Assembly: GCA_964016885.1 (NCBI GenBank)
Contig: OZ024745.1
Span: 16,554,001-16,618,000, forward strand
Direction of reading: 5' to 3'
DNA length: 64,000 nucleotides
DNA from: Eledone cirrhosa
Taxonomy: Eukaryota
Shown piece after piece: positions 1 to 64,000 of the stretch (positions within the stretch are counted from its first letter, which is position 1; every line of letters starts with the position of its first letter). The notes beneath the pieces were generated by a model that had not been told where the DNA came from, did not search any database, and was given only the letters and a program-made list of their open reading frames with translations. The position numbers and the translations under genes are program-made.

Positions 1-1293
1 GGGTGTGGGGTGTGTAGGGGTTGTGGCGGGTGGAGTGGGGAGAGAGAGACGGGGTGTCCGAGCGGGGAGGGCTGAAGGTGGTGTGTGTGTGTGTGTATGT
101 GAAAGTAAGGGTTGGGGGAAGAACGGGGTTGCATGTTGAGGAAGATGTGTGTGTAGGGGGGGGGGGAGTTTGTGGGTCGGAGTGTCTGTGCGTGTGTGGA
201 TAGAGGTGTGGGGAGGAGAGGAATCAGGAGGCTGAGGGTGTAGATATGTGGTGGAAAGCACGTGTGTGGGGTTTAAGCGTGTTGTGGGTGTAGGTGGCGT
301 GTGGAGAAAAAAATTTTTTGGGTGTGTGTGTGTGGGTGAGTTATATAGGTGATTACGTAAGAGGATGGTTGAAAAGTTGGTAAATTCCGAAGATGTTTAG
401 TGGATTGGTGGCTGGTCAATTTCTGCGTGTGGGTATTCCATGAAGCGATGGTCGGAAGAGGAGAGATGTGGGGTGCGCGCGCAACAGGAAGTGGTCAGCA
501 GTGGGAGTGCTGTGGTCTGTGTGTGCTGGGAGGTGGTCAGAGGGTATAGCAGCAATCGGTGGAATGGTAAAGGGGCGAGGATGGGTAGGTGTGAAAGTTG
601 GAGTGAGGAGGGTGTGTGTGTGTGTATTAGTAGGGGTGTTAGTGGGATGAGTGAGTGTTGAGCGAGGGTGTGGGTGGAGCGGGGAGAGAAGGGTGTGTGT
701 GGTTCTATGAAGGGAGTGTGGTGTACTGGTGTGTGTGTAGTTTGATGAAGAGGTGTTAGTGGGTGTTAGTATACGGGAGGTGGGGACGGGTTGAATGCAG
801 GTGTGAGTGGAGGTTAGTGGTGGTAGGGTGTGTAGAGTTGGTGGTGTACGAGGGTGTGTGGGTACGTGTGCGTGGGGTTGGGGGGGGTGTTAGTGATGTT
901 AGTTGCGTGTGGGGTGGGTGGTGTAAGTGGGTGCGTGTGTTCGTGTGCTTGGGGTTAGGGGGTGTTAGTGAGGTTAGTTGCGGGGTGGTGGGATGGAGGT
1001 GTGTGGGTGAGAGGTGTGGGGCTGAGGGTTAGTGGTGGTAGTAGGGTGTGTGTTTAGTGTGAGCGCGTGTATATATGTGCCGGTGGGTGTGTGCGTGTGA
1101 TAAGGAGAGGGGAAGAGGAGAAGAGGGGAGGGAAGGGATGTTAGTATGTTAGTTGGGGAAGGGTGGTCAGATGAGGGGTGAAGTGGAGGTGTTAGTATTG
1201 TTAGTTGTGGGGTGGGCGGTGAAAAGGAGGGGTGTGTTAGTGGTGTTAATGAGGGATAAGTGTGAGGGGGAGGGGGGCGGTCGAAGGGTAAAG
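1..1293. repeat. G/T-rich, C-poor low-complexity tract
   Basis: Strongly strand-asymmetric gtgt/gggt/gttag sequence with no stable period; ends abruptly at a (TACA)/(TA)n tract. Confidence 0.7.
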
Positions 1294-1914
1294 GAATATA
1301 TACATACATACAAACATACATACATATATATATATATACATGAATACATATATATATATATGTGTGTGTATTTGTTTGTCGAGAGGCTTTAGTAATATGG
1401 GTACGAATTTATTTAGGTCATGAGTCTCGCAGGTTAGAGTCTGCTAATATGGGTTTGAGTTGTAATGCAGCTATGCTAGAACATTATGAAAAATCATTGT
1501 CTCTTGATAGAACATAAGGAGGTGGTGCCGGATTAGCGTTCGCACGTCTAACTAGACCGCCTCGGTATCACTGGTTCTTTGTTTATACTTTCCTATGCTT
1601 CAGTAAGCATTACTAAATCTATTAAGTTCATATCATATGATGCCGTCAACTATTGTTTTGCGCCAAGGTCTGATGACATAAATCGGCACCAGGTATACGT
1701 ATTATGCAACAGTAAAGGTATATTGGAAACTGGCTTATTTATGCTTTTCATTGATATATATATATATATAGATAGATAGATATTATTCAATTGAAGAAAG
1801 TTGGATGATCAAAAATCTGCCGACTTATTCTTAAAGCACTGCCCGTCAGGTAAATAAGAGAGACGGTTGTACGAATAAAATCGTCTCTCTTATTTATTAT
1901 AATACATAGATGGA

Positions 1915-2298
<384 letters not shown>

Positions 2299-2397
2299 GA
2301 GTTTATGTTGGTTGTGTACCAACACCTAAGTATGCAGGCTGGAGCACTCGACGAAGTGCGCAGGTTGGTTTGGTTACTCCGGAGTAGTGTAAAATAA

Positions 2398-2780
2398 AGT
2401 TAAATAAAAGTCAAATGATTAAAATTTAACTTCGTTTATTACTGCTATATATATCAGTGACAGCCATCTTTGGCTGTGACCTCTTCAGGCAGTTTGAGTT
2501 AGTACATATGTTGTTTAGGTGTATAATATTGTCAATACTCTGATATGCCCAGTTCCTTGTTGGGTTGTTATTTCATGACTCCAGTTCCTCATTGAAATAA
2601 CAACCCAACAAGGAACTGGGCATATCAGAGTATTGACAATATTATACACCTAAACAACATATGTACTTGTCTATACCATACTAATTCAAACTGCCTGAAG
2701 AGGTCACAGCCAAAGATGGCTGTCACTGATATATATAGCAGTAATAAACGAAGCTAAATTTTAATCATTTGACTTTTATT

Positions 2781-2785
<5 letters not shown>
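2398..2785. repeat. Long fold-back palindrome (PLE pLTR-like remnant)
   Basis: Arm 2398-2575 is the reverse complement of 2593-2785, with a 17-nt spacer and a short indel. Contains degenerate HHR-like CTGAAGA-GGTcacaGCC-aaagatggctGTC at 2695. Followed by (TA)n. Confidence 0.85.
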
Positions 2786-2817
<32 letters not shown>

Positions 2818-3138
2818 ACACACATATACATGATGTGTATATATGCCATATGTGTAGAATATTACGACATATCACTTTGATTAATATCTAGTCTTCTGGG
2901 AATCCTTCTGAAAATAAACTAACCCCCAACCTTGAAACAGATGATTTTCAGGTGAGATGATAAGAATTTCTTCTTATATTTTCTCATCATTTTTACACAC
3001 AATAAAAATAGATAGAATGAATCATCGATTCCCTGAGGAAAATTAAAAGTCGGAACTTGAATTATGTTTCATGAAAGAGGTTCGTGACAGTGAGAGACAC
3101 AATAGCTTTAAGTAATTTGGTGATGGAAGAACAAAAAC

Positions 3139-3340
<202 letters not shown>

Positions 3341-4009
3341 ATACAGAGCAGAATGATAAATCTATAAAAATATAGAATTTCTCTTTATATGAGTCAACGG
3401 AAATGCGAGGGCACATCAAAATGAAGAAATATCTTGAATGTAAACATATTTTATAGTCAAGCTTTGTTAAGATATAGCATTACGTAATAGTATTGCTTTT
3501 TCGTTTGTTCATAAAGTGACCTTCAAATCTTAGATTGTACTGAAATACTGGTTTCTATTCATACTTCATGAATTCTTTTCGGAATTCTACTTGATTTATT
3601 GGTATTTACATATTCATAGAATTTGAGCACCTGAACCAATGGTTGACCTTTCAAGAAACGAAGCTTCTAGGAGAGAAATCTTGAACTAGTAAATATAATT
3701 CTTCAGTAATTACACTTCTCAACTACGTTTTTAAAATAAGATCATTCGGATATAATTGTGTATTTTATAGCCACCAATGAATAAAAATTTAAGAATCAAG
3801 AATTGAGAAAAAGTGGTGTTCATGCATTTTTAAATGTAAGACTTATCCATTTCTCGTCCACAATTGCACGAACACAAGCAAGCACATACATACACATACA
3901 CATTATTTCTCACTCCCCTCTCTCACACTCTTTGGAGTATGCTACTTGCTGAGGTATTAAGGCATATGATAAATATTACCATTATAAATGACAAATATAG
4001 TAAATAAGG

Positions 4010-4200
4010 GTTACTGTTTTAGGGACATGGCCCACAATTTGGCCCAAAAGTCTATTAAATCGACTCCAGTGGTACTTTATTTTATCGATTCCCTTAATGA
4101 TGAAAGGCAAAGCTAACCTCGGTGGGATTTGAACTAAGAATGTAAAGGGCCAAAAACAAATGTCCAAGAAAGATAATATACGCCAAGTTAGCCATTCTGT
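4010..4200 (-). mobile_element. Diverged tRNA-derived SINE
   Basis: ggtactttattttatcga...gatgaaaggcaaagctaacctcggtgggatttgaact matches the reverse complement of the SINE core and B-box. Confidence 0.7.
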
Positions 4201-4822
4201 TATACTCTGTAGGGTTATTACTGTATAAACATAGGATATTGCGATTCCATTTCCAGCCTGTGTTGTAAATTCTACCAAATAATCATACTAGCTTAGTTGT
4301 GCTATTATAATATAGATCTTGCTTTCAATTTCCACATCAACTGTCTTTTGATAAGCTGTCATATGTACCATACATTTCTTAAATCACGTGGATCAAAATA
4401 GATACATTTTGTTGGAGTGTCATATATGTTTAATTTCAGAATTATTGATCTATGCTGTAATAAGGATATAATTATATCCCTAGTTTTACAAATGATTGCA
4501 ACTTCAAATGTATATTACATTTCATATATTATGAAACGTCTTTTATATAACATATTTCACTGTTCTCCTGTAAGACATGACAATAGTCTATAGCAGAATA
4601 ACTATAATGGAGTTGTATTTGTTTGACAAGCGAATTGATGTGAGACCATGTCTCGAAACTGATGTTTTTTCTCATGGAAGAATAATTACGAAAACTGCAC
4701 CGAAAATGTTGCTACCAGATTAGCGATATGTGAAAATTGAGCGTAACTGTTTTTCAAATTTTTGATAAGTTTTTAATATGAATGTTTGAAAATACAAATA
4801 ACGTTTTACTTCGCATTATTAC

Positions 4823-5607
4823 TTGGCAGTATCGGTAGAGGGTCGGTCGCCATGCTTTCCAGCATAGTTACGTCCCTTTACGATCTGAGTTCAAATCCCG
4901 CCGAGGTTGACTTTGCCTTTCATCCTTACGGGGTCGATAAAATAAAGTACCAGTAATGCACTGGGTAATTGCTGGCCCTGTGCCTAAAGTAGAAACAATT
5001 ATTACTGTATGAAGGTGGATTGGCAGTATTGGTAAAGGGTCGGACGCCATGCTTTGACGCATAGAGTTACGGCCCTTGCCATTCTGAGTTCAAATCCCGC
5101 CGAGGTTAACTTTGCCTTTCATCCTTACGGGGTCGATAAAATAAAGTACCAGTAATACACTGGGTAATTGCTGGCCTTGTGCCTAACGTAGAAACAATTA
5201 TTACTGTATGAAGGGCGGTGAATTGGTAGTATCGGTAGAGGATTGGATGCAATGCTTTCTAGCATAGTTACGTCCCATTACGGTCGGAGTTCAAGTCCCG
5301 TCGATGTTAACTTTGCTTTTCATCCTTACAGGGTCGATAAAATAAAGTACCAGTAATGCACTGGGTGATTGTTGGCCTTGGGCCAAAAGTAGAAACAATA
5401 ATTGATGTATGTAAGGACGGTGGATTGGCAGTATCGGTAGAGGGTCGGACACCATGCTTCGCAGCATAGAGTTACGGCCCTTTATGATCTGAGTTCAAAT
5501 CCCGCCAAGGTTAACTTTGCCTTTCATCCTCAAGGGTCGATAAAATAAAGTGCCATTCACGCACTGGGGTCAATTTGATCGACTTTCCCCCCTCCCAAAA
5601 ATTGCTG
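4823..5607 (+). mobile_element. Tandem array of four tRNA-derived SINE copies
   Basis: Units start at about 4823, 5013, 5213 and 5416. Each has an A-box-like tggcagtatcgg, B-box gagttcaaatccc and core ctttgcctttcatccttacggggtcgataaaataaagtacc; the first three end in gtagaaacaat. Confidence 0.9.
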
Positions 5608-6179
5608 TACGTAGTTCGCGTTATTAATGTACGATATTCTTCCAAATTTTGTGCATGATTATATTGCGGATGGAGGCATGAGAGAAGGGTTAAAATGTTC
5701 GAGGAAAACAAAAATAAAACAGGTCTATCGAAACTCTTCGAGAAAAAGACGTGATTCCCCGCGATAAACATTCCTTGAAACCAACAACAATGGGTTGTGT
5801 AACAATGTATATGAATTAGGAAGGAAAATCCACGCAATATCTGGATGGGGATCGAAAGGACTCAGCTGATAAACTTATTATTCTCCCCAAAACTGTAAAT
5901 ATGTTTTACAATATTTAACTTAATTATAGGTCTTGAGTCCTATCATCGAAAATTAACCTGAATTGACGCTCTGTTTTCAAGATCAGAACCTATCGATCTG
6001 TTCAGGTTTCGAGCTCTTATGATCGTGCAACCAGCACCCAAATCACTGAGCCACGCGGCTTTAAAATAAGAATATGTACAAATTATAAAATAATTGTTTC
6101 TACTTTTGGCACAAGGCCATATAAAATAATTTAACATTAAAGATACTTGTAATTTGAATGAATGTATCCATTTATACAT

Positions 6180-6357
6180 AATTGTTTCTACTTTTTGGCA
6201 CAAGGCCAGCAATTTACCAGTACATTACTGGTACTTTATTTTATCGACCCCGTAAGGATAAAAGACAAAGTTAACCTCGACGGGATTTGAACTCAGACCG
6301 TAAAGGGACGTAACTATGCATGGCGTCCGACCCTCTACCGATACTGCCAATTCACCG
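6180..6357 (-). mobile_element. tRNA-derived SINE (plus 3' fragment at 6090-6118)
   Basis: Reverse-complement match to the SINE consensus. Confidence 0.9.
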
Positions 6358-6548
6358 TATCCATTTATACATAATGTGAGATATAATGTTACAAAATCTC
6401 ACTCTGATATGGCCTCTCTCTTCAGATTAGCATCATACTGGCTGATTAACTCCCTTCCACGCGTTTCTTCTTCTTCTCCTCAAATTAATATTTATATATT
6501 TGATATTTTATGTATCACTTATATGAAATGTATCAACCTTTAAGTTAT

Positions 6549-6551
<3 letters not shown>

Positions 6552-6583
<32 letters not shown>

Positions 6584-6603
6584 ATCTCCAATCTTTCTTT
6601 GGT

Positions 6604-6639
<36 letters not shown>

Positions 6640-6780
6640 TATGTATCTTTATATATATATATGTATTTATATATGTAAATATATATATGTATATATATAT
6701 ATGTATATATATATGTATGCATACATATATATATATATATATATATATGCATACACACACACACACACATATATATACAT

Positions 6781-6843
<63 letters not shown>

Positions 6844-6908
6844 ATTATATATATATATATATATATATATGTGTATGTATATATGTACATACATATATAT
6901 ATATATAA
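6552..6908. repeat. (CT)n and interrupted (TA)n microsatellite
   Basis: Read directly. Confidence 0.95.
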
Positions 6909-7769
6909 GTTTGAATAAGTACTCTCATAAATGGAAGTAAATGTGAAATGGCTATATTCTGCAACCAAATTCATTTCGATGATTGTCTTCAGAGAAATCA
7001 GAGGGAAATGAAAGTAAAACAATACTTTTTCAATGTATATTGTCATTATTGATATGAAGAAAGGTATAAATATTTACATTATTTACTGTTATTTCTCTTG
7101 ACAATTTTCTAAAACTTCATTTGCATTCCTTTATTGATATATATTCACAATAAAATAATAGATGGCTGTAAAGGGGAAAACGTATTGTAATAGAATATAA
7201 TAAAATATTTTGGTTACGATTAGCTTGTAATACTCACAGTCTTATCGTAATATTCTATCTAAATATATAAGAGGCAGGCAATAAAACACATAAATTAGAG
7301 ATTCAAATATCGGTCTGTTATCAGTTATTGAGTTATAATGTTTTATATTTTATGTATTCATATAACATACAGTACAGTTGGTATCCTAATTAAACACAGC
7401 TCTAGAGAAGCGTGGACGCTGCTGCCTTATATCTGAAGATAGGTCTAATGATATTAGACTGAGAGGACGGAAAAAGCCAGGACCGAGAAGAATCACAATC
7501 CTCTCGTTTCCTGATGGTAAAGCTTTAATACGATATCAGCGACACTTTCTTAATGTGTAAGCTGGTGAAATCAGTAACACTCAACCTCTGTTTCCTTGCA
7601 GGCGAAGGATAGCAAGCTGTATCAGATATACTAATCAAATAGACGTATCAGATAGACTGAGGTTATATACTCATGTATCACATGGTCTGGGGCATTAATT
7701 ACATGCGGAAGAATCGCAGGGCATATATGTTTCAAATGGTGATATATCAATCTGTAAAGTATGACATTG

Positions 7770-7925
7770 TTATTTATGATTTTGTTATGTATAACATGAT
7801 GATGTATGATATGGCGATTTATTATATGGTGGTGTAAGACATTGTGGTATATGACACGGCGATGTATGACATGGTTATATATATCACACGATGATGTATG
7901 GCAATGGTGTTATCACATGGTCATA
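7770..7925. repeat. Degenerate pentamer repeat (ATGAC/ATGTT-like)
   Basis: Roughly 5-bp periodic atgac/atgat/atggc/atggt. Confidence 0.5.
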
Positions 7926-8714
7926 ACACCTTCCCTCCTACCTTACAGGAGATATGCTGACACTTTAGAATTCCTTCTACTCACCATAATCAATGCTATC
8001 GACATTCTACAAAACCTAGTCTAGACTAACTATTACTGGCTATGGTGCTAATTATTACTGGCTACTGGCTATGATTCAATCGATATAATGTGAATATGCA
8101 GGGGCACCGCATTCAAGGGACTTAGTTGATCCCATCATGCCCAGATATCTTTTCACGTTTGGTAGTGATTTTATCGTTCTCAAATTTTCAAATCGTTAGG
8201 AAACGGAACATAAACGAAGAGTAAATTTATATACACGTTAGCACACACACACGATGAGTTTCGCACAGATTTCGTCTCCCAATTCACACAAGCCTATAAT
8301 GTAAATCCCCTACCCAAATTGTCACACAGTAGGAATAAGCTCGAAAACATGGCAAGGAAAATTCTTATCTACTTATCTATATCTGTTTCTACATCTTCCA
8401 ATATATATATTAACATTTTTCAGTGGTTTTCCTCGCCGGAAGATCAAATGTTCAATTAAAAACAAACCATACGTGGCGTGCCATTTCCTTTTCCTCATGT
8501 CTGTGAGAAAAAGACAAAAGTTATACCATTTCACTTCCTTATCATTTAAGTAATTTGTACCAAAAGCAATATGAAAGATATACTACTTCCTTTGAAAATG
8601 TTTCTTTTACAACAAGGAGTGGTTGTTGACGTAACATTTGTCAGGTTTGCTCCCATTGGTAGATGGGAATATTTCATATATAGCTTGAATGTTTAATATA
8701 CAGTTTGAAAACCT

Positions 8715-8873
8715 TAGATTAGACATTATTGGTTAACATATGTTGATGACCTAAGGACAGACACTGGTCACTTGGAGATGCAGGACATGGCAGCGATAAT
8801 GAGGGTCAGAGACCGCTGGAGAGAACTCGTCCATGGATCTCGGAAATTTTACCCGCCCTAGATAGATAGATAG
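8715..8873 (+). mobile_element. RTE-type LINE 3' end fragment
   Basis: Translates TYVDDLRTDTGHLEMQDMAAIMRVRDRWRELV, typical of an RTE C-terminus; (TAGA)n tail. Confidence 0.55.
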
Positions 8874-8894
8874 TTATTATTTAGAAACCCAATA

Positions 8895-9073
8895 GCGGTG
8901 GATTGGCAGAATTGGTAGAGGGTTGGACATGCTTTCCAACATAGTTACATCCCTTTACGATCTGAGTTCAAATCCCGCCAAGGTTAACTTTGCCTTTCAT
9001 CCTTACGAGGTCGATAAAAAAAGTACAAGTAATGTACTGGGTAATTGCTGGCCTTGTTCCGAAAGTAGAAACA
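8895..9073 (+). mobile_element. tRNA-derived SINE with 19-bp TSD
   Basis: Consensus match; attatttagaaacccaata at 8876-8894 and 9074-9092. Confidence 0.92.
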
Positions 9074-10976
9074 ATTATTTAGAAACCCAATAATCAAAGC
9101 CTTTCAAGCTATGAACATCCAACTATTCGTATATCAGAGAATACTTGGTCTAATGCATCATTCATTATTCACGAAGATCAGATGTGAGTTAAGAGACATA
9201 TAGTTGCTATTTCTAGCAGGTCGGCTAATAACGGTGAAGAATTCCAGTTTGTTGTCATATTTCGGAGAAAGGATTTGAGGAACGGAGGAACACACCACAG
9301 GTAAGAAGTAGAATGACAAGAAGGCTGGTAGAACACTGGGGGTTGGTATGCAAGTAGATACCTTTAAAGAGAAGAGATCATTGTAGAGAAGGCACGTATG
9401 CATGCAAGAGAAGAAAGTCCCAGGTAGAATTGTTAGACTGGCGCTATGCAAATTGAAGTAATATCTACAGTTAATTAAAAAGTGAAACTCCAGTTGGCAG
9501 ATGGATAATTTGATCCTTTGCCCAATAGGAACTGTGTATAGATATATGATAATATAATCTCTCCAAGGATATCATAACGATATTAAGAATATATATTGCC
9601 TTCTCTGATCTCGTATCTCTCAGAATATCAGAATATCATTATTTATTTCTTAAAATAAACAAGAATAATTGGCTTGTATGACTAGATATTTTAGAATGAC
9701 ATATCGTCAATTAAATATGCAACATTATATATATATATATACACACAATTATTGCAATCGTATGAATATAACAGGAAAAAATTAAATAGACTAACTAAAT
9801 TAATCAACTTATTAATTAAAAACAAACATATATAAAAAGACGGACAGGAATTTTTGTCTGTTATCTTCTAGAATCTTGAGTAGTTCAGCTGTCAGTGAAA
9901 CTTAATACTCATATGCTAAATAAAGTGTAAGAAAGTTAGTGATGTGTGAGATTACCTAAGTATATTTATAACATATTAGTTACTCTATCTGCTCTAACTG
10001 CTTATCTATTAATTGCTATTGTTTAGTCTAATGGCGTTCTCTCTAGCGAATACCTGAAGTAAACTGAACACAAATTAGAAAATGCCTGCCATTTCAACTG
10101 AAAGAAAAAGTTCTTTCAATAGATAGAAGAATGTAATTAAATAAAAATGTTGTCCGTTTATTTTCTAAAATTCTAGAAGATAACTATAATTAACAAAATA
10201 GCGCGAGAGTTATTTGTTCCTGATACTCTTTTATAATAACATTACATGTATAGCTTATGGAGAGATAGTCTGTAATACAATTTCTCGGGTAGTCATGTGA
10301 ACAAGCAGTAAATATGTATGATGTACGTCCCGTTATTGTACGTAACTCAGAAGTTAAAAAACTAAAATATCGCAAATCATTTTGTCTGACACTTAAAGAA
10401 TTCTGCCAAAATAATAACTTGAATAATTATTTCTAACGTAAGTATAAAAGCGGGGAATGTTTAGTTCATTACATTGACACGTGTATTTCCCTGGTACCTT
10501 TTCTTTGACATTAAAAGCTAACATCAGCGGACATGAACTAAGAAGGTAATGATCTGGAACAAATGCCGCAAGATAATTTATAGGTACATAGGTTTCCTAA
10601 GCATTTCCCTATCTAAGTACTAATCACATTCAACGTAACTTAATTGCTGTGATGGCGCGAGAACCGATGTTTACAAAGTGGTATGGCCAGGTATTGCAAA
10701 CGATTGTAAAGGAGTAGGGAAATAAAATACATTTTCATATTTAAAAGTGGTATGGGTCTAAAATAATCAATGAAATCACCATTGTTAGGGTTCTTACTTA
10801 GCAGCACTGTTTCCCTTATGAAGAAATCTTGAAACAGCAATGTCTGGAATTCTCGACCACATTGACAAGCTGTGATATATTCACCGAGTTAAATAGAAAA
10901 AACATTGTTTTCGTGGCGAAAAAATAATTGTTTTGATAGCGAGGTTACCGATAAGTTTATTGTATCGAAACATATG

Positions 10977-11740
<764 letters not shown>

Positions 11741-12030
11741 TACACTTATATATGTTGTGGACATTTATAAGAGTATCTGCTCATTTTAAATGGAGAAATT
11801 ATCACCTGGAGCTGATATTGGTAAATTGCCACGTAACACATAAAGAAAATCAAAGTGATTGGCGCCATGAACAAAAGAAACGTCTAAGAAGTATCGTTAG
11901 ATCAACCCGAGAACTTTAATGATACACTGATTAAATGTAAGAAATGTTTAGAGATAAGGGACATCAGAGAAAGTTATACATTCTATATCGCCATGGCATA
12001 GCACACTTTGCCGTGCAAATATCTTTAGAC

Positions 12031-12153
12031 CATTGTTAATAGATACAATGTATTACAAACATCATCTAAGATTAAATAGAAATGTTGCAAATAAGTAAAG
12101 GTATATATGTGTGTATGTGTGTGTGTATAATTGTATCTCTGTGTGATTATATA

Positions 12154-12217
<64 letters not shown>

Positions 12218-12456
12218 TATATATATATTATTGTTTCTACTTATATAATACACATATATATGCATGCAAATATATATATATATACACAGACAAGAACACT
12301 GACATTCTATAAATGCAATCACAGAGATAACATCACACACACACACAAACACACACACACACACGCACACACACACACATATATACCTTTACTTATTTGC
12401 AACATTTCTATTTAATCTTAGATGATGTTTGTAATACATTGTATCTATTAACAATG
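12031..12456. repeat. Inverted repeat (~80-bp arms) around a microsatellite spacer
   Basis: cattgttaatagatacaatg...gtaaaggtatatatgt (12031-12110) is the reverse complement of 12378-12456. Confidence 0.85.
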
Positions 12457-12924
12457 CTCTAATTGTGCTATATATGCAATTTTTTGTATGATATACACAT
12501 ACTGCATTTCTTTGCCAAAATATGGGGAATTTCCCCTCGTGACTTACGCATGTGCGTTTACTAAGCTCTGCGTCACTCGCAAAGTTGGTTACAGAGCAGA
12601 ATTACCTGTTGATAACGTGATATTCCTTGTTCGATCTTTAAGCAGACAGTATTATTGATTCAGGTGTCATAGAAACCCTGCATTTGGATTTTACCACCAA
12701 TTCCATTTGGGTCCAGGTTTTTATCATTTATTTTGTTTGACCTGTTTAGCTTGATTTGTTTTTTGGCTTAGGTGGTTAATGCTTTCTTAACCACTTTTTC
12801 AGTTTGTATGGCATTTTAACATATTGTTTAGCTCTAGTTTCTTAACTATTGAGCGCTTGCCAGCATTTCTACGATTTTGCGTTTCGTTTCGCTTTTTCTA
12901 CCAGCCGAAATACGATTCTCGCTG

Positions 12925-12960
<36 letters not shown>

Positions 12961-13024
12961 AAAAAAGTTGAAATCGAAAATGCAACTGGAGTCTTTTTTT
13001 TTAAAATATATATTTATTTGGTTC

Positions 13025-13060
13025 CTTTACCGGTTTCGCAGTTCTTCTGCTTTTCAAAAG
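13025..13060 (-). ncRNA. Minimal type I hammerhead ribozyme (U3-A8 variant)
   Basis: Minus strand reads CTT-TTGAAAA-GCAG aagaa CTGC-GAAA-C CG G-TA-AAG: stems I and II paired, palindromic stem III ACCGGT, GUA triplet. Confidence 0.7.
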
Positions 13061-13570
13061 TAGAATACATTATTAATACATAATCCAACGAGGTCTGTTA
13101 CTTGCGCCGAGTGTTTTATATCTATAAAATCACCGATAATACCTATACTTATACACTTATCAATCCATATAGACAGCTATATACCTACAACCTGCTACAA
13201 TATAATAAGGTAAAATGCACCTACAATCATAATTCTTTATTCAATCCTATATATAACATTATAACTCATAATTCAGCCAAATATCCTTTAAATTCTGGAA
13301 TCGTACTACACCATGCCAACAAACTGCTAATTCTCAACATTTCAATCCCACCAAATTCACGCGAATACAAGCATTTCCCCCCTTCTCCCCCTCCCCCACA
13401 CATGCATATATATATATCCTAACAATTATTCAAATCTACCTAGCGTCCGAAAACAACGCTTTTCTCAGCCCCACTCCTCAACCTCATTTGCACACTCACC
13501 CCAACAATTTAAAATATTTGATTCTTCCTCTCCTACCCCCTTTTTCCCTTTACTATCCAGGAAAAACTTG

Positions 13571-13805
13571 AACCGCTAAGATCTCGTTCCTGGATATATC
13601 AATATTTATAAAACAAACCTTGCATTTTATCCGATGAGGATTATAATATCAATGATATTAATAAATGGAAACTATATTTATGAAACCATATTTGTTCTAT
13701 TATATATATTTCAGGGGTACCAAAGCTTTGGTGCGCTCTCATCAGATAAAATGCAAGGTTTGTTTTATAAATAGTGACATATCCAAGAACGAGATCTTAG
13801 CGGTT
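13571..13805. repeat. Palindrome with two convergent HHR-like motifs
   Basis: 68-bp arms at 13571-13638 and 13738-13805. Plus strand CCGATGA...GGAAAC at 13631; minus strand CTGATGA-(accaaagctttggt stem)-GAAA-TATATA-TA-ATAG at 13697-13752. Confidence 0.8.
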
Positions 13806-13873
13806 TATACTTTCACTCCTGTAGCACGCCTCGGTCTTTTTTCATTTTGTAAAAAAACCTTCACTTTCTAATA

Positions 13874-13893
13874 ATATATATATATATATATGC

Positions 13894-13960
<67 letters not shown>

Positions 13961-14154
13961 ATGCATATATATATATATTTGCATGCATGTATATTATATA
14001 TACGTACGTATGTTTTAATATGTGTATATATATATTAGGAATATATATATATATATATACATATATAAATATATTAATCTATATTCGTATATGCATATAT
14101 TTATATACGTATATATAAATATATATATATATATATATACACATATATGTACAT

Positions 14155-14215
<61 letters not shown>
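13874..14215. repeat. (TA)n microsatellite
   Basis: Read directly. Confidence 0.95.
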
Positions 14216-14639
14216 ATATAAACATATACATATAATCCTTATATATCTACATACACATATAATCCAATATCAAATAAGAAAGAATGAAATATACCTTCTT
14301 GGTTAATACATGCGACAAGAAAGCATCACATTAGAATATATAATGACAAAAGCAAATAAAAATAAAACATTTGACAAATTAAAGAATTATTCCCATTCCC
14401 AGGTGAATTCATTATCTCCCGAATAAACGTTTGGAAACTTAATTAAATTTAGCTTTTTTAGAATAAGTCATTATATAAATATTGGTTGATATAGGAATCA
14501 TTGGTAAATTTCAAATTTTGGAAACTGTGCAGCGAAGATAGTGTTAGCTATAACAATAATTGATAACAATAAAAATGAATTGAATAAAGTTGATAATGTA
14601 ATTAACCCTGGAAATGGAAAAAAATATGTGTGCAGTAAC

Positions 14640-14690
14640 GACTGCGGAGAATTGAACCATGTATCTCCTGCATGTCAGGCGAGTGACTGT
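14640..14690 (-). pseudogene. tRNA-like 3' half (Asp-like), degenerate
   Basis: cactcgcctgacatgcaggagatacatggttcaattctccgcag resembles the anticodon and T arms of tRNA-Asp; no full cloverleaf. Confidence 0.35.
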
Positions 14691-14939
14691 ATTTTTAAAA
14701 CTTAAATTTCTCCGGTGTTTCGTAGATCAACGAATCTTATTTAAACTTTCAGCTACACACTTAACGATGCCACATAAACTGTACTTAATGACCAGACCCG
14801 TTTTGGGAAAAATATTTTTAGAAGCTCGGCTGGCATAATATAGACATACGGTTCGATCAACGCAGGCGTCTCTGTTCACTTTTTCCCCTGTCCGTTGGTA
14901 CTTTACCCAACGTGTTCAACTGATATTTATAGATAACTA

Positions 14940-15125
14940 GAATTGGCAGTATCGGTAGAGCGTAGGACGCCATGCTTTCTAGCATAGTTACGTCCCTTTA
15001 CAGTATGAGTTCAAATACCGTGGAGGTTAACTTTGCCTTTCATCCTTACGGGGTCGATAAAATAAAGTACCAGTAATACACTGGAATAATTGCTGGCCTT
15101 GTGCCAAAAGTAGAAACAATTATTA
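14940..15125 (+). mobile_element. tRNA-derived SINE
   Basis: Consensus match including the gtagaaacaattattat tail. Confidence 0.9.
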
Positions 15126-16209
15126 TAGTTGTCTGAATTGTGGCGACTATATATTGAAATTTAAAATGAATATATATGTTTCCCTTGTCTATTCATAAAT
15201 CTCTTGATGATAATATAAAAAAATCTAGTCTGTTACTCACACCTACTTTGTGTTTATATATCAAATATTCGTCTTAAGCTGTGTTTTATTTTGCAACTTA
15301 TGTGTGCTGGGCCCTTGTCGTTACTGATGGTGATTGTATTATTTGTTTGTACAAAGAAATACCTCGCTCATGAAATTAACATGCAATTAGCATGCAATTT
15401 AATCTTAACTCAAATCTTAAGAGGTTTCAGCCTGGTAGTGTGTGAGGAGGCTCACTATTTTGTTGAAAATCTACCCATAGAACTTAATTATTTATTATAA
15501 TCTCGATTTTAACCTCTATACAGAGCTAGTAGGCCCTGACCGACTAATGGAAGTATCTAGTGCCTCTTGTAGTTGAGAAGCAAAAAATCAAGATATACAG
15601 AGATAAGTAAATATAAGTATGACATTAAAAATCAAAAGCAAATAAAGTAAAACAAATATGAAGAACGGAGGATAAATAAGCATAAAAAATATAAAAAGCA
15701 CAGAAAGCTGTAAAGCAGCTAAGAGATGCTGTTGAATCTTTTCCTAACTTCCATGTACTCAATTTGTTAATATACACACACATATATATATATATATAAA
15801 TTGTGTAAAAAGTTAAATTCAAGTAATTAGTATTATTTATTTTTTGAAAATATGGTGTTAAGTTGTATTAAAATTTAAAATACAATTAATAATTTACTTC
15901 TATTTCACCATATATATATATGGAAAACGAAGAATCAGTGATGCAGAGGTACACAATTTATTACGTATTACAAAAGTTCTCCGGCGAACAGCTCGAAGTA
16001 CGATCTGTTTGTGGATCGAACCTGACTCTGGATTCCCAAGTTCCTCAGATACGTCTAAAGATTTCAACAAAAGTACAATTACAACAAACACATATAAAAA
16101 CACACTAATAAACAAAGATAGAATACAAAAACCAAAACACATACACCAAACGCGAACACACATACCAAACATTATACACACACGCAAAGGCATGCGCAGA
16201 GACGGAGAC

Positions 16210-16211
16210 AA

Positions 16212-16266
<55 letters not shown>

Positions 16267-16268
16267 AA
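16210..16268. repeat. (AAAT)n microsatellite
   Basis: Read directly. Confidence 0.95.
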
Positions 16269-16322
16269 TAAAATTGGCGTAAACACTACAATACACCACA
16301 ATAGGAGGAAACATGATAATAG

Positions 16323-16367
16323 TACCACTGATGATGTTGCAGATGTGTAGCGAAAGAACTTTGATAG
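16323..16367 (+). ncRNA. Minimal hammerhead-like motif
   Basis: tacca-CTGATGA-t-GTTGCA gatg TGTAGC-GAAA-gaac-TT-tgata: 6-bp stem II and intact core. Confidence 0.55.
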
Positions 16368-16464
16368 ACTGTATATATATATTTATATCTGTATTGTTAA
16401 CAGTTGGTCAGTCAATGATAAACATTGATTGCCAAATACATTAACTATGGAGATATAAAAGATC

Positions 16465-16542
16465 CATAAGCGAAAACCAACCAAACAGTTATATTATTAT
16501 TTCTGGCAATATTATTACAACAATATGACCCTCCCCAAGTAT

Positions 16543-16548
<6 letters not shown>
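16465..16548. repeat. Fragment of the palindrome family seen at 63.6 kb and 27.3 kb
   Basis: aagcgaaaaccaaccaaacag...atatgacccctccccaagtataacaatat is nearly identical to 63642-63729 and also ends in (TA)n. Confidence 0.75.
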
Positions 16549-16641
<93 letters not shown>

Positions 16642-16700
16642 GGTTCTGCGATAGGATGACCGAAAAAACCACAAGTAGCACTCGATACGTGGTGTTTCTG

Positions 16701-16779
<79 letters not shown>

Positions 16780-16786
<7 letters not shown>

Positions 16787-17638
16787 TGTATAATAAAAAA
16801 TACAGTATAATAACCTCATTACCAGAGCTTTCCCGAATAAGACGGATACAAGAAAAGTCTGCATTCGTTCGTCAGACAAGGCAATTTAAGACATAGTGAA
16901 ATATTTGAAAAATCTCCTCAAGAAAGGCTAAAAGTTTGACGAGCAAAAAATAAATAAAAGTAATGATACAAGAAATGTATAAAAAATAAAAATAAAGAAA
17001 TATAGTAAGGGGATGTGTGTAAATGTGTGTATATGCACATACATATGTACATATGTACATGTGTGTGTATGTACAGCTGCATGTGTATAGTGAAAAAATG
17101 TGTGCGTAAGTATATACATGAGGGCAAACATATTAGGGTATGTGTGACCACAAATACATATATATATATATGTTGAAAATAGAAATTGTAAGATAATGGA
17201 GTTAGCGTACATACAGTCTCAGGGACTAGGGCTGAAATATTTACACATAAAGGATGAAAGGACGCACGCGTATAAACATACACACACGCACAACAGGGAA
17301 GGGAGTGTATAAAGTCAACGCAGACGGAAGGTCGATACGGAAGGTCGATACAAATATGAAATATGAATATATGAAATAATATATAAGATAAGAATAAAAA
17401 AATGAAGGCAAAAAGAAAGTAAGTAGGAGGGGTTATAATATATAAAGTAACACTAGAAACAATAAATAAAAAGGAGAAAATATGCATATACGCGAACAAG
17501 CTCATACACACTTACATATAAATATATATACATACAGACAAAAACATGTGCACAAAAGCATACATACACATACACGCATACATACATATACACGCATACA
17601 TACATACATACATACATACATATACACGCATACATACA

Positions 17639-17672
<34 letters not shown>

Positions 17673-18256
17673 CATATATATACATACACACACGCGGCCA
17701 CATATGTATATATAAGTATATATATATGTGAAAACACATATACATAAACGCACACACACACTTGCACACATACACGCACACATACGAATGCGTTCGTATA
17801 CATATACAAACACGTAAACACACAACATACATACGCATACATACATATATAAAAATCAACCGTATGAATAAATGGCTACAAAATATACGCAAGTATACAT
17901 ACATAAAATGGCTGATGGACAACGGAAAATATCTGGAGTTAAAAATACAAGTGACATGTGATGTCTGGTAGTGAAAGTAAAAGGGTGAAGTAAAATAAAT
18001 GTAAATAATGTATAATTGTTAAGGTATAAAGCTAATGAATCAAATAGCAGGGGGTGGGGGGTGGATGTAAAGTAAAAATAAAAGATAAGTAAAGCTGAAT
18101 GAGAAGTCTATAAAGAAGGTAAGTTAAGGAAAGTAAAGAACAAGAGTATATGGAGGATAAGTGTTATGGAGGTTAAGTTTATATGAGGTGGAAAGCAAGT
18201 GTGATTTCATGTGTGGGCAACAGGTGAACATTTCTGTTTTTGCATTTAGGCAGGTT

Positions 18257-18260
<4 letters not shown>
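16780..18260 (-). mobile_element. Penelope-like element 3' fragment (endonuclease C-terminus, tail, HHR-like motif)
   Basis: 18255 to 18193 translates TCLNAKTEMFTCCPHMKSHLL (PLE GIY-YIG C-terminal LN-x-R/K-S/T-E...C-x-H motif). CTGACGA-a-cgaat...attcg-g-GAAAGCTC at 16875-16825, then AATAAA and (TA)n. Confidence 0.5.
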
Positions 18261-18327
<67 letters not shown>

Positions 18328-19410
18328 GTACATATAGATATTAATTTAATCATATGGAAAATAACTCTTCTCAACTTAATGTTTTTGGGCTTCTATAATA
18401 TTTTACCGACGAAAACCTCCCACCCAACAAAACAAATAATTACAAAATAACAGTTTGCTATATCGCCGTTGTAAGATGACTTATACCAACATCTGGCTGT
18501 CATCTGTCTAAGAAATATCTTCAGTAGAAGTGTTAACCTGATATAGCCCTTTCCTGACGCTCTTTTCTTATTAGTTGTGTATTTGACAGTAATTAAACTG
18601 GCATCTCCTTTCCAGCCGATATTATCTTCCTTTGCTGTTTACATTTAAATTTGGCAAAATGCTTATCGTCTAGGAAGATATTTTTTCTTTTAGTTTAAAT
18701 GCTATTTTTTGTGTCAATTTTCAACTCAAAGTTGTTGTTTCTTTTAACTATTCTGGAATAAATATGATCAAATATCAGCAGAGAAAAATAACAAAAGCAA
18801 TGCGTCATATCTGCAAAGATATGCAAATTTATCTTTATAGTTTTTTTTAATATACACCAGACTCGATGTTTTAATACTTTCCAAATTTTTATAATTGTAT
18901 GTCTCGTTTTTTTTTATATAATTCATTACATTCTATAATGTGAATTTTATTATGTTTGTTAGTGTAACTTCACAACTCATGGTACTTCTTTTAGAAGTCA
19001 ATTATTAAATCAGAGTAGGGAAGCAACATTTCTATTGGTATTTCTATTGCTGATACTATATGTTGGTTGCAACAAATGACAGAATGAGTAACGCGAAATA
19101 AAGGAGTACAACGACCAACCCGATTCAAGAGTCGAACCCACGTCCATACGTACGTCCAACACACTAGGTCCCGTGCTTCTTTATAATACACAGTGATTCG
19201 GAACACCAACCTTTAATATATAAAGATATTCTTTAAAATGTTTTGCAAACCTGGAAAATATTAAGAAAACTAAATGAAAAGGCCTTAAAATACGCAACCT
19301 GTTAGATTCCTGAAATTCACTATTTAACATTCTGATCTCTTGACATGGATATCTTTACTCTACATCTTCATTACATTTTCTAAAATCTAAACATAATCTA
19401 AAATATTCTC

Positions 19411-19467
19411 AAATTTAAACGCTCCGAGTACATTGGAAGATTCAATGCTCTCGGAGCGTTTAAATTT
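19411..19467. repeat. Short hairpin palindrome
   Basis: aaatttaaacgctccgag..cattg / caatg..ctcggagcgtttaaattt. Confidence 0.8.
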
Positions 19468-20484
19468 AAACTAAAGCAATCTAGTACTGATGTCAATCAA
19501 TTAATTATATTTATGAATTTTAAAATCTCAATACGACTTTTATGAAACATACATACACACATTTAAGGGGTTCATAGGCAGGAATGACATGTGAATATAT
19601 AACTCATTCATAGATATGGATATTATACCTTTTAGATAGGCTGAGAGTTAAGTAAAATTTGTGTAGTTCACGGCCCTCTAGGATTAACCATTTTAATGCC
19701 CGTTTATTACTACAAACATGTTTCAGATTTCGTATCGAGAGAAAATAAATCCTCTCTGAATATTAGTCGATATTATATCATCATCATCATCGACATCATT
19801 ATTCTCAGTCATTATTTGTCCCTTGCAAAGCGAATTCTTTCATTAAGAGACAACTTATTTCCTCTATCTTGCACAACTCTCATCCATGTAGTGCTTTTAG
19901 ACTTATAAATCGCATATTGTATCAACGACTTTTGAAGGGATTCGTAATCCACTCAGTATCAGAATCATGATACTGACTATAGAATGTGGCGCAAAAGTGG
20001 CGCACCAGTAAAATAACACTTTGCTGTAATATCTTCATATTTCTTATTTTTGGAAATAAATGCGATAATTGTTCATAAGGTGATGATTTGAGTGGTGCAT
20101 GGCTTTTGCGCCACCCTATATATGACAAATGTTCTCCCGTATCACGAAGACAAACCAACTATGACCTACCAAATGAAATACTATTAATCAGTTATTAATA
20201 TCACATTTAACAGAAGTAATTAATCACATTAAATTAATAATTTAACAATATATTCCTACACGATCACGCACCATGCTAGAAATAGCAGCAAAACTTCTTC
20301 CAAATTATATGCAACAGTTTTAATAAACGAGAAGCATGCTGTAGAAGGAAATTGTAGAGGTTTGTCAACATTTCTATATTCCTACAAGTCTGTACATTTT
20401 CACATATATTATTTCATCTCTACTTCGATTAAAGATGTTTCACTAATGCGATGGCCAGCGTTGTCTCCATAATCCTTCTTCTTC

Positions 20485-20961
20485 TCTACTTCTTCTTCAC
20501 CCACTTATTCCTGAGAAGGTCGTAGGGGTAGAATTCTTAAACACCCCTTCCAGTGGTTCCTGTCACAAGCAATCAAATCCAAATGATCTGGCTGGATCCC
20601 CAAGGGAGATCAGCCGAGCTCATGGATGTTATCCAACCATCTTGCTCAGGGCCTACACCAGGGTCTCCTGCCGGCTGGTTTTTCTGTCATCGATGTTATC
20701 CAACCATCTTGCTCAGGACCTACACCGGGGTCTCTTGCCGGCTGGTTTTTCTGTCATCGATGTTATCCAACCATCTTGCTCAGGACCTACACCGGGGTCT
20801 CCTGCCGGCTGGTTTTTCTGTCCAACGATTCTTTCCGGATGCATTCTAACCACATGCCTGTAGTATCGGAGCTGTGATCTCACAATTCGGAAAAGAAGTA
20901 GCTCTAACTCTACCTTGAGCGACACTCTGAACTCCAAGATATGCACTCTATCGAGTAACAT
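20485..20961 (-). mobile_element. RTE-clade LINE 3' fragment with internal ~66-bp triplication
   Basis: SQLRYYRHVVRMHPER...PAGKRPR motif and (GAA)n tail; gatgttatccaaccatcttgctcagg recurs at about 20626, 20692 and 20759. Confidence 0.75.
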
Positions 20962-22169
20962 TACTACAAAAGCAATTCAGATTAACCCCATATATTCATC
21001 TATTTGAAAGTATTTTAACTGTGACGCCTTATCTTCCTTTTCCTGACACATATAAAGATTGTGACTCCAATGATGGTAATGACAGTAAAATTGAAATAAT
21101 TTTCGCTACTGTTGGTTTTTCCCTGTTCGCTAAGCCAAAATCTTTATATGTGTCGTGGAAAAGATGATAGGGCATACTTACTAATTGATGATTACTAGAC
21201 ACACAGAAATGCGTAGATGAACGCATGGTTCAACACCATACACGGATTAAAAAATTCCAGTCAACACAAAAAGGGAATTAGTATGGTTGGACAAATAAGA
21301 AAGCTTCTAGTATGTATGTGAGGGTGTGTCTAAATATATGGAATAATGTGTTTTTTATATTTTCATTTATATTTGTTTGAAACGAGAGAGAAACAATAAA
21401 GAAAAACAAAGAAAAACAAATCAAAAGAATTGAAATTGAGTTTCCAGTAATAATTTAAGACAAAATAGCTTTTTGTCTGTACAATTATATATTCCGGAAA
21501 ACGTATAATTTTCACTTCTAATTTGCATTTTGGAACTTTTGTTCAATAGAAGTCAATATTCTCCGATTTCAGAGTTGACCAAACTGGCTAGACACAACAA
21601 ATTGCTAGCAAATATAGCTAACTTTTATGGTTTCACTCGCACAGAATATCGAATCTCCTATAACTTCTTAAATAATTTCTTACTTTTTAATTTCAGAAAT
21701 TCTTCTTTAGATTTTAATTTAACGTGTAATATATATAGTTGAACCACAGTGGACAGAAGTTAATTGGAGTAATACTGCTACCTAACACTTATCAGCAATA
21801 ACTCCGACAGAATCCTTATAATATTTGAAAAAAGAAGTATTTTGTTTCATGTTCTTTACAACGAAATCATATATGTAACCAAGTTGGAAATCAAAGTTGG
21901 TCAATAAAAATAGTTCTATTTAAAGTTTCCAAAGATAGAATTGGACAGCGTAATCGAATTTATTTTATATTTCTCTTATATTTCGATTCGAAATCGAGGC
22001 CATTACACTTCATTTCTATTTGTGATGCACACGTCTCATATTTTCACTTACCTGAAATAAAAACTTTGAAGATAATTAAAAAGAAATGGTTGTTTAGATG
22101 TGTGAGTGTTAAATATGGTTCAGTGGTTGATAGGTTTGAGGGATGAGGTCGATGCAGTAGATTACATGC

Positions 22170-22360
22170 ATGAGTGGTTGACCCCGAGCAAGATGGTTGG
22201 ATAACATCCATGACCTTGGCTGTTCTCGCTTGGGGATACAGCCGGACCAGTAGGAGGCGGTTATTTCTGATATGATCTGCTGGAAGGAGTGTTTGATGAC
22301 TCTGCCCCAACGACCTTCTCAGGAATGAGTGAGTGAAGAAGAAGATGAAGAAGAAGAAGT
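22170..22360 (+). mobile_element. RTE LINE 3' end (same family as 20485-20961)
   Basis: gagcaagatggttggataacatccatga...gaccttctcaggaatgagtgagtgaagaagaag. Confidence 0.7.
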
Positions 22361-22746
22361 GCTAAATATGACACAGTAGTTTACGAGTTTGAGTGCTGTG
22401 GTCGGTAGAATTGTTTATATAAGTGAGTGTCAGGGATGACACAGTATGTCAGTAATGTCATAATAGTTTAGATATTTGACTACTTGGGATGATTTGTGTA
22501 AATTCAGGAGTAGGGTGGCAGTGTTCAGACGAAACGGTTAATAGGGCTTAAGAAAAGTTAAAAACATTTGATTATATCTTTCCTTTTAATATGTTCTCAG
22601 AAAAATGATTGCTTTGTTCCAAAATGTAAATGGGAGATTTTTAGGAAAACGTGTTTAACTTTCGACAATAATGAATAAACAAATATTGATCATTTCCGCA
22701 GAGTGAGAAGAGAATACGATATAAAATACATTCCATTATCACCAGG

Positions 22747-22937
22747 GGTGGTGGATTGGCAGTATCGGTAGAGAGTCGGACACCATGCTTTGAAGCATAG
22801 AGTTACGTCCCTTTATGATCTGCGTTCAAATCCCGCCGAGGTTAACTTTGCTTTTCATCCTTACGGGGTCGATAAAATAAAGTACCAGTAATGCACTGGG
22901 TAACTGCTGGCCTTGTGCCAAAAGTAGAAACAATTAT
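22747..22937 (+). mobile_element. tRNA-derived SINE
   Basis: Consensus match. Confidence 0.9.
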
Positions 22938-23324
22938 CTATGATATGAGATAAATGTAAAATAGGAGAACTGACCACATGAATTTATCTCCTTCTTTCAA
23001 AAATCGACTCTATCAACTTTAGATATATTGTAGATGAAAAATGATATGTAAGATCCACATCTGATAAGTGAGAATTAACATTTATATACTTTAGAATATA
23101 AGAATAATTAACCACATGGGAAGTCAATTCTGAGAGAAAATTGGCATCAACTTTTGATGCACCTAATAAACAGGCTTTCATATATTTAAACTTCCTTATC
23201 GATAAAGAAACTTACGGCATAAATTAACCCCAGTGGTATTATATCATTTAATTGAATAACCTTATAAGTCAGTATGATTAATTCAGGTCTAAACTTTTTC
23301 CGAAGTCTTTTATAAGTTGGATGT

Positions 23325-23380
<56 letters not shown>

Positions 23381-23386
<6 letters not shown>

Positions 23387-23455
23387 TAAAATAACAGATT
23401 AAAGTTTAAGCAAAGAATCGCTGCTTTCACCCTTAACGGGATCTTCTGAAACTAA
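23381..23455 (-). repeat. PLE-like terminal fragment with degenerate HHR (family of 63742-63855)
   Basis: atttattaaaataacagattaaagtttaagcaaagaatcgctgctttcaccc is shared with 63741 onward; minus strand cagaaga-tccc gttaa gggt-gaaa. Confidence 0.55.
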
Positions 23456-23545
23456 CAAAGTCAATCTGTAAACGCAGAAGTGAATATTTCAAAAAACGTT
23501 GCAACCGGAGGAAGACAGGAAGACGATACTTTGGTTCGTGGAAAC

Positions 23546-23808
23546 GTTCCCTGGCAAAGAACGGGAAAAAACGAATATAACACGTCATTATTTGGAGCGG
23601 TGAAAAACAATTACACGCAAAGACAAAACCACGTTTATGGTATAAAAGAAGTCGTAGACTAATATTCTATTAGGGGGTTCATAGAGATGTTCTCTGGCAA
23701 TGAACGCGAAAAACGAAGATAATACGTCATATGTGGACCGTGGAGAAAAATTGCACGCGAAGACAAAACCACGTAAATGGTATAACTGAAATCGTAGACT
23801 AAAATTCT
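23546..23808. repeat. Imperfect direct duplication, ~120-bp units
   Basis: gttc(c/t)ctggcaa...agacaaaaccacgt..atggtataa...tcgtagactaa.attcta occurs at 23546-23669 and 23689-23808. Confidence 0.8.
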
Positions 23809-24479
23809 AACTAGGAAACCGAATGATTCTCGGCTTCAGAGTTAAGAATAAAGTAAATAAAATACAGAGGTAAATGAAATTAAATAAATACATACACGCA
23901 TACGTACATACACAAGCATACGCGAAAACACTCGCCATAGGTATACAAATACACGCACGTACACAAACCCCCCCCCCAAAAAAAAACCGCACGCAAATAC
24001 AGAACCCACGCAACGCCTGTACCCGCACGCATACGAATGTATACACCAAATACACATAAAAATATATATAAAAAAAAATATATATATGTGTGTGTATACA
24101 TATAATTAAATAAACGTATATAAATAAATAAATACGTATATAACAAGCGTACACACATACCTACATGTAAATACACTTATGTTCGGAGACTACGTCAACC
24201 AAAATACGAAGTACACATATACACACACCCTACATACGTACGAACCTGCATACTCACACAGACGCAAAACTCACCTATACACATAACCAAAAGCATATGT
24301 ACCAGAAAAAATAATATATACGCCATAACATATACAAACAAATATACGTACGAGAAAGTATACGTACCTTCACAAAACATACATATATATGTGTGTGTGT
24401 GTGTGTGTGCGTGTGTGTGTGTATGTGTGTATAAATAAACACACACATAAAGACACACACATATATGTAAGCCTCTTTC

Positions 24480-24760
24480 ACCCGCACCATCTAACAGCTG
24501 ATACAGAAACTGTTGCGCTGAACCATCTCCACCCTGTCTGGACGTCCTCAGTTTGATCAGGAAATTCTCTGAATTTGGATGCAATAGTATCTGCATACCT
24601 TATCCACCAAGGCCTCACACTTTATCCTGTAGCTCGCTCTGGATCTGCCGGTTTTCTGTGCTTCTTTGGCTTTATGTATTCTCAAATTGCAGATAACTAG
24701 ATGGTGATCAGTTAACAGCTCAGCCCATCCCTTAACGCGAATATCTCGCACAGAATCAAA
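24480..24760 (-). mobile_element. LINE AP-endonuclease C-terminal fragment (RTE-like)
   Basis: DIRVKGWAELLTDHHLVICNLRI matches the APE S/TDH motif. Confidence 0.65.
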
Positions 24761-25496
24761 TAAAGCTATTTAGGTAAATAGTCCCTGGGTAAGCTGTGAT
24801 ATTTAACGAATTGATATTGCAAATCGTATATCAATCTAATTACTGTTGAGTTAGCGTTGTGACAGTGTAATATATCCGCAATTCAAGGTGATGTGTAAGT
24901 ACGATATGTCTTATTGGGTTATTTAGATGACTTGCCTTGAAGCTGAACCCGCTGTTTTCTTTAAGGAACTAGCTCTATCGGGTAATACATTGGAGTGAGA
25001 ACTAGTTGATAGTGCGAATACGATGCAAATAGCGAGAATGTGTAAACGAAATTTAGCAGCTGAAATGAGAGTCAGTGTCATAGTTTAGGTGGTAAATCTC
25101 TACGGTTACATATCTGTACCATTTCCCATCAAACACTCAATCCACCAGGAGTGCCGCTGCCTCTCATCACCGCTGAGAGCTTTGCCACTCAAGCCACTGC
25201 TGTGAAATCGGAAGATCTTGAGGGTGGCTTCACGTTGGAGCTAATGCACAGAACTGTGTTTGGATATGTAAAGAACGTTAATGTTATGGCGTTATGTATA
25301 TCAATAGTAAAGGGCATGGATCATAAAAAAGAGGAACGTTAAGACTGAATTCATTAGTTTTAGTAAGGTTCTTGAGCAAGAGATTAATACGTGCTTTACC
25401 TATTTTGCAATGCATTTCATCCCAGTGTTTTGTGTTGCTTACAGAATTTCTAAGAACGTCTGATGAGCATGTACTTTACATAACTCCCTCTAAAGT

Positions 25497-25765
25497 CTTT
25501 TGCGTGTCCTGAGTCTCATCAGGCCGGTACGTATCCCAGTTTCCGTGACCTGAAGTGACTGACAGTACAATACTCCTCATGGACAAGACACCAGTCCTTC
25601 ACAGGGTTAAACCCCCAGCTATTGCTCGTACTCATTTTTAGCTGAATATACTACAGCAACGTGATATTAAGTGTTTTACTCAAGAAAACAACCCAGTCCA
25701 GGAGTCGAACCTACGACATTATGATCATAAGTGCAATACCCTTACTTGAAGATCACGCGTCTCCT
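25497..25765 (-). mobile_element. Old tRNA-derived SINE of a second family
   Basis: Reverse B-box ggagtcgaacc, a ttaagtg..ttactcaag core block, and tail ggacaagacaccagtcc. Confidence 0.55.
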
Positions 25766-26803
25766 CACTTTAAATAACTGGTGTACATTATTTGTTATTT
25801 AATGATAGAATCAGACTTTTTTTTATTATACAGATTATAGTTTGGAGTTGTTATATTGTTTGAGAGAGTTAACGCATTGAAACCACAAAATATTCTCTCT
25901 GTATTTCATATAAGAGTAGACTGGGTAAATAAGTACTAGACAAAGTACCGCATCGATATTATGTACTAAAGTCAGTAAAAAAGACTAAAATGAGATTAGT
26001 GAAATAGTTTGTATGGTAGACAGGTTTTAAAGGTTTAAAACGAAAACTGCTATTGGTGATTTGAAGTCTGCTCTCGAAATAATTTGGTGAAATATGGACG
26101 AATGAAATAAGTCTCTAATGGGTCTTTTATTACCAATACCATCGTGTTGTTAAACTAAAATTCCTCTGAATTAGCAACAAGAAAGTACGATAAATATATT
26201 TCCCCATTCTGACTAATATAATATATCAGTAACTCTAAAGAATATATCTTAATATCCCCTAGAGGCATCGAAAACCAAGTGTTCATATTAAAATGTTATT
26301 TCTGCTAAAAGGAACTTTTCAAGAGTGAAGAATATATTATCGTTCATCTTATTTGCTGAGATAGAAGAATGAAAACAAAGTGAGGCACCTGTCACAAACA
26401 TATGCAGAAAAGTAAACGTGAAAAATACACCTTCGTGTATCTGTCATAAAGGTAAGCGCAGCATTCCAAACTTCTTAATTCATTTACTTTTCTCAAAGAA
26501 GCCAACCAAAATCTTGTTAGCATTTCCACATATCTTACTTGCTGCCAGAGAGAACTACTATTTCCCTTTGTTTACATTCGTTGACTATTGTTATGAAAAT
26601 CATGAAAGTTATGTTTGTACTATGTGTTTAATTATTATGATTGATAACAACGTAGCTGTAAGGAATATAACGTTGATATAAGTGTGTGCTCCAAACAGCG
26701 AATAACATTTAAATGCGGGAGACTAGGAGTATCTTAAAATTATATTTCTTTTTCGGAAGAGATTTCTTACAATACAGCATAGAGATAATAAAAACTTGAA
26801 ATA

Positions 26804-27079
26804 CAGTGGGACCTTGGTTCACGAAGGGTGTCTCCGTTAACGAAAACGCAAGCCGGTAACAACGTTTGGTAACAAGTTTGGTGTATCGGCGGGAAAGTGT
26901 CACTTGCTGTGTAGTTAGTTACTATGTTGATATATATATATGTCTTTCACAAACATTTCTCTCACACTGTATATCTCTCTCAACATTTCTTATTGAGAAA
27001 AAAATTTCGAGTTACTAATATTTTGGGTGACGAACGATTATTTAGAAACGAATTAAGTTCGTGAACCAAGGTTCCATTG
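26804..27079. mobile_element. Tigger/pogo-like (Tc1-mariner) MITE, 276 bp
   Basis: 22-bp TIRs cagtgggaccttggttcacgaa / ttcgtgaaccaaggttccattg with 2 mismatches; TA on the left flank only. Confidence 0.7.
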
Positions 27080-27259
27080 CCTAACAATTCACAAGTATAT
27101 AAGAGATGAACTAACACACAATTAAAAACATACACGCACATGCACACATAAACACACACACAGACATATACATACAAATATATATATATATATATATATG
27201 TATCGTTTCTGAATTTGTTTAGCAAGATTTTTTTATCTGAAAACGTGTGTTGAAACCGA

Positions 27260-27712
27260 TATTGTTATGCTTTGGGACGGTCATGTTGCCAATAAGAAAC
27301 ACACGCACCAGTTGCTTTCACTCCAATTTATTATAAATTAAATTCATAAATTTAAGAATTTATAAATTTCCGCTTGGTTGGTTGGTTCCACAACCGGACG
27401 GTTGTTCATATATTGTCAAAGTTCTTTCGTCCCACATTATGTGACCTCTTCAGTGACTGGGGATTCTTTTCTTTGTTTTTGTGCCTCTCCCTTGTTCTGT
27501 CCTATGCCTTCTTCATGGCGTAGGACGGAACAAGGGAGAGGCACAAAATATATGAACAATATATGAACAACCGTCCGGTTGTGGAACCAACCAACCAACC
27601 GGAAATTTTTAATTCTTAAATTTATAAATTTAATTTATAATAAATTGGAGTGACGCTTCTGGTGCGTGTGTTTCTTATTGGCAACATGACCCTACCAAAG
27701 CATGAACAAATA
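27260..27712. repeat. Fold-back palindrome, ~155-bp arms
   Basis: 27260-27416 is the reverse complement of 27556-27712; (TA)n on both sides. Confidence 0.85.
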
Positions 27713-27729
27713 TATATACATATATATAT

Positions 27730-28067
27730 ATATTAATGAAAAAGAACAAAGGAACTATTATGACATTATAACAAGTTTATTGTCGACAGCCGTTTCGTCC
27801 GACCATATGGTGGGACTTTTCAGGGCATATAAGATGTGATTGTAAGTTCATTATTTACATCAACGTTTCACTCAAGATTAGCAGTTTGAAATTGTTGTAT
27901 ACATCAGCAGCTCCGCTTGTATATTTGGGGTCCATATTCTAAGGGGGCTCTTAGGGCCCCCTTAGAATATAGACGGTCGGACGAATATAGATGGTCGGAC
28001 GAAACGGCTGTCGGCAATAAACTTGTTATAATGTCATAATAGTTCCTTTGTTCTTTTTCATTAATAT
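27730..28067. repeat. Fold-back palindrome containing a hammerhead
   Basis: Arms at 27730-27806 and 27991-28067; internal hairpin atattctaagggggc/gcccccttagaatat at 27934-27970. Confidence 0.85.
27781..27827 (-). ncRNA. Minimal hammerhead-like motif (G8->A, uncompensated)
   Basis: TGCC-CTGAAAA-GTCCCACC atat GGTCGGAC-GAAA-C GGCT G-TC-GACA; the right-arm copy has GGCA, which restores stem I. Confidence 0.6.
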
Positions 28068-28169
28068 TTCTGCTCTGCTTATACGCATAGAGCTTAACTA
28101 GCTACCGTCGCATATTTGGTAGGTCAGGCGTGATCATCGCGATTCACATACGACCTACCATACATCTTG

Positions 28170-28217
<48 letters not shown>

Positions 28218-28219
<2 letters not shown>

Positions 28220-28913
28220 TAGAATTGGTGCTCTGAAATAGCTATATATATATGAATGTATATATATAGTGTATTTTGCAATACACTGTATGCTTAATTA
28301 AAAGCATTTCGAAGACCTTATGCTATTGTTTTAGAGTAGTGACAGTCTCACTTACTTTATTTTTCAGCAAACAGGGGAGATAAAGCTGACAGATACCTGT
28401 TTCGCATTTTTTGATGCTTATGAAAGCTAACTACTCCTCCTGTTTGCTGAAAATCATGGATGTTTGATTCTTATAGAATTCTAGTAAATAATCAGCAACT
28501 GATTATACAGAGCGGTTGCCGGTCAAGCAGAAATTGAAAATTAGAATTGGTGCTCTGAAATAGCTATAAATATATGAATGTATATATAGTGTATTTTTCA
28601 ATACACTGTATGCTTAATTAAAAGCATTTCGAAGACTTTATGCTATTGTTTTAGAGTAGTGGCAGTCTCACTTACTTTAATTTTCAGCAAACAGGGGAGA
28701 TAAAGCTGACAGTGCCCTGTTTCGCATTTTTTGATGCTTATCAAAGCTAACTACTCCTCAAAAAAACCGAAACAGGGCTCTGTCAGCTTTATCTCCCTTG
28801 TTTGCTGAAATTTAAAGTAAGTGAGACTGTCACTACTCTAAAACAATAGCATAAGGTCTTCGAAATGCTTTTAATTAAGCATACAGTGTATTGCAAAATA
28901 CACTATATATACA

Positions 28914-28920
<7 letters not shown>
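28218..28920 (-). mobile_element. Tandem plus inverted pLTR-like repeats (Penelope-like arrangement)
   Basis: Direct copies at 28218-28439 and 28539-28759, inverted copy at 28769-28920; both ends abut (TA)n; each direct copy holds an HHR motif. Confidence 0.8.
28704..28748 (-). ncRNA. Type I hammerhead ribozyme (U3-A8 variant)
   Basis: AGCT-TTGATAA-GCAT caaaaa ATGC-GAAA-CAG ggca CTG-TC-AGCT: all three stems pair, GUC triplet. The copy at 28384-28428 has G5->C. Confidence 0.72.
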
Positions 28921-28986
<66 letters not shown>

Positions 28987-29148
28987 ATATATATATATTT
29001 AAAAGAATAGAGGTATAACACACGAGTTATGATATATTGGTAAAAGGAAAAGAAAATGCTGACAATTGTTCCCAGTGTAAAATAGTTTAATTAGGAATAA
29101 GTAAAAATTAGTAATAGTATAGGTTAGTATTCAGTTTTGGTTTTAAGT

Positions 29149-29185
29149 TTTTACCGGTTGCGCATTTCTAATGCTTTTCAAAAAT
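29149..29185 (-). ncRNA. Degenerate hammerhead (same type as 13025-13060)
   Basis: ttt-TTGAAAA-GCAT tagaa ATGC-GCAA-CCGG-TA-aaa; GAAA is mutated to GCAA. Confidence 0.5.
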
Positions 29186-29536
29186 AATTTTGAGATAGAG
29201 CGCCCGTGATGTTTGCTCTAATCTGATTAGTTTTGGAAATTCTACCTGTTTTATGTAAAAAAAAGTGGTTCCACATGTATGAAAATATTCTTGTGGTCAA
29301 AACAATTTTGATTGGTCGGTAGAGGTCATGTGAATGTTAAAAATTGATTTTGCGCCAAATGTAGGTTTTTCTCGGCTGATTGAGAAGTCACTGAAAAATA
29401 AGTCTTTCAAGACAAATATGTGTGTGTGTGTGTAGTAGTAGTAGTAAAGAGGTTCGTTGTTGTGATAATGGTCAGCAGGGATGTGTGTGCGAACCGCAGC
29501 CTGCTGACAGGTCAACAGTTCAGATGTCGATTAAGA

Positions 29537-29663
<127 letters not shown>

Positions 29664-29772
29664 CAGAGTAATTCGTGGTAGAGGGATCGGTCAGTAGGAA
29701 TGTGTCTATACGTGTGTGGGGATATTTTAACATGTTAAAAGATATTTTTCAGCTTTTGTCTTATATGGAGAA

Positions 29773-29804
<32 letters not shown>

Positions 29805-30055
29805 TTCTTTGTATGTTAATGTACGCGTGTGTATGTGTGTGTGTATATATATGTGTGTGTGTGTGTGAATGTGTGTGTATGTGTGGGTGGACCAGTATTT
29901 TTGTGGTACTGGTAAATATGGTGTACATTATTCGATATTTTCAGTAAAAACGATTCTCTCAATAGAACATCAACAACCTTAATAATAAAAGGTGTGAAAT
30001 GATATATAGTATTGGCATAAGACCAAGGTGTGTGTGAGTATCCAGAATGTACGTA

Positions 30056-30101
<46 letters not shown>

Positions 30102-30595
30102 TGTATTAGACCGGTCCGCCACCATACACTGGCCTAGCGAAGAAAACACCAAGACAATAGCTTTCAAAGCGTAGAGTAACTCTACAGAGTCAACGGCCAT
30201 CCACCCCAACAATGGGTTAAATAGCCTCACCAATCTACAATCGGCCAAGCACGGTGAGGATGTTTGTACCCATGGAGAGGTTAAACTCCATGACAATAAC
30301 ACATGCAATCTTCGTAACTGTCTTGTTATATTGCCTTGGTTTGTCACTAGACACATAGCTGCAGGGATGGAGTGGGTGCTATGTGTGTAGCACAAGAAAG
30401 TAGCATTGCAATGCACAAATATTTCTTCACAAGTCATACAGCATTGAGTATTGGCAACGGATGAATATTCAACTTGTTTAACACAAGGACGGCTCCAGTC
30501 TTACCCTATTTCGGGACGCACTACTCACCCATACCATATAAAAAGGGTCTAGAAAGTGACCTAATCAAAGTTTGTTAAGTCATCAAACTGGCCAG

Positions 30596-30758
30596 CATTT
30601 ATTAACATATTACATATGTTTCTCCATCGATCAGCTCGAGGCAAGATCTTCAGATCTTCAGATCTTTAGATCCTTCGACTCCAGAGTCGGATTCGATCTG
30701 TAACAGATCTTGCCTCGGGCTGATCGACGGAGAAACATATGTAATATGTTAATGAATG
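30596..30758. repeat. Fold-back palindrome, ~57-bp arms
   Basis: catttattaacatattacatatgtttctcc...gcaagatct / agatcttgcc...ggagaaacatatgtaatatgttaatgaatg; contains GAAACATATGTA. Confidence 0.8.
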
Positions 30759-30788
30759 TGAGATGACGCAGCACTGATTCCCCGTTCT

Positions 30789-30837
<49 letters not shown>

Positions 30838-30972
30838 ATATATATATACTTGAAAATCGATTAAAGGTGTTTATCTTCTTTTCAATTTACAGAGAAATTG
30901 ATAAATTCCGGCATGCTTACATGACTACTTATTAAATATAAAAAAATGTTTTTATTTGTTATATGTAAGAGC

Positions 30973-31390
30973 TGTGGATTGGCACCGAGCACCATACTCT
31001 GCGTTTTAGATGTACGGCCCTTTACGTTCAGAATTTAAATCCCGATGAGGTTAGCTTTGCCATTCATCCTTACGGAGTCACTGGGGTCGATTTAATGGTT
31101 TTTCCCCTCCCCCAAAATTGTTGGCTTCGTGCCTTAATCCGAAACTATTATTACTTATATGTAGGGTGGTGAATTGCAAGAGTCCTGAGAGTGTCGAGCA
31201 AATGCTTAGTGCTATTTGCTTCGGCTTTTTTAACGTTTTGTTTTAGTTCAAATCCCCCCGAGGTCACCTTTGCCTTTCAACTTTTTAAAGTCGATGAAAT
31301 AAAGTACCAGTTATGTACTAGGGTCGATATAATCAATTTTCCCCTTCCCACAAATGACTGTCCTTGTGCAGAACGTAGAAATCACTATTA
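30973..31390 (+). mobile_element. Two diverged SINE copies in tandem
   Basis: Core ttgcc.ttca..ctt...gtcgat and B-box-like ttcaaatccc in both copies. Confidence 0.65.
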
Positions 31391-33039
31391 GTTAAAAGGT
31401 CATACCGCATTATAATTATACCTAATGTACGAAAACACACTTTTTACATTAGTAACACATATTTAATATAAATTAGCTTTACTACAAAACACCATGCTGT
31501 CACAACGTCAACATTTTTAATAATCTGCTTCTATTAGACATCAATCATAAGTTGTTTTTTATACCTCAAGTCTAACTTTAACCCTTTCCCCTGTACACAT
31601 ACCATCTAATTATAGTATGGTAATTGTAACATTATATGTAATTTCCCAGTCACTGCTCTCCTCCACTTTCATCTATCGTTATTTCTCCACAGCTCCTGTA
31701 AAAGATAGTGTCATATTTGTTTTATATTAAGATTTCATTATTCTTATAATGTACATGTCCTAAATGTTTTGATAATACTTATATGATATGTTTGAAAAAG
31801 AAAAAATACGTTGATGTACATGAGAGATTACAGAAACAGCCAGTACCATTTGAATGATTGTAACAAACTTTGGCAAAATGTGACAGAAACATATGAATGA
31901 TATATTTATTAGTCTTTAAACTTTTTAAAATGTGTCTTTTGTAGAAAAAAAGACAAAAACAAAACTATAAAAAATTCTTCTTTATTTTGGCATCATTTCT
32001 TTTTTCAAGACATTTAACAATATTACCGTTTTTCTATGTATTTAACTCGAGCAAACTCTGACTGCTATATTGACTTAACAAATTACAAATGTAAATGCAA
32101 CCCATATCACATGAAACCTAACAGACCAAGCAGAATTATATTACACAGAAGATTTAAACAGTTGAATGTTACAAAGTGTCTTGAGAACCTAAATCACTTC
32201 CCATCCCACAACACTCCCCTATCTATTTACGGAGAGAGCAATTATGTGTTAAACAGGAGAGCTGAAATTACCGTAACTTGATGCAGCAGCAAAGAACATT
32301 TCAATTTTAAGGTAAACGGCGCTGTTATAGCTTTTGAAATGCTCAAGAGAGCTTTACGTGTAATATTACTCGTGTGTAATGAATCAAAGTCATTTTTGTT
32401 TCTCATGCTTCTTGCATATTGTAAATATTTTTCTAGGTATAATTATAGACGAATAGTTAAGAGTTCCGTTTGCTAACCACCTTGTCCAGGGTTTGATTCT
32501 ATTGCGTGGCACTTTGGCCATGCCGGCTCTATTCTAGTTCTGGGCTGGAAAGTATCTTCAAAGCAGAAAACCCGAGCGAATGTTTGCCACAAAGTAGACT
32601 CCTCTATAGTCTGACAATGTCCACATTGCATATGTTAAACCATCAACTGATTAAGGTTACCACCTATATCTGTTTCACCTTATCCCTCCTCACTATTACA
32701 ATAACACACGACACCACTCCAGTTTTCCGTTAGACCCTTGAAACACCCCGGTGTTACATTACATTTCACAACTTAGCCTACGCCACGGCTCTATTATACT
32801 ACACACTTTAAGACAATATCACTCGTGTATTGCATTACACAATACAATCACATCGCTTGACACATATTGACGCCAAACCTCCCCCGTATTGCATTAAATT
32901 GCATTACACTACATCACACAACTTAATATGATACCATTCCACCATTACATTGCTACACTGGACAAATATTTAAAATGTTTGATAGAAAATTAAAATATAA
33001 AAATGAAGAGGATGACAGTCAGAAGACGGTTGCTTCTGA

Positions 33040-33112
33040 CAGGACCACTGGAAGGAGTGTTTGAAGACTCTGCCCTGACAGCCTTCTCACGAATAAGCGG
33101 GTGAAGAAGAAG
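33040..33112 (+). mobile_element. RTE 3' terminal fragment
   Basis: ctggaaggagtgtttga.gactctgccc..ac.ccttctc..gaataagcgggtgaagaagaag matches 22280-22345. Confidence 0.6.
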
Positions 33113-33341
33113 TCAGTTCTTTCAAGTCCCTTTTTAGTTTTAGTTAAATTAACAAGGACAAAAACAACAAATAAAGATAAAGAAATATGAGAAAGAAAGA
33201 TAAAATTAATGATAAAATTCTACCACACCCCTACGCCACGAGTACAACATCCAGATTCACAACTCACTCCAAATAAATTTATAAAATGCTAAGTAGGGTT
33301 TCCATACGAAATTAATAAAAGATTGAGCTGAAATAATAATT

Positions 33342-33507
33342 GTTTCTACGTTAGGCACAAGGCCACCAATTATCCAGTGCATTACTGGTACTTTATTTTA
33401 TCGAACCCGTAAGGATGAAAGGCAAAGTAAACCTCGGCGGGATTTGAACTCAGATCGTAAAGGGACGTAACTATGGCGTCCGACCCTCTACCGATACTGC
33501 CAATCCA
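33342..33507 (-). mobile_element. tRNA-derived SINE with 14-bp TSD
   Basis: ctgaaataataatt at 33328-33341 and 33508-33521. Confidence 0.92.
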
Positions 33508-35140
33508 CTGAAATAATAATTCAAATAATTATAGTGTCAATAAATTAAACTATTATAAATGTATTAGAATATGAAATGTGCTATGTTGGAAAGATATTAT
33601 GTTTTGCTTGTACGAATAAAACATTAAATTTGATGATTTATCTAACACACACTACGACTATCCATTTTTAAAATTAAAAACAAAAAATGATAATTATAAA
33701 TTATTTTCATATTATTCACGTCAAAATTTAAAAGAAACAAAAAGAGTGAATCGAAGAAAAGTAATTTAATTATTCCAAAAAATAATTATAAAAATTACAT
33801 TGTAAATAGAGTATCGTGTACATAAATTCACTCAGAAAATATTTTTCCGCCACCCACTTGCCTTGACCTTTAATACGTTCTATAATTTGTTGTTTTCGTG
33901 TTTGGTGTTTTGTGTTTTCCTATTGTACTCCTTGTTTATTCGCTGATGGTTTGTCGCGAAACATCTAAAATATATATTAAATAATCGATTCAATGAACTG
34001 AATTCAAGTTAACTACTCAAATACAATTTGGAATGAAATTTCTAAAAAAAAAAAAAAAAAAGCTAACCAAATATATACAATTAAGAAGTGATTATCACAA
34101 AATTCGGTTTCAGGCAGAATCGATTAGGTGACTATAATACGTTTAAAAGATATTTACTTTGAAAATAAATTTAATAAAACGTAATGAAATAATTTTCTTT
34201 TTCATTAAATATTGCTGAATAATATTTGTTTTAAAAAATACTTTTTTAATATAAAGACAATTTGTTTTGATTTAATTTGACGGTCTCATTGTCAGAGTGA
34301 GATGTCAAGTTAGTGAAATTTTATTTTTATAAATTCTACATACTATAAATTAATGAGTACCCACGACATACTGTCATATTTCCATGCTAGAAAAAATTAT
34401 TTTATGTCAGTGACCGGGTCGCAAACAGTACGACGCAAAGTGTGAACCAACAAATGAAAGTGTAACAGTTCTGGGGAATATTTTTAAATCGATAAAATTG
34501 GTGTAGATTCAAGATACAGTTTCAGATCAAGTCATTGGCTAAAAGCTGAGGGACAATGTTAATTGATGTCTAAAGAAGATAACATGATACTGGCAGTTAT
34601 TGTTATACACGTGTTTCAGTAACTTTATATACATTCTCACATGAGAGAATGTAATTGACTATAGAAGTTTAAGTGAACCATCTAAAACAAATCCTTAAGG
34701 TATCGTATGGTATTCCTTAAAATAACAATTACCACTCTAAATTTTACTATATGTTCGTGTAACTAAAAGAATATGTTTATATTATCTTTGTTGTAACCAT
34801 TATATTTGGTTTATAGCAATGTGAGGAAATAATGTATAAAACAATAAGATATCACGTTAATATGATTATACAATCGTGGTTTTGTTACTGGTTTAGGTTT
34901 AAGTACTTAACTATATAAACAGAGAACGTGGTATTTAAATTGATAGAAATACAGACTTTACCTCGTTATAATAATTGTATGGTATGGTGTGGAACAATAA
35001 CTCCTGGTGGAGTCGTAGGGGCTCCATAAATGACATCATAAGCCCGACTGTATGAAATGTTACTGATATCTTACAATTTATTGAGAAGAATGTTTGCTTG
35101 GCGGTGGGATTGTGGGGGTGATTGACGAAGGTAAATGTAT

Positions 35141-35238
35141 ATAATTGTTTCTACTTTAGGCACAAGGCCAGCAATTACCCAGTGCATTACTGGTACTTTA
35201 TTTTATCGACCCCGTAAGGATGAAAGGCAAAGTCAACC
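35141..35238 (-). mobile_element. 5'-truncated SINE
   Basis: 3' half of the consensus only. Confidence 0.85.
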
Positions 35239-35558
35239 ATGACGCTATTTAGAATTTTGGGAGAACATTGAAAGAAATATCACAACATTGTCTTTCATCT
35301 GCGTCTGGTTGAATCAAATATTTTAACCCTAAATAATTGTTTACGTAATATAGTACAAGACACAGCACTGTTCTGACCTAGAATTTGGCACAAAATATAT
35401 ACCACGGTGTACGTCTCATAAGCATGAACTTGCAGATTCCCTGACAAGCATTGAAAACAAGAAGAACAACAACTCGCTATATTTTTAACAGTTTCAACAG
35501 ATTTTCTACTGTTGAGTGTCTTCGCTTGATCACTTCCACAATAAACACTTCTAATAAC

Positions 35559-35652
35559 TGTTTCTACTTTAGGCACAAGGCCAGCAATTACCCAGTGCAT
35601 TACTGGTACTTTATTTTATCGACCCCGTAAGGATGTAAGGCAAAGTCAACCT
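35559..35652 (-). mobile_element. 5'-truncated SINE with 12-bp TSD
   Basis: acttctaataac at 35547-35558 and 35653-35664. Confidence 0.88.
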
Positions 35653-36649
35653 ACTTCTAATAACATTGTATACACAGCATATTAAACGTTGTCTCACCCA
35701 GAGGGACTGTACATAATGATGTGACAAATACTCCTCACGCATTCATTTCCTTCGTTTACACTGTCTTCGCATGAATTTAGTATTCAAACTCAACCCTTAC
35801 CCGTCTCTCCCTTTGTACTAATTTTAATGGTGTGAATGATCATATGTTCAAAGATTTCACTATAGTCTGCAGAAATTATCAAATCAAATCAATCGAGTGA
35901 CGTCTGAACCATTTTTATTATGTACACTGGTGTCCAATATTCATTGAACTGGGTTGATTTCTGTCAGTGAAATGATTAGATCATGAAGGAAAAACAAAAG
36001 AGAACACAAACACAGAGCTCACAGAGAGAGGGAGAAAACGAATTTTAATCAAAGAGACTAACTGCTAAGATGTTCTCATATCTTTAGTTAAATCCATATA
36101 ATTAAATTTGCATTTCTTTTATCCAATCTATATCATCAGTGCAGACGAAACAGTTTTCAGCTTATTTGTATATTCATGAAATGCTATAGTTATTATTCCT
36201 TATAATTACAGAGGTTATATTTTGGTAAGCGTTGCAGTACATGATATAAAACTTGCCAATTTATAAGATGTATGTTTAGACAGTAAAATCTCTCACTAAG
36301 CCTCCACTGTCTTATAATGGTAATTATTTGAATATATTAAACTCTGGCACTTGTTTTGCATTTCCGTTTACTCCATAAACGAAGCATATTCATTCCATTG
36401 ACAACATATAGTTGGTAACAGTTTATAGGTTCGTTATAAAGTTCCAAGAAAATAATATTGTTGCTCCGTTTTATTGCTATTTCTAATACGAGGGATGCTG
36501 TTGCACTATATACTTTAATCAGACTTTAATTTCACGTGAGTGCAAGAACTAATTTGAGAGGGTTAAAGTTCAATGGTTGCAGCGGTGATCAGGTGGGAAA
36601 GTGCAACATAGATTTAACCAAACCTTGAAGCTATTTTACTTCCTGTATA

Positions 36650-37031
36650 ATATAATTGTTTCCACTTTTGGCACAAGGCGATCAATTACCCAGTGCATTA
36701 CTGGTACTTTATTTTATCTACCCCGTAAGGACGAAAGGCGAAGTTAACCTCGGGGGGATTTGAACTTAGAATGGCAAGGGCCGTAACTCTATGCGTCAAA
36801 GCATGGTGTCTGACTCTCTACCGATTCTGCCAATCCACCGCCCCTTGAATTTCTACTTTTGGCACAAGGCCAGCGATTACCCCAGTGCATCACTGGTACT
36901 TTATTTTATCGACCTTGTAAGGATGGAACGCAAAGTTAACCTCGCCGGATTTGAACTCAGAATGCAAAGGACCATAACTATGCTGCAAAACATGGTGTCT
37001 GACGCTCTACTGATACTGCCATACCACCGTC
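36650..37031 (-). mobile_element. SINE dimer
   Basis: Two head-to-tail copies flanked by cttcctgtata at 36639-36649 and 37032-37042. Confidence 0.85.
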
Positions 37032-37107
37032 CTTCCTGTATATAATGGTTTCTAATTTAGGCACGAGACCTACAGGTTGTGGAGTGGGATCGATCAAATC
37101 GATCAAG

Positions 37108-37305
37108 GCCGGTGGATTGGCAGTGTCCTTGGAGCATCGAACAACATGCTTTGCGGCATATAGTTACGGCCCCTATACCATGGTTAGCTTTGTCTTCCAT
37201 TCGTATGGGGTCAATAAAATAAAGAACCAGTAACGCACTAGAATCGATTTAAATGACTTTCCTCGTCCTTTCAAATTGCTGACCCTGTGCTAAATATAGA
37301 AACAG
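37108..37305 (+). mobile_element. Diverged SINE
   Basis: ggccggtggattggcagt...ggggtcaataaaataaagaaccagt...tagaaacagtt. Confidence 0.7.
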
Positions 37306-37599
37306 TTCTTTATAAAAGCACGGAGTGAGATGCGGGAAGTCTATGGTGATCATTTATAGCAAATTTATATCATTCATAGTATTTATATTCCCTCATTGCC
37401 TTGCATTTCTCTCGCTTCATCAGTCGTTAGTTATCTATATGAATAACTAATATGCCTGATGACGAAGTAACATTTTTTAATATATACAGCGAGTTTGAAC
37501 TTACAAACCATGGGTTACGAATAAATCCAATATCTTATATACTGACCACATGCTACATATTCTACACCAACGATATTTAAGTATAATAAAGTAACGATA

Positions 37600-39510
37600 T
37601 ATTTCGATTTTCTCTTTATTGGAAGTGATAAAGAACAGTTGTTTCTTTCTAGACAATACCTGTCTATTTGTAATATTACCTGTCATCATGAAATATAAAC
37701 CATTTTGCCATGCCATCTACTTTAAAATGATTCAGTCTGAAACTATCAAATCTACGGAATATTTGGTTTCCTAGATTGATTAAAGAACAACGCAATTCTA
37801 GACGTCTGCGATATAACGGATAGCGAGAGGAAATTATCAATCAAGCTTCATCTAGTTTCCTCTTTGTTAATTTGATATGTCTTTGCAGTCTGTTGGCTTG
37901 ATATACTGGTAATCGATTACTAAATCAATTATTGATTTTGGATTCTACATATCGTAAGTATAGTTTCGACCCGTCTTTGATAAGCTATTGCTATCAAGTA
38001 ATACCTTTTGATTAGCTACTCTTCTTTACGGGTGAAAAGCTTCTGGCTTTACATTTGATGTTAGCGTGAATTGCTACGCCTCATGCCTCTTTTCATGAAT
38101 ACAATCCCTGGGCTGAATATTACTCTGATCGAACAAATTATATTTCATCGATGGTTTTAAATGATTTATAATAGGAAATTGATGTTTCGTTCTATATCTA
38201 AGTCTTGGTCTATTTTTACTCATCTAAAACGAACAAATAATGTAAATATTGACCAATATAATCCAGACAAAGAAGATGTTCATTATCGTTGATAATGTGA
38301 ATCACATAGAGAGAGAGATAGAGCTTCTAAAGCTGCAGCCAATCTACTTTCTAGAAGCTTGGTTACACTGAAATTAAATTGATCGGCACACTGTGTTGTT
38401 TTAATAGATATCACACTCAGACACCTAAATCACACGGTTTTCCTAATTGCTAACTCCAGCAGGAATTATTTTCTTGCAAGAATGTAGACCAGGATTGTAG
38501 AAAACAGTCCTTTGACACGCTACAATAGACAAAGCATTCGTTTGGTTACTGCTGTCGATCGTTTGAGTATGCAGGTGAAGAGGTTTTACCAGAGATTCAT
38601 CATCAAATAGTTGAGTGGCTCGAATTCATAAGTAAGTTCTATGGATGTTTTTCAACCAAATGATGCATAATACTACATCATCTTTCTCTTTCTCCAGTGA
38701 ATGAGGGACTTATCTAAAGCCGCTGAATACGAATGTGTTTCTTGCTACAATGTTCAACAATAGCTTCATTTATTTATTTCGCTTCTCTATCAAACGATCA
38801 CCCTTTTAACTAAGTTTAAGTGTTGTACAATAAAACGATCTTGGTCATGTAGAAACTGAATCTGTTTTCACCAGCCATTTTTATCATCTACTTCCTTTCT
38901 GAACATCGGATCGTCTTATCTCTTTTAATCAAGGCAATTTAGACACACATTTTGCTTCCGAACAACCATATTCTGTAACACAGTAAATTATGTTTAATAA
39001 CTGGTGTTGTGGAATGATGTAGAAAGTATTGCTTACAAAGCTAATTGTCCAAATAAGGATGGCGTTGCCAGCACCTTTCTTAGAACTCCAACTGCATTGA
39101 GCTATGTACCTGGTACCGAGTAGTATTCCAATTTTGTCAAATAGGGAAACACTACAGATTGCTCCTTTCTCAACCAGCTCCTGTAAAATGTCGACCTCCC
39201 TCCCTCACTTATTATGGTCTCAATTGTAAAAGCACCATCTTCCTTAACATCTACTTATTTTCTACACTGACTGTTACATACATGATAATGAACTATTTAT
39301 AGTGTTATTCGGCTCTTATTCTGGCCAATGATACATATGTCTTGCCTCATTTGCATATGAATCCGCGCCAGTCTTTGGTACGTGAAACGTTACAGTTTCA
39401 GGTCTTCCTGAATATTGTCTTGCCAACCTATCGGGGCTACTGCCTCATATATCGAGGTTTGGAAATCTGACAATAACGGGTAGACTATAGAAGTAAAAAG
39501 AAAACACCCA
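37600..39510 (-). pseudogene. Possible decayed Maverick/Polinton-like double jelly-roll major capsid protein gene
   Basis: Broken minus-strand frames give, in order: PLLSDFQTSIYE, PETVTFHVPKTGADFI, INSSLSCM*QSV, FTIETII, LHSCKKIIPAGV, SKLYLRYVE, SRYPLYRRRLE..LINLG. These recall Maverick MCP motifs; many stops and frameshifts. Confidence 0.4.
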
Positions 39511-40702
39511 ATAACCTCAGAATTCCGTATATTTTATTAGTTGTGGAGGTTTAAATAACAATTGCCTGATACATATGTTAAAGCTGAATATCTTTGATAT
39601 ATGTAGAACATGTAAACATAACTAGCCACATCACGCCGTATGTTAAGGTGACAAATTCTTTCAAAAGATATTATATGATACGTTTAATAAATATCCATCC
39701 AATGTGTTTCTTCAGAAGACATCTATTTTACCAGAGAAATATTGTAGAAATACAGATATAATGAATGTATATCGAGGGAATATCTTCTCCCAGCATGTTT
39801 TATTTTCTTTCATCTACCCCAGACAAAATATACGCTACAACATAAAATGAAATTTCTTTCTCGTATTCAACAGTATAAGTGCAGAATATATTGTATACAA
39901 TTTTAGACATCCAATTATTATTTTTTTTATTTGGTTTATGTACGAGAACGGTGTACAATTGCTACATAATTATTTTGAATTATATTAACGCCTCAGCCAG
40001 CACTGAAATACGGGGTGGTATTAATTATTGTGATGATCTCTTCAATCATACAGTTTCAGAATATCGTTTCCTTGTGTTATGAGATGATATTCAAGATGTG
40101 AGACGTTATTCCTTATAAGTTAATCACATTTAAGTTCGACCTGTGAAGTGCAGAACTTGTCCGCTCTAGGTTAAATATAACCATGCCATACTGTCATAAG
40201 GAATATATATATCATAACCCAATACAGACAGATTTTTTAATTTAATAAAGAAATATAACTGCAAAGATATTTCATACGAAGTCATCCGATATTAATAAAT
40301 ATTTAATAGTGACGTAAATGGTTAGAAAAAAATCTATAAAACACACATATAGAAAATAGATAAATCTTCGTGCAGTTGTTTAATAAGGTAAAGTTGTCAT
40401 AGCTTTGACGATGTATTAAAATACGATTTAATTTTTACTAACATAACATAACATATCAAAGTGCTCACATACGTTAGGTAGTGGAAAACTACTTCAAGTA
40501 AGTAATAATGAATATAGAACTGATAAATGAAGGAGGGTTGAATAGGAACTATAAGAACGTGTTTCATACATGTATATGTATATAGATGGATTCTCGATGT
40601 ATATCGGGAGGTGACCAGAGTTAAAAAAATCTACTCAATACGTTAGTAGAGAATAGACATATTTAGTTCTTATACATATGACTTTTACACAACTAAACCT
40701 GT

Positions 40703-40753
40703 TTCATTCGTAAGAAATCTTAAGGAAAGTCCTGAGGGTTTCTTACGAATGAA
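40703..40753. repeat. Short palindrome with degenerate HHR-like half
   Basis: ttcattcgtaagaaatcttaagga-aag-tcctgagggtttcttacgaatgaa. Confidence 0.75.
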
Positions 40754-40867
40754 TATATATACAATGTTACTAACATCGACATATGTTTTAATAGTTTCCA
40801 TAAACCTATTTAATATTTTCTTTTCCTACTCTTTATCTTTCTGTTTCTTCTTTTATTTCTCATTCTA

Positions 40868-40902
40868 CTTTCTGATGAAGTACTAAAGTCTGAAACGTTA
40901 AG
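40868..40902 (+). ncRNA. Minimal hammerhead-like motif
   Basis: cttt-CTGATGA-AGtAC taaa GTCT-GAAA-CG-TT-aag, with palindromic AACGTT. Confidence 0.55.
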
Positions 40903-40974
40903 CCACTTGTTATACTATATCAAGCATTAACATAATATATATCTTCAATGTACTGTACCGTTTGCTTTGTTATT

Positions 40975-41960
40975 TCAACGACTAACCACATTACACCTAT
41001 CACAACGCTACCACGTCTACCACTAACATCACTACCACTACAACTTTTATAACTACAACTGCAACCACTAACACTGATAGAATCACTACAGTAACCGTAA
41101 CTTGCAAATTGCCTCAAACGAACTACCAACCCTACTAAAACCATTTACCACACCAAAACCAATATGACCACCTACTCCAGTAACACCAATTCAGCTAATA
41201 CCTCTATAAAAACAACTGAAACCACTTACACCTAACACCAATATAACTACTTACATCACCAGCACTACTAACAACTATACAACCAAGAACACCACGAAAT
41301 AGAACAATGGTAAGCAACACCAGTAACTGAGACCACTTACCTCTAACACCAATATAGCCATTAACACTCCTAAAAACACCACAACTATTATAACAATCAC
41401 AACTACAACACTGGAACCATCACTAAATGGAACCACTTACACCTAACACTTATATATCCATTAACACGCCTAGAAACTACAACTGCCACAAGGACGACAA
41501 CAAGCACAACCCAACCATTGCTAGTAACTGAAACCACCTACACCAAACATCCATAAAAACAGTACAACAACTACAACATCCACAACAATCACAACAACCA
41601 CATCAACCACAACAATCACAACAACCACAAGCATAAAAACACAACAATCATAATAACCACATAACTCTAACCATCACTAGTAACTGAAACCACTTACACA
41701 TGACACCAATATAACTACTAACATCATTAAAATATACTACAACTACAGAAACCATGACAACGATAACTTGGAACCATCACCAGTAACTGAAATTACTACT
41801 TAGCACTAACATCAATATAGAAAATAACAACACTAAAACACACACAGCTGCCATAACAACCACACCAACCACACCACTGTAAACACAAGCACCAACTGAC
41901 ACCACTAAAATAAGAAAAACCAACATTACAACAATCACCATTGTTAAAACTGATGCAACA
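40975..41960. repeat. Degenerate A/C-rich minisatellite, ~100-155-bp units
   Basis: actgaaaccacttacacctaacaccaatata-like anchor at about 41215, 41326, 41430, 41526, 41682 and 41786, separated by (ACA/ACC)n spacers. Confidence 0.7.
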
Positions 41961-42169
41961 TTCTATGGAAATTCTCACTAGACTATTCTCTATTCTGCTT
42001 GCTAATTTTTCTTTTCGTCACAAGTTTTGCTCATTATAACTAAACCACTCTTTCTTCTCATCGAACTGACCTATTATCCTCCTGAATAAGTCTCACAAGG
42101 GAGAAAACTATGTTTAGTAAATCAAGCATATGTACATAATATGTGTGCATGTGTGTGCATATATGTGTA

Positions 42170-43215
<1,046 letters not shown>

Positions 43216-43693
43216 AGAGACAGAGAGGGTGAGATGGAGATATAGATTCATGTAGGTGTAAACATTCCACTACACATACTTATTACGACAAACAAACAAA
43301 GAGTTACATAGAAATATCTGCATTCTCTGCCAAATGAAGCTGTTCATTTACTGGGGTTGAACTTGTGATTGAATATCTCCTTCAATTCTTGGAATGACGG
43401 CAGGGTATTTTTCAAGGAGGATATAGTTATTACCGTGAAGTGGATTCTTTGCTTCCAGCAAATCGTGAAGTAGTGTTACGTTTACATACAGATTACCATT
43501 CTTTGACTAGAATTCACTTATTGAATATCTCTGAAACTTTCACACTCAAAGCTTTTCTTTCTTAAAAATGATTTAGTTTAGTTTCAATTGAAAATGAGAT
43601 TTCGCATTGCGATGTAAGTTTTCTCTTTTTCTTCACAATTTTGCCTGCTTAAAAACACATTATATATGAGAGTATTCATTGTCTATTCAATAT

Positions 43694-43771
<78 letters not shown>

Positions 43772-43812
43772 GTATATATATATATAATCTGAGTTTTTCG
43801 AATATTAATAAT

Positions 43813-44003
43813 TGTTTCTACTTTTGGCACAAGGCCAGCAATAACCCAGTACATTACTGGTACTTTATTTTATCGACCCAGTAAGCATGAAAGGCAAAGT
43901 TAACCTCGACGGGATTTGAACTCAGACTGGCAAGGGCCGTAACTCTATGCGTCAAAGCATGGCGTCCAACCCTCAACCGATACTGCCAATCCACCGCCCT
44001 TTT
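43813..44003 (-). mobile_element. SINE with 10-bp TSD inserted in a palindrome arm
   Basis: tattaataat at 43803-43812 and 44004-44013. Confidence 0.9.
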
Positions 44004-44440
44004 TATTAATAATAACATTCGATTCTTTTGCAATTATACAAACAAGCCTCAATTTTATAGCCATGTCAGTAGAATGAACCCTTCATTCTTGCTTTTGTGT
44101 TGGCATGTGAACAGAACTACAGCACTAATGTGTCTGGGTATCACCCTTCATCAGTACAGCTCACTGTTCACCTGCCAAACTGTCAGACCTAGTGAAAATA
44201 TATGCTATTTTCAAAAATATACGGTGACTGATCGGCCTGATTTGCATATTAGCAGACTGGCTGATTAGTCAGATCTGCATATTAGCAGATCCACTGATCG
44301 GTAAGATTTGCATATCAGCAGACTGGCCAGTCAGTCTCCTGTATACGAGCGATAAATGGCCGGCTTTGCCAAATTCAAATAAAAAAGAAAATTTTCGCTC
44401 TACATGGCTGAATACAATAAATGTAATCTGAGTTTTTCAA

Positions 44441-44482
44441 TGTACTGATGAAGGGTGATACCCAGAAACATTAGTGTCTGCA
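44441..44482 (+). ncRNA. Complete type I hammerhead ribozyme
   Basis: TGTA-CTGATGA-a GGGT gat ACCC a-GAAA-CA ttag TG-TC-TGCA: canonical core, GUC triplet, predicted cleavage after 44478. Confidence 0.75.
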
Positions 44483-44642
44483 GTTCTGTTCACATGCCAA
44501 CACAAAAGCAAGAATGAAGGGTTCATTCTACTGACATGGCTATAAAATTGAGGCTTGTTTGTATAATTGCAAACAAATCGAATGTTATTATTAAAAACTC
44601 AGATTACATTTATTGTATTCAGCCATGTAGAGCGAAAATGTT

Positions 44643-44708
<66 letters not shown>

Positions 44709-45237
44709 CTGTGAATGTGTGTATATATATATATATGTGTGTGTGTCGTGTGTATGCATCTATAAAGACTCAGGCCAGTTCGATGCAGATCGAACCTGGA
44801 GCTGATCAATAGCGAGACGCGCGTTATCAATCAATAAACGTAATGAACGATTAACAAATCGTCCTTGTATTATTATATTATTATAATTACACTCTGTTTA
44901 GCTCTATACCTCGCTACAGACGTGAATCTAAACCTCGAGTGCTCACCTAGGTGAACCTACAGTAACTTCACGTTACATTCCCTAGATATATATATGTACT
45001 GACGTGACATGCAACAAAACGTGTGAGATATATTCAACACGAGCGCAAATTAATATGGAGCGTTGAAAAGCTACTCTGAACGAAACAGAAAAATAATATT
45101 TATTTTTGACAATTCAACAAAGATAATAAATTATTATTTAGACGCACGAAGTATTGTCTTTTCGTTGTGTTCTATAAATTTACATGGCCATAAATATACA
45201 TTAGGTGCAACTTCCAAATGTTATTATTATTACCCGT

Positions 45238-45425
45238 GGGGCCGTGAATTGGCAGTATCGGTAGAGGGTCAGACGCCATGCTTTGCAGCAAAGAGTTAAG
45301 GCCCATTAGGGTCTGAGTTCAAATCCCGCCGTGGTTAACTTTGCCTTTCAGCCTTACGGGGTCGATAAAATAAAGTACCAGTAATACACTGGGTATTTGC
45401 TGGCCTTGTGCCAAAAGTAGAAATA
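45238..45425 (+). mobile_element. SINE with 15-bp TSD
   Basis: attattattacccgt at 45223-45237 and 45426-45440. Confidence 0.92.
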
Positions 45426-46125
45426 ATTATTATTACCCGTAGATACATGCATACAGAAATGTCGACGTCCAAACACCGATTCGTGACAAGGATAATAGCG
45501 TGAGAATGTTTGGAAAATACCCTTACAGACAGACAAGGAGAAGAAAATAATAAAAGCTCATGTATTTTCCGTCCCTAGGGCTATTTAACCAAGTTTCTAA
45601 TGCAATTAATTTTCGCTGCCTGCTTAGGAAAACGTTGATAATGCACTCCATGACACGAAACAGGGACCGCTAAAAGTTCCAGTTTTGCCTACCGAGGGAG
45701 AAGAAGGCAAGGTCCATTACACATTTCTGGCTGGTAAAAGGGAAGAAGCTATCTTCGTACCAAAGAACTGGCCCGAATGCCAGTTTTTGCTATGATGAAT
45801 TCCACAGAGGAAACATAATGACCAGGTAGTGATGTAAAACCTGGTGAGGAATTAAGTATACCAGTAAAAGAAGCCAGAACACACAGAACCAGAACAAATA
45901 CTACAAGAGATTATGTCCATCGTGTCAAAAATTCTTGGAGTGATATCTTGTTATATAAACCACGAAAGCATAGTAGTTAGCGTTCAAGTCGGCGGTATTT
46001 GAACGCGGAGTGCAGGAACAAGTACTGTCAGTCATTTTGTTATACGCCCCGAAACGTTGGTCAATTCAGATCATAACAATTATATATGATGAATCAAGGT
46101 TGACCTGGCATTAAATGAGAGCAAT

Positions 46126-46401
46126 ACCCGCCGAGGTTAACTTTGCCTTTCATCCTTATGGGGTCGATAAAATAAAGTACCAGTAATGTACTGAGTATAT
46201 TTATATATAGGGCGGTGGATTGATAGTATTGGTAGAAGGTTGGACGCCATGCTTTGGCGCATAGAGTTACGGCCCTTGCCATTCTGAGTTCAAATCCCGC
46301 CGAGGTTAACTTTGCCTTTCATCCTTACGGGGTCGATAAAATAAAGTACCAGTAATACACTGGCATAATTGCTGGCCTTGTGCCAAAAGTAGAAACAATT
46401 A
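46126..46401 (+). mobile_element. Partial SINE followed by a full SINE
   Basis: Core-only copy at 46126-46195, full copy at 46210-46401. Confidence 0.88.
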
Positions 46402-47089
46402 TATTTTTCATCTCCGAAAATAACCTGATTTTAAAGGGTATTATTTTTCTTTGCGGATACTCATATCACAACAGTTATTTTCTATTAATTTTAATAAATA
46501 CCTTAATAAGTTGGATAACTATCTTTACAGTACTGTTTCTAATAATGTTTTCTAAATTTAGCACATTGCTAGAAATTTGAGAGGAGGTTACATTTGGGTA
46601 TAACGACCGAGTAATCGGGCGAAACAGAAAAACTGGCCTCGTGGGGATTTGATCTCTCTTTAAATACTGCAATGTATTATATGTCAAACTAACGATAGTG
46701 TCATGAAATGTGAAATAGTACGAGGGATAGGACGAAGACCATGCAATGATGGTACTAGGTGTCGGGTAGTTATAAACTGTAGACTCCAGATGTGAAATGA
46801 AGTGCTGTCATTAAGTAGTTTAATAATCAGTTTTAAACACATGATTTGCGTATGAGTTACGGGTATATACAATACATGTATTGCAGTATGAAAATAAAAG
46901 AGCAAAAGTTTGCTTCCAGCAGGACACTTCAGGATTGTGGCCCTATGTTATTTAGCCCATCTGTCACCCCATCTTTTGTTTGCCTTCTATAGGAGTACGT
47001 TTTATGAAAATAAAACTTATATAATTAAATTCGCTGATACACGAACGATGGACCACAATAGCTGCATATTTACATTGTGATAACAAGTT

Positions 47090-47337
47090 TTAGTAAGGGT
47101 TTCCATACGGTTGGCACTTAGTAAGGGTTTACATACTGTTGATACTTAAAGGTTTTTATACTGTTAAGTCTAAGTAAAGGTTTCTACACTGTTAACTCTT
47201 ATCAATGGCTTCCATACTGCTCACAATTAGTAAGGGCTGGTATGCTGTTAATTCTTAGTAAGGGTTTCCATACAGTTATGTTTTTATAAGGTTTCCCTAC
47301 AGTTAACACATAGTAAGGGGATCCATACAGTTAACTT
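47090..47337. repeat. Degenerate 28-bp tandem repeat, about 9 units
   Basis: Consensus ttagtaagggtttccatac(a/t)gttaa.(a/t)c. Confidence 0.8.
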
Positions 47338-47929
47338 TATTTTTATTAAATGAAGCTAACAAATTTCCACTTCATACTTCACATCTTTCGCTATTACACC
47401 TCATCTGATAACCATATTCTTTTACTGCTACACCATCTCTTCCTCTTGATATTAACACAAAGTTGCAATTTTTTAAATTATGTATAACCTCCCCGTCGAT
47501 CCCAGTTCGAAGATGTTGACACAGAAGTAAAAACAAAACACAATATATAACATAAGAAAGTTACTTCAGTTTGTTTTTCCTTGAATGGATATTTATTTCT
47601 AACTGTCACTTACGTAATCATGATTAATGTACAGATTTAGCAAAGTGCATTTAGTTATTTTTTATCTAATGACACTTAAAGGGATAAAATATTTTATTGC
47701 TTGTACAGATATTTGATTTATCAAAAATAAACGAAATTGAAAAATGTAAAACATATAATGTCAAGGTTTTGGTGTTGAATTGTCATTCGTTTTATTCTTC
47801 TTATATTCTTGATGTTATTTAATTAAGATCACGTTTAGCTACTCAATCTTCTGTTTGATATATTCTATATTTCAGTTGCTTCATAGAATTATTTCGGAAA
47901 TATATCTCTTCGAATGTCCTTGAAAGATG

Positions 47930-47982
<53 letters not shown>

Positions 47983-48082
47983 CATACCAAGAGATGGCAA
48001 CATTGAATTGACCTGTTTCTTTACTAAATAATTTCTTTTTCGTTTCTGACACTGCCCATTTTCCTCTATCTTTCTCATTATA

Positions 48083-48120
48083 TTTTCTGATGATAGACTA
48101 CCTCTCGAAACGTGAAGAAA
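48083..48120 (+). ncRNA. Degenerate minimal hammerhead-like motif
   Basis: tttt-CTGATGA-tAGA ctacc TCTc-GAAA-CG-TG-aagaa; position 17 is G, so probably inactive. Confidence 0.4.
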
Positions 48121-48427
48121 CTTTTACTACTATATCAAGCATAAAACTACGATTTGTAAACGAAATATCATAGAAAAATGTTATGAAATGTTTTATTTTA
48201 TAAAATAATTGTAACTAATGATATTGTAAATATATAAATAATTTAAATCATAAAAAGACAGATGTTCCAATAGACATTTAAGAAGTCACAGAAGATTCAA
48301 AATTTATACTTGTCATAGATTCATAAATTTTACAATTCTTGACAAACTACTTGTTTGATAACATAACAAGACATTGACGTTCACCTAATTGGTCGTTTGT
48401 TTACTGCATACATCTTCCCTTAACTTC

Positions 48428-48710
48428 TGGGAGAGTCGTAGGAACACCATATTGACATACGGTGTTCTAGGACACTTTTAAATCTGGCGGAGTTCATCCC
48501 TCCCCGGGTTTGTGTATAGCAGATGTTTCCACAGAAGGATTGATAGTGAGAGCGATGATGTGAGAAAGAAATATAAAGGAAGAATTAACCCCAGTACTAA
48601 ACTGAGACTTTTTAACAATCAATCTCAAACGCATGAAAGGCAAAGAGCCGAAACGAATAGTGCAAAGCATTCTATCAGACGTTGTAACCACTCTGCTAAT
48701 TTGCCGCCCT
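48428..48710 (-). mobile_element. Old long SINE/retroposon, paralog of 60560-60860
   Basis: gagtcgt.gg....atattgacatacgg.gtt.tagg.ca...ctgg.gga...catccctc...agcagat.ttt is shared with the 60.6-kb copy. Confidence 0.6.
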
Positions 48711-48883
48711 TTGTTTCATACAACATACAATTTGTGAAATATTCAAAGTTCTCTGAACCCCTTTGAGATTATATGTCCGTATGGAAATCCTAATTTACTG
48801 TTTAGTAACATTTATTTTATATTTAGAATCGAATAATATATTTTAACAAAACATATTATTTTATAAACTTATACTACCAAATA

Positions 48884-49150
48884 TTGTTTCGGTGAGAACC
48901 TAGTTCCTACAAAAATCATTTCGATGGAACGCTGTTCGATAGAAATTCTCTTCGATAAACAACTGTTTGGTAAAATATCAGTCATTGAAAAGTGGCTCGA
49001 TGTAATATCTTCCGACTAAAAGTGGTTCAGTTAGATGGTGTTCGATGAAATGTATTTCGGTAAGAAGTTCTGTACATAAAAATCCATACTTTAGAATATC
49101 TTTTGATGAAATGTAGTGTTGTGGTATACCTTTTGACGAAAATCAGTTTG
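48884..49150. repeat. Degenerate 15-bp periodic repeat
   Basis: ttcgat-like hexamer at about 48920, 48936, 48951, 48966, 48996, 49010, 49025, 49041 and 49056. Confidence 0.55.
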
Positions 49151-49819
49151 AGTAATAATCGTTGAGTAATTTAAGATATATATATATGGGGTATAATGAG
49201 AAACAGACAGAAAACAGAATTGACGATTATGAAGAGTAAGTAAAAACTTTTTAGAAAAACATCTCATAATTTAGTACGTTTTTTCTGAATAAATGTGTTT
49301 CATTTTATCTATGTCAATAACTGTGCGATATACTTGAAACGCGCTTTATTTCACAACATAGCAATATTGTACTTCCGTAGTATACATATATTTCACCTAT
49401 GTTATCAAAGTATTTATTAACTCTACAGATATTTATGGATAGCAGGTTAGTATATTTCTATGGCAATATGTTGAAATGATGTGGGATCTAGAAATTTACT
49501 TGTCACTCTCACATATTATATATCACTCTTTGCTTTAGCAATACAATTTGTGGTATAGAATACGTAAAGCCTCCAAGGACAATTTCTAAACAGGGTATAT
49601 TAAATCGATTGAAACTTTAGAAACTGACGAATGATGCATACAAACGTCAAAATATGTGCATACATACATGAATAGATATATGCACACAGCAACATACATG
49701 TGTGTGTGTGTGTATCTATCTGGATTCGGTGTCGTAATCCATGTATGTACAATATATTACAGAAAAACAGTGTGCTAGAATGGTTGGATGAGTTAAATTT
49801 AGGAGTGATGTCGAGTAAA

Positions 49820-50150
49820 ATGAATACTGTATGTGCTGGCCTCTCCACAGCCCTGCCGAACAGGATGGAGAAGGCGTTTCCCCGGAGGATGATAAGGGAG
49901 ATGCGCTGGAAGAGCCATTTAAACTCGCGAGGCTCACACCTGCCGCTGGCCAGCTCAGCGCCTATGGTGGTGAATAGGGAGGTATCCCTATGACCAAGGA
50001 CACCAGAAGTCTCCACTGCCAAGGACACGACCGCGAACCTGTCGGAGAGCGACCGGTACTTGGAGAGCTTAACCTCTTCACCCCGACGCGCAGCAGTACC
50101 TGGGTTTGTCGAGGACTGCACCTGGTTGCGGCTGCAGAAAGTGTCACTGC
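49820..50150 (-). mobile_element. CRE-like non-LTR restriction-like endonuclease C-terminal fragment
   Basis: AARRGEEVKLSKY...VSLAVETSGVLG...WLFQRISLIILRGNAFSIL. Confidence 0.7.
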
Positions 50151-50229
50151 AAAGGCAAAGTTATAAACTATTGTAAATAAACCTATTTAAAATATTAAAA
50201 AAATATATAATAATAATAATAAAAATAAT

Positions 50230-50336
50230 AATAATTGTTTCTACTTTTGGCACAAGGCCAGCAATTACCCAGTACAAGGATGAAAGGCAAAGTTAACCTC
50301 GACGGGATTTGAACTCCGTCGAGGTTAACTTTGCCT
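50230..50336 (-). mobile_element. Truncated SINE with fold-back 5' end
   Basis: aggcaaagttaacctcgacgg-gatttgaact-ccgtcgaggttaactttgcct forms a perfect 21-bp stem. Confidence 0.85.
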
Positions 50337-50360
50337 AATAATAATAATGATAATAATAAT

Positions 50361-52826
50361 AATTGTTTCTTTATTAACCACAAGGGTTTACATAAAGTAG
50401 ACATTAAGGACAGTACAGGACAATACAGGATGGTACAAATGGGCATTTCTGCGTGTAAAAAAAACAGAGGATGTAATAAAATAACAAAGAAAGATTCCCC
50501 AATAGGGAGGAGACTTCCGAGGGACATTTGTGGAGAAAGCCCATTAAAAGACCACAGTGACCCTGACCACCAGGGAAAGTGCCCTCTCCCAGTTTTCCAC
50601 CTTTAATTTACAGACACATACTCAGAGTAGGCCCATTCACTAGGGCCATACTTGCTTCTCTCACCCATCTTTCAACAAAATGCTGGGAAGAGAGCACTTC
50701 CCTCTCTACCCTGATTTTCCTTTTCAAATGAAATTTGAAAAAGTTAATCAGGGCATCACCGAAGAGGTAAGTGCTCGTCTTCAGCCCTTTCAAACGTGTC
50801 CACCATACTATCTCTTTCGCCATGGCCACCAGACAGATAAAAACTGCCTGCCTTTCCCGGCTAAAGGAAGAGGGCGGGGCAATCCTCACGATGGACTCAG
50901 CTGATAGCTGGATCCGTCCTACACGTGACATCAGGTGTTCGACATAAACCCACAAGTCAGCAATGCTCGGACACTGGACGAGTACGTGCAGGACGGTTTC
51001 GTCGCCCTGTGCGCATCTCGGACATGCCCGGCTGACGGCACCTCCATGCCTGTAGAGTTTATCCCGAACTGGCAAAGCTCCCCGGTAGCACTGCCAGGCC
51101 AGGGATTTCTGGAAGTTGTCCATAGGCCCCGGCCCGAAAGTCCTTCCGAAGAGATTGGCTAGTTGATTTTCGTCGACGCCTAGAGTTTCTCCAAGTACGT
51201 CGTCGCTCTTCCCCTCCAGTAATCCTCTATAGAACGCCAAGGTGGAGTTTCCACCGATCACATTGCCCGATCGGTCGAGGGCTGTGAGCGCCTGAAGATA
51301 TTCCAGTCTCCATCGCTCCCTCTCGGTCTTCGCTTGACCCAGGACTGCAGCTCCATCAAGGAGACGAGCTGGGGAAAAACGTGTCTAGCAAACAGCGACC
51401 ACACCTGATCACCGTCGAGGAAGAGGTGGAGATGTCGTAGCCTGAGCGCGTGTCTGCGCAGTCAGGCGTGGCTTAGGACAAGGTACGACGGTCAGGCGGT
51501 AGTAGATGACGGACGCGATGTACGCATTAGCCACCTCCGCTGGACCTTTCAGGGATAGCTTCCTCTCGGCCCATTTCTGGGTGAGAGAAGCCACCCTGCT
51601 CGTCACCTCGTCCCAGTTTTTGTCCGTCTTGAGGTCCGGACCGAACCAGATCCCTAATAATGTAACCGGCCCGTCCGTCCAGCGCCTGACGACGCGGTTG
51701 GACGTCATGGACCTGCCTCTCCAGGTGCCGAGCTGCAGGCCCATTGACTTTTACTGGTTGATCATTGCTCCTGTCACCGCTTCGTATTCTCTTAGTGTAG
51801 TGCCGATCGCCTGGATGTATTTGGCGTTCGACACCACTACGGTGACATCGTCCGCATATGCTGATACGGATCTTCCGCATCCTAGTTCGCGCGGGACCCC
51901 CCTCAACGTCTCCAGTTTGTGCAGTAATGGCTCGAGAGTCAATACGTACAAGAGGGACGAGAGGGGACATCCTTGGCGGACCGAGCGCATGATGTTGAAC
52001 GGTTCCGAAAGGTGACCGTTCACTCTCACCACAGAGCAGATGTCGCTGTGCATGGCAGCGATCCAGCCTCTGAAGACGGGCCCAAAGCCAGCCGCCCTCA
52101 GTACTGCCGCTAGGTAACGATGGTCGACCCGATCGAAGGCTTTCGATTGATCTAAATTTATCAAAGACCCACCCGTGCCAGGTTCCCTAGCTACCCTCTG
52201 TACGATGTATCGCATGAGGTGGAGGTTGTCGTGGATGGATCTGTCGGGAATGGCACGTTGTTATCGTTATTTTTGTTATTATTAATTTTTGTTTCAGTTG
52301 TGGTGGTGGTGACGTCAGTGGTGTTCGGTGAGGAAGAGTTCATTTTGGTTGAATTCATTTCGACATCACGAGTTAATTAATTTTTTCTTTTGTTTCTGTT
52401 GTCGCGGTGGTGGTGGTGGTGGTGGAGGCTTTAACACCTGCAGTCATTGGTAATGGCGGGAAATGAATGTCTGCCTGAGACAAATTTAAAATATTGCTAC
52501 TGCTTAAATTTTTAGTGTTGGCAAACGTAGTAACATTTACAATGGTGGTGTCGGTGTGAGGTGTTAGTTTGTGAGGAAGGCTCTCAGCTGCTTGGTGCAG
52601 AGGTGAATTAGCCATTTTCTTTTCAAAGAAATTTTTTGATAATCATAAAAGTTTAAATTTTGGGCACAAGGCCCCAATCTTTTTGGGTGTCCTTTTCGGA
52701 AAACAATGTATGTGCGCTTATATACAGTTAACAATAAAATTTTCCATAAATAACAATTTTTAACAAACGGAAATAACAAACCTTTGCGGAGCTCACGATG
52801 ATACGATTTACTACTTAGGTCGCCAG
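50361..52826 (-). mobile_element. Tx1/L1-clade LINE copy A, probably internally deleted
   Basis: RT motifs LDQSKAFDRVDH, VRQGCPLS and AYADD; C-terminal CPRC..ETVLHVLVQC; AATAAA at the 3' end. 52259-52826 looks like a 5'UTR plus ORF1 start; (AAT)n on both flanks. Confidence 0.85.
50608..52258 (-). pseudogene. Disrupted ORF2 (RT plus zinc-binding C-terminus) of LINE copy A
   Basis: ORF pieces 51751..52215, 51409..51744 and 50608..51261; in-frame stop at 51751-51753; deletion near 51457 relative to copy B. Confidence 0.9.
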
Positions 52827-52845
52827 TAATAATAATAATAATAAT

Positions 52846-53094
52846 TCAAAGTGGTCGCGATTGTCATAGGTGCACTAGGTACTATCTCAAAGAGTTTCCA
52901 AGGATGGCTAAAGAAAATTGGTCCCGCCCCGCTTTTTGGAACACTTCAAAAGCATGCTTGCTGGGAACAGCAAGAATTCTCCGATACGTCCTGAATATCT
53001 GAGACTGCAGGTAGTGGCTCGATATTCGTTTCAACAAACTTTCCAGTTAAATAACATCAATGCCTGAGACTCAAAGAGCAATAATAATAATAAT
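52846..53094 (+). mobile_element. Dong/R4-like non-LTR 3' fragment
   Basis: KVVAIVIGALGTISKSFQGWLKKIG...ACLLGTARILRYVLNI*, then a 3'UTR; embedded in (AAT)n. Confidence 0.75.
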
Positions 53095-53322
53095 CATGCT
53101 TTCTTTATTAACCACAAGGGTTGACACAAAGTAGACATTAAGGACAACACAGGGCAATACAAATGGGGATTTCTACGTGTAAAAAAAAACAAAAACAGAT
53201 TGACAAAATTCCCAATAGGGGGGATACCTCTGAGGGTTGCTCGTGGAGAAAGCCCACAAGAAAGGCCACGGTTACTCTGACCGATAGGGTAAATGCCCTA
53301 TTCCAGTTTTCCTGCTACAATA

Positions 53323-56262
53323 CTACAGGCACACGCTCAGGGTAGACCCATACACACGGGCCATTCTTGCCTCTCTAACCCACCTTTCAACAAACTGGCT
53401 GGAAGTCAGCACTTCCCTCTCCACCCTCATTTTCCTCTTCATGTGAAACCCGAAAAGGTTAATGAGGGCGTCACCGAAGAGGAAAGTAGGCGTCTTCAAC
53501 CCTTTCAGAAGGGTCCACCATACAATCTCTTTTACCATGGCCACCAGGCAGATAAAAACTGCCTGCCCTTCTCGGCTACAGAAGGCGGCGGGGAAATTTT
53601 CACAGTGGACTCAGCTGAGAGCCGGATCCGTTCTACACGTGATAGCAGGTGTTCCGCATAAACCCACAAGTCGGCATTGCTCGGACATTGGACGAGTGCG
53701 TGCAGGACGGTTTCATCGCCCAGCGCGCATCTCGGACAAGCCCGGTTGACGGCACTTCCATGCCTGTAGAGTTTATCCCGAACTGCCAAGGCTCCTCGGT
53801 AGCACTGTCAGGGATTTCTGGAAGATGACCATGGTCCCCGGCCCGAAAGTTCTCCCGAAGAGATTGGCTAGTTGGTTTTCGTCGACGCCTAGAGTCTCCC
53901 CAAGGACGTCGTTGCTCTTTCCCTCCACCAATCCTCTATAGAACGCCAAGGTGGAGTTTCCAGCGATTGTATTGCTCGATTGGTCGAGGGCTGTAAGCAC
54001 CTTAATACATTCCAGTCTCGAAGCGCTTCTTCTCGGTCTTCGCTTGACCCAGCACTGCAGCTCCGCCAAGGAGACAAGCTGGGGAAACATGTGTCAAGCT
54101 GGGGAAAAATGTCTCGAAGAAGAGGTAGAGATGTCATAGGCTGAGTGCATGTCTGCGCATCATCAGCCACAGCATGCCCAGCTCTCGGCGTAGCAGGTGT
54201 TGACAGCAGATGGACTCCCTGACCATCGGAGCACGTCCCTTCTACAAAAAGCGAAAGAGCAAATGCTCCAGTGCAGTTAGGCGAGGCTTAGGTCAAGGCA
54301 CGACGGTCAGGCGATAGTAGATACGGACGCGATGTACGCATTCGCCACCTCCACTCGACCTTTCAGGGATAGCTTCCTCTCGGCTAGAAGCCACCTTGCT
54401 TGTGACCTCCTCCCAGTTTTTGTCCGTCTGGAGGTCCGGACCGAACCAGAACCCTAGCAATTTAACCGGTCCGTCCCTCCAGCGCCCGACGACGTTGTTG
54501 GACGGCATGGACCTGCCTCTCCAGGTGCCGAGTTGCAGGCCTACTGTTTTTCCTGGTTGATCATTGCTCCTGTCACTACCTCGTATTCACTTAGTGTGGT
54601 GCCGATCGCTTGAATGTGATTGGCGTTCGACACCACTACTGATGTCGTCTGCATAAGCTGACACTGTTCTTACGCATCCTAGTTCACGCGGGATCCCCCA
54701 CAACGTCTCCACTTTGTGCAGTAATGTCTCGAGAGTCAATACGTACAACAAAGACGAGAGTGGACATCCTTGGCGGATCGAGCGCAAGATGTTGAACGTT
54801 TCCGAAAGATGACCGTGCACTCTCACCACATAGCAGATGTCGCTGTGCATGACAGCAATCCAGCCTCTGAAGAAAGGCCCAAAGCCAGCTGCTCTTAGGA
54901 TTGCAGACCATCCAAACCAGGCGATGTACCCATTGTGAAGCTAGTCATTGCCTCCCGTACTTCAGCAGCTGTTATCGGCCTTTCGCAACACTCCGCATCA
55001 GTGGCCGACAGCCGCAGCAGTCCATCGAGGTAGGCACTGAAGTCCATTCCGCCATGCGGCCCGCAATTGCCCCCGAACAGCTGAGCAAAATTGCTGGTGA
55101 AAAGCCGTACACATCTGTCCGGGATCGAGTATCATGCGACCGTCGTGGTTCGCCAAAGACCGGATCGTGGCTTCGTTTCCACGATGTGCCACCGCCACAT
55201 GGGCCCATTGAACGGCTTTCGTGCCCTCGTGTCTGAGAGCACGCTCCCTAGCTCTGAAATCGCAGCCTTCGTTCTTAGCGTTGAAAAATTGGTCAAGGGC
55301 CAATTTCGCCGAAAGCATGTGGGTCGCGATGCCTTTACTAAGCGCCTCGTCTAATTTGCTAACTAGATTTCCTTCTGCTCTATTTTTCTGTTACTAGCGC
55401 TTTACTAAACCTAATGGACTCTATTCTAATCACTCTTTTCGGAGCAAACTACCATTTGTTGTTGACGATGTTACCTGTCAACGCCCGCTAAACTAATTCG
55501 CTAATCCGGCTCTGTAAGCTTTGCGCGCTGTTAATGACGCGTTTAGGTTCCAGTAGCCGGATCCCTGTCTATGAAGCCTATCTAAGTCAACCACGAAGAT
55601 TACGAACTTGGTCCGTGTAGCTGACTATCTTAAATTGTGGACAGCCTATGCTAGACCTATCTATTTCCCTACAAATTACCCTATCTAGATATGATCTGGA
55701 TGACCCGATACGGTTTGTCCAAGTCCACATTGGCACATTCGGGAAATCCAATCGGTACCTGTCCCACAGTTAAATACGCCTGAGTAGGTTTGTGAGGCTT
55801 TTACACCCTCCTCCCCTATCCGCTAATCCCTCACAATCCCAGCATGCATCTAAGATCCCGTTCCAGTCGCCCACTAACACTAAAGAGCGGGACGTTCCAA
55901 GAAAGGTCTCCAGACGCCGGACGAATTCAGGCTGTGCTGCTACTGTTGGGGCGTAGACGGCCACTAGCCTGAAAGCTTGTCCTTCTCCGCTGGTCACGTC
56001 TAGTACCACCAACTTACCTTCTGGGTCCAGACTTCTCCGGAACAACACAGTCCTCCCCACCCCCAGAACCGGTATGGCTTGGAGATGTGTGCACCTCGTA
56101 GCCGCCGAAAATGGGTGCGAATGCCTGTACCTCGGAGATTCTGGTCTCGCTGATGGCCACCACATCTATGTTTAGCGACCTGAGATCGTTCAGCAGGTGG
56201 CCCTGCTTCCAAGTCGACCCCAGCCCACGTGCATTTATGCTACCTCTTCTGAGAGAAGCCAT
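53323..56262 (-). pseudogene. Frameshifted ORF2 (APE-RT-Zn) of LINE copy B
   Basis: Fragments 56014..56307, 55770..56165, 54998..55318, 54587..54850, 54293..54508, 53773..54090, 53532..53789 and 53323..53544; RT N-terminal half missing at about 54900. Confidence 0.88.
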
Positions 56263-56899
56263 GTTGGCTAGGATAGGAGGAAAACAAGTGAGAGAAGAGA
56301 AGTACAAAAATTACCTGTGACTCTTTTTTAGGAAGGGGGTGTGTGATCCATCCCTCCGACCATTGGTGGGTTTCACCACGAGAATGTCCAATGGTGATGT
56401 TCCCTCGGTAGTCTCTAATTGATGTGGGGAACATTTTTTTTAATGTTATGTAATTTTTTGTGTGATTTCTATTATCTTTATGTGGGGGTGGGTGGTGGCG
56501 GGCGCGTGCAATTTTGGTGGTTTGTACGTAGTTTGTTTCTGTGCTGTTGGTGTGGTGTTAAATGTAATTTAAAAGCTTTGTATTGTCTGTGTCTATGGCT
56601 GTGTATTGTGTCTGCTGCTGGGGTGTTGGTGCTTTCTGTGTTTGCTGTGGTGTTGTTGAAGGTGACGATGGGGTAGATGCTAAGGGTGGCGGTGGTGGTG
56701 TTGGTGGTGGTGGTGGTGATGGTGTAGGTGGCTGTGGGGTGTGGCTGTTGATGGTGGTGGAGGAGGTGGGTAGTTTCCTTTTCCTTTTTTTGGGGGTTCT
56801 TTCTTCCTCTTTTTTTTGGGGGGGGGGGGGTAGGGAGCGCTTCCTCTTTTTGTTGAAATAGTTCTCCATTCTTCGGCCTCATCGCACTCCTTGTCCAAT

Positions 56900-58140
56900 T
56901 TAGCTATATTAGGAAGGGGCATGCTTTACATTGGTTCTGTGGGTGGTGGAAGAGATGGTGCTTTTGTTGTTGGGGATGATGATTTCTCTTCTGCCACTGT
57001 GGTCTTTGTTTGTTTGTCCGCTCCAGTTGCGGGGCACGGCGTGGAGAGAAGGGGTGGGCGCGTGCTTGTTTTGGTGAGTTTGGGGCCGAATGCCTCATGG
57101 TGGTCTTGTCACCGCATCCATGACACCTTAGGCGCCTACCCCCGACAGTCACGTGTAGATGGCTGCCGTCGTCCAGGTCTATTACATCGGGTTGGCCTCA
57201 ATGCTCTCATGGTTTGCTTGGATAATTAGCTCCATCCCCGACCCTGTTCAATTTTCCTGTCTTATTCGCATGACGTTGAGTATGGTTGTTGAATCCTCAA
57301 CGTCAGAGAGGACGGCCGCCGTCAACCACGCCATCTCCACTGAGGGCGGAACCTGGGCCACTCGAACCCTCACGACTCTCTGGCCGCAGTATGTGGGCAT
57401 CATTATGACTTCGTCACTGCGGAGTGGCGCAATGGAGTGTGCTCTGGCTTCTTCTGGTGTAGTGAAGAGCACATCCACAGTGCCATACCTCGAACCCCGG
57501 GCTATGTATGTTTTCTGTGCCCAGACGGCACCCATAGCTCTTTTACCTGTGAGTCCGTTGCCCGTTCGACTCGCAACGATTTTGCTCCGATCGTGCGATA
57601 ACTGACCGAACACAAAAGCTTGTTTCTTATTATCTCAGCTGGGTGGGTGAGACTTACTCTGTATCCGGTCTCTTTAACCAAGACCTTTGCTTGTTTTATT
57701 TCTTCATTGGTGATGTGTACTTGCTCCAAATTGTTTGTCGCTTTAGCGAAAGACGTGTTTGTTTTGATTTGTGTTGACTCATCGCTAGTTTTGTCTTTGT
57801 TGTTGTTGCCGTCGTTGGCGTTTTAGTGTTTTTTCCTCTGTGCTGCTGCTGTTATAGTTGTTGCTCGTTGGGTTCTTTATGGCTGTTGCTGTTGTTATTG
57901 TTGTTATTGGGGTGGTGGTGGTGTTTGATTTTTCTAACGTAGGGAAGTTATCGTTGTAATTTCCACTACTGCTGCTACTGTTCCAGTAGCTGCTGCTGCT
58001 GTTGTCACCACCACTGTCATTGTCGCTGCTGCTGCTGTTTCTCTTGTATTTTACTTTGCCTTGTGATTGGATGGATCGACTGTTCCGCTCTCCGAACAAC
58101 CCGCTGTTCCTCTCTGTGGACAATTTCTTTTGTCCGCCAT
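56900..58140 (-). pseudogene. Disrupted ORF1 (low-complexity N-terminus, degenerate zinc knuckle)
   Basis: YGTVDVLFTTPEEA...VRVRVAQVPP and RCHGCGDK (Cx2C knuckle, frameshifted). Confidence 0.7.
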
Positions 58141-58367
58141 GTTTTTTTTTCAAAACAAAATTTTGGGGGGTATGATTGTAAATAAATACAAATTTAGCCC
58201 TCAAGAGCGCGAGATACAGTTAAAAAACCATCTCCTTTGAAAGAGGGGTTCTTTAACTATACACCGATGTAAAAAATAGTATATAGAACTTTCGATAACT
58301 CAGAAAAATTCAACTAGCTTACTCCGCCGTAGTTACTGCCGTCTCATAATAATAACAACAACAAATA

Positions 58368-58750
58368 ATAATTGTTTCTACTTATTTTTGGCACAAGGCC
58401 AGCAATTATCCAGTGCATTACTGGTACTTTATTTTATCGACCCCGTAAGGATGAAAGGCAAAGTTAACCTCGGCGGGATTTGAACTCAGAATGGCAAGGG
58501 TCGTAACTCTGCGTCAAAGCATGGCGTCCGACCCTCTACCGATACTGCCAATCCACCAACAACAACAAATGATAATAATAATTGTTTCTACTTTTGGCAC
58601 AAGGCCAGCAATTATCCCAGTGTATTATTGGTACTTTATTTTATCGACCCCGTAAGGATGAAAGGCAAAGTTAACCTCGGCGGGATTTGAACTCAGATCA
58701 TAAAGCGCCGTAACTCCATGCTGCAAAGCATGGCTTCCGACCCTCTACCT
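58368..58750 (-). mobile_element. Two SINE copies
   Basis: 58368-58557 full length; 58578-58750 slightly 5'-truncated. Confidence 0.9.
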
Positions 58751-58837
58751 GAATATCTGAGGCTGCAGGTAGGGGCTTGATGTTCATTTCAACAAACTTT
58801 CCAGTTAAATAACATCAATGACTGAGATTCAAAGAAC

Positions 58838-58868
<31 letters not shown>
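58749..58868 (+). mobile_element. Second Dong/R4-like 3' end
   Basis: ctgaatatctgag.ctgcaggtag...ttccagttaaataacatcaatg.ctgaga.tcaaaga.caataataat closely matches 52991-53094. Confidence 0.8.
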
Positions 58869-58870
<2 letters not shown>

Positions 58871-59469
58871 GAAAAGAGACGGTTTTATGTATACGTCCTC
58901 TGATTATTATATAATTGTGTTATACGCAGCCAAAGAAAGACCCTTCATATGTCATCTTGCTGGAAATAGTAGCTAAAATCTCTGAAATCCTACCCTATAT
59001 TTTTTCGATATTACAACCTGCAATTCCAACAATATTCCAACAATATTCCAACAATATTCCATCAAAATATAATTTTTATCGATGACAGCTTGTAACAATG
59101 TATTCAATGACTATAATTGATTTATTAGGTATGTATCGATATTGAAAAATATGGCAACAAAACACAGTAACAGAGAATATTTTCATAGTTTACTTTTATA
59201 TTAAATTCTGAAACAATATAGGAAACATAACAAACGAACAAACAAAGCTATACCTGGGGATAGATGTACAGGTGCGGAATACCTGAGTTCCTTTCAAGAT
59301 GAAATGAAGACACAATGCGCAATAATTCGTTTTTGTAAACAATTACTAAAAACATCTTTTGGCAATATATTCGTCTTCAGTTATTTAGTATATATATATA
59401 TATATATACAAAAAGTGAAAACGAAATGAAGTAAACAACAGAGGACAATGATGAAATATATTAGTTCAA

Positions 59470-59740
<271 letters not shown>

Positions 59741-60559
59741 CATATGTGTGTGTGTGCGCGTGTGCGTATGTATATGTGTATGCCTATGAATATGTAAGTT
59801 GCTTAAAGTTTCCAGTTTATTATATAAATGGAAAATAACAATAAAGGATTGTAACAAAAATATAGAATATTCTTTCTAAATTGATTTTGCGAACTACCAT
59901 CCCTTCAGGAATAATTTGCATAATACATCCGTCTATTCATAACAAGCATTTGGTCCAGACGTAATGTAGTTAGAATTTCTAATTATGTAGATTTGGGAAA
60001 AAAATAAAATGCTTCCTTCTTAAGTGTATGCATCATTTAAACATATTTACATGCCACTAAGAAACCTACATTTGGAATACTTGGTAAAAGATATAGACAT
60101 ATGTTTACGAATTGAACTTCTCTTTTATATGTTATCTTAACAGCCACTCTTGTAGTTATTGACTTCTTCCCAGTAAAATACTACATACAAAGCTTTGTTA
60201 CCTAAGAATATATCGAATCAACTAGACTCATGTTTGACTTATGTATATTTTTTAAAACAAAATATCAGATAGCGTTAGATTCACGAACTCCGCAGACAAA
60301 ATGCGAAATACCTCACTTGATACTATGACGAGGTCAATGTGTCATTCCAAATCGTACTTCTTGTAAATGATGAGAGCATTATCATCACGATTGCTCCAAA
60401 TTGGGAAGTAGTTAGGTGTACCAGATGTTTTCATCATTTTCTAATGTAATATAATGGCATATCATCCATTTCGCATGTCGGTTATTGATTCTCATGAAAA
60501 TGTATACACATGCATGTACACTCGTGGTAAATATATACGGTATTGACCCGTAATACTTG

Positions 60560-60860
60560 AGGGAGTCGTTGGGGCCGGATATTGACATACGGCGTTTCTT
60601 AGGGCATCTTCAAAACTGGTGGAACCCATCCCTCACGAGGTCTGAGTACAGCAGATATTTTCCAGAGAATGATAGACTGTGAGGAAGTGGCAAAGAGATA
60701 TGCAGCGAGAATTACTAGACTAGTACGTTTGTATGGACCTCCAAAGGATGAAAGGCAAAGTAGGCCTCGGCGGGATTTGAACTGACAGAGCAGAGAGCCG
60801 GAAGGAATACCATAAAGAATGTATCCGATATTCTAACGAATTTGCCAATTTCCCGCCTAT
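60560..60860 (-). mobile_element. Old long SINE (SINE head/core plus extended tail)
   Basis: aggatgaaaggcaaagtaggcctcggcgggatttgaact core; tail shared with 48428-48710. Confidence 0.65.
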
Positions 60861-61282
60861 ATTTTGTTATACACCAATATATGTGTACCTTTTATGAGAA
60901 AAAATAATTCAATATATGTAGGTAGAGCAAATAATTTTAAGTGAAATAAAGGTATAACTACTAAGTTACTGAAAAGGCTTAACAACAAATATATTATTAT
61001 CTCACATATGTACATAGACTACACATATACACCCACACACAACAATGTTATGTAGATATATTTTAAGTATGTTTTTATTGTACAAGGAATCATATATGAC
61101 ATGTTTATATATAATAAACATCATTTAATCCTCCTATGATTTTTCAATAAGATGTGATTATGACACCTTTATCTTAGCAACAAAGTTAGCAATGAATATA
61201 GCGTAGCTAAAGGAAATTTATTACACACAAAAATCGTATATTCTTCCATATACAACCCTATTGTGTTCCATGAGATTGGTAG

Positions 61283-61387
<105 letters not shown>

Positions 61388-61859
61388 TATTTATTTATTT
61401 ATAGTGAAATAGAGCCCCGCCGTATATTTGACTAAGTAATTTTCAAAACAACGCTAAGTTCTGTATCTTATATATATATATATATAGTTTTTTATCAGTT
61501 GTCAAATATTTTGTTTTGGAGATGTTGATGTGTAAGCCACCCTCCAGCGAATGTTGGCCAGTACATTTAGAAAGTCTGGCAGATCAGTTCTAGAGTAACT
61601 CATGATGGCCAGATCGTCTGCAGCTCAGATTTGATAGAATTTTACCTTCTATTTCATAGCCAGAGGAGCATTCCCCTTCAGTTTGGTAAATAAGTGCAGC
61701 TATAACTATACAGAAAAGAAGTGCTGATAGTACACCACCTACTTATCTCCCTTCGAGATGTCTATACAGCGTGTAGTTCCCAAGTCTGGTTTGATATATG
61801 CTGTTGAGTTGGTGTAAGTTTCTTTCAATAGGTTGATGTTATATGGTCTCCACCGCGTT

Positions 61860-62140
61860 AATTGGACGACAAGGTCACTTCAGAAGCTCTCTACATTCCA
61901 GAACCACACCATGAGACTTATGGTGTCAACAGAACTCAAACTATACGGCAAAATAAATAGATCAACTCGCGGTGTGAGTAGATTATGCCTGGAAGGAAAG
62001 TTGGCTGGTAAGAGATGCAGAGGCCGGCATGATATTGTCAATTTATGGACTGGACGTGATCTTTGCTCTTTGAACTCGGCTGCTGGTGATCGAACTTTGT
62101 GAAGAGAAATATCACATATTAATGCGCAGTCGGCAACTAG
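61860..62140 (+). mobile_element. RTE-clade LINE 3' fragment
   Basis: WT...KLSTFQNHTMR...LEGKLAGKRCRGR...AGDRTL*REI. Confidence 0.6.
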
Positions 62141-62296
62141 TGGAGTTTATCGTCACAAGAATACGGTCTATATATATATATATATATATATAGACCGTAA
62201 AGAGTCACGTTTCGACGTCGTAGCCTTTTCCCGTTTCGACAGTAAATTCCAGACACACACACACACACGCACACACCCACACCCACACACACACAC

Positions 62297-62382
<86 letters not shown>

Positions 62383-63080
62383 ATATATTTTATATATATA
62401 TATATGTATATATACATATGTGTGTGTGTGTGTGTGTGTGTATTTATGTATATAGCAAAAGTAACGAAGATCGCTGGTATAAATTCATCGTCCCTCGGCC
62501 AGCGTCTAGCTCACTCAATGAATCTGGCAAATTGCAGTTATGCAGCTGCAAACAACAGCTCATAGATTTTGTTTACTGTAGACAGTTGGCTGTGCTTTTA
62601 GTTAGAGATAGATATAAATATCTCCTTCCCAGACGATCGTTTCTGGGCAATATAACTTTACAAATGCAGATTTTACTTCTGCAATGTTCAGAAAATCATG
62701 CAAAATAAGTGGATATTTACGTAATCGGGAAGGATTACCCAATAATACTATACGTTATTTTTGTGCAGTGTGAGCCAGCCCTCACTATTGGATAATCTAT
62801 CTAGCAGTTCATGTCATCCTCTCACTCAGCCTCAAATGAAAAAAAGGATTTCTCGCAGATCATAACACGTGATTTTGGTAGATGATTTCGGGCAAATGAA
62901 TTCGTGCCAAAAACAAAGAACGCTTAATGCATAATATGAGCGTCTATAGATAACGAGGTTCATCCATATATACACATATATATGCAAACAATATCTGATT
63001 TGTGATACGAAGTCAAATATTCAATACTCAAAATTTAATCTTAGAAAACATAAACAAGAAACATGTGGAAGGGATATGCA

Positions 63081-63125
<45 letters not shown>

Positions 63126-63180
63126 CGCGGCGATGAATTAGTTTAGCGAGGTTTTTTATATGAAATCGTGTGTCGAAACA

Positions 63181-63729
63181 AATATTGTTATACTTGGGGA
63201 GGGTCATATTTGTGTAATATTTGTTTCTACTTTTGGCACAAGGCCAGCAATTATCCCAGTGTATTACTGGTACTTTATTTTATCGACCCCATAAGGATGA
63301 AAGGCAAAGTTAACCTCGGCGGGATTTGAACTCAGACCATAAAGGGACATAACTCTTTTTTGCTGCAAAGCATGGCGTCCGACCCTCTACCGATACTGCC
63401 AATCCACCACCTTTATTTGTGTAATATTGCCAGAATTAATAACAGAACACACTCACTGTTTGGTTGGTTTTCGCTTCTCGCTGTCTTATATATCTGCGAT
63501 CTAACTTAATCGGTCCTCAATGTTGCCATTGACTGACCGACGGTCAAAAATATTACAGATACAATATAGACACACCGTCGGTCAGTCAATGGCAACATTG
63601 AGGACCGATTAAGTTAGATCGCAGATATAAAAGACAGCGAGAAGCGAAAACCAACCAAACAGTGAGTGTGTTCTGTTATTAATTCTGGCAATATTACACA
63701 AATATGACCCTCCCCAAGTATAACAATAT
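63181..63729. repeat. Near-perfect fold-back palindrome interrupted by a SINE
   Basis: 63181-63221 plus 63429-63544 is the reverse complement of 63574-63729; 29-nt spacer. Confidence 0.9.
63222..63413 (-). mobile_element. SINE with 15-bp TSD
   Basis: tatttgtgtaatatt at 63207-63221 and 63414-63428. Confidence 0.93.
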
Positions 63730-63741
63730 ATACATATATAT

Positions 63742-63855
63742 ATTTATTAAAATAATAGATTAAAGTTTAAGCAAAGAATCGCTGCTTTCACCCTTAACAG
63801 ATCCCGTTTGAAAGCACCGATTCTTTGCTTAAAATATAATCTGTTATTTTAATAG
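63742..63855. repeat. Fold-back palindrome, ~45-bp arms
   Basis: tattaaaataatagatta..tttaagcaaagaatcg.tgctttca / tgaaagca.cgattctttgcttaaa..taatctgttattttaata. Confidence 0.8.
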
Positions 63856-63945
63856 ATATTTACTGTACGGTTCTTATATATTTGATATATATTTATCCTT
63901 ATCGATCCCTCTTTGGAATTTAGTCTTCAAATTTATTATTATTAC

Positions 63946-63976
<31 letters not shown>

Positions 63977-64000
63977 ACAATAAATGATGTCCATATAATC

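What the first reader, a model, noticed from the sequence alone, without database searches (positions are those of the whole stretch)
13025..29185. Compensatory U3-A8 core pair in unrelated hammerhead motifs
Three motifs read UUGAAAA (13025-13060, 29149-29185) or UUGAUAA (28704-28748) instead of CUGANGA. C3 and G8 form a Watson-Crick tertiary pair in active HHRs, and U3-A8 is a known functional swap. Both changes occur together with intact stems; stem II also covaries between the 13-kb and 29-kb copies (GCAG/CUGC vs GCAU/AUGC). This suggests selection on ribozyme structure rather than random decay. Searches fixed on CUGANGA would miss these.
Basis: partly seen in the sequence, partly recalled or inferred. 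Interest (0 to 1): 0.75.

Follow-up and report, generated by a model that had tools for sequence, protein, structure and literature searches.

The report
Variant hammerheads in three mobile repeats
The three motifs are copies of hammerhead-ribozyme sequences from three abundant mobile repeat families that all carry an already published U-A core pair; self-cutting is only predicted, and one family spread to over 4,000 copies with a further core change that likely weakens cutting.

Summary
Real, mostly known. All three U3-A8 motifs are at the stated places (minus strand), and U3-A8 is the family state, not decay: 16,410 genome matches against 81 C3-A8, 44 U3-G8 and 2 C3-G8. They are not all unrelated. 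The 13-kb and 29.1-kb motifs are ends of two sister Neptune/Nematis-type Penelope-like retrotransposons (families A, C). The 28.7-kb motif belongs to a 320-bp tandem retrozyme-like repeat (B). B has a C3-G8 sister lineage, and its stems show double changes between lineages, so selection on the fold is well supported there. That makes at least two origins of the swap, not three. Natural U3-A8 is in print (Perreault 2011; Cervera 2014, with the same UUGAAAA and UUGAUAA cores), and this scan noted it before on other DNA of this genome. A13 changes are reported to slow cutting 10-100-fold, so C likely multiplied with an impaired ribozyme. No cleavage or RNA data were available; a cut-site footprint test was modestly positive for A and inconclusive for C.

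The parts
13025..13060 (-). Family A minimal type I hammerhead motif: U3-A8 core (U3 13057), stem II GCAG/CUGC, GAAA, palindromic ACCGGU, predicted cut between 13028 and 13027, 3-bp stem I
   Evidence: 14,141 genome matches to the family pattern
12954..13060 (-). 5'-truncated 3' end (pseudo-LTR piece) of Penelope-like family A, ending in a (TA)n run
   Evidence: 91% identity over 112 nt to the end of full-length copy L124
13804..13891 (+). Tail piece of family A on the opposite strand
   Evidence: 90% over 88 nt
28704..28748 (-). Family B type I hammerhead motif: U3-A8 core (U3 28744), stem II GCAU/AUGC, GAAA, 4-bp stem III with tetraloop, GUC site (predicted cut between 28708 and 28707), stem I AGCU/AGCU
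   Evidence: Rfam HH9 27.2 bits, below cut-off
28440..28760 (-). One full 320-bp unit of the retrozyme-like repeat B
   Evidence: tandem arrays of the unit elsewhere, e.g. G000:C14:23499015-23508239
28217..28439 (-). Second, partial tandem unit of B; its hammerhead (28384-28428) carries a private G5-to-C change
   Evidence: 95% over 223 nt; sequence; most laid contigs keep G5
28758..28927 (+). Inverted, 5'-truncated arm of B starting at the GAAAC box, ending in a (TA)n run: the fold-back layout typical of Penelope-type insertions
29149..29185 (-). Family C minimal hammerhead motif: U3-A8 core (U3 29181), stem II GCAU/AUGC, GCAA box with C13 (29160), palindromic ACCGGU, stem I of three A-U pairs
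28991..30056 (-). About 1.1-kb 5'-truncated 3' end of Penelope-like family C, ending in the same (TA)n run as B
   Evidence: 87-95% identity to full-length copy L194

Best explanation
The three motifs are inherited hammerhead sequences of three mobile repeat families, two sister Penelope-like retrotransposons (A, C) and a 320-bp retrozyme-like repeat (B), whose source elements were fixed for U3-A8 before they multiplied; the swap likely arose at least twice and was likely kept by selection for RNA self-cleavage in A and B, while C likely spread with a weakened ribozyme. Shown: family membership, copy numbers, core states, the hammerheads in both pseudo-LTRs of full-length A and C elements, and the C3-G8 sister lineage of B. 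Inferred: B transcripts from tandem units would be cut at each GUC into about 320-nt monomers (possibly circularised) and be copied back by a Penelope-type enzyme into (TA)n; B's 4-bp stem III should allow cutting as a monomer, with its near-palindrome allowing a dimer. A's minimal motif would cut after GUA only as a dimer through ACCGGU (5' and 3' pseudo-LTR, or two RNAs), probably slowly or with protein help. The swap is two transitions (C to U, G to A), likely through a U-G wobble step that left no amplified lineage here.
For: Counts on the GCA..UGC stem II background: U3-A8 16,410; C3-A8 81; U3-G8 44; C3-G8 2, both in other sequence contexts. Full-length A copies have a 409-aa frame, a 775-aa frame with RT and GIY-YIG matches, and the motif at both ends; C has a homologous frame about 52-56% identical in the best-preserved copies, broken in those fetched, and the motif at both ends. 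B: C3-G8 relatives are 82-85% identical over the unit and fall on one side of a 100/97 branch, with one C3-A8 copy, in a tree made without the ribozyme (67 of 78 rows). On one stem II background 3 and 8 go together (Fisher p 5e-11 on copies, but this is one event). In 107 B copies 93.4% of cells pair and 8 of 15 pairs have changes on both sides. In A, 5' ends are most frequent exactly at the predicted cut (23 of the first 100 of 382 rows) against at most 10-15 of the first 100 of 234 rows at a control stretch (hand tallies; p 0.0002-0.004). U3-A8 is reported as natural and active in vitro (PMC3088659).
Against: No cleavage assay and no RNA run. Copies count inheritance, not events: there is one 3-8 swap in B and one at the base of A/C, and both changes are the commonest kind (C to T, G to A), so a single compensated pair is weak proof by itself. 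The 107 B rows were picked by patterns that fix part of the core, so leans towards the structure; the number of pairs with double changes did not beat its shuffle control (103 of 500). In an all-pairs mutagenesis of a type III hammerhead only G3-C8 rescued (PMC9901934). The cut-site excess in A is only about 2-4-fold, neighbouring positions are also raised, 2 of 10 such rows checked were duplications rather than ends, and C shows a similar nominal excess (14 versus 7 rows, p 0.016), which either means C still cuts or that the signal is not cleavage. No C3-G8 sister lineage of A/C was found (one or two single copies), so that swap is inferred from the universal core only. No helper enzyme for B was identified.
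Confidence: 0.78

Rival explanations
1. U3-A8 is AT-biased drift in ribozymes that no longer matter; the source elements happened to carry both changes and multiplied regardless.
For: Both changes are GC-to-AT transitions in a genome stretch of about 30-35% GC. Family C shows that a core change can be carried to 4,415 copies. Hammerhead mutants did not affect insertion by a Penelope-like enzyme in vitro (PMC11167929). U3-A8 was not rescued in one mutagenesis set.
Against: In B, double changes between lineages go in both directions (U-A to C-G at stem II pair 2 and at stem I pair 1; A-U to G-C in stem III), which AT drift does not give. No amplified lineage with a 3-8 mismatch was seen (125 of 16,537 single-change copies; 1 of 100). 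The youngest A subfamily has a 4-bp stem I where the older has 3.
Confidence: 0.12
2. One U3-A8 hammerhead module arose once and was passed between the Penelope-like elements and the retrozyme by recombination, so all three motifs share one origin.
For: B and C have the same stem II (GCAU/AUGC) and the motifs align at 80% over 30 nt; retrozymes are proposed to derive from Penelope pseudo-LTRs (bioRxiv 10.64898/2026.07.22.740005).
Against: B reaches GCAU/AUGC in steps inside its own family (GUAC/GUAC with C3-G8, GUAC/GUAC with U3-A8, GCAC/GUGC, GCAU/AUGC), keeps stems I and III of its C3-G8 sister, differs at position 7, and has no similarity to A or C outside the motif.
Confidence: 0.05
3. All three motifs, including C13, are active ribozymes in the cell; A13C is a tolerated natural variant, perhaps rescued by the element's protein.
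For: Every other core position, stem II and the ACCGGU palindrome are kept across several successive C subfamilies. A13 changes reduce but do not abolish cutting (10-100-fold; PMC4075628). A nominal excess of C ends near the cut site. A Penelope-like hammerhead was found to need protein.
Against: C's stem I is three A-U pairs and its predicted fold pairs the stem II strand with upstream sequence instead (one copy). Only 2 of 5 checked C rows at the cut position were true ends. C is young in sequence (end branches about 2%), so retention of the other positions may only reflect little time.
Confidence: 0.25

Closest known systems
Minimal hammerheads of metazoan Penelope-like elements, U3-A8 variant of Schistosoma mansoni Cercyon (Cervera and de la Pena 2014, PMC4209133; main text parts 1-2 of 4 and supplement passages read)
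   Same: Type I minimal motif in both pseudo-LTRs, palindromic stem III, short stem I, mostly truncated single or inverted copies; U3-A8 core with about 1,300 hits; the supplement lists UUGAAAA and UUGAUAA cores.
   Different: Here no extra base between A9 and stem II, a 4-bp stem II, a Neptune/Nematis-type host with two frames, over ten times more copies, and a sister family fixed for C13.
Natural U3-A8 hammerheads (Perreault et al. 2011, PMC3088659; passages and section 8 read)
   Same: C3-G8 covaries to U3-A8 in nature and was said to be active in vitro.
   Different: No lineage series within one family; the variants named in section 8 include A6C, U13a and U15.1-A16.1 but not C13.
Animal non-LTR retrozymes (Cervera and de la Pena 2020, PMC7229834, passages read; Li et al. 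bioRxiv 10.64898/2026.07.22.740005, part 1 of 5 read)
   Same: Non-coding tandem units of 150-450 bp, low GC, one type I hammerhead per unit, linked to Penelope-like elements.
   Different: B has a U3-A8 core, a 4-bp near-palindromic stem III, and fold-back insertions in (TA)n; RNA circles were not tested here.
Neptune/Nematis clades of C-terminal-endonuclease Penelope-like elements (Craig et al. 2021, PMC8557442; passages read)
   Same: RT followed by GIY-YIG, CX2-5CxxC linker, tandem and inverted insertions, microsatellite targets.
   Different: Clade not fixed by a tree here; A has a separate 409-aa upstream frame with no Pfam match.

Membership tests
Type I hammerhead ribozyme | Core N3-UGA-N-N8-A ... 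GAAA ... UH with a Watson-Crick 3-8 pair | tested here: met
   Families A and B: U3-A8, GAAA, GUA or GUC
Type I hammerhead ribozyme | Intact G12-A13-A14-A15.1 box in family C | tested here: not met
   C13 in 4,415 of 4,501 matches
Type I hammerhead ribozyme | Three stems supported by covariation | tested here: met
   Family B: 8 of 15 pairs with changes on both sides in 107 pattern-selected copies. For A/C only one stem II pair differs between the families
Type I hammerhead ribozyme | Rfam gathering score | tested here: not met
   B 27.2 bits against 52 (HH9); A and C not among the 150 rows shown
Type I hammerhead ribozyme | Self-cleavage at the predicted site | not testable with these tools
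   No assay; no RNA run listed; genomic end footprint modest in A, unclear in B and C
Penelope-like element minimal hammerhead | Motif in both pseudo-LTRs of an RT plus GIY-YIG element | tested here: met
   A: L119, L123, L124; C: L194, L197
Penelope-like element minimal hammerhead | Short palindromic stem III implying a dimer | tested here: met
   ACCGGU in A and C
Neptune/Nematis Penelope-like clades | C-terminal GIY-YIG preceded by a CX2-5CxxC linker | tested here: met
   Seen in the 775-aa frame; Pfam GIY-YIG above cut-off, RVT_1 just below it; definition
Neptune/Nematis Penelope-like clades | Placement in an RT tree with reference elements | not tested
   No reference sequences were at hand
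Non-LTR retrozyme | Non-coding tandem units of 150-450 bp, each with a type I hammerhead | tested here: met
   320-bp units in dimers and an array of more than 25 units; no frame of 120 aa or more there
Non-LTR retrozyme | Expression as linear and circular monomer RNA | not testable with these tools
   No RNA holder listed

The most novel reading that the evidence does not exclude
One genome holds a natural experiment on why Penelope-like elements carry hammerheads: a family with an intact U3-A8 core and many open, near-identical copies (A), a sister family that multiplied past 4,400 copies after a core hit at A13 (C), and a retrozyme that walked from C3-G8 to U3-A8 with every stem repaired (B). 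The ribozyme is then dispensable for the autonomous element but under tight selection in its non-coding parasite.
Probability: 0.5. Interest if true: 0.5.

Novelty: new member of a known kind. Interest (0 to 1): 0.3.

Why it matters
The headline variant is known, so it matters mainly as a reminder that CUGANGA-fixed searches miss more than 20,000 motifs in this genome (16,410 plus about 4,400). The more useful part is the A/C contrast: the role of hammerheads in Penelope-like elements is stated to be unclear (PMC8557442) and dispensable in vitro (PMC11167929). A sister pair differing at one core position, and a retrozyme series with matched C3-G8 and U3-A8 versions on the same stems, give ready-made constructs to test this.

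Tried and rejected
Expression: no RNA holder listed; two unlabelled runs laid as contigs showed only that the repeat is present; neither bears on expression or cleavage. Folding energies: not informative. Rfam: no match at cut-off. A C3-G8 sister lineage of A/C: not found; 99 matches to a C3-G8/ACCGGU pattern are mostly another family, and two A-like copies (L274, L275) are single, one of them at a rearrangement. An amplified U3-G8 or C3-A8 intermediate: not found (a run of C3-A8 copies about 9.6 kb apart on C1 looks like a local duplication and was not fetched). An older A13 lineage of C: 11 A13 copies need 9 changes on a tree, no better than shuffles (79 of 500), though four sit unresolved near the base. 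Cut-site footprints as a way to tell A from C: inconclusive; one control pattern was set in the wrong register and only counted intact copies (15,016), another was swamped by a 3-base deletion variant; for B about 6 of some 18 end-like rows among the first 100 of 207 lie at the cut, too few to judge (hand tally). Copies starting at the cut next to (TA)n: 24, confounded by TA microhomology. Single origin of all three motifs: rejected (see rivals). Three papers sought were not held (Lunse et al. 2017, two look-ups; a review recalled as Nelson and Uhlenbeck 2008, one look-up).
Full report
Observation. All three motifs lie on the minus strand. A (13025-13060): UUGAAAA, stem II GCAG/CUGC, GAAA, palindrome ACCGGU, A17, 3-bp stem I. 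B (28704-28748): UUGAUAA, GCAU/AUGC, GAAA, 4-bp stem III, C17, stem I AGCU/AGCU. C (29149-29185): UUGAAAA, GCAU/AUGC, then GCAA instead of GAAA, ACCGGU, A17, stem I of three A-U pairs. A strict descriptor gave 2 hits (3 with one mismatch) against 0 in each of 60 shuffles. Folding energies were not clearly better than shuffles, and Rfam gave only a sub-threshold hit for B. The window belongs to a 3.0-Gb animal genome; the species was not established.

Family state. With stem II fixed as GCA..UGC followed by GAAAC, the genome holds 16,410 U3-A8, 81 C3-A8, 44 U3-G8 and 2 C3-G8 matches; the two C3-G8 hits have unrelated flanks. So U3-A8 was present in the source elements, and single changes occur at the level of copy decay. 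These counts measure inheritance, not independent events.

Family A. Copies are mostly short 3' pieces, often as fold-backs, ending in (TA)n. Upstream lies a GIY-YIG frame. Of 16 long loci fetched, 13 carry a 775-aa frame (one more has 791, one 842 and one 668 aa); three (L119, L123, L124) show the full layout of hammerhead, 409-aa frame, 775-aa frame and hammerhead over 4.7 kb. The long frame matches RVT_1 (just under cut-off) and GIY-YIG and has the CX2-5CxxC linker that marks Neptune and Nematis elements. The window's motif is a 107-bp remnant of this end.

Family C. It aligns with A at 73% over 122 nt including the motif, and its coding remnants are about 52-56% identical to A's long frame in the best-preserved copies. 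So A and C are sisters and share U3-A8 by descent; 'unrelated' is wrong for this pair. C13 is the family state: 4,501 matches, of which 86 have another base (hand count 46 T, 27 A, 13 G). In A only 61 copies deviate from A13. C13 stands in both pseudo-LTRs of full-length copies and across several subfamilies; the 11 A13 copies placed on a tree are scattered, with four unresolved near the base (55 C rows). No fetched C copy had an unbroken long frame (20 loci). A passage in PMC4075628 gives 10-100-fold inhibition for changes at A13 (it cites earlier work that I did not see). I did not find a natural C13 variant in three searches of the held library; the supplement of PMC4209133 has 14 'GCAA' strings of which I saw 2, both in flanks, and the paper and supplements of Lunse et al. 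2017 could not be seen, so absence from print is not established.

Family B. A 320-bp non-coding unit found as dimers, fold-backs and long arrays; in the window it is a tandem pair plus an inverted arm next to (TA)n, and the second unit has a private G5 change. A tree from 170 bases downstream of the ribozyme (67 of 78 rows; 11 U3-A8 rows dropped at random) puts the 16 C3-G8 rows and one C3-A8 row behind a 100/97 branch. Stem II runs AUAC/GUAU, GUAC/GUAC, GCAC/GUGC, GCAU/AUGC; stem I has AGCU/AGCU, GGCU/AGCU and AGCC/GGCU; stem III varies symmetrically. In 107 copies 93.4% of cells pair against 86.1% in shuffles and at most 48.4% in slid controls; 8 of 15 pairs change on both sides, a count that 103 of 500 shuffles reach. 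The rows were chosen by patterns, so these figures lean towards the structure, and the innermost dimer pair is unpaired in 35 of 107. Direction (C3-G8 to U3-A8) is inferred from the near-universal core; the tree has no outgroup.

Is there a trace of cutting? Following earlier notes I asked whether copies begin at the predicted cut. In A the cut position is the mode: 23 of the first 100 of 382 rows, against 12 and 18 at the neighbours and at most 10-15 of the first 100 of 234 rows in a control stretch (hand tallies; p 0.0002-0.004); 8 of 10 such rows inspected were true ends. In C the nominal excess is similar (14 rows of the first 100 of 184 against 7 of 77; p 0.016) but only 2 of 5 inspected rows were true ends. 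B has too few rows. Stalling of reverse transcription at the palindrome or AT microhomology could give the same pattern, so this is weak support for A and does not separate A from C. No RNA run was listed.

Mechanism. Shown: the families, their cores, their layouts. Inferred from the known families: B multimers would be cut to monomers and copied back by a Penelope-type enzyme; A would cut only as a dimer; C likely cuts poorly. At least two origins of U3-A8 (B; ancestor of A and C). Selection on the fold is well supported for B, plausible for A, doubtful for C.

Known work. PMC3088659 (passages, section 8) reports natural U3-A8 and prior activity in vitro. PMC4209133 (parts 1-2 of 4, supplement passages) reports U3-A8 in Schistosoma Penelope-like elements, found precisely because the first descriptor missed it, with the same core strings. 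PMC9901934 (passages) found only the G3-C8 swap to rescue in a type III hammerhead. PMC11167929 (passages) found hammerhead mutants not to affect insertion in vitro and the ribozyme to need protein. PMC7229834, PMC8557442, PMC6765202 and PMC6155905 were read as passages, and the bioRxiv preprint as part 1 of 5. This scan has noted U3-A8 motifs before, on other DNA of this genome and in other genomes; a look-up for A13C met no note.

Verdict. Real feature, new members of known kinds. Interest 0.3, carried mostly by the C13 family and by the matched series in B.

Noticed in passing
window 13567-13809: A fold-back of about 240 bp between the two pieces of family A; the minus-strand arm has a CUGAUGA core followed by a possible stem II and GAAA, the other arm a changed core. 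Probably another truncated Penelope-type or retrozyme insertion.
   Followed up: no
window 2446-2488 (-) and 2695-2737 (+): Inverted pair of CUGAAGA motifs with a long stem II region and GAUA for GAAA, flanking a perfect hairpin at about 2526-2642. May belong to the rearranged-hammerhead families that other notes of this scan describe.
   Followed up: no
L124:853-2079 (+): Family A has a separate 409-aa frame upstream of and overlapping the RT-endonuclease frame by 88 bases, in another frame, with no Pfam match; family C has a homolog. Suggests a frameshift, an intron or a two-frame layout.
   Followed up: partly
L244-L271, e.g. G000:C1:14076716-14076750: Another repeat family with a C3-G8 core, an extra U after A9, and GAAACCGGUC; most of the 99 matches; no similarity to A or C.
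   Followed up: partly
L201, L208, L213, L274: An older-looking A-like subfamily with U3-A8 and stem II GCAU/CUGU (G-U at the base of stem II), possibly CpG decay.
   Followed up: no
L164-L193: The commonest C3-G8 lineage of B has A10.1-U11.1 in place of the usually conserved G-C, a double change.
   Followed up: partly
G000:C14:23499015-23508239: Array of more than 25 B units alternating among a few variants, as from rolling-circle copying or tandem amplification.
   Followed up: no
window 49600-57634 (-): Broken non-LTR retrotransposon frames (RT, endonuclease-like and gag-like pieces) of at least two elements; family names not tested.
   Followed up: no
window 4823-5568 and 58364-58749: Tandem copies of a 199-207-bp SINE-like unit.
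   Followed up: no

What the first reader, a model, noticed from the sequence alone, without database searches (positions are those of the whole stretch)
44441..44482. Structurally complete hammerhead facing an inactivated mirror copy
The plus-strand motif has the canonical CUGAUGA/GAAA core, stem I UGUA/UGCA, stem II GGGU/ACCC, stem III ACA/UGU and a GUC site. The reverse-complement arm (44118-44158) has GAAA->GACA and has lost the GUC U. The two visible core lesions both fall in one arm. This is the best candidate for an active ribozyme, although the A-A mismatch closing stem II could reduce activity.
Basis: partly seen in the sequence, partly recalled or inferred. Interest (0 to 1): 0.72.

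Follow-up and report, generated by a model that had tools for sequence, protein, structure and literature searches.

The report
Truncated copy of a hammerhead retrozyme
This hammerhead motif is one clipped, likely silent copy of a 438-base protein-free repeat present in over a thousand copies in this animal genome; the family is likely pasted in by Penelope-type retrotransposon enzymes, and its copies' ends pile up just after the predicted cutting site, which suggests the family's RNA cuts itself in the cell.

Summary
The motif and both lesions in the mirror arm are real. But the 42-mer has 845 exact copies in the genome. It belongs to a 438-nt non-coding repeat with Penelope-type insertion marks: 5' truncation, an inverted 5' partner in 70 of 100 segments, fixed 3' stops, and (TA)n targets. 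The mirror arm is that ordinary inversion, and its lesions are neutral decay. The A·A pair is family-wide, not a private defect. This copy is a poor candidate for activity: it lacks the 5' strand of the long helix I and the promoter, and a read-through RNA would pair it with its mirror. The family carries a likely snRNA-type promoter matching the host's U1/U2 upstream regions, predicted to start at helix I. Copy 5' ends are about 3.5-fold enriched in the 21 nt after the predicted cut and drop sharply across it (80 versus 14 of 94), indirect evidence of in-vivo cleavage. No cleavage or expression was shown and no autonomous partner was found. It is a new member of the animal non-LTR retrozymes. 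This scan noted such promoter-bearing retrozymes before, in this genome and in others.

The parts
44441..44482 (+). Type I hammerhead core, identical to the family majority; predicted cut after 44478; A·A at the base of helix II; palindromic helix III
44441..44651 (+). Inverted, 5'-truncated arm (unit positions 401 to 180). Starts inside helix I, has no promoter, carries an 8-nt deletion near 44592, ends at the long-tail stop
44003..44440 (-). Main arm, one whole 438-nt unit (unit positions 122 to 118)
44102..44176 (-). Full-length hammerhead with extended helix I, core broken (A14>C at 44132, U16.1 lost)
44199..44231 (-). Likely snRNA-type promoter: TCAGT box (44231-44227) and TATA-like box (44204-44199), spaced as in the host's U1/U2 genes; predicted start 44175-44172
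   Evidence: inferred, transcription untested
44240..44313 (-). Three 33-nt repeats holding octamer motifs (44313-44306 and 44247-44240 exact; 44280-44273 one mismatch)
   Evidence: (family D14)
43805..44002 (-). tRNA-type SINE inserted at unit position ~109 with a short duplication (family name not tested)
43778..43812 (-). 3' tail of the main arm (unit 109 to ~143, short-tail stop)
43696..43786 (.). Left (CA)n/(TA)n microsatellite, likely the target site
44647..44705 (.). Right (TA)n microsatellite, likely the target site

Best explanation
The motif is the hammerhead of a 438-nt non-coding repeat with over a thousand copies, likely a non-LTR retrozyme copied by Penelope-type reverse transcriptases, and this copy is a 5'-truncated, likely inactive insertion. 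Shown from sequence: copy number, unit structure, 5' truncation, the head-to-head inversion, fixed 3' stops in microsatellites, the family-wide A·A pair, neutral decay of copies, and the pile-up of 5' ends after the cut site. Inferred mechanism: (1) a master partial tandem is transcribed from an internal snRNA-type promoter that starts at the first bases of helix I and reads into the next unit; (2) the hammerhead cuts a minority of molecules, likely as a double hammerhead through the palindromic helix III and perhaps with protein help; (3) a Penelope-type RT/GIY-YIG protein nicks (TA)n DNA and primes internally at unit 143/148 or ~180; (4) cDNA ends at random or on reaching a cleaved 5' end, and both target strands are often extended and joined head to head, giving the mirror arm. 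Odds: family identity about 0.85; family RNA cleaved in vivo about 0.6; this copy cleaving in its own locus about 0.1.
For: 845 exact copies of the 42-mer, control 0; 2091 with a relaxed core; 1761 exact tail 31-mers. Of 100 tail-chosen segments, 3' ends lie at 143 (26), 148 (18) and 175-181 (29); 70 have an inverted partner and 75 a microsatellite within 6 nt. These match the PLE marks in PMC8557442 and the two RT start sites in PMC11167929. The circular majority unit folds at -167 kcal/mol against -103.5 +/- 6.1 for 60 shuffles. 5' end rate is 0.0172/nt at unit 1-21 against 0.003-0.007 in the seven other bins (p=6e-6) and 0.0047 on 3' strands of other helices (p=3e-5). Of 94 true ends, 80 lie after the cut and 14 before it. 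A double hammerhead lies 8.0 kcal above the MFE, two monomers 19.5. A promoter model from 9 host U1/U2 upstream types has its best unit site 55 nt before helix I, beaten by 0 of 300 shuffles. The two window arms share three private variants, so they have one source. An axolotl retrozyme with a U·U at the base of helix II cleaves (PMC7229834).
Against: No cleavage or transcript was observed. The 3' strand of helix I coincides with unit 1-20, so RT stalling in that helix could make the same pile. Among 68 long segments the pile recurs (14 events/708 nt), but the rate stays high across the cut (7/460), so there is no clean cliff there. The two end sets share some loci. Predicted folds pair the core with helix III instead (probability 0.998 in the predicted monomer transcript), and the unconstrained dimer does not form the double hammerhead. 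Only 1 of 9 Xenopus retrozyme dimers cleaved in vitro (bioRxiv 2026.07.22.740005). The promoter score (15.5) is at the bottom of the true range (15.5-29.9), p=0.023 without the closest U2 gene, and 8 of 127,898 window sites score as high; a 3' box was not significant. No autonomous element sharing the unit was found, and no long arrays: the longest of 501 segments is 823 nt.
Confidence: 0.8

Rival explanations
1. Same family, but its hammerhead is a dead relic: the A·A pair and the alternative pairing killed it in the master, and the 5' end pile comes from RT stalling in the stable helix I hairpin.
For: A·A replaces the direct G10.1-C11.1 closure described as highly conserved in PLE hammerheads (PMC4209133). 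Rfam does not recognise it. The hammerhead fold is 6.5 kcal above the MFE. Helix I's 3' strand is unit 1-20. Cleavage was not needed for insertion in vitro by an anole PLE.
Against: The core is unchanged across three loop-2 subfamilies while helix I changes on both sides of pairs (rows partly chosen on the core). Other helices, including a -65 kcal hairpin, show no pile. In uncleaved RNA the MFE helix continues past the cut to unit 429, yet ends drop there (39 versus 8 distinct junctions in the 10 nt on either side).
Confidence: 0.3
2. The copies are truncated pseudo-LTR ends of an autonomous Penelope element, not an independent non-autonomous family.
For: All insertion marks are PLE-like. In three loci (L048, L072, L076) an element end joins a PLE coding fragment directly.
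Against: The unit is followed or preceded by itself in partial tandems, with no ORF between two hammerheads (L243, L244). The joined fragments are only about 35% alike where they overlap. The one PLE family examined has an unrelated 3' end in 29 of 30 loci, the 30th being the junction locus itself.
Confidence: 0.1
3. One reading: this copy is a functional ribozyme at its locus, kept intact while its mirror was inactivated.
For: The core equals the family majority, and both core lesions lie in the other arm.
Against: 60 of 86 copies have an intact core by default, and the core decays at the background rate (3.7% versus 3.5%, p=0.70). There is no promoter on that strand and no distal helix I. 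A read-through RNA is predicted to lock it in a duplex (stem II probability about 1e-18).
Confidence: 0.07

Closest known systems
Animal non-LTR retrozymes of coral, mussel and axolotl (PMC7229834; parts 2-4 of 6 and passages read; supplement not seen)
   Same: Type I hammerhead in a repeat unit of a few hundred bases, no protein, strongly self-paired predicted circle, palindromic loop 3 suited to dimers, coexistence with PLEs; axolotl HHR_Amex2 has a mismatch (U·U) at the base of helix II.
   Different: Mismatch is A·A. Copies are dispersed partial tandems (at most 823 nt among 501 segments), not long arrays. The core is predicted to be blocked by self-pairing, unlike most metazoan circles in that paper. 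RNA was not examined.
Penelope-like elements, EN+ clades (PMC4209133 results and discussion; PMC8557442 passages; PMC11167929 parts 1-2 of 4)
   Same: 5' truncation, inverted 5' copy, two main 3' stops 37 nt apart, (TA)n targets, hammerhead in the repeat, extra nucleotide after A9.
   Different: No RT/GIY-YIG ORF; long helix I with an internal loop rather than a minimal hammerhead; a second extra A before G12; partner not identified.
Newt satellite 2 (Coats, Zhang and Epstein 1994; paper not held; seen only as a title and one passage in PMC2220036)
   Same: Hammerhead repeat with an internal snRNA-type promoter.
   Different: 438 against about 330 nt; promoter here is predicted from host U1/U2 likeness only; promoter details could not be compared.
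Retrozymes as non-autonomous PLE derivatives (bioRxiv 10.64898/2026.07.22.740005; parts 1-3 of 5 read; supplements closed)
   Same: Same proposed dependence on PLEs; dispersed monomers.
   Different: That study sampled no mollusc in the parts I read and argued from co-occurrence and pLTR homology; here the evidence is insertion anatomy and end mapping.

Membership tests
Type I hammerhead ribozyme | CUGANGA, GAAA and UH core around three helices | tested here: met
Type I hammerhead ribozyme | G10.1-C11.1 pair directly before G12 | tested here: not met
   An A lies on both sides; 94 of 100 listed copies have it and 0 of 100 lack the extra base. Mismatch precedent in axolotl.
Type I hammerhead ribozyme | Extended helix I with an internal loop for contact with loop 2 | tested here: inconclusive
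   Present in full copies, 5' strand absent in the finding's copy; the tertiary contact itself was not tested.
Type I hammerhead ribozyme | Match to the Rfam hammerhead models | tested here: not met
Type I hammerhead ribozyme | Site-specific self-cleavage | not testable with these tools
   Only indirect: 5' end pile
Animal non-LTR retrozyme | One type I hammerhead per 150-450-nt multi-copy unit with no retroelement ORF | tested here: met
   438-nt unit, 845-2091 core matches
Animal non-LTR retrozyme | Tandem units, each with a hammerhead | tested here: inconclusive
   Two hammerheads one unit apart in L243 and L244, but no segment reaches two full units among 501
Animal non-LTR retrozyme | Highly self-paired predicted circle | tested here: met
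   z=-10.5; partly due to the palindromic 33-nt repeats
Animal non-LTR retrozyme | Expressed as linear and circular monomer RNA | not testable with these tools
   No raw RNA reads were available
Penelope-like element | 5' truncation, inverted 5' copy, 30-40-nt tail, microsatellite targets | tested here: met
Penelope-like element | RT plus GIY-YIG ORF | tested here: not met
   None between tandem units; works like a PLE passenger, is not an autonomous PLE
Penelope-like element | Unit homologous to the pLTR of an autonomous PLE | tested here: inconclusive
   Not in the one family examined; other PLE families in the genome were not followed to their ends
snRNA-type promoter (newt satellite 2 layout) | Proximal boxes matching host snRNA genes in sequence and spacing | tested here: met
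   moderate strength (0 of 300 shuffles; p=0.023 without the closest gene)
snRNA-type promoter (newt satellite 2 layout) | Octamer upstream | tested here: inconclusive
   Unit has two exact octamers; host U1/U2 upstream regions have none, and 2 of 7 U6 upstream types have one at -76/-77
snRNA-type promoter (newt satellite 2 layout) | 3' box downstream | tested here: not met
   Best site scores 4.3-6.5 against 10.6-25 for true boxes, p=0.21-0.25

The most novel reading that the evidence does not exclude
The genome records hammerhead activity in vivo. An A·A-closed hammerhead that Rfam misses cuts a minority (roughly a fifth) of templates, and those cut ends set the 5' limit of Penelope-made insertions, while an snRNA-type promoter starts the RNA exactly at helix I. 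Mapping 5' ends of copies would then be a general DNA-only assay for which Penelope and retrozyme hammerheads are active.
Probability: 0.45. Interest if true: 0.55.

Novelty: new member of a known kind. Interest (0 to 1): 0.33.

Why it matters
The single copy matters little. The family bears on two points that the papers I read leave open: what Penelope-associated hammerheads do in vivo, and whether Penelope enzymes move retrozymes. PMC11167929 found no RNA reads ending at the cut site and no need for cleavage in vitro; PMC8557442 calls the function unclear. Here the insertion anatomy points to Penelope enzymes, and the 5' end pile is a cheap signature of cleavage. If it holds, the tolerated core also widens to A·A at the base of helix II. 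I found no paper on such a family in cephalopods or on this end signature, but most subscription papers are outside the library.

Tried and rejected
Rfam scans: no hammerhead hit. Sequencing runs: no RNA holder listed. Contigs of four runs of unknown kind hold the family, but none of the listed pieces bridges the 44440/44441 junction, which proves nothing either way. Autonomous partner: a search with one GIY-YIG fragment gave a large Neptune-like family (label from the recalled linker motif) with an unrelated 3' end; a Pfam family search failed because the accession is not in the library. 3' box: looked convincing by eye, not significant (the first attempt was misaligned and crashed). Pol III reading (T-run at unit 168-178 as terminator): dropped because the proximal boxes resemble U1/U2 and not the U6 upstream regions seen. 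SINE-bearing subfamily: rejected, because the SINE 5' junctions differ between loci. Selection on individual copies: rejected. Sequence look-up in earlier findings gave one unrelated note. The newt promoter paper was not held.

Full report
Observation. The stretch 44441-44482 holds the motif as described. It was the only hit of my type I descriptor on both strands of the window, and 1 of 100 shuffles gave a hit. It begins a 157-nt arm that is 96% complementary to 44003-44158. The mirror has A14>C, has lost U16.1, and has a C>U change that keeps stem I paired. Rfam does not recognise either.

It is a repeat. A search of the window's 3.0-Gb genome with 44003-44440 gave 3626 candidates; of 40 scored, the 39 others are 93-95% identical. 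The 42-mer has 845 exact copies and the reversed control none; a relaxed core has 2091. The unit is 438 nt. I number it from the base after the predicted cut. The window holds a minus arm (unit 122 round to 118, a SINE, then tail 109-143) joined head to head with a plus arm (401 to 180), with microsatellites at both ends. The arms share three private variants, so they came from one template. The genome looks octopod-like; that label is recalled from its SINE and echoed by earlier scan notes, and I did not test it.

Penelope-type marks. I took 100 segments chosen by an exact tail 31-mer: the first 100 of 1761 matches, all on contig C1. Their 3' ends fall at unit 143 (26), 148 (18) and 175-181 (29). 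Seventy have an inverted partner at the 5' end and 75 run into a microsatellite. PMC8557442 (passages) lists these as PLE features, and PMC11167929 (parts 1-2) ties the 30-40-nt tail to two internal RT start sites. The mirror arm is therefore the family's usual insertion form. The longest of 501 distinct segments in 326 loci is 823 nt; L243 and L244 hold two hammerheads one unit apart with no ORF between. PLE coding fragments are common in the flanks, and three join an element end directly. The one family I followed has an unrelated 3' end, so the partner is unknown.

The ribozyme. The plus-arm motif is the family majority. Of 100 listed core matches, 94 have the A before GAAA, 6 have point changes there, and none has the canonical spacing. 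Two other loop-2 subfamilies keep it. PLE hammerheads usually have one extra base after A9 and then G10.1-C11.1 (PMC4209133); a U·U at this place cleaves in axolotl (PMC7229834), and several other families in my loci show U·U or A·U there. Full copies extend helix I by an internal loop and 12 pairs. Pair counts support it modestly: 5 pairs change on both sides in 40 hand-picked rows (1 of 500 shuffles) and 4 in 33 rows (114 of 500). Related rows inflate such counts, and helices II and III were fixed by the search pattern in most rows of the second set. Helix III is a 10-bp palindrome (-8.8 kcal as a duplex, +1.7 as a hairpin), and a double hammerhead is 11.5 kcal better than two monomers. All unconstrained folds still prefer pairing the core with helix III. 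The majority unit folds as a very stable circle (z=-10.5).

This copy. It lacks the 5' strand of the long helix I; its hammerhead fold is 10.5 kcal above the MFE against 6.5 for a full copy. Among 86 copies not chosen on the core, 26 have at least one lesion in 11 core bases and 5 have two or more; the core rate of 3.7% equals the 3.5% elsewhere. The dead mirror is ordinary decay.

Evidence that the family RNA is cut. In the 100 tail-chosen segments, 22 ends fall at unit 1-21 (0.0172 per nt at risk) against 0.003-0.007 in the other bins. The 3' strands of other predicted helices show 0.0047. A second search for copies truncated near the site gave 634 matches; I mapped the first 100, dropped 6 internal indels, and found 80 ends at 1-21 and 14 at 416-438. 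After merging identical junctions there are 39 in the 10 nt after the cut and 8 in the 10 nt before. Against this: helix I's 3' strand covers the same bases, the two sets share loci, and in 68 long segments the pile recurs but the rate stays high across the cut. I put in-vivo cleavage at about 0.6. Only 1 of 9 frog dimers cleaved in a recent test, and an anole PLE hammerhead needed protein.

Promoter. The host's U1 and U2 genes share a TCAGT box at -56 to -58 and a TATA-like box near -30. The unit has the same pair; a two-box model from 9 upstream types scores its best site at unit 328, above all 300 shuffles, but at the low end of true promoters and at p=0.023 without the closest U2 gene. The predicted start, unit 384-387, is the beginning of helix I (383). 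An octamer lies about 74 nt upstream, as in 2 of 7 U6 upstream types. A 3' box was not supported. In the window the promoter faces the dead arm, and the intact core has none. Newt satellite 2 has an snRNA-type promoter (passage in PMC2220036; original not held).

Verdict. This is a new member of the animal non-LTR retrozymes that behaves as a Penelope passenger; cleavage and circular RNA are untested. Earlier notes of this scan, read only after the promoter test, report the same kind of element in this genome and others; whether any is this exact family I could not tell. Supplements of the cited papers were not seen and may list similar hammerheads. Interest 0.33.

Noticed in passing
window 43805-44002 and about 30 loci (e.g. 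L002, L019, L022, L312): An abundant SINE (27 hits in the window) has inserted again and again at unit position ~109, a TTATTA site, with different 5' junctions. In L010 and L013 the inversion lies inside the SINE, suggesting re-mobilisation. SINE density alone may explain the hotspot.
   Followed up: partly
L048:2011, L076:1715, L072:893: An element end is joined directly to a Penelope coding fragment, possibly by co-insertion or template switching.
   Followed up: partly
L277-L306, about 440 nt after the ORF: A large Neptune-like PLE family (16,175 candidates) has a variant hammerhead-like core, UUGAUAA...GAAAC.
   Followed up: no
many loci, e.g. L171, L149, L170, L166: Several other abundant hammerhead-like families have U·U or A·U at the base of helix II.
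   Followed up: no
window 40872-40896 and 48087-48111 (+): Two decayed hammerhead-like cores within a 75-nt repeat at 76% identity.
   Followed up: no
window 50611-51384 (-): LINE fragment with a zf-RVT domain in a GC-rich block.
   Followed up: no
L327-L346, L402-L431: The host's U1 and U2 genes have a bipartite TCAGT plus TATA-like promoter without an exact octamer, while the U6 upstream regions seen lack the TCAGT box.
   Followed up: partly
window 41036-41873: Degenerate ~100-nt repeat rich in ACA triplets.
   Followed up: no
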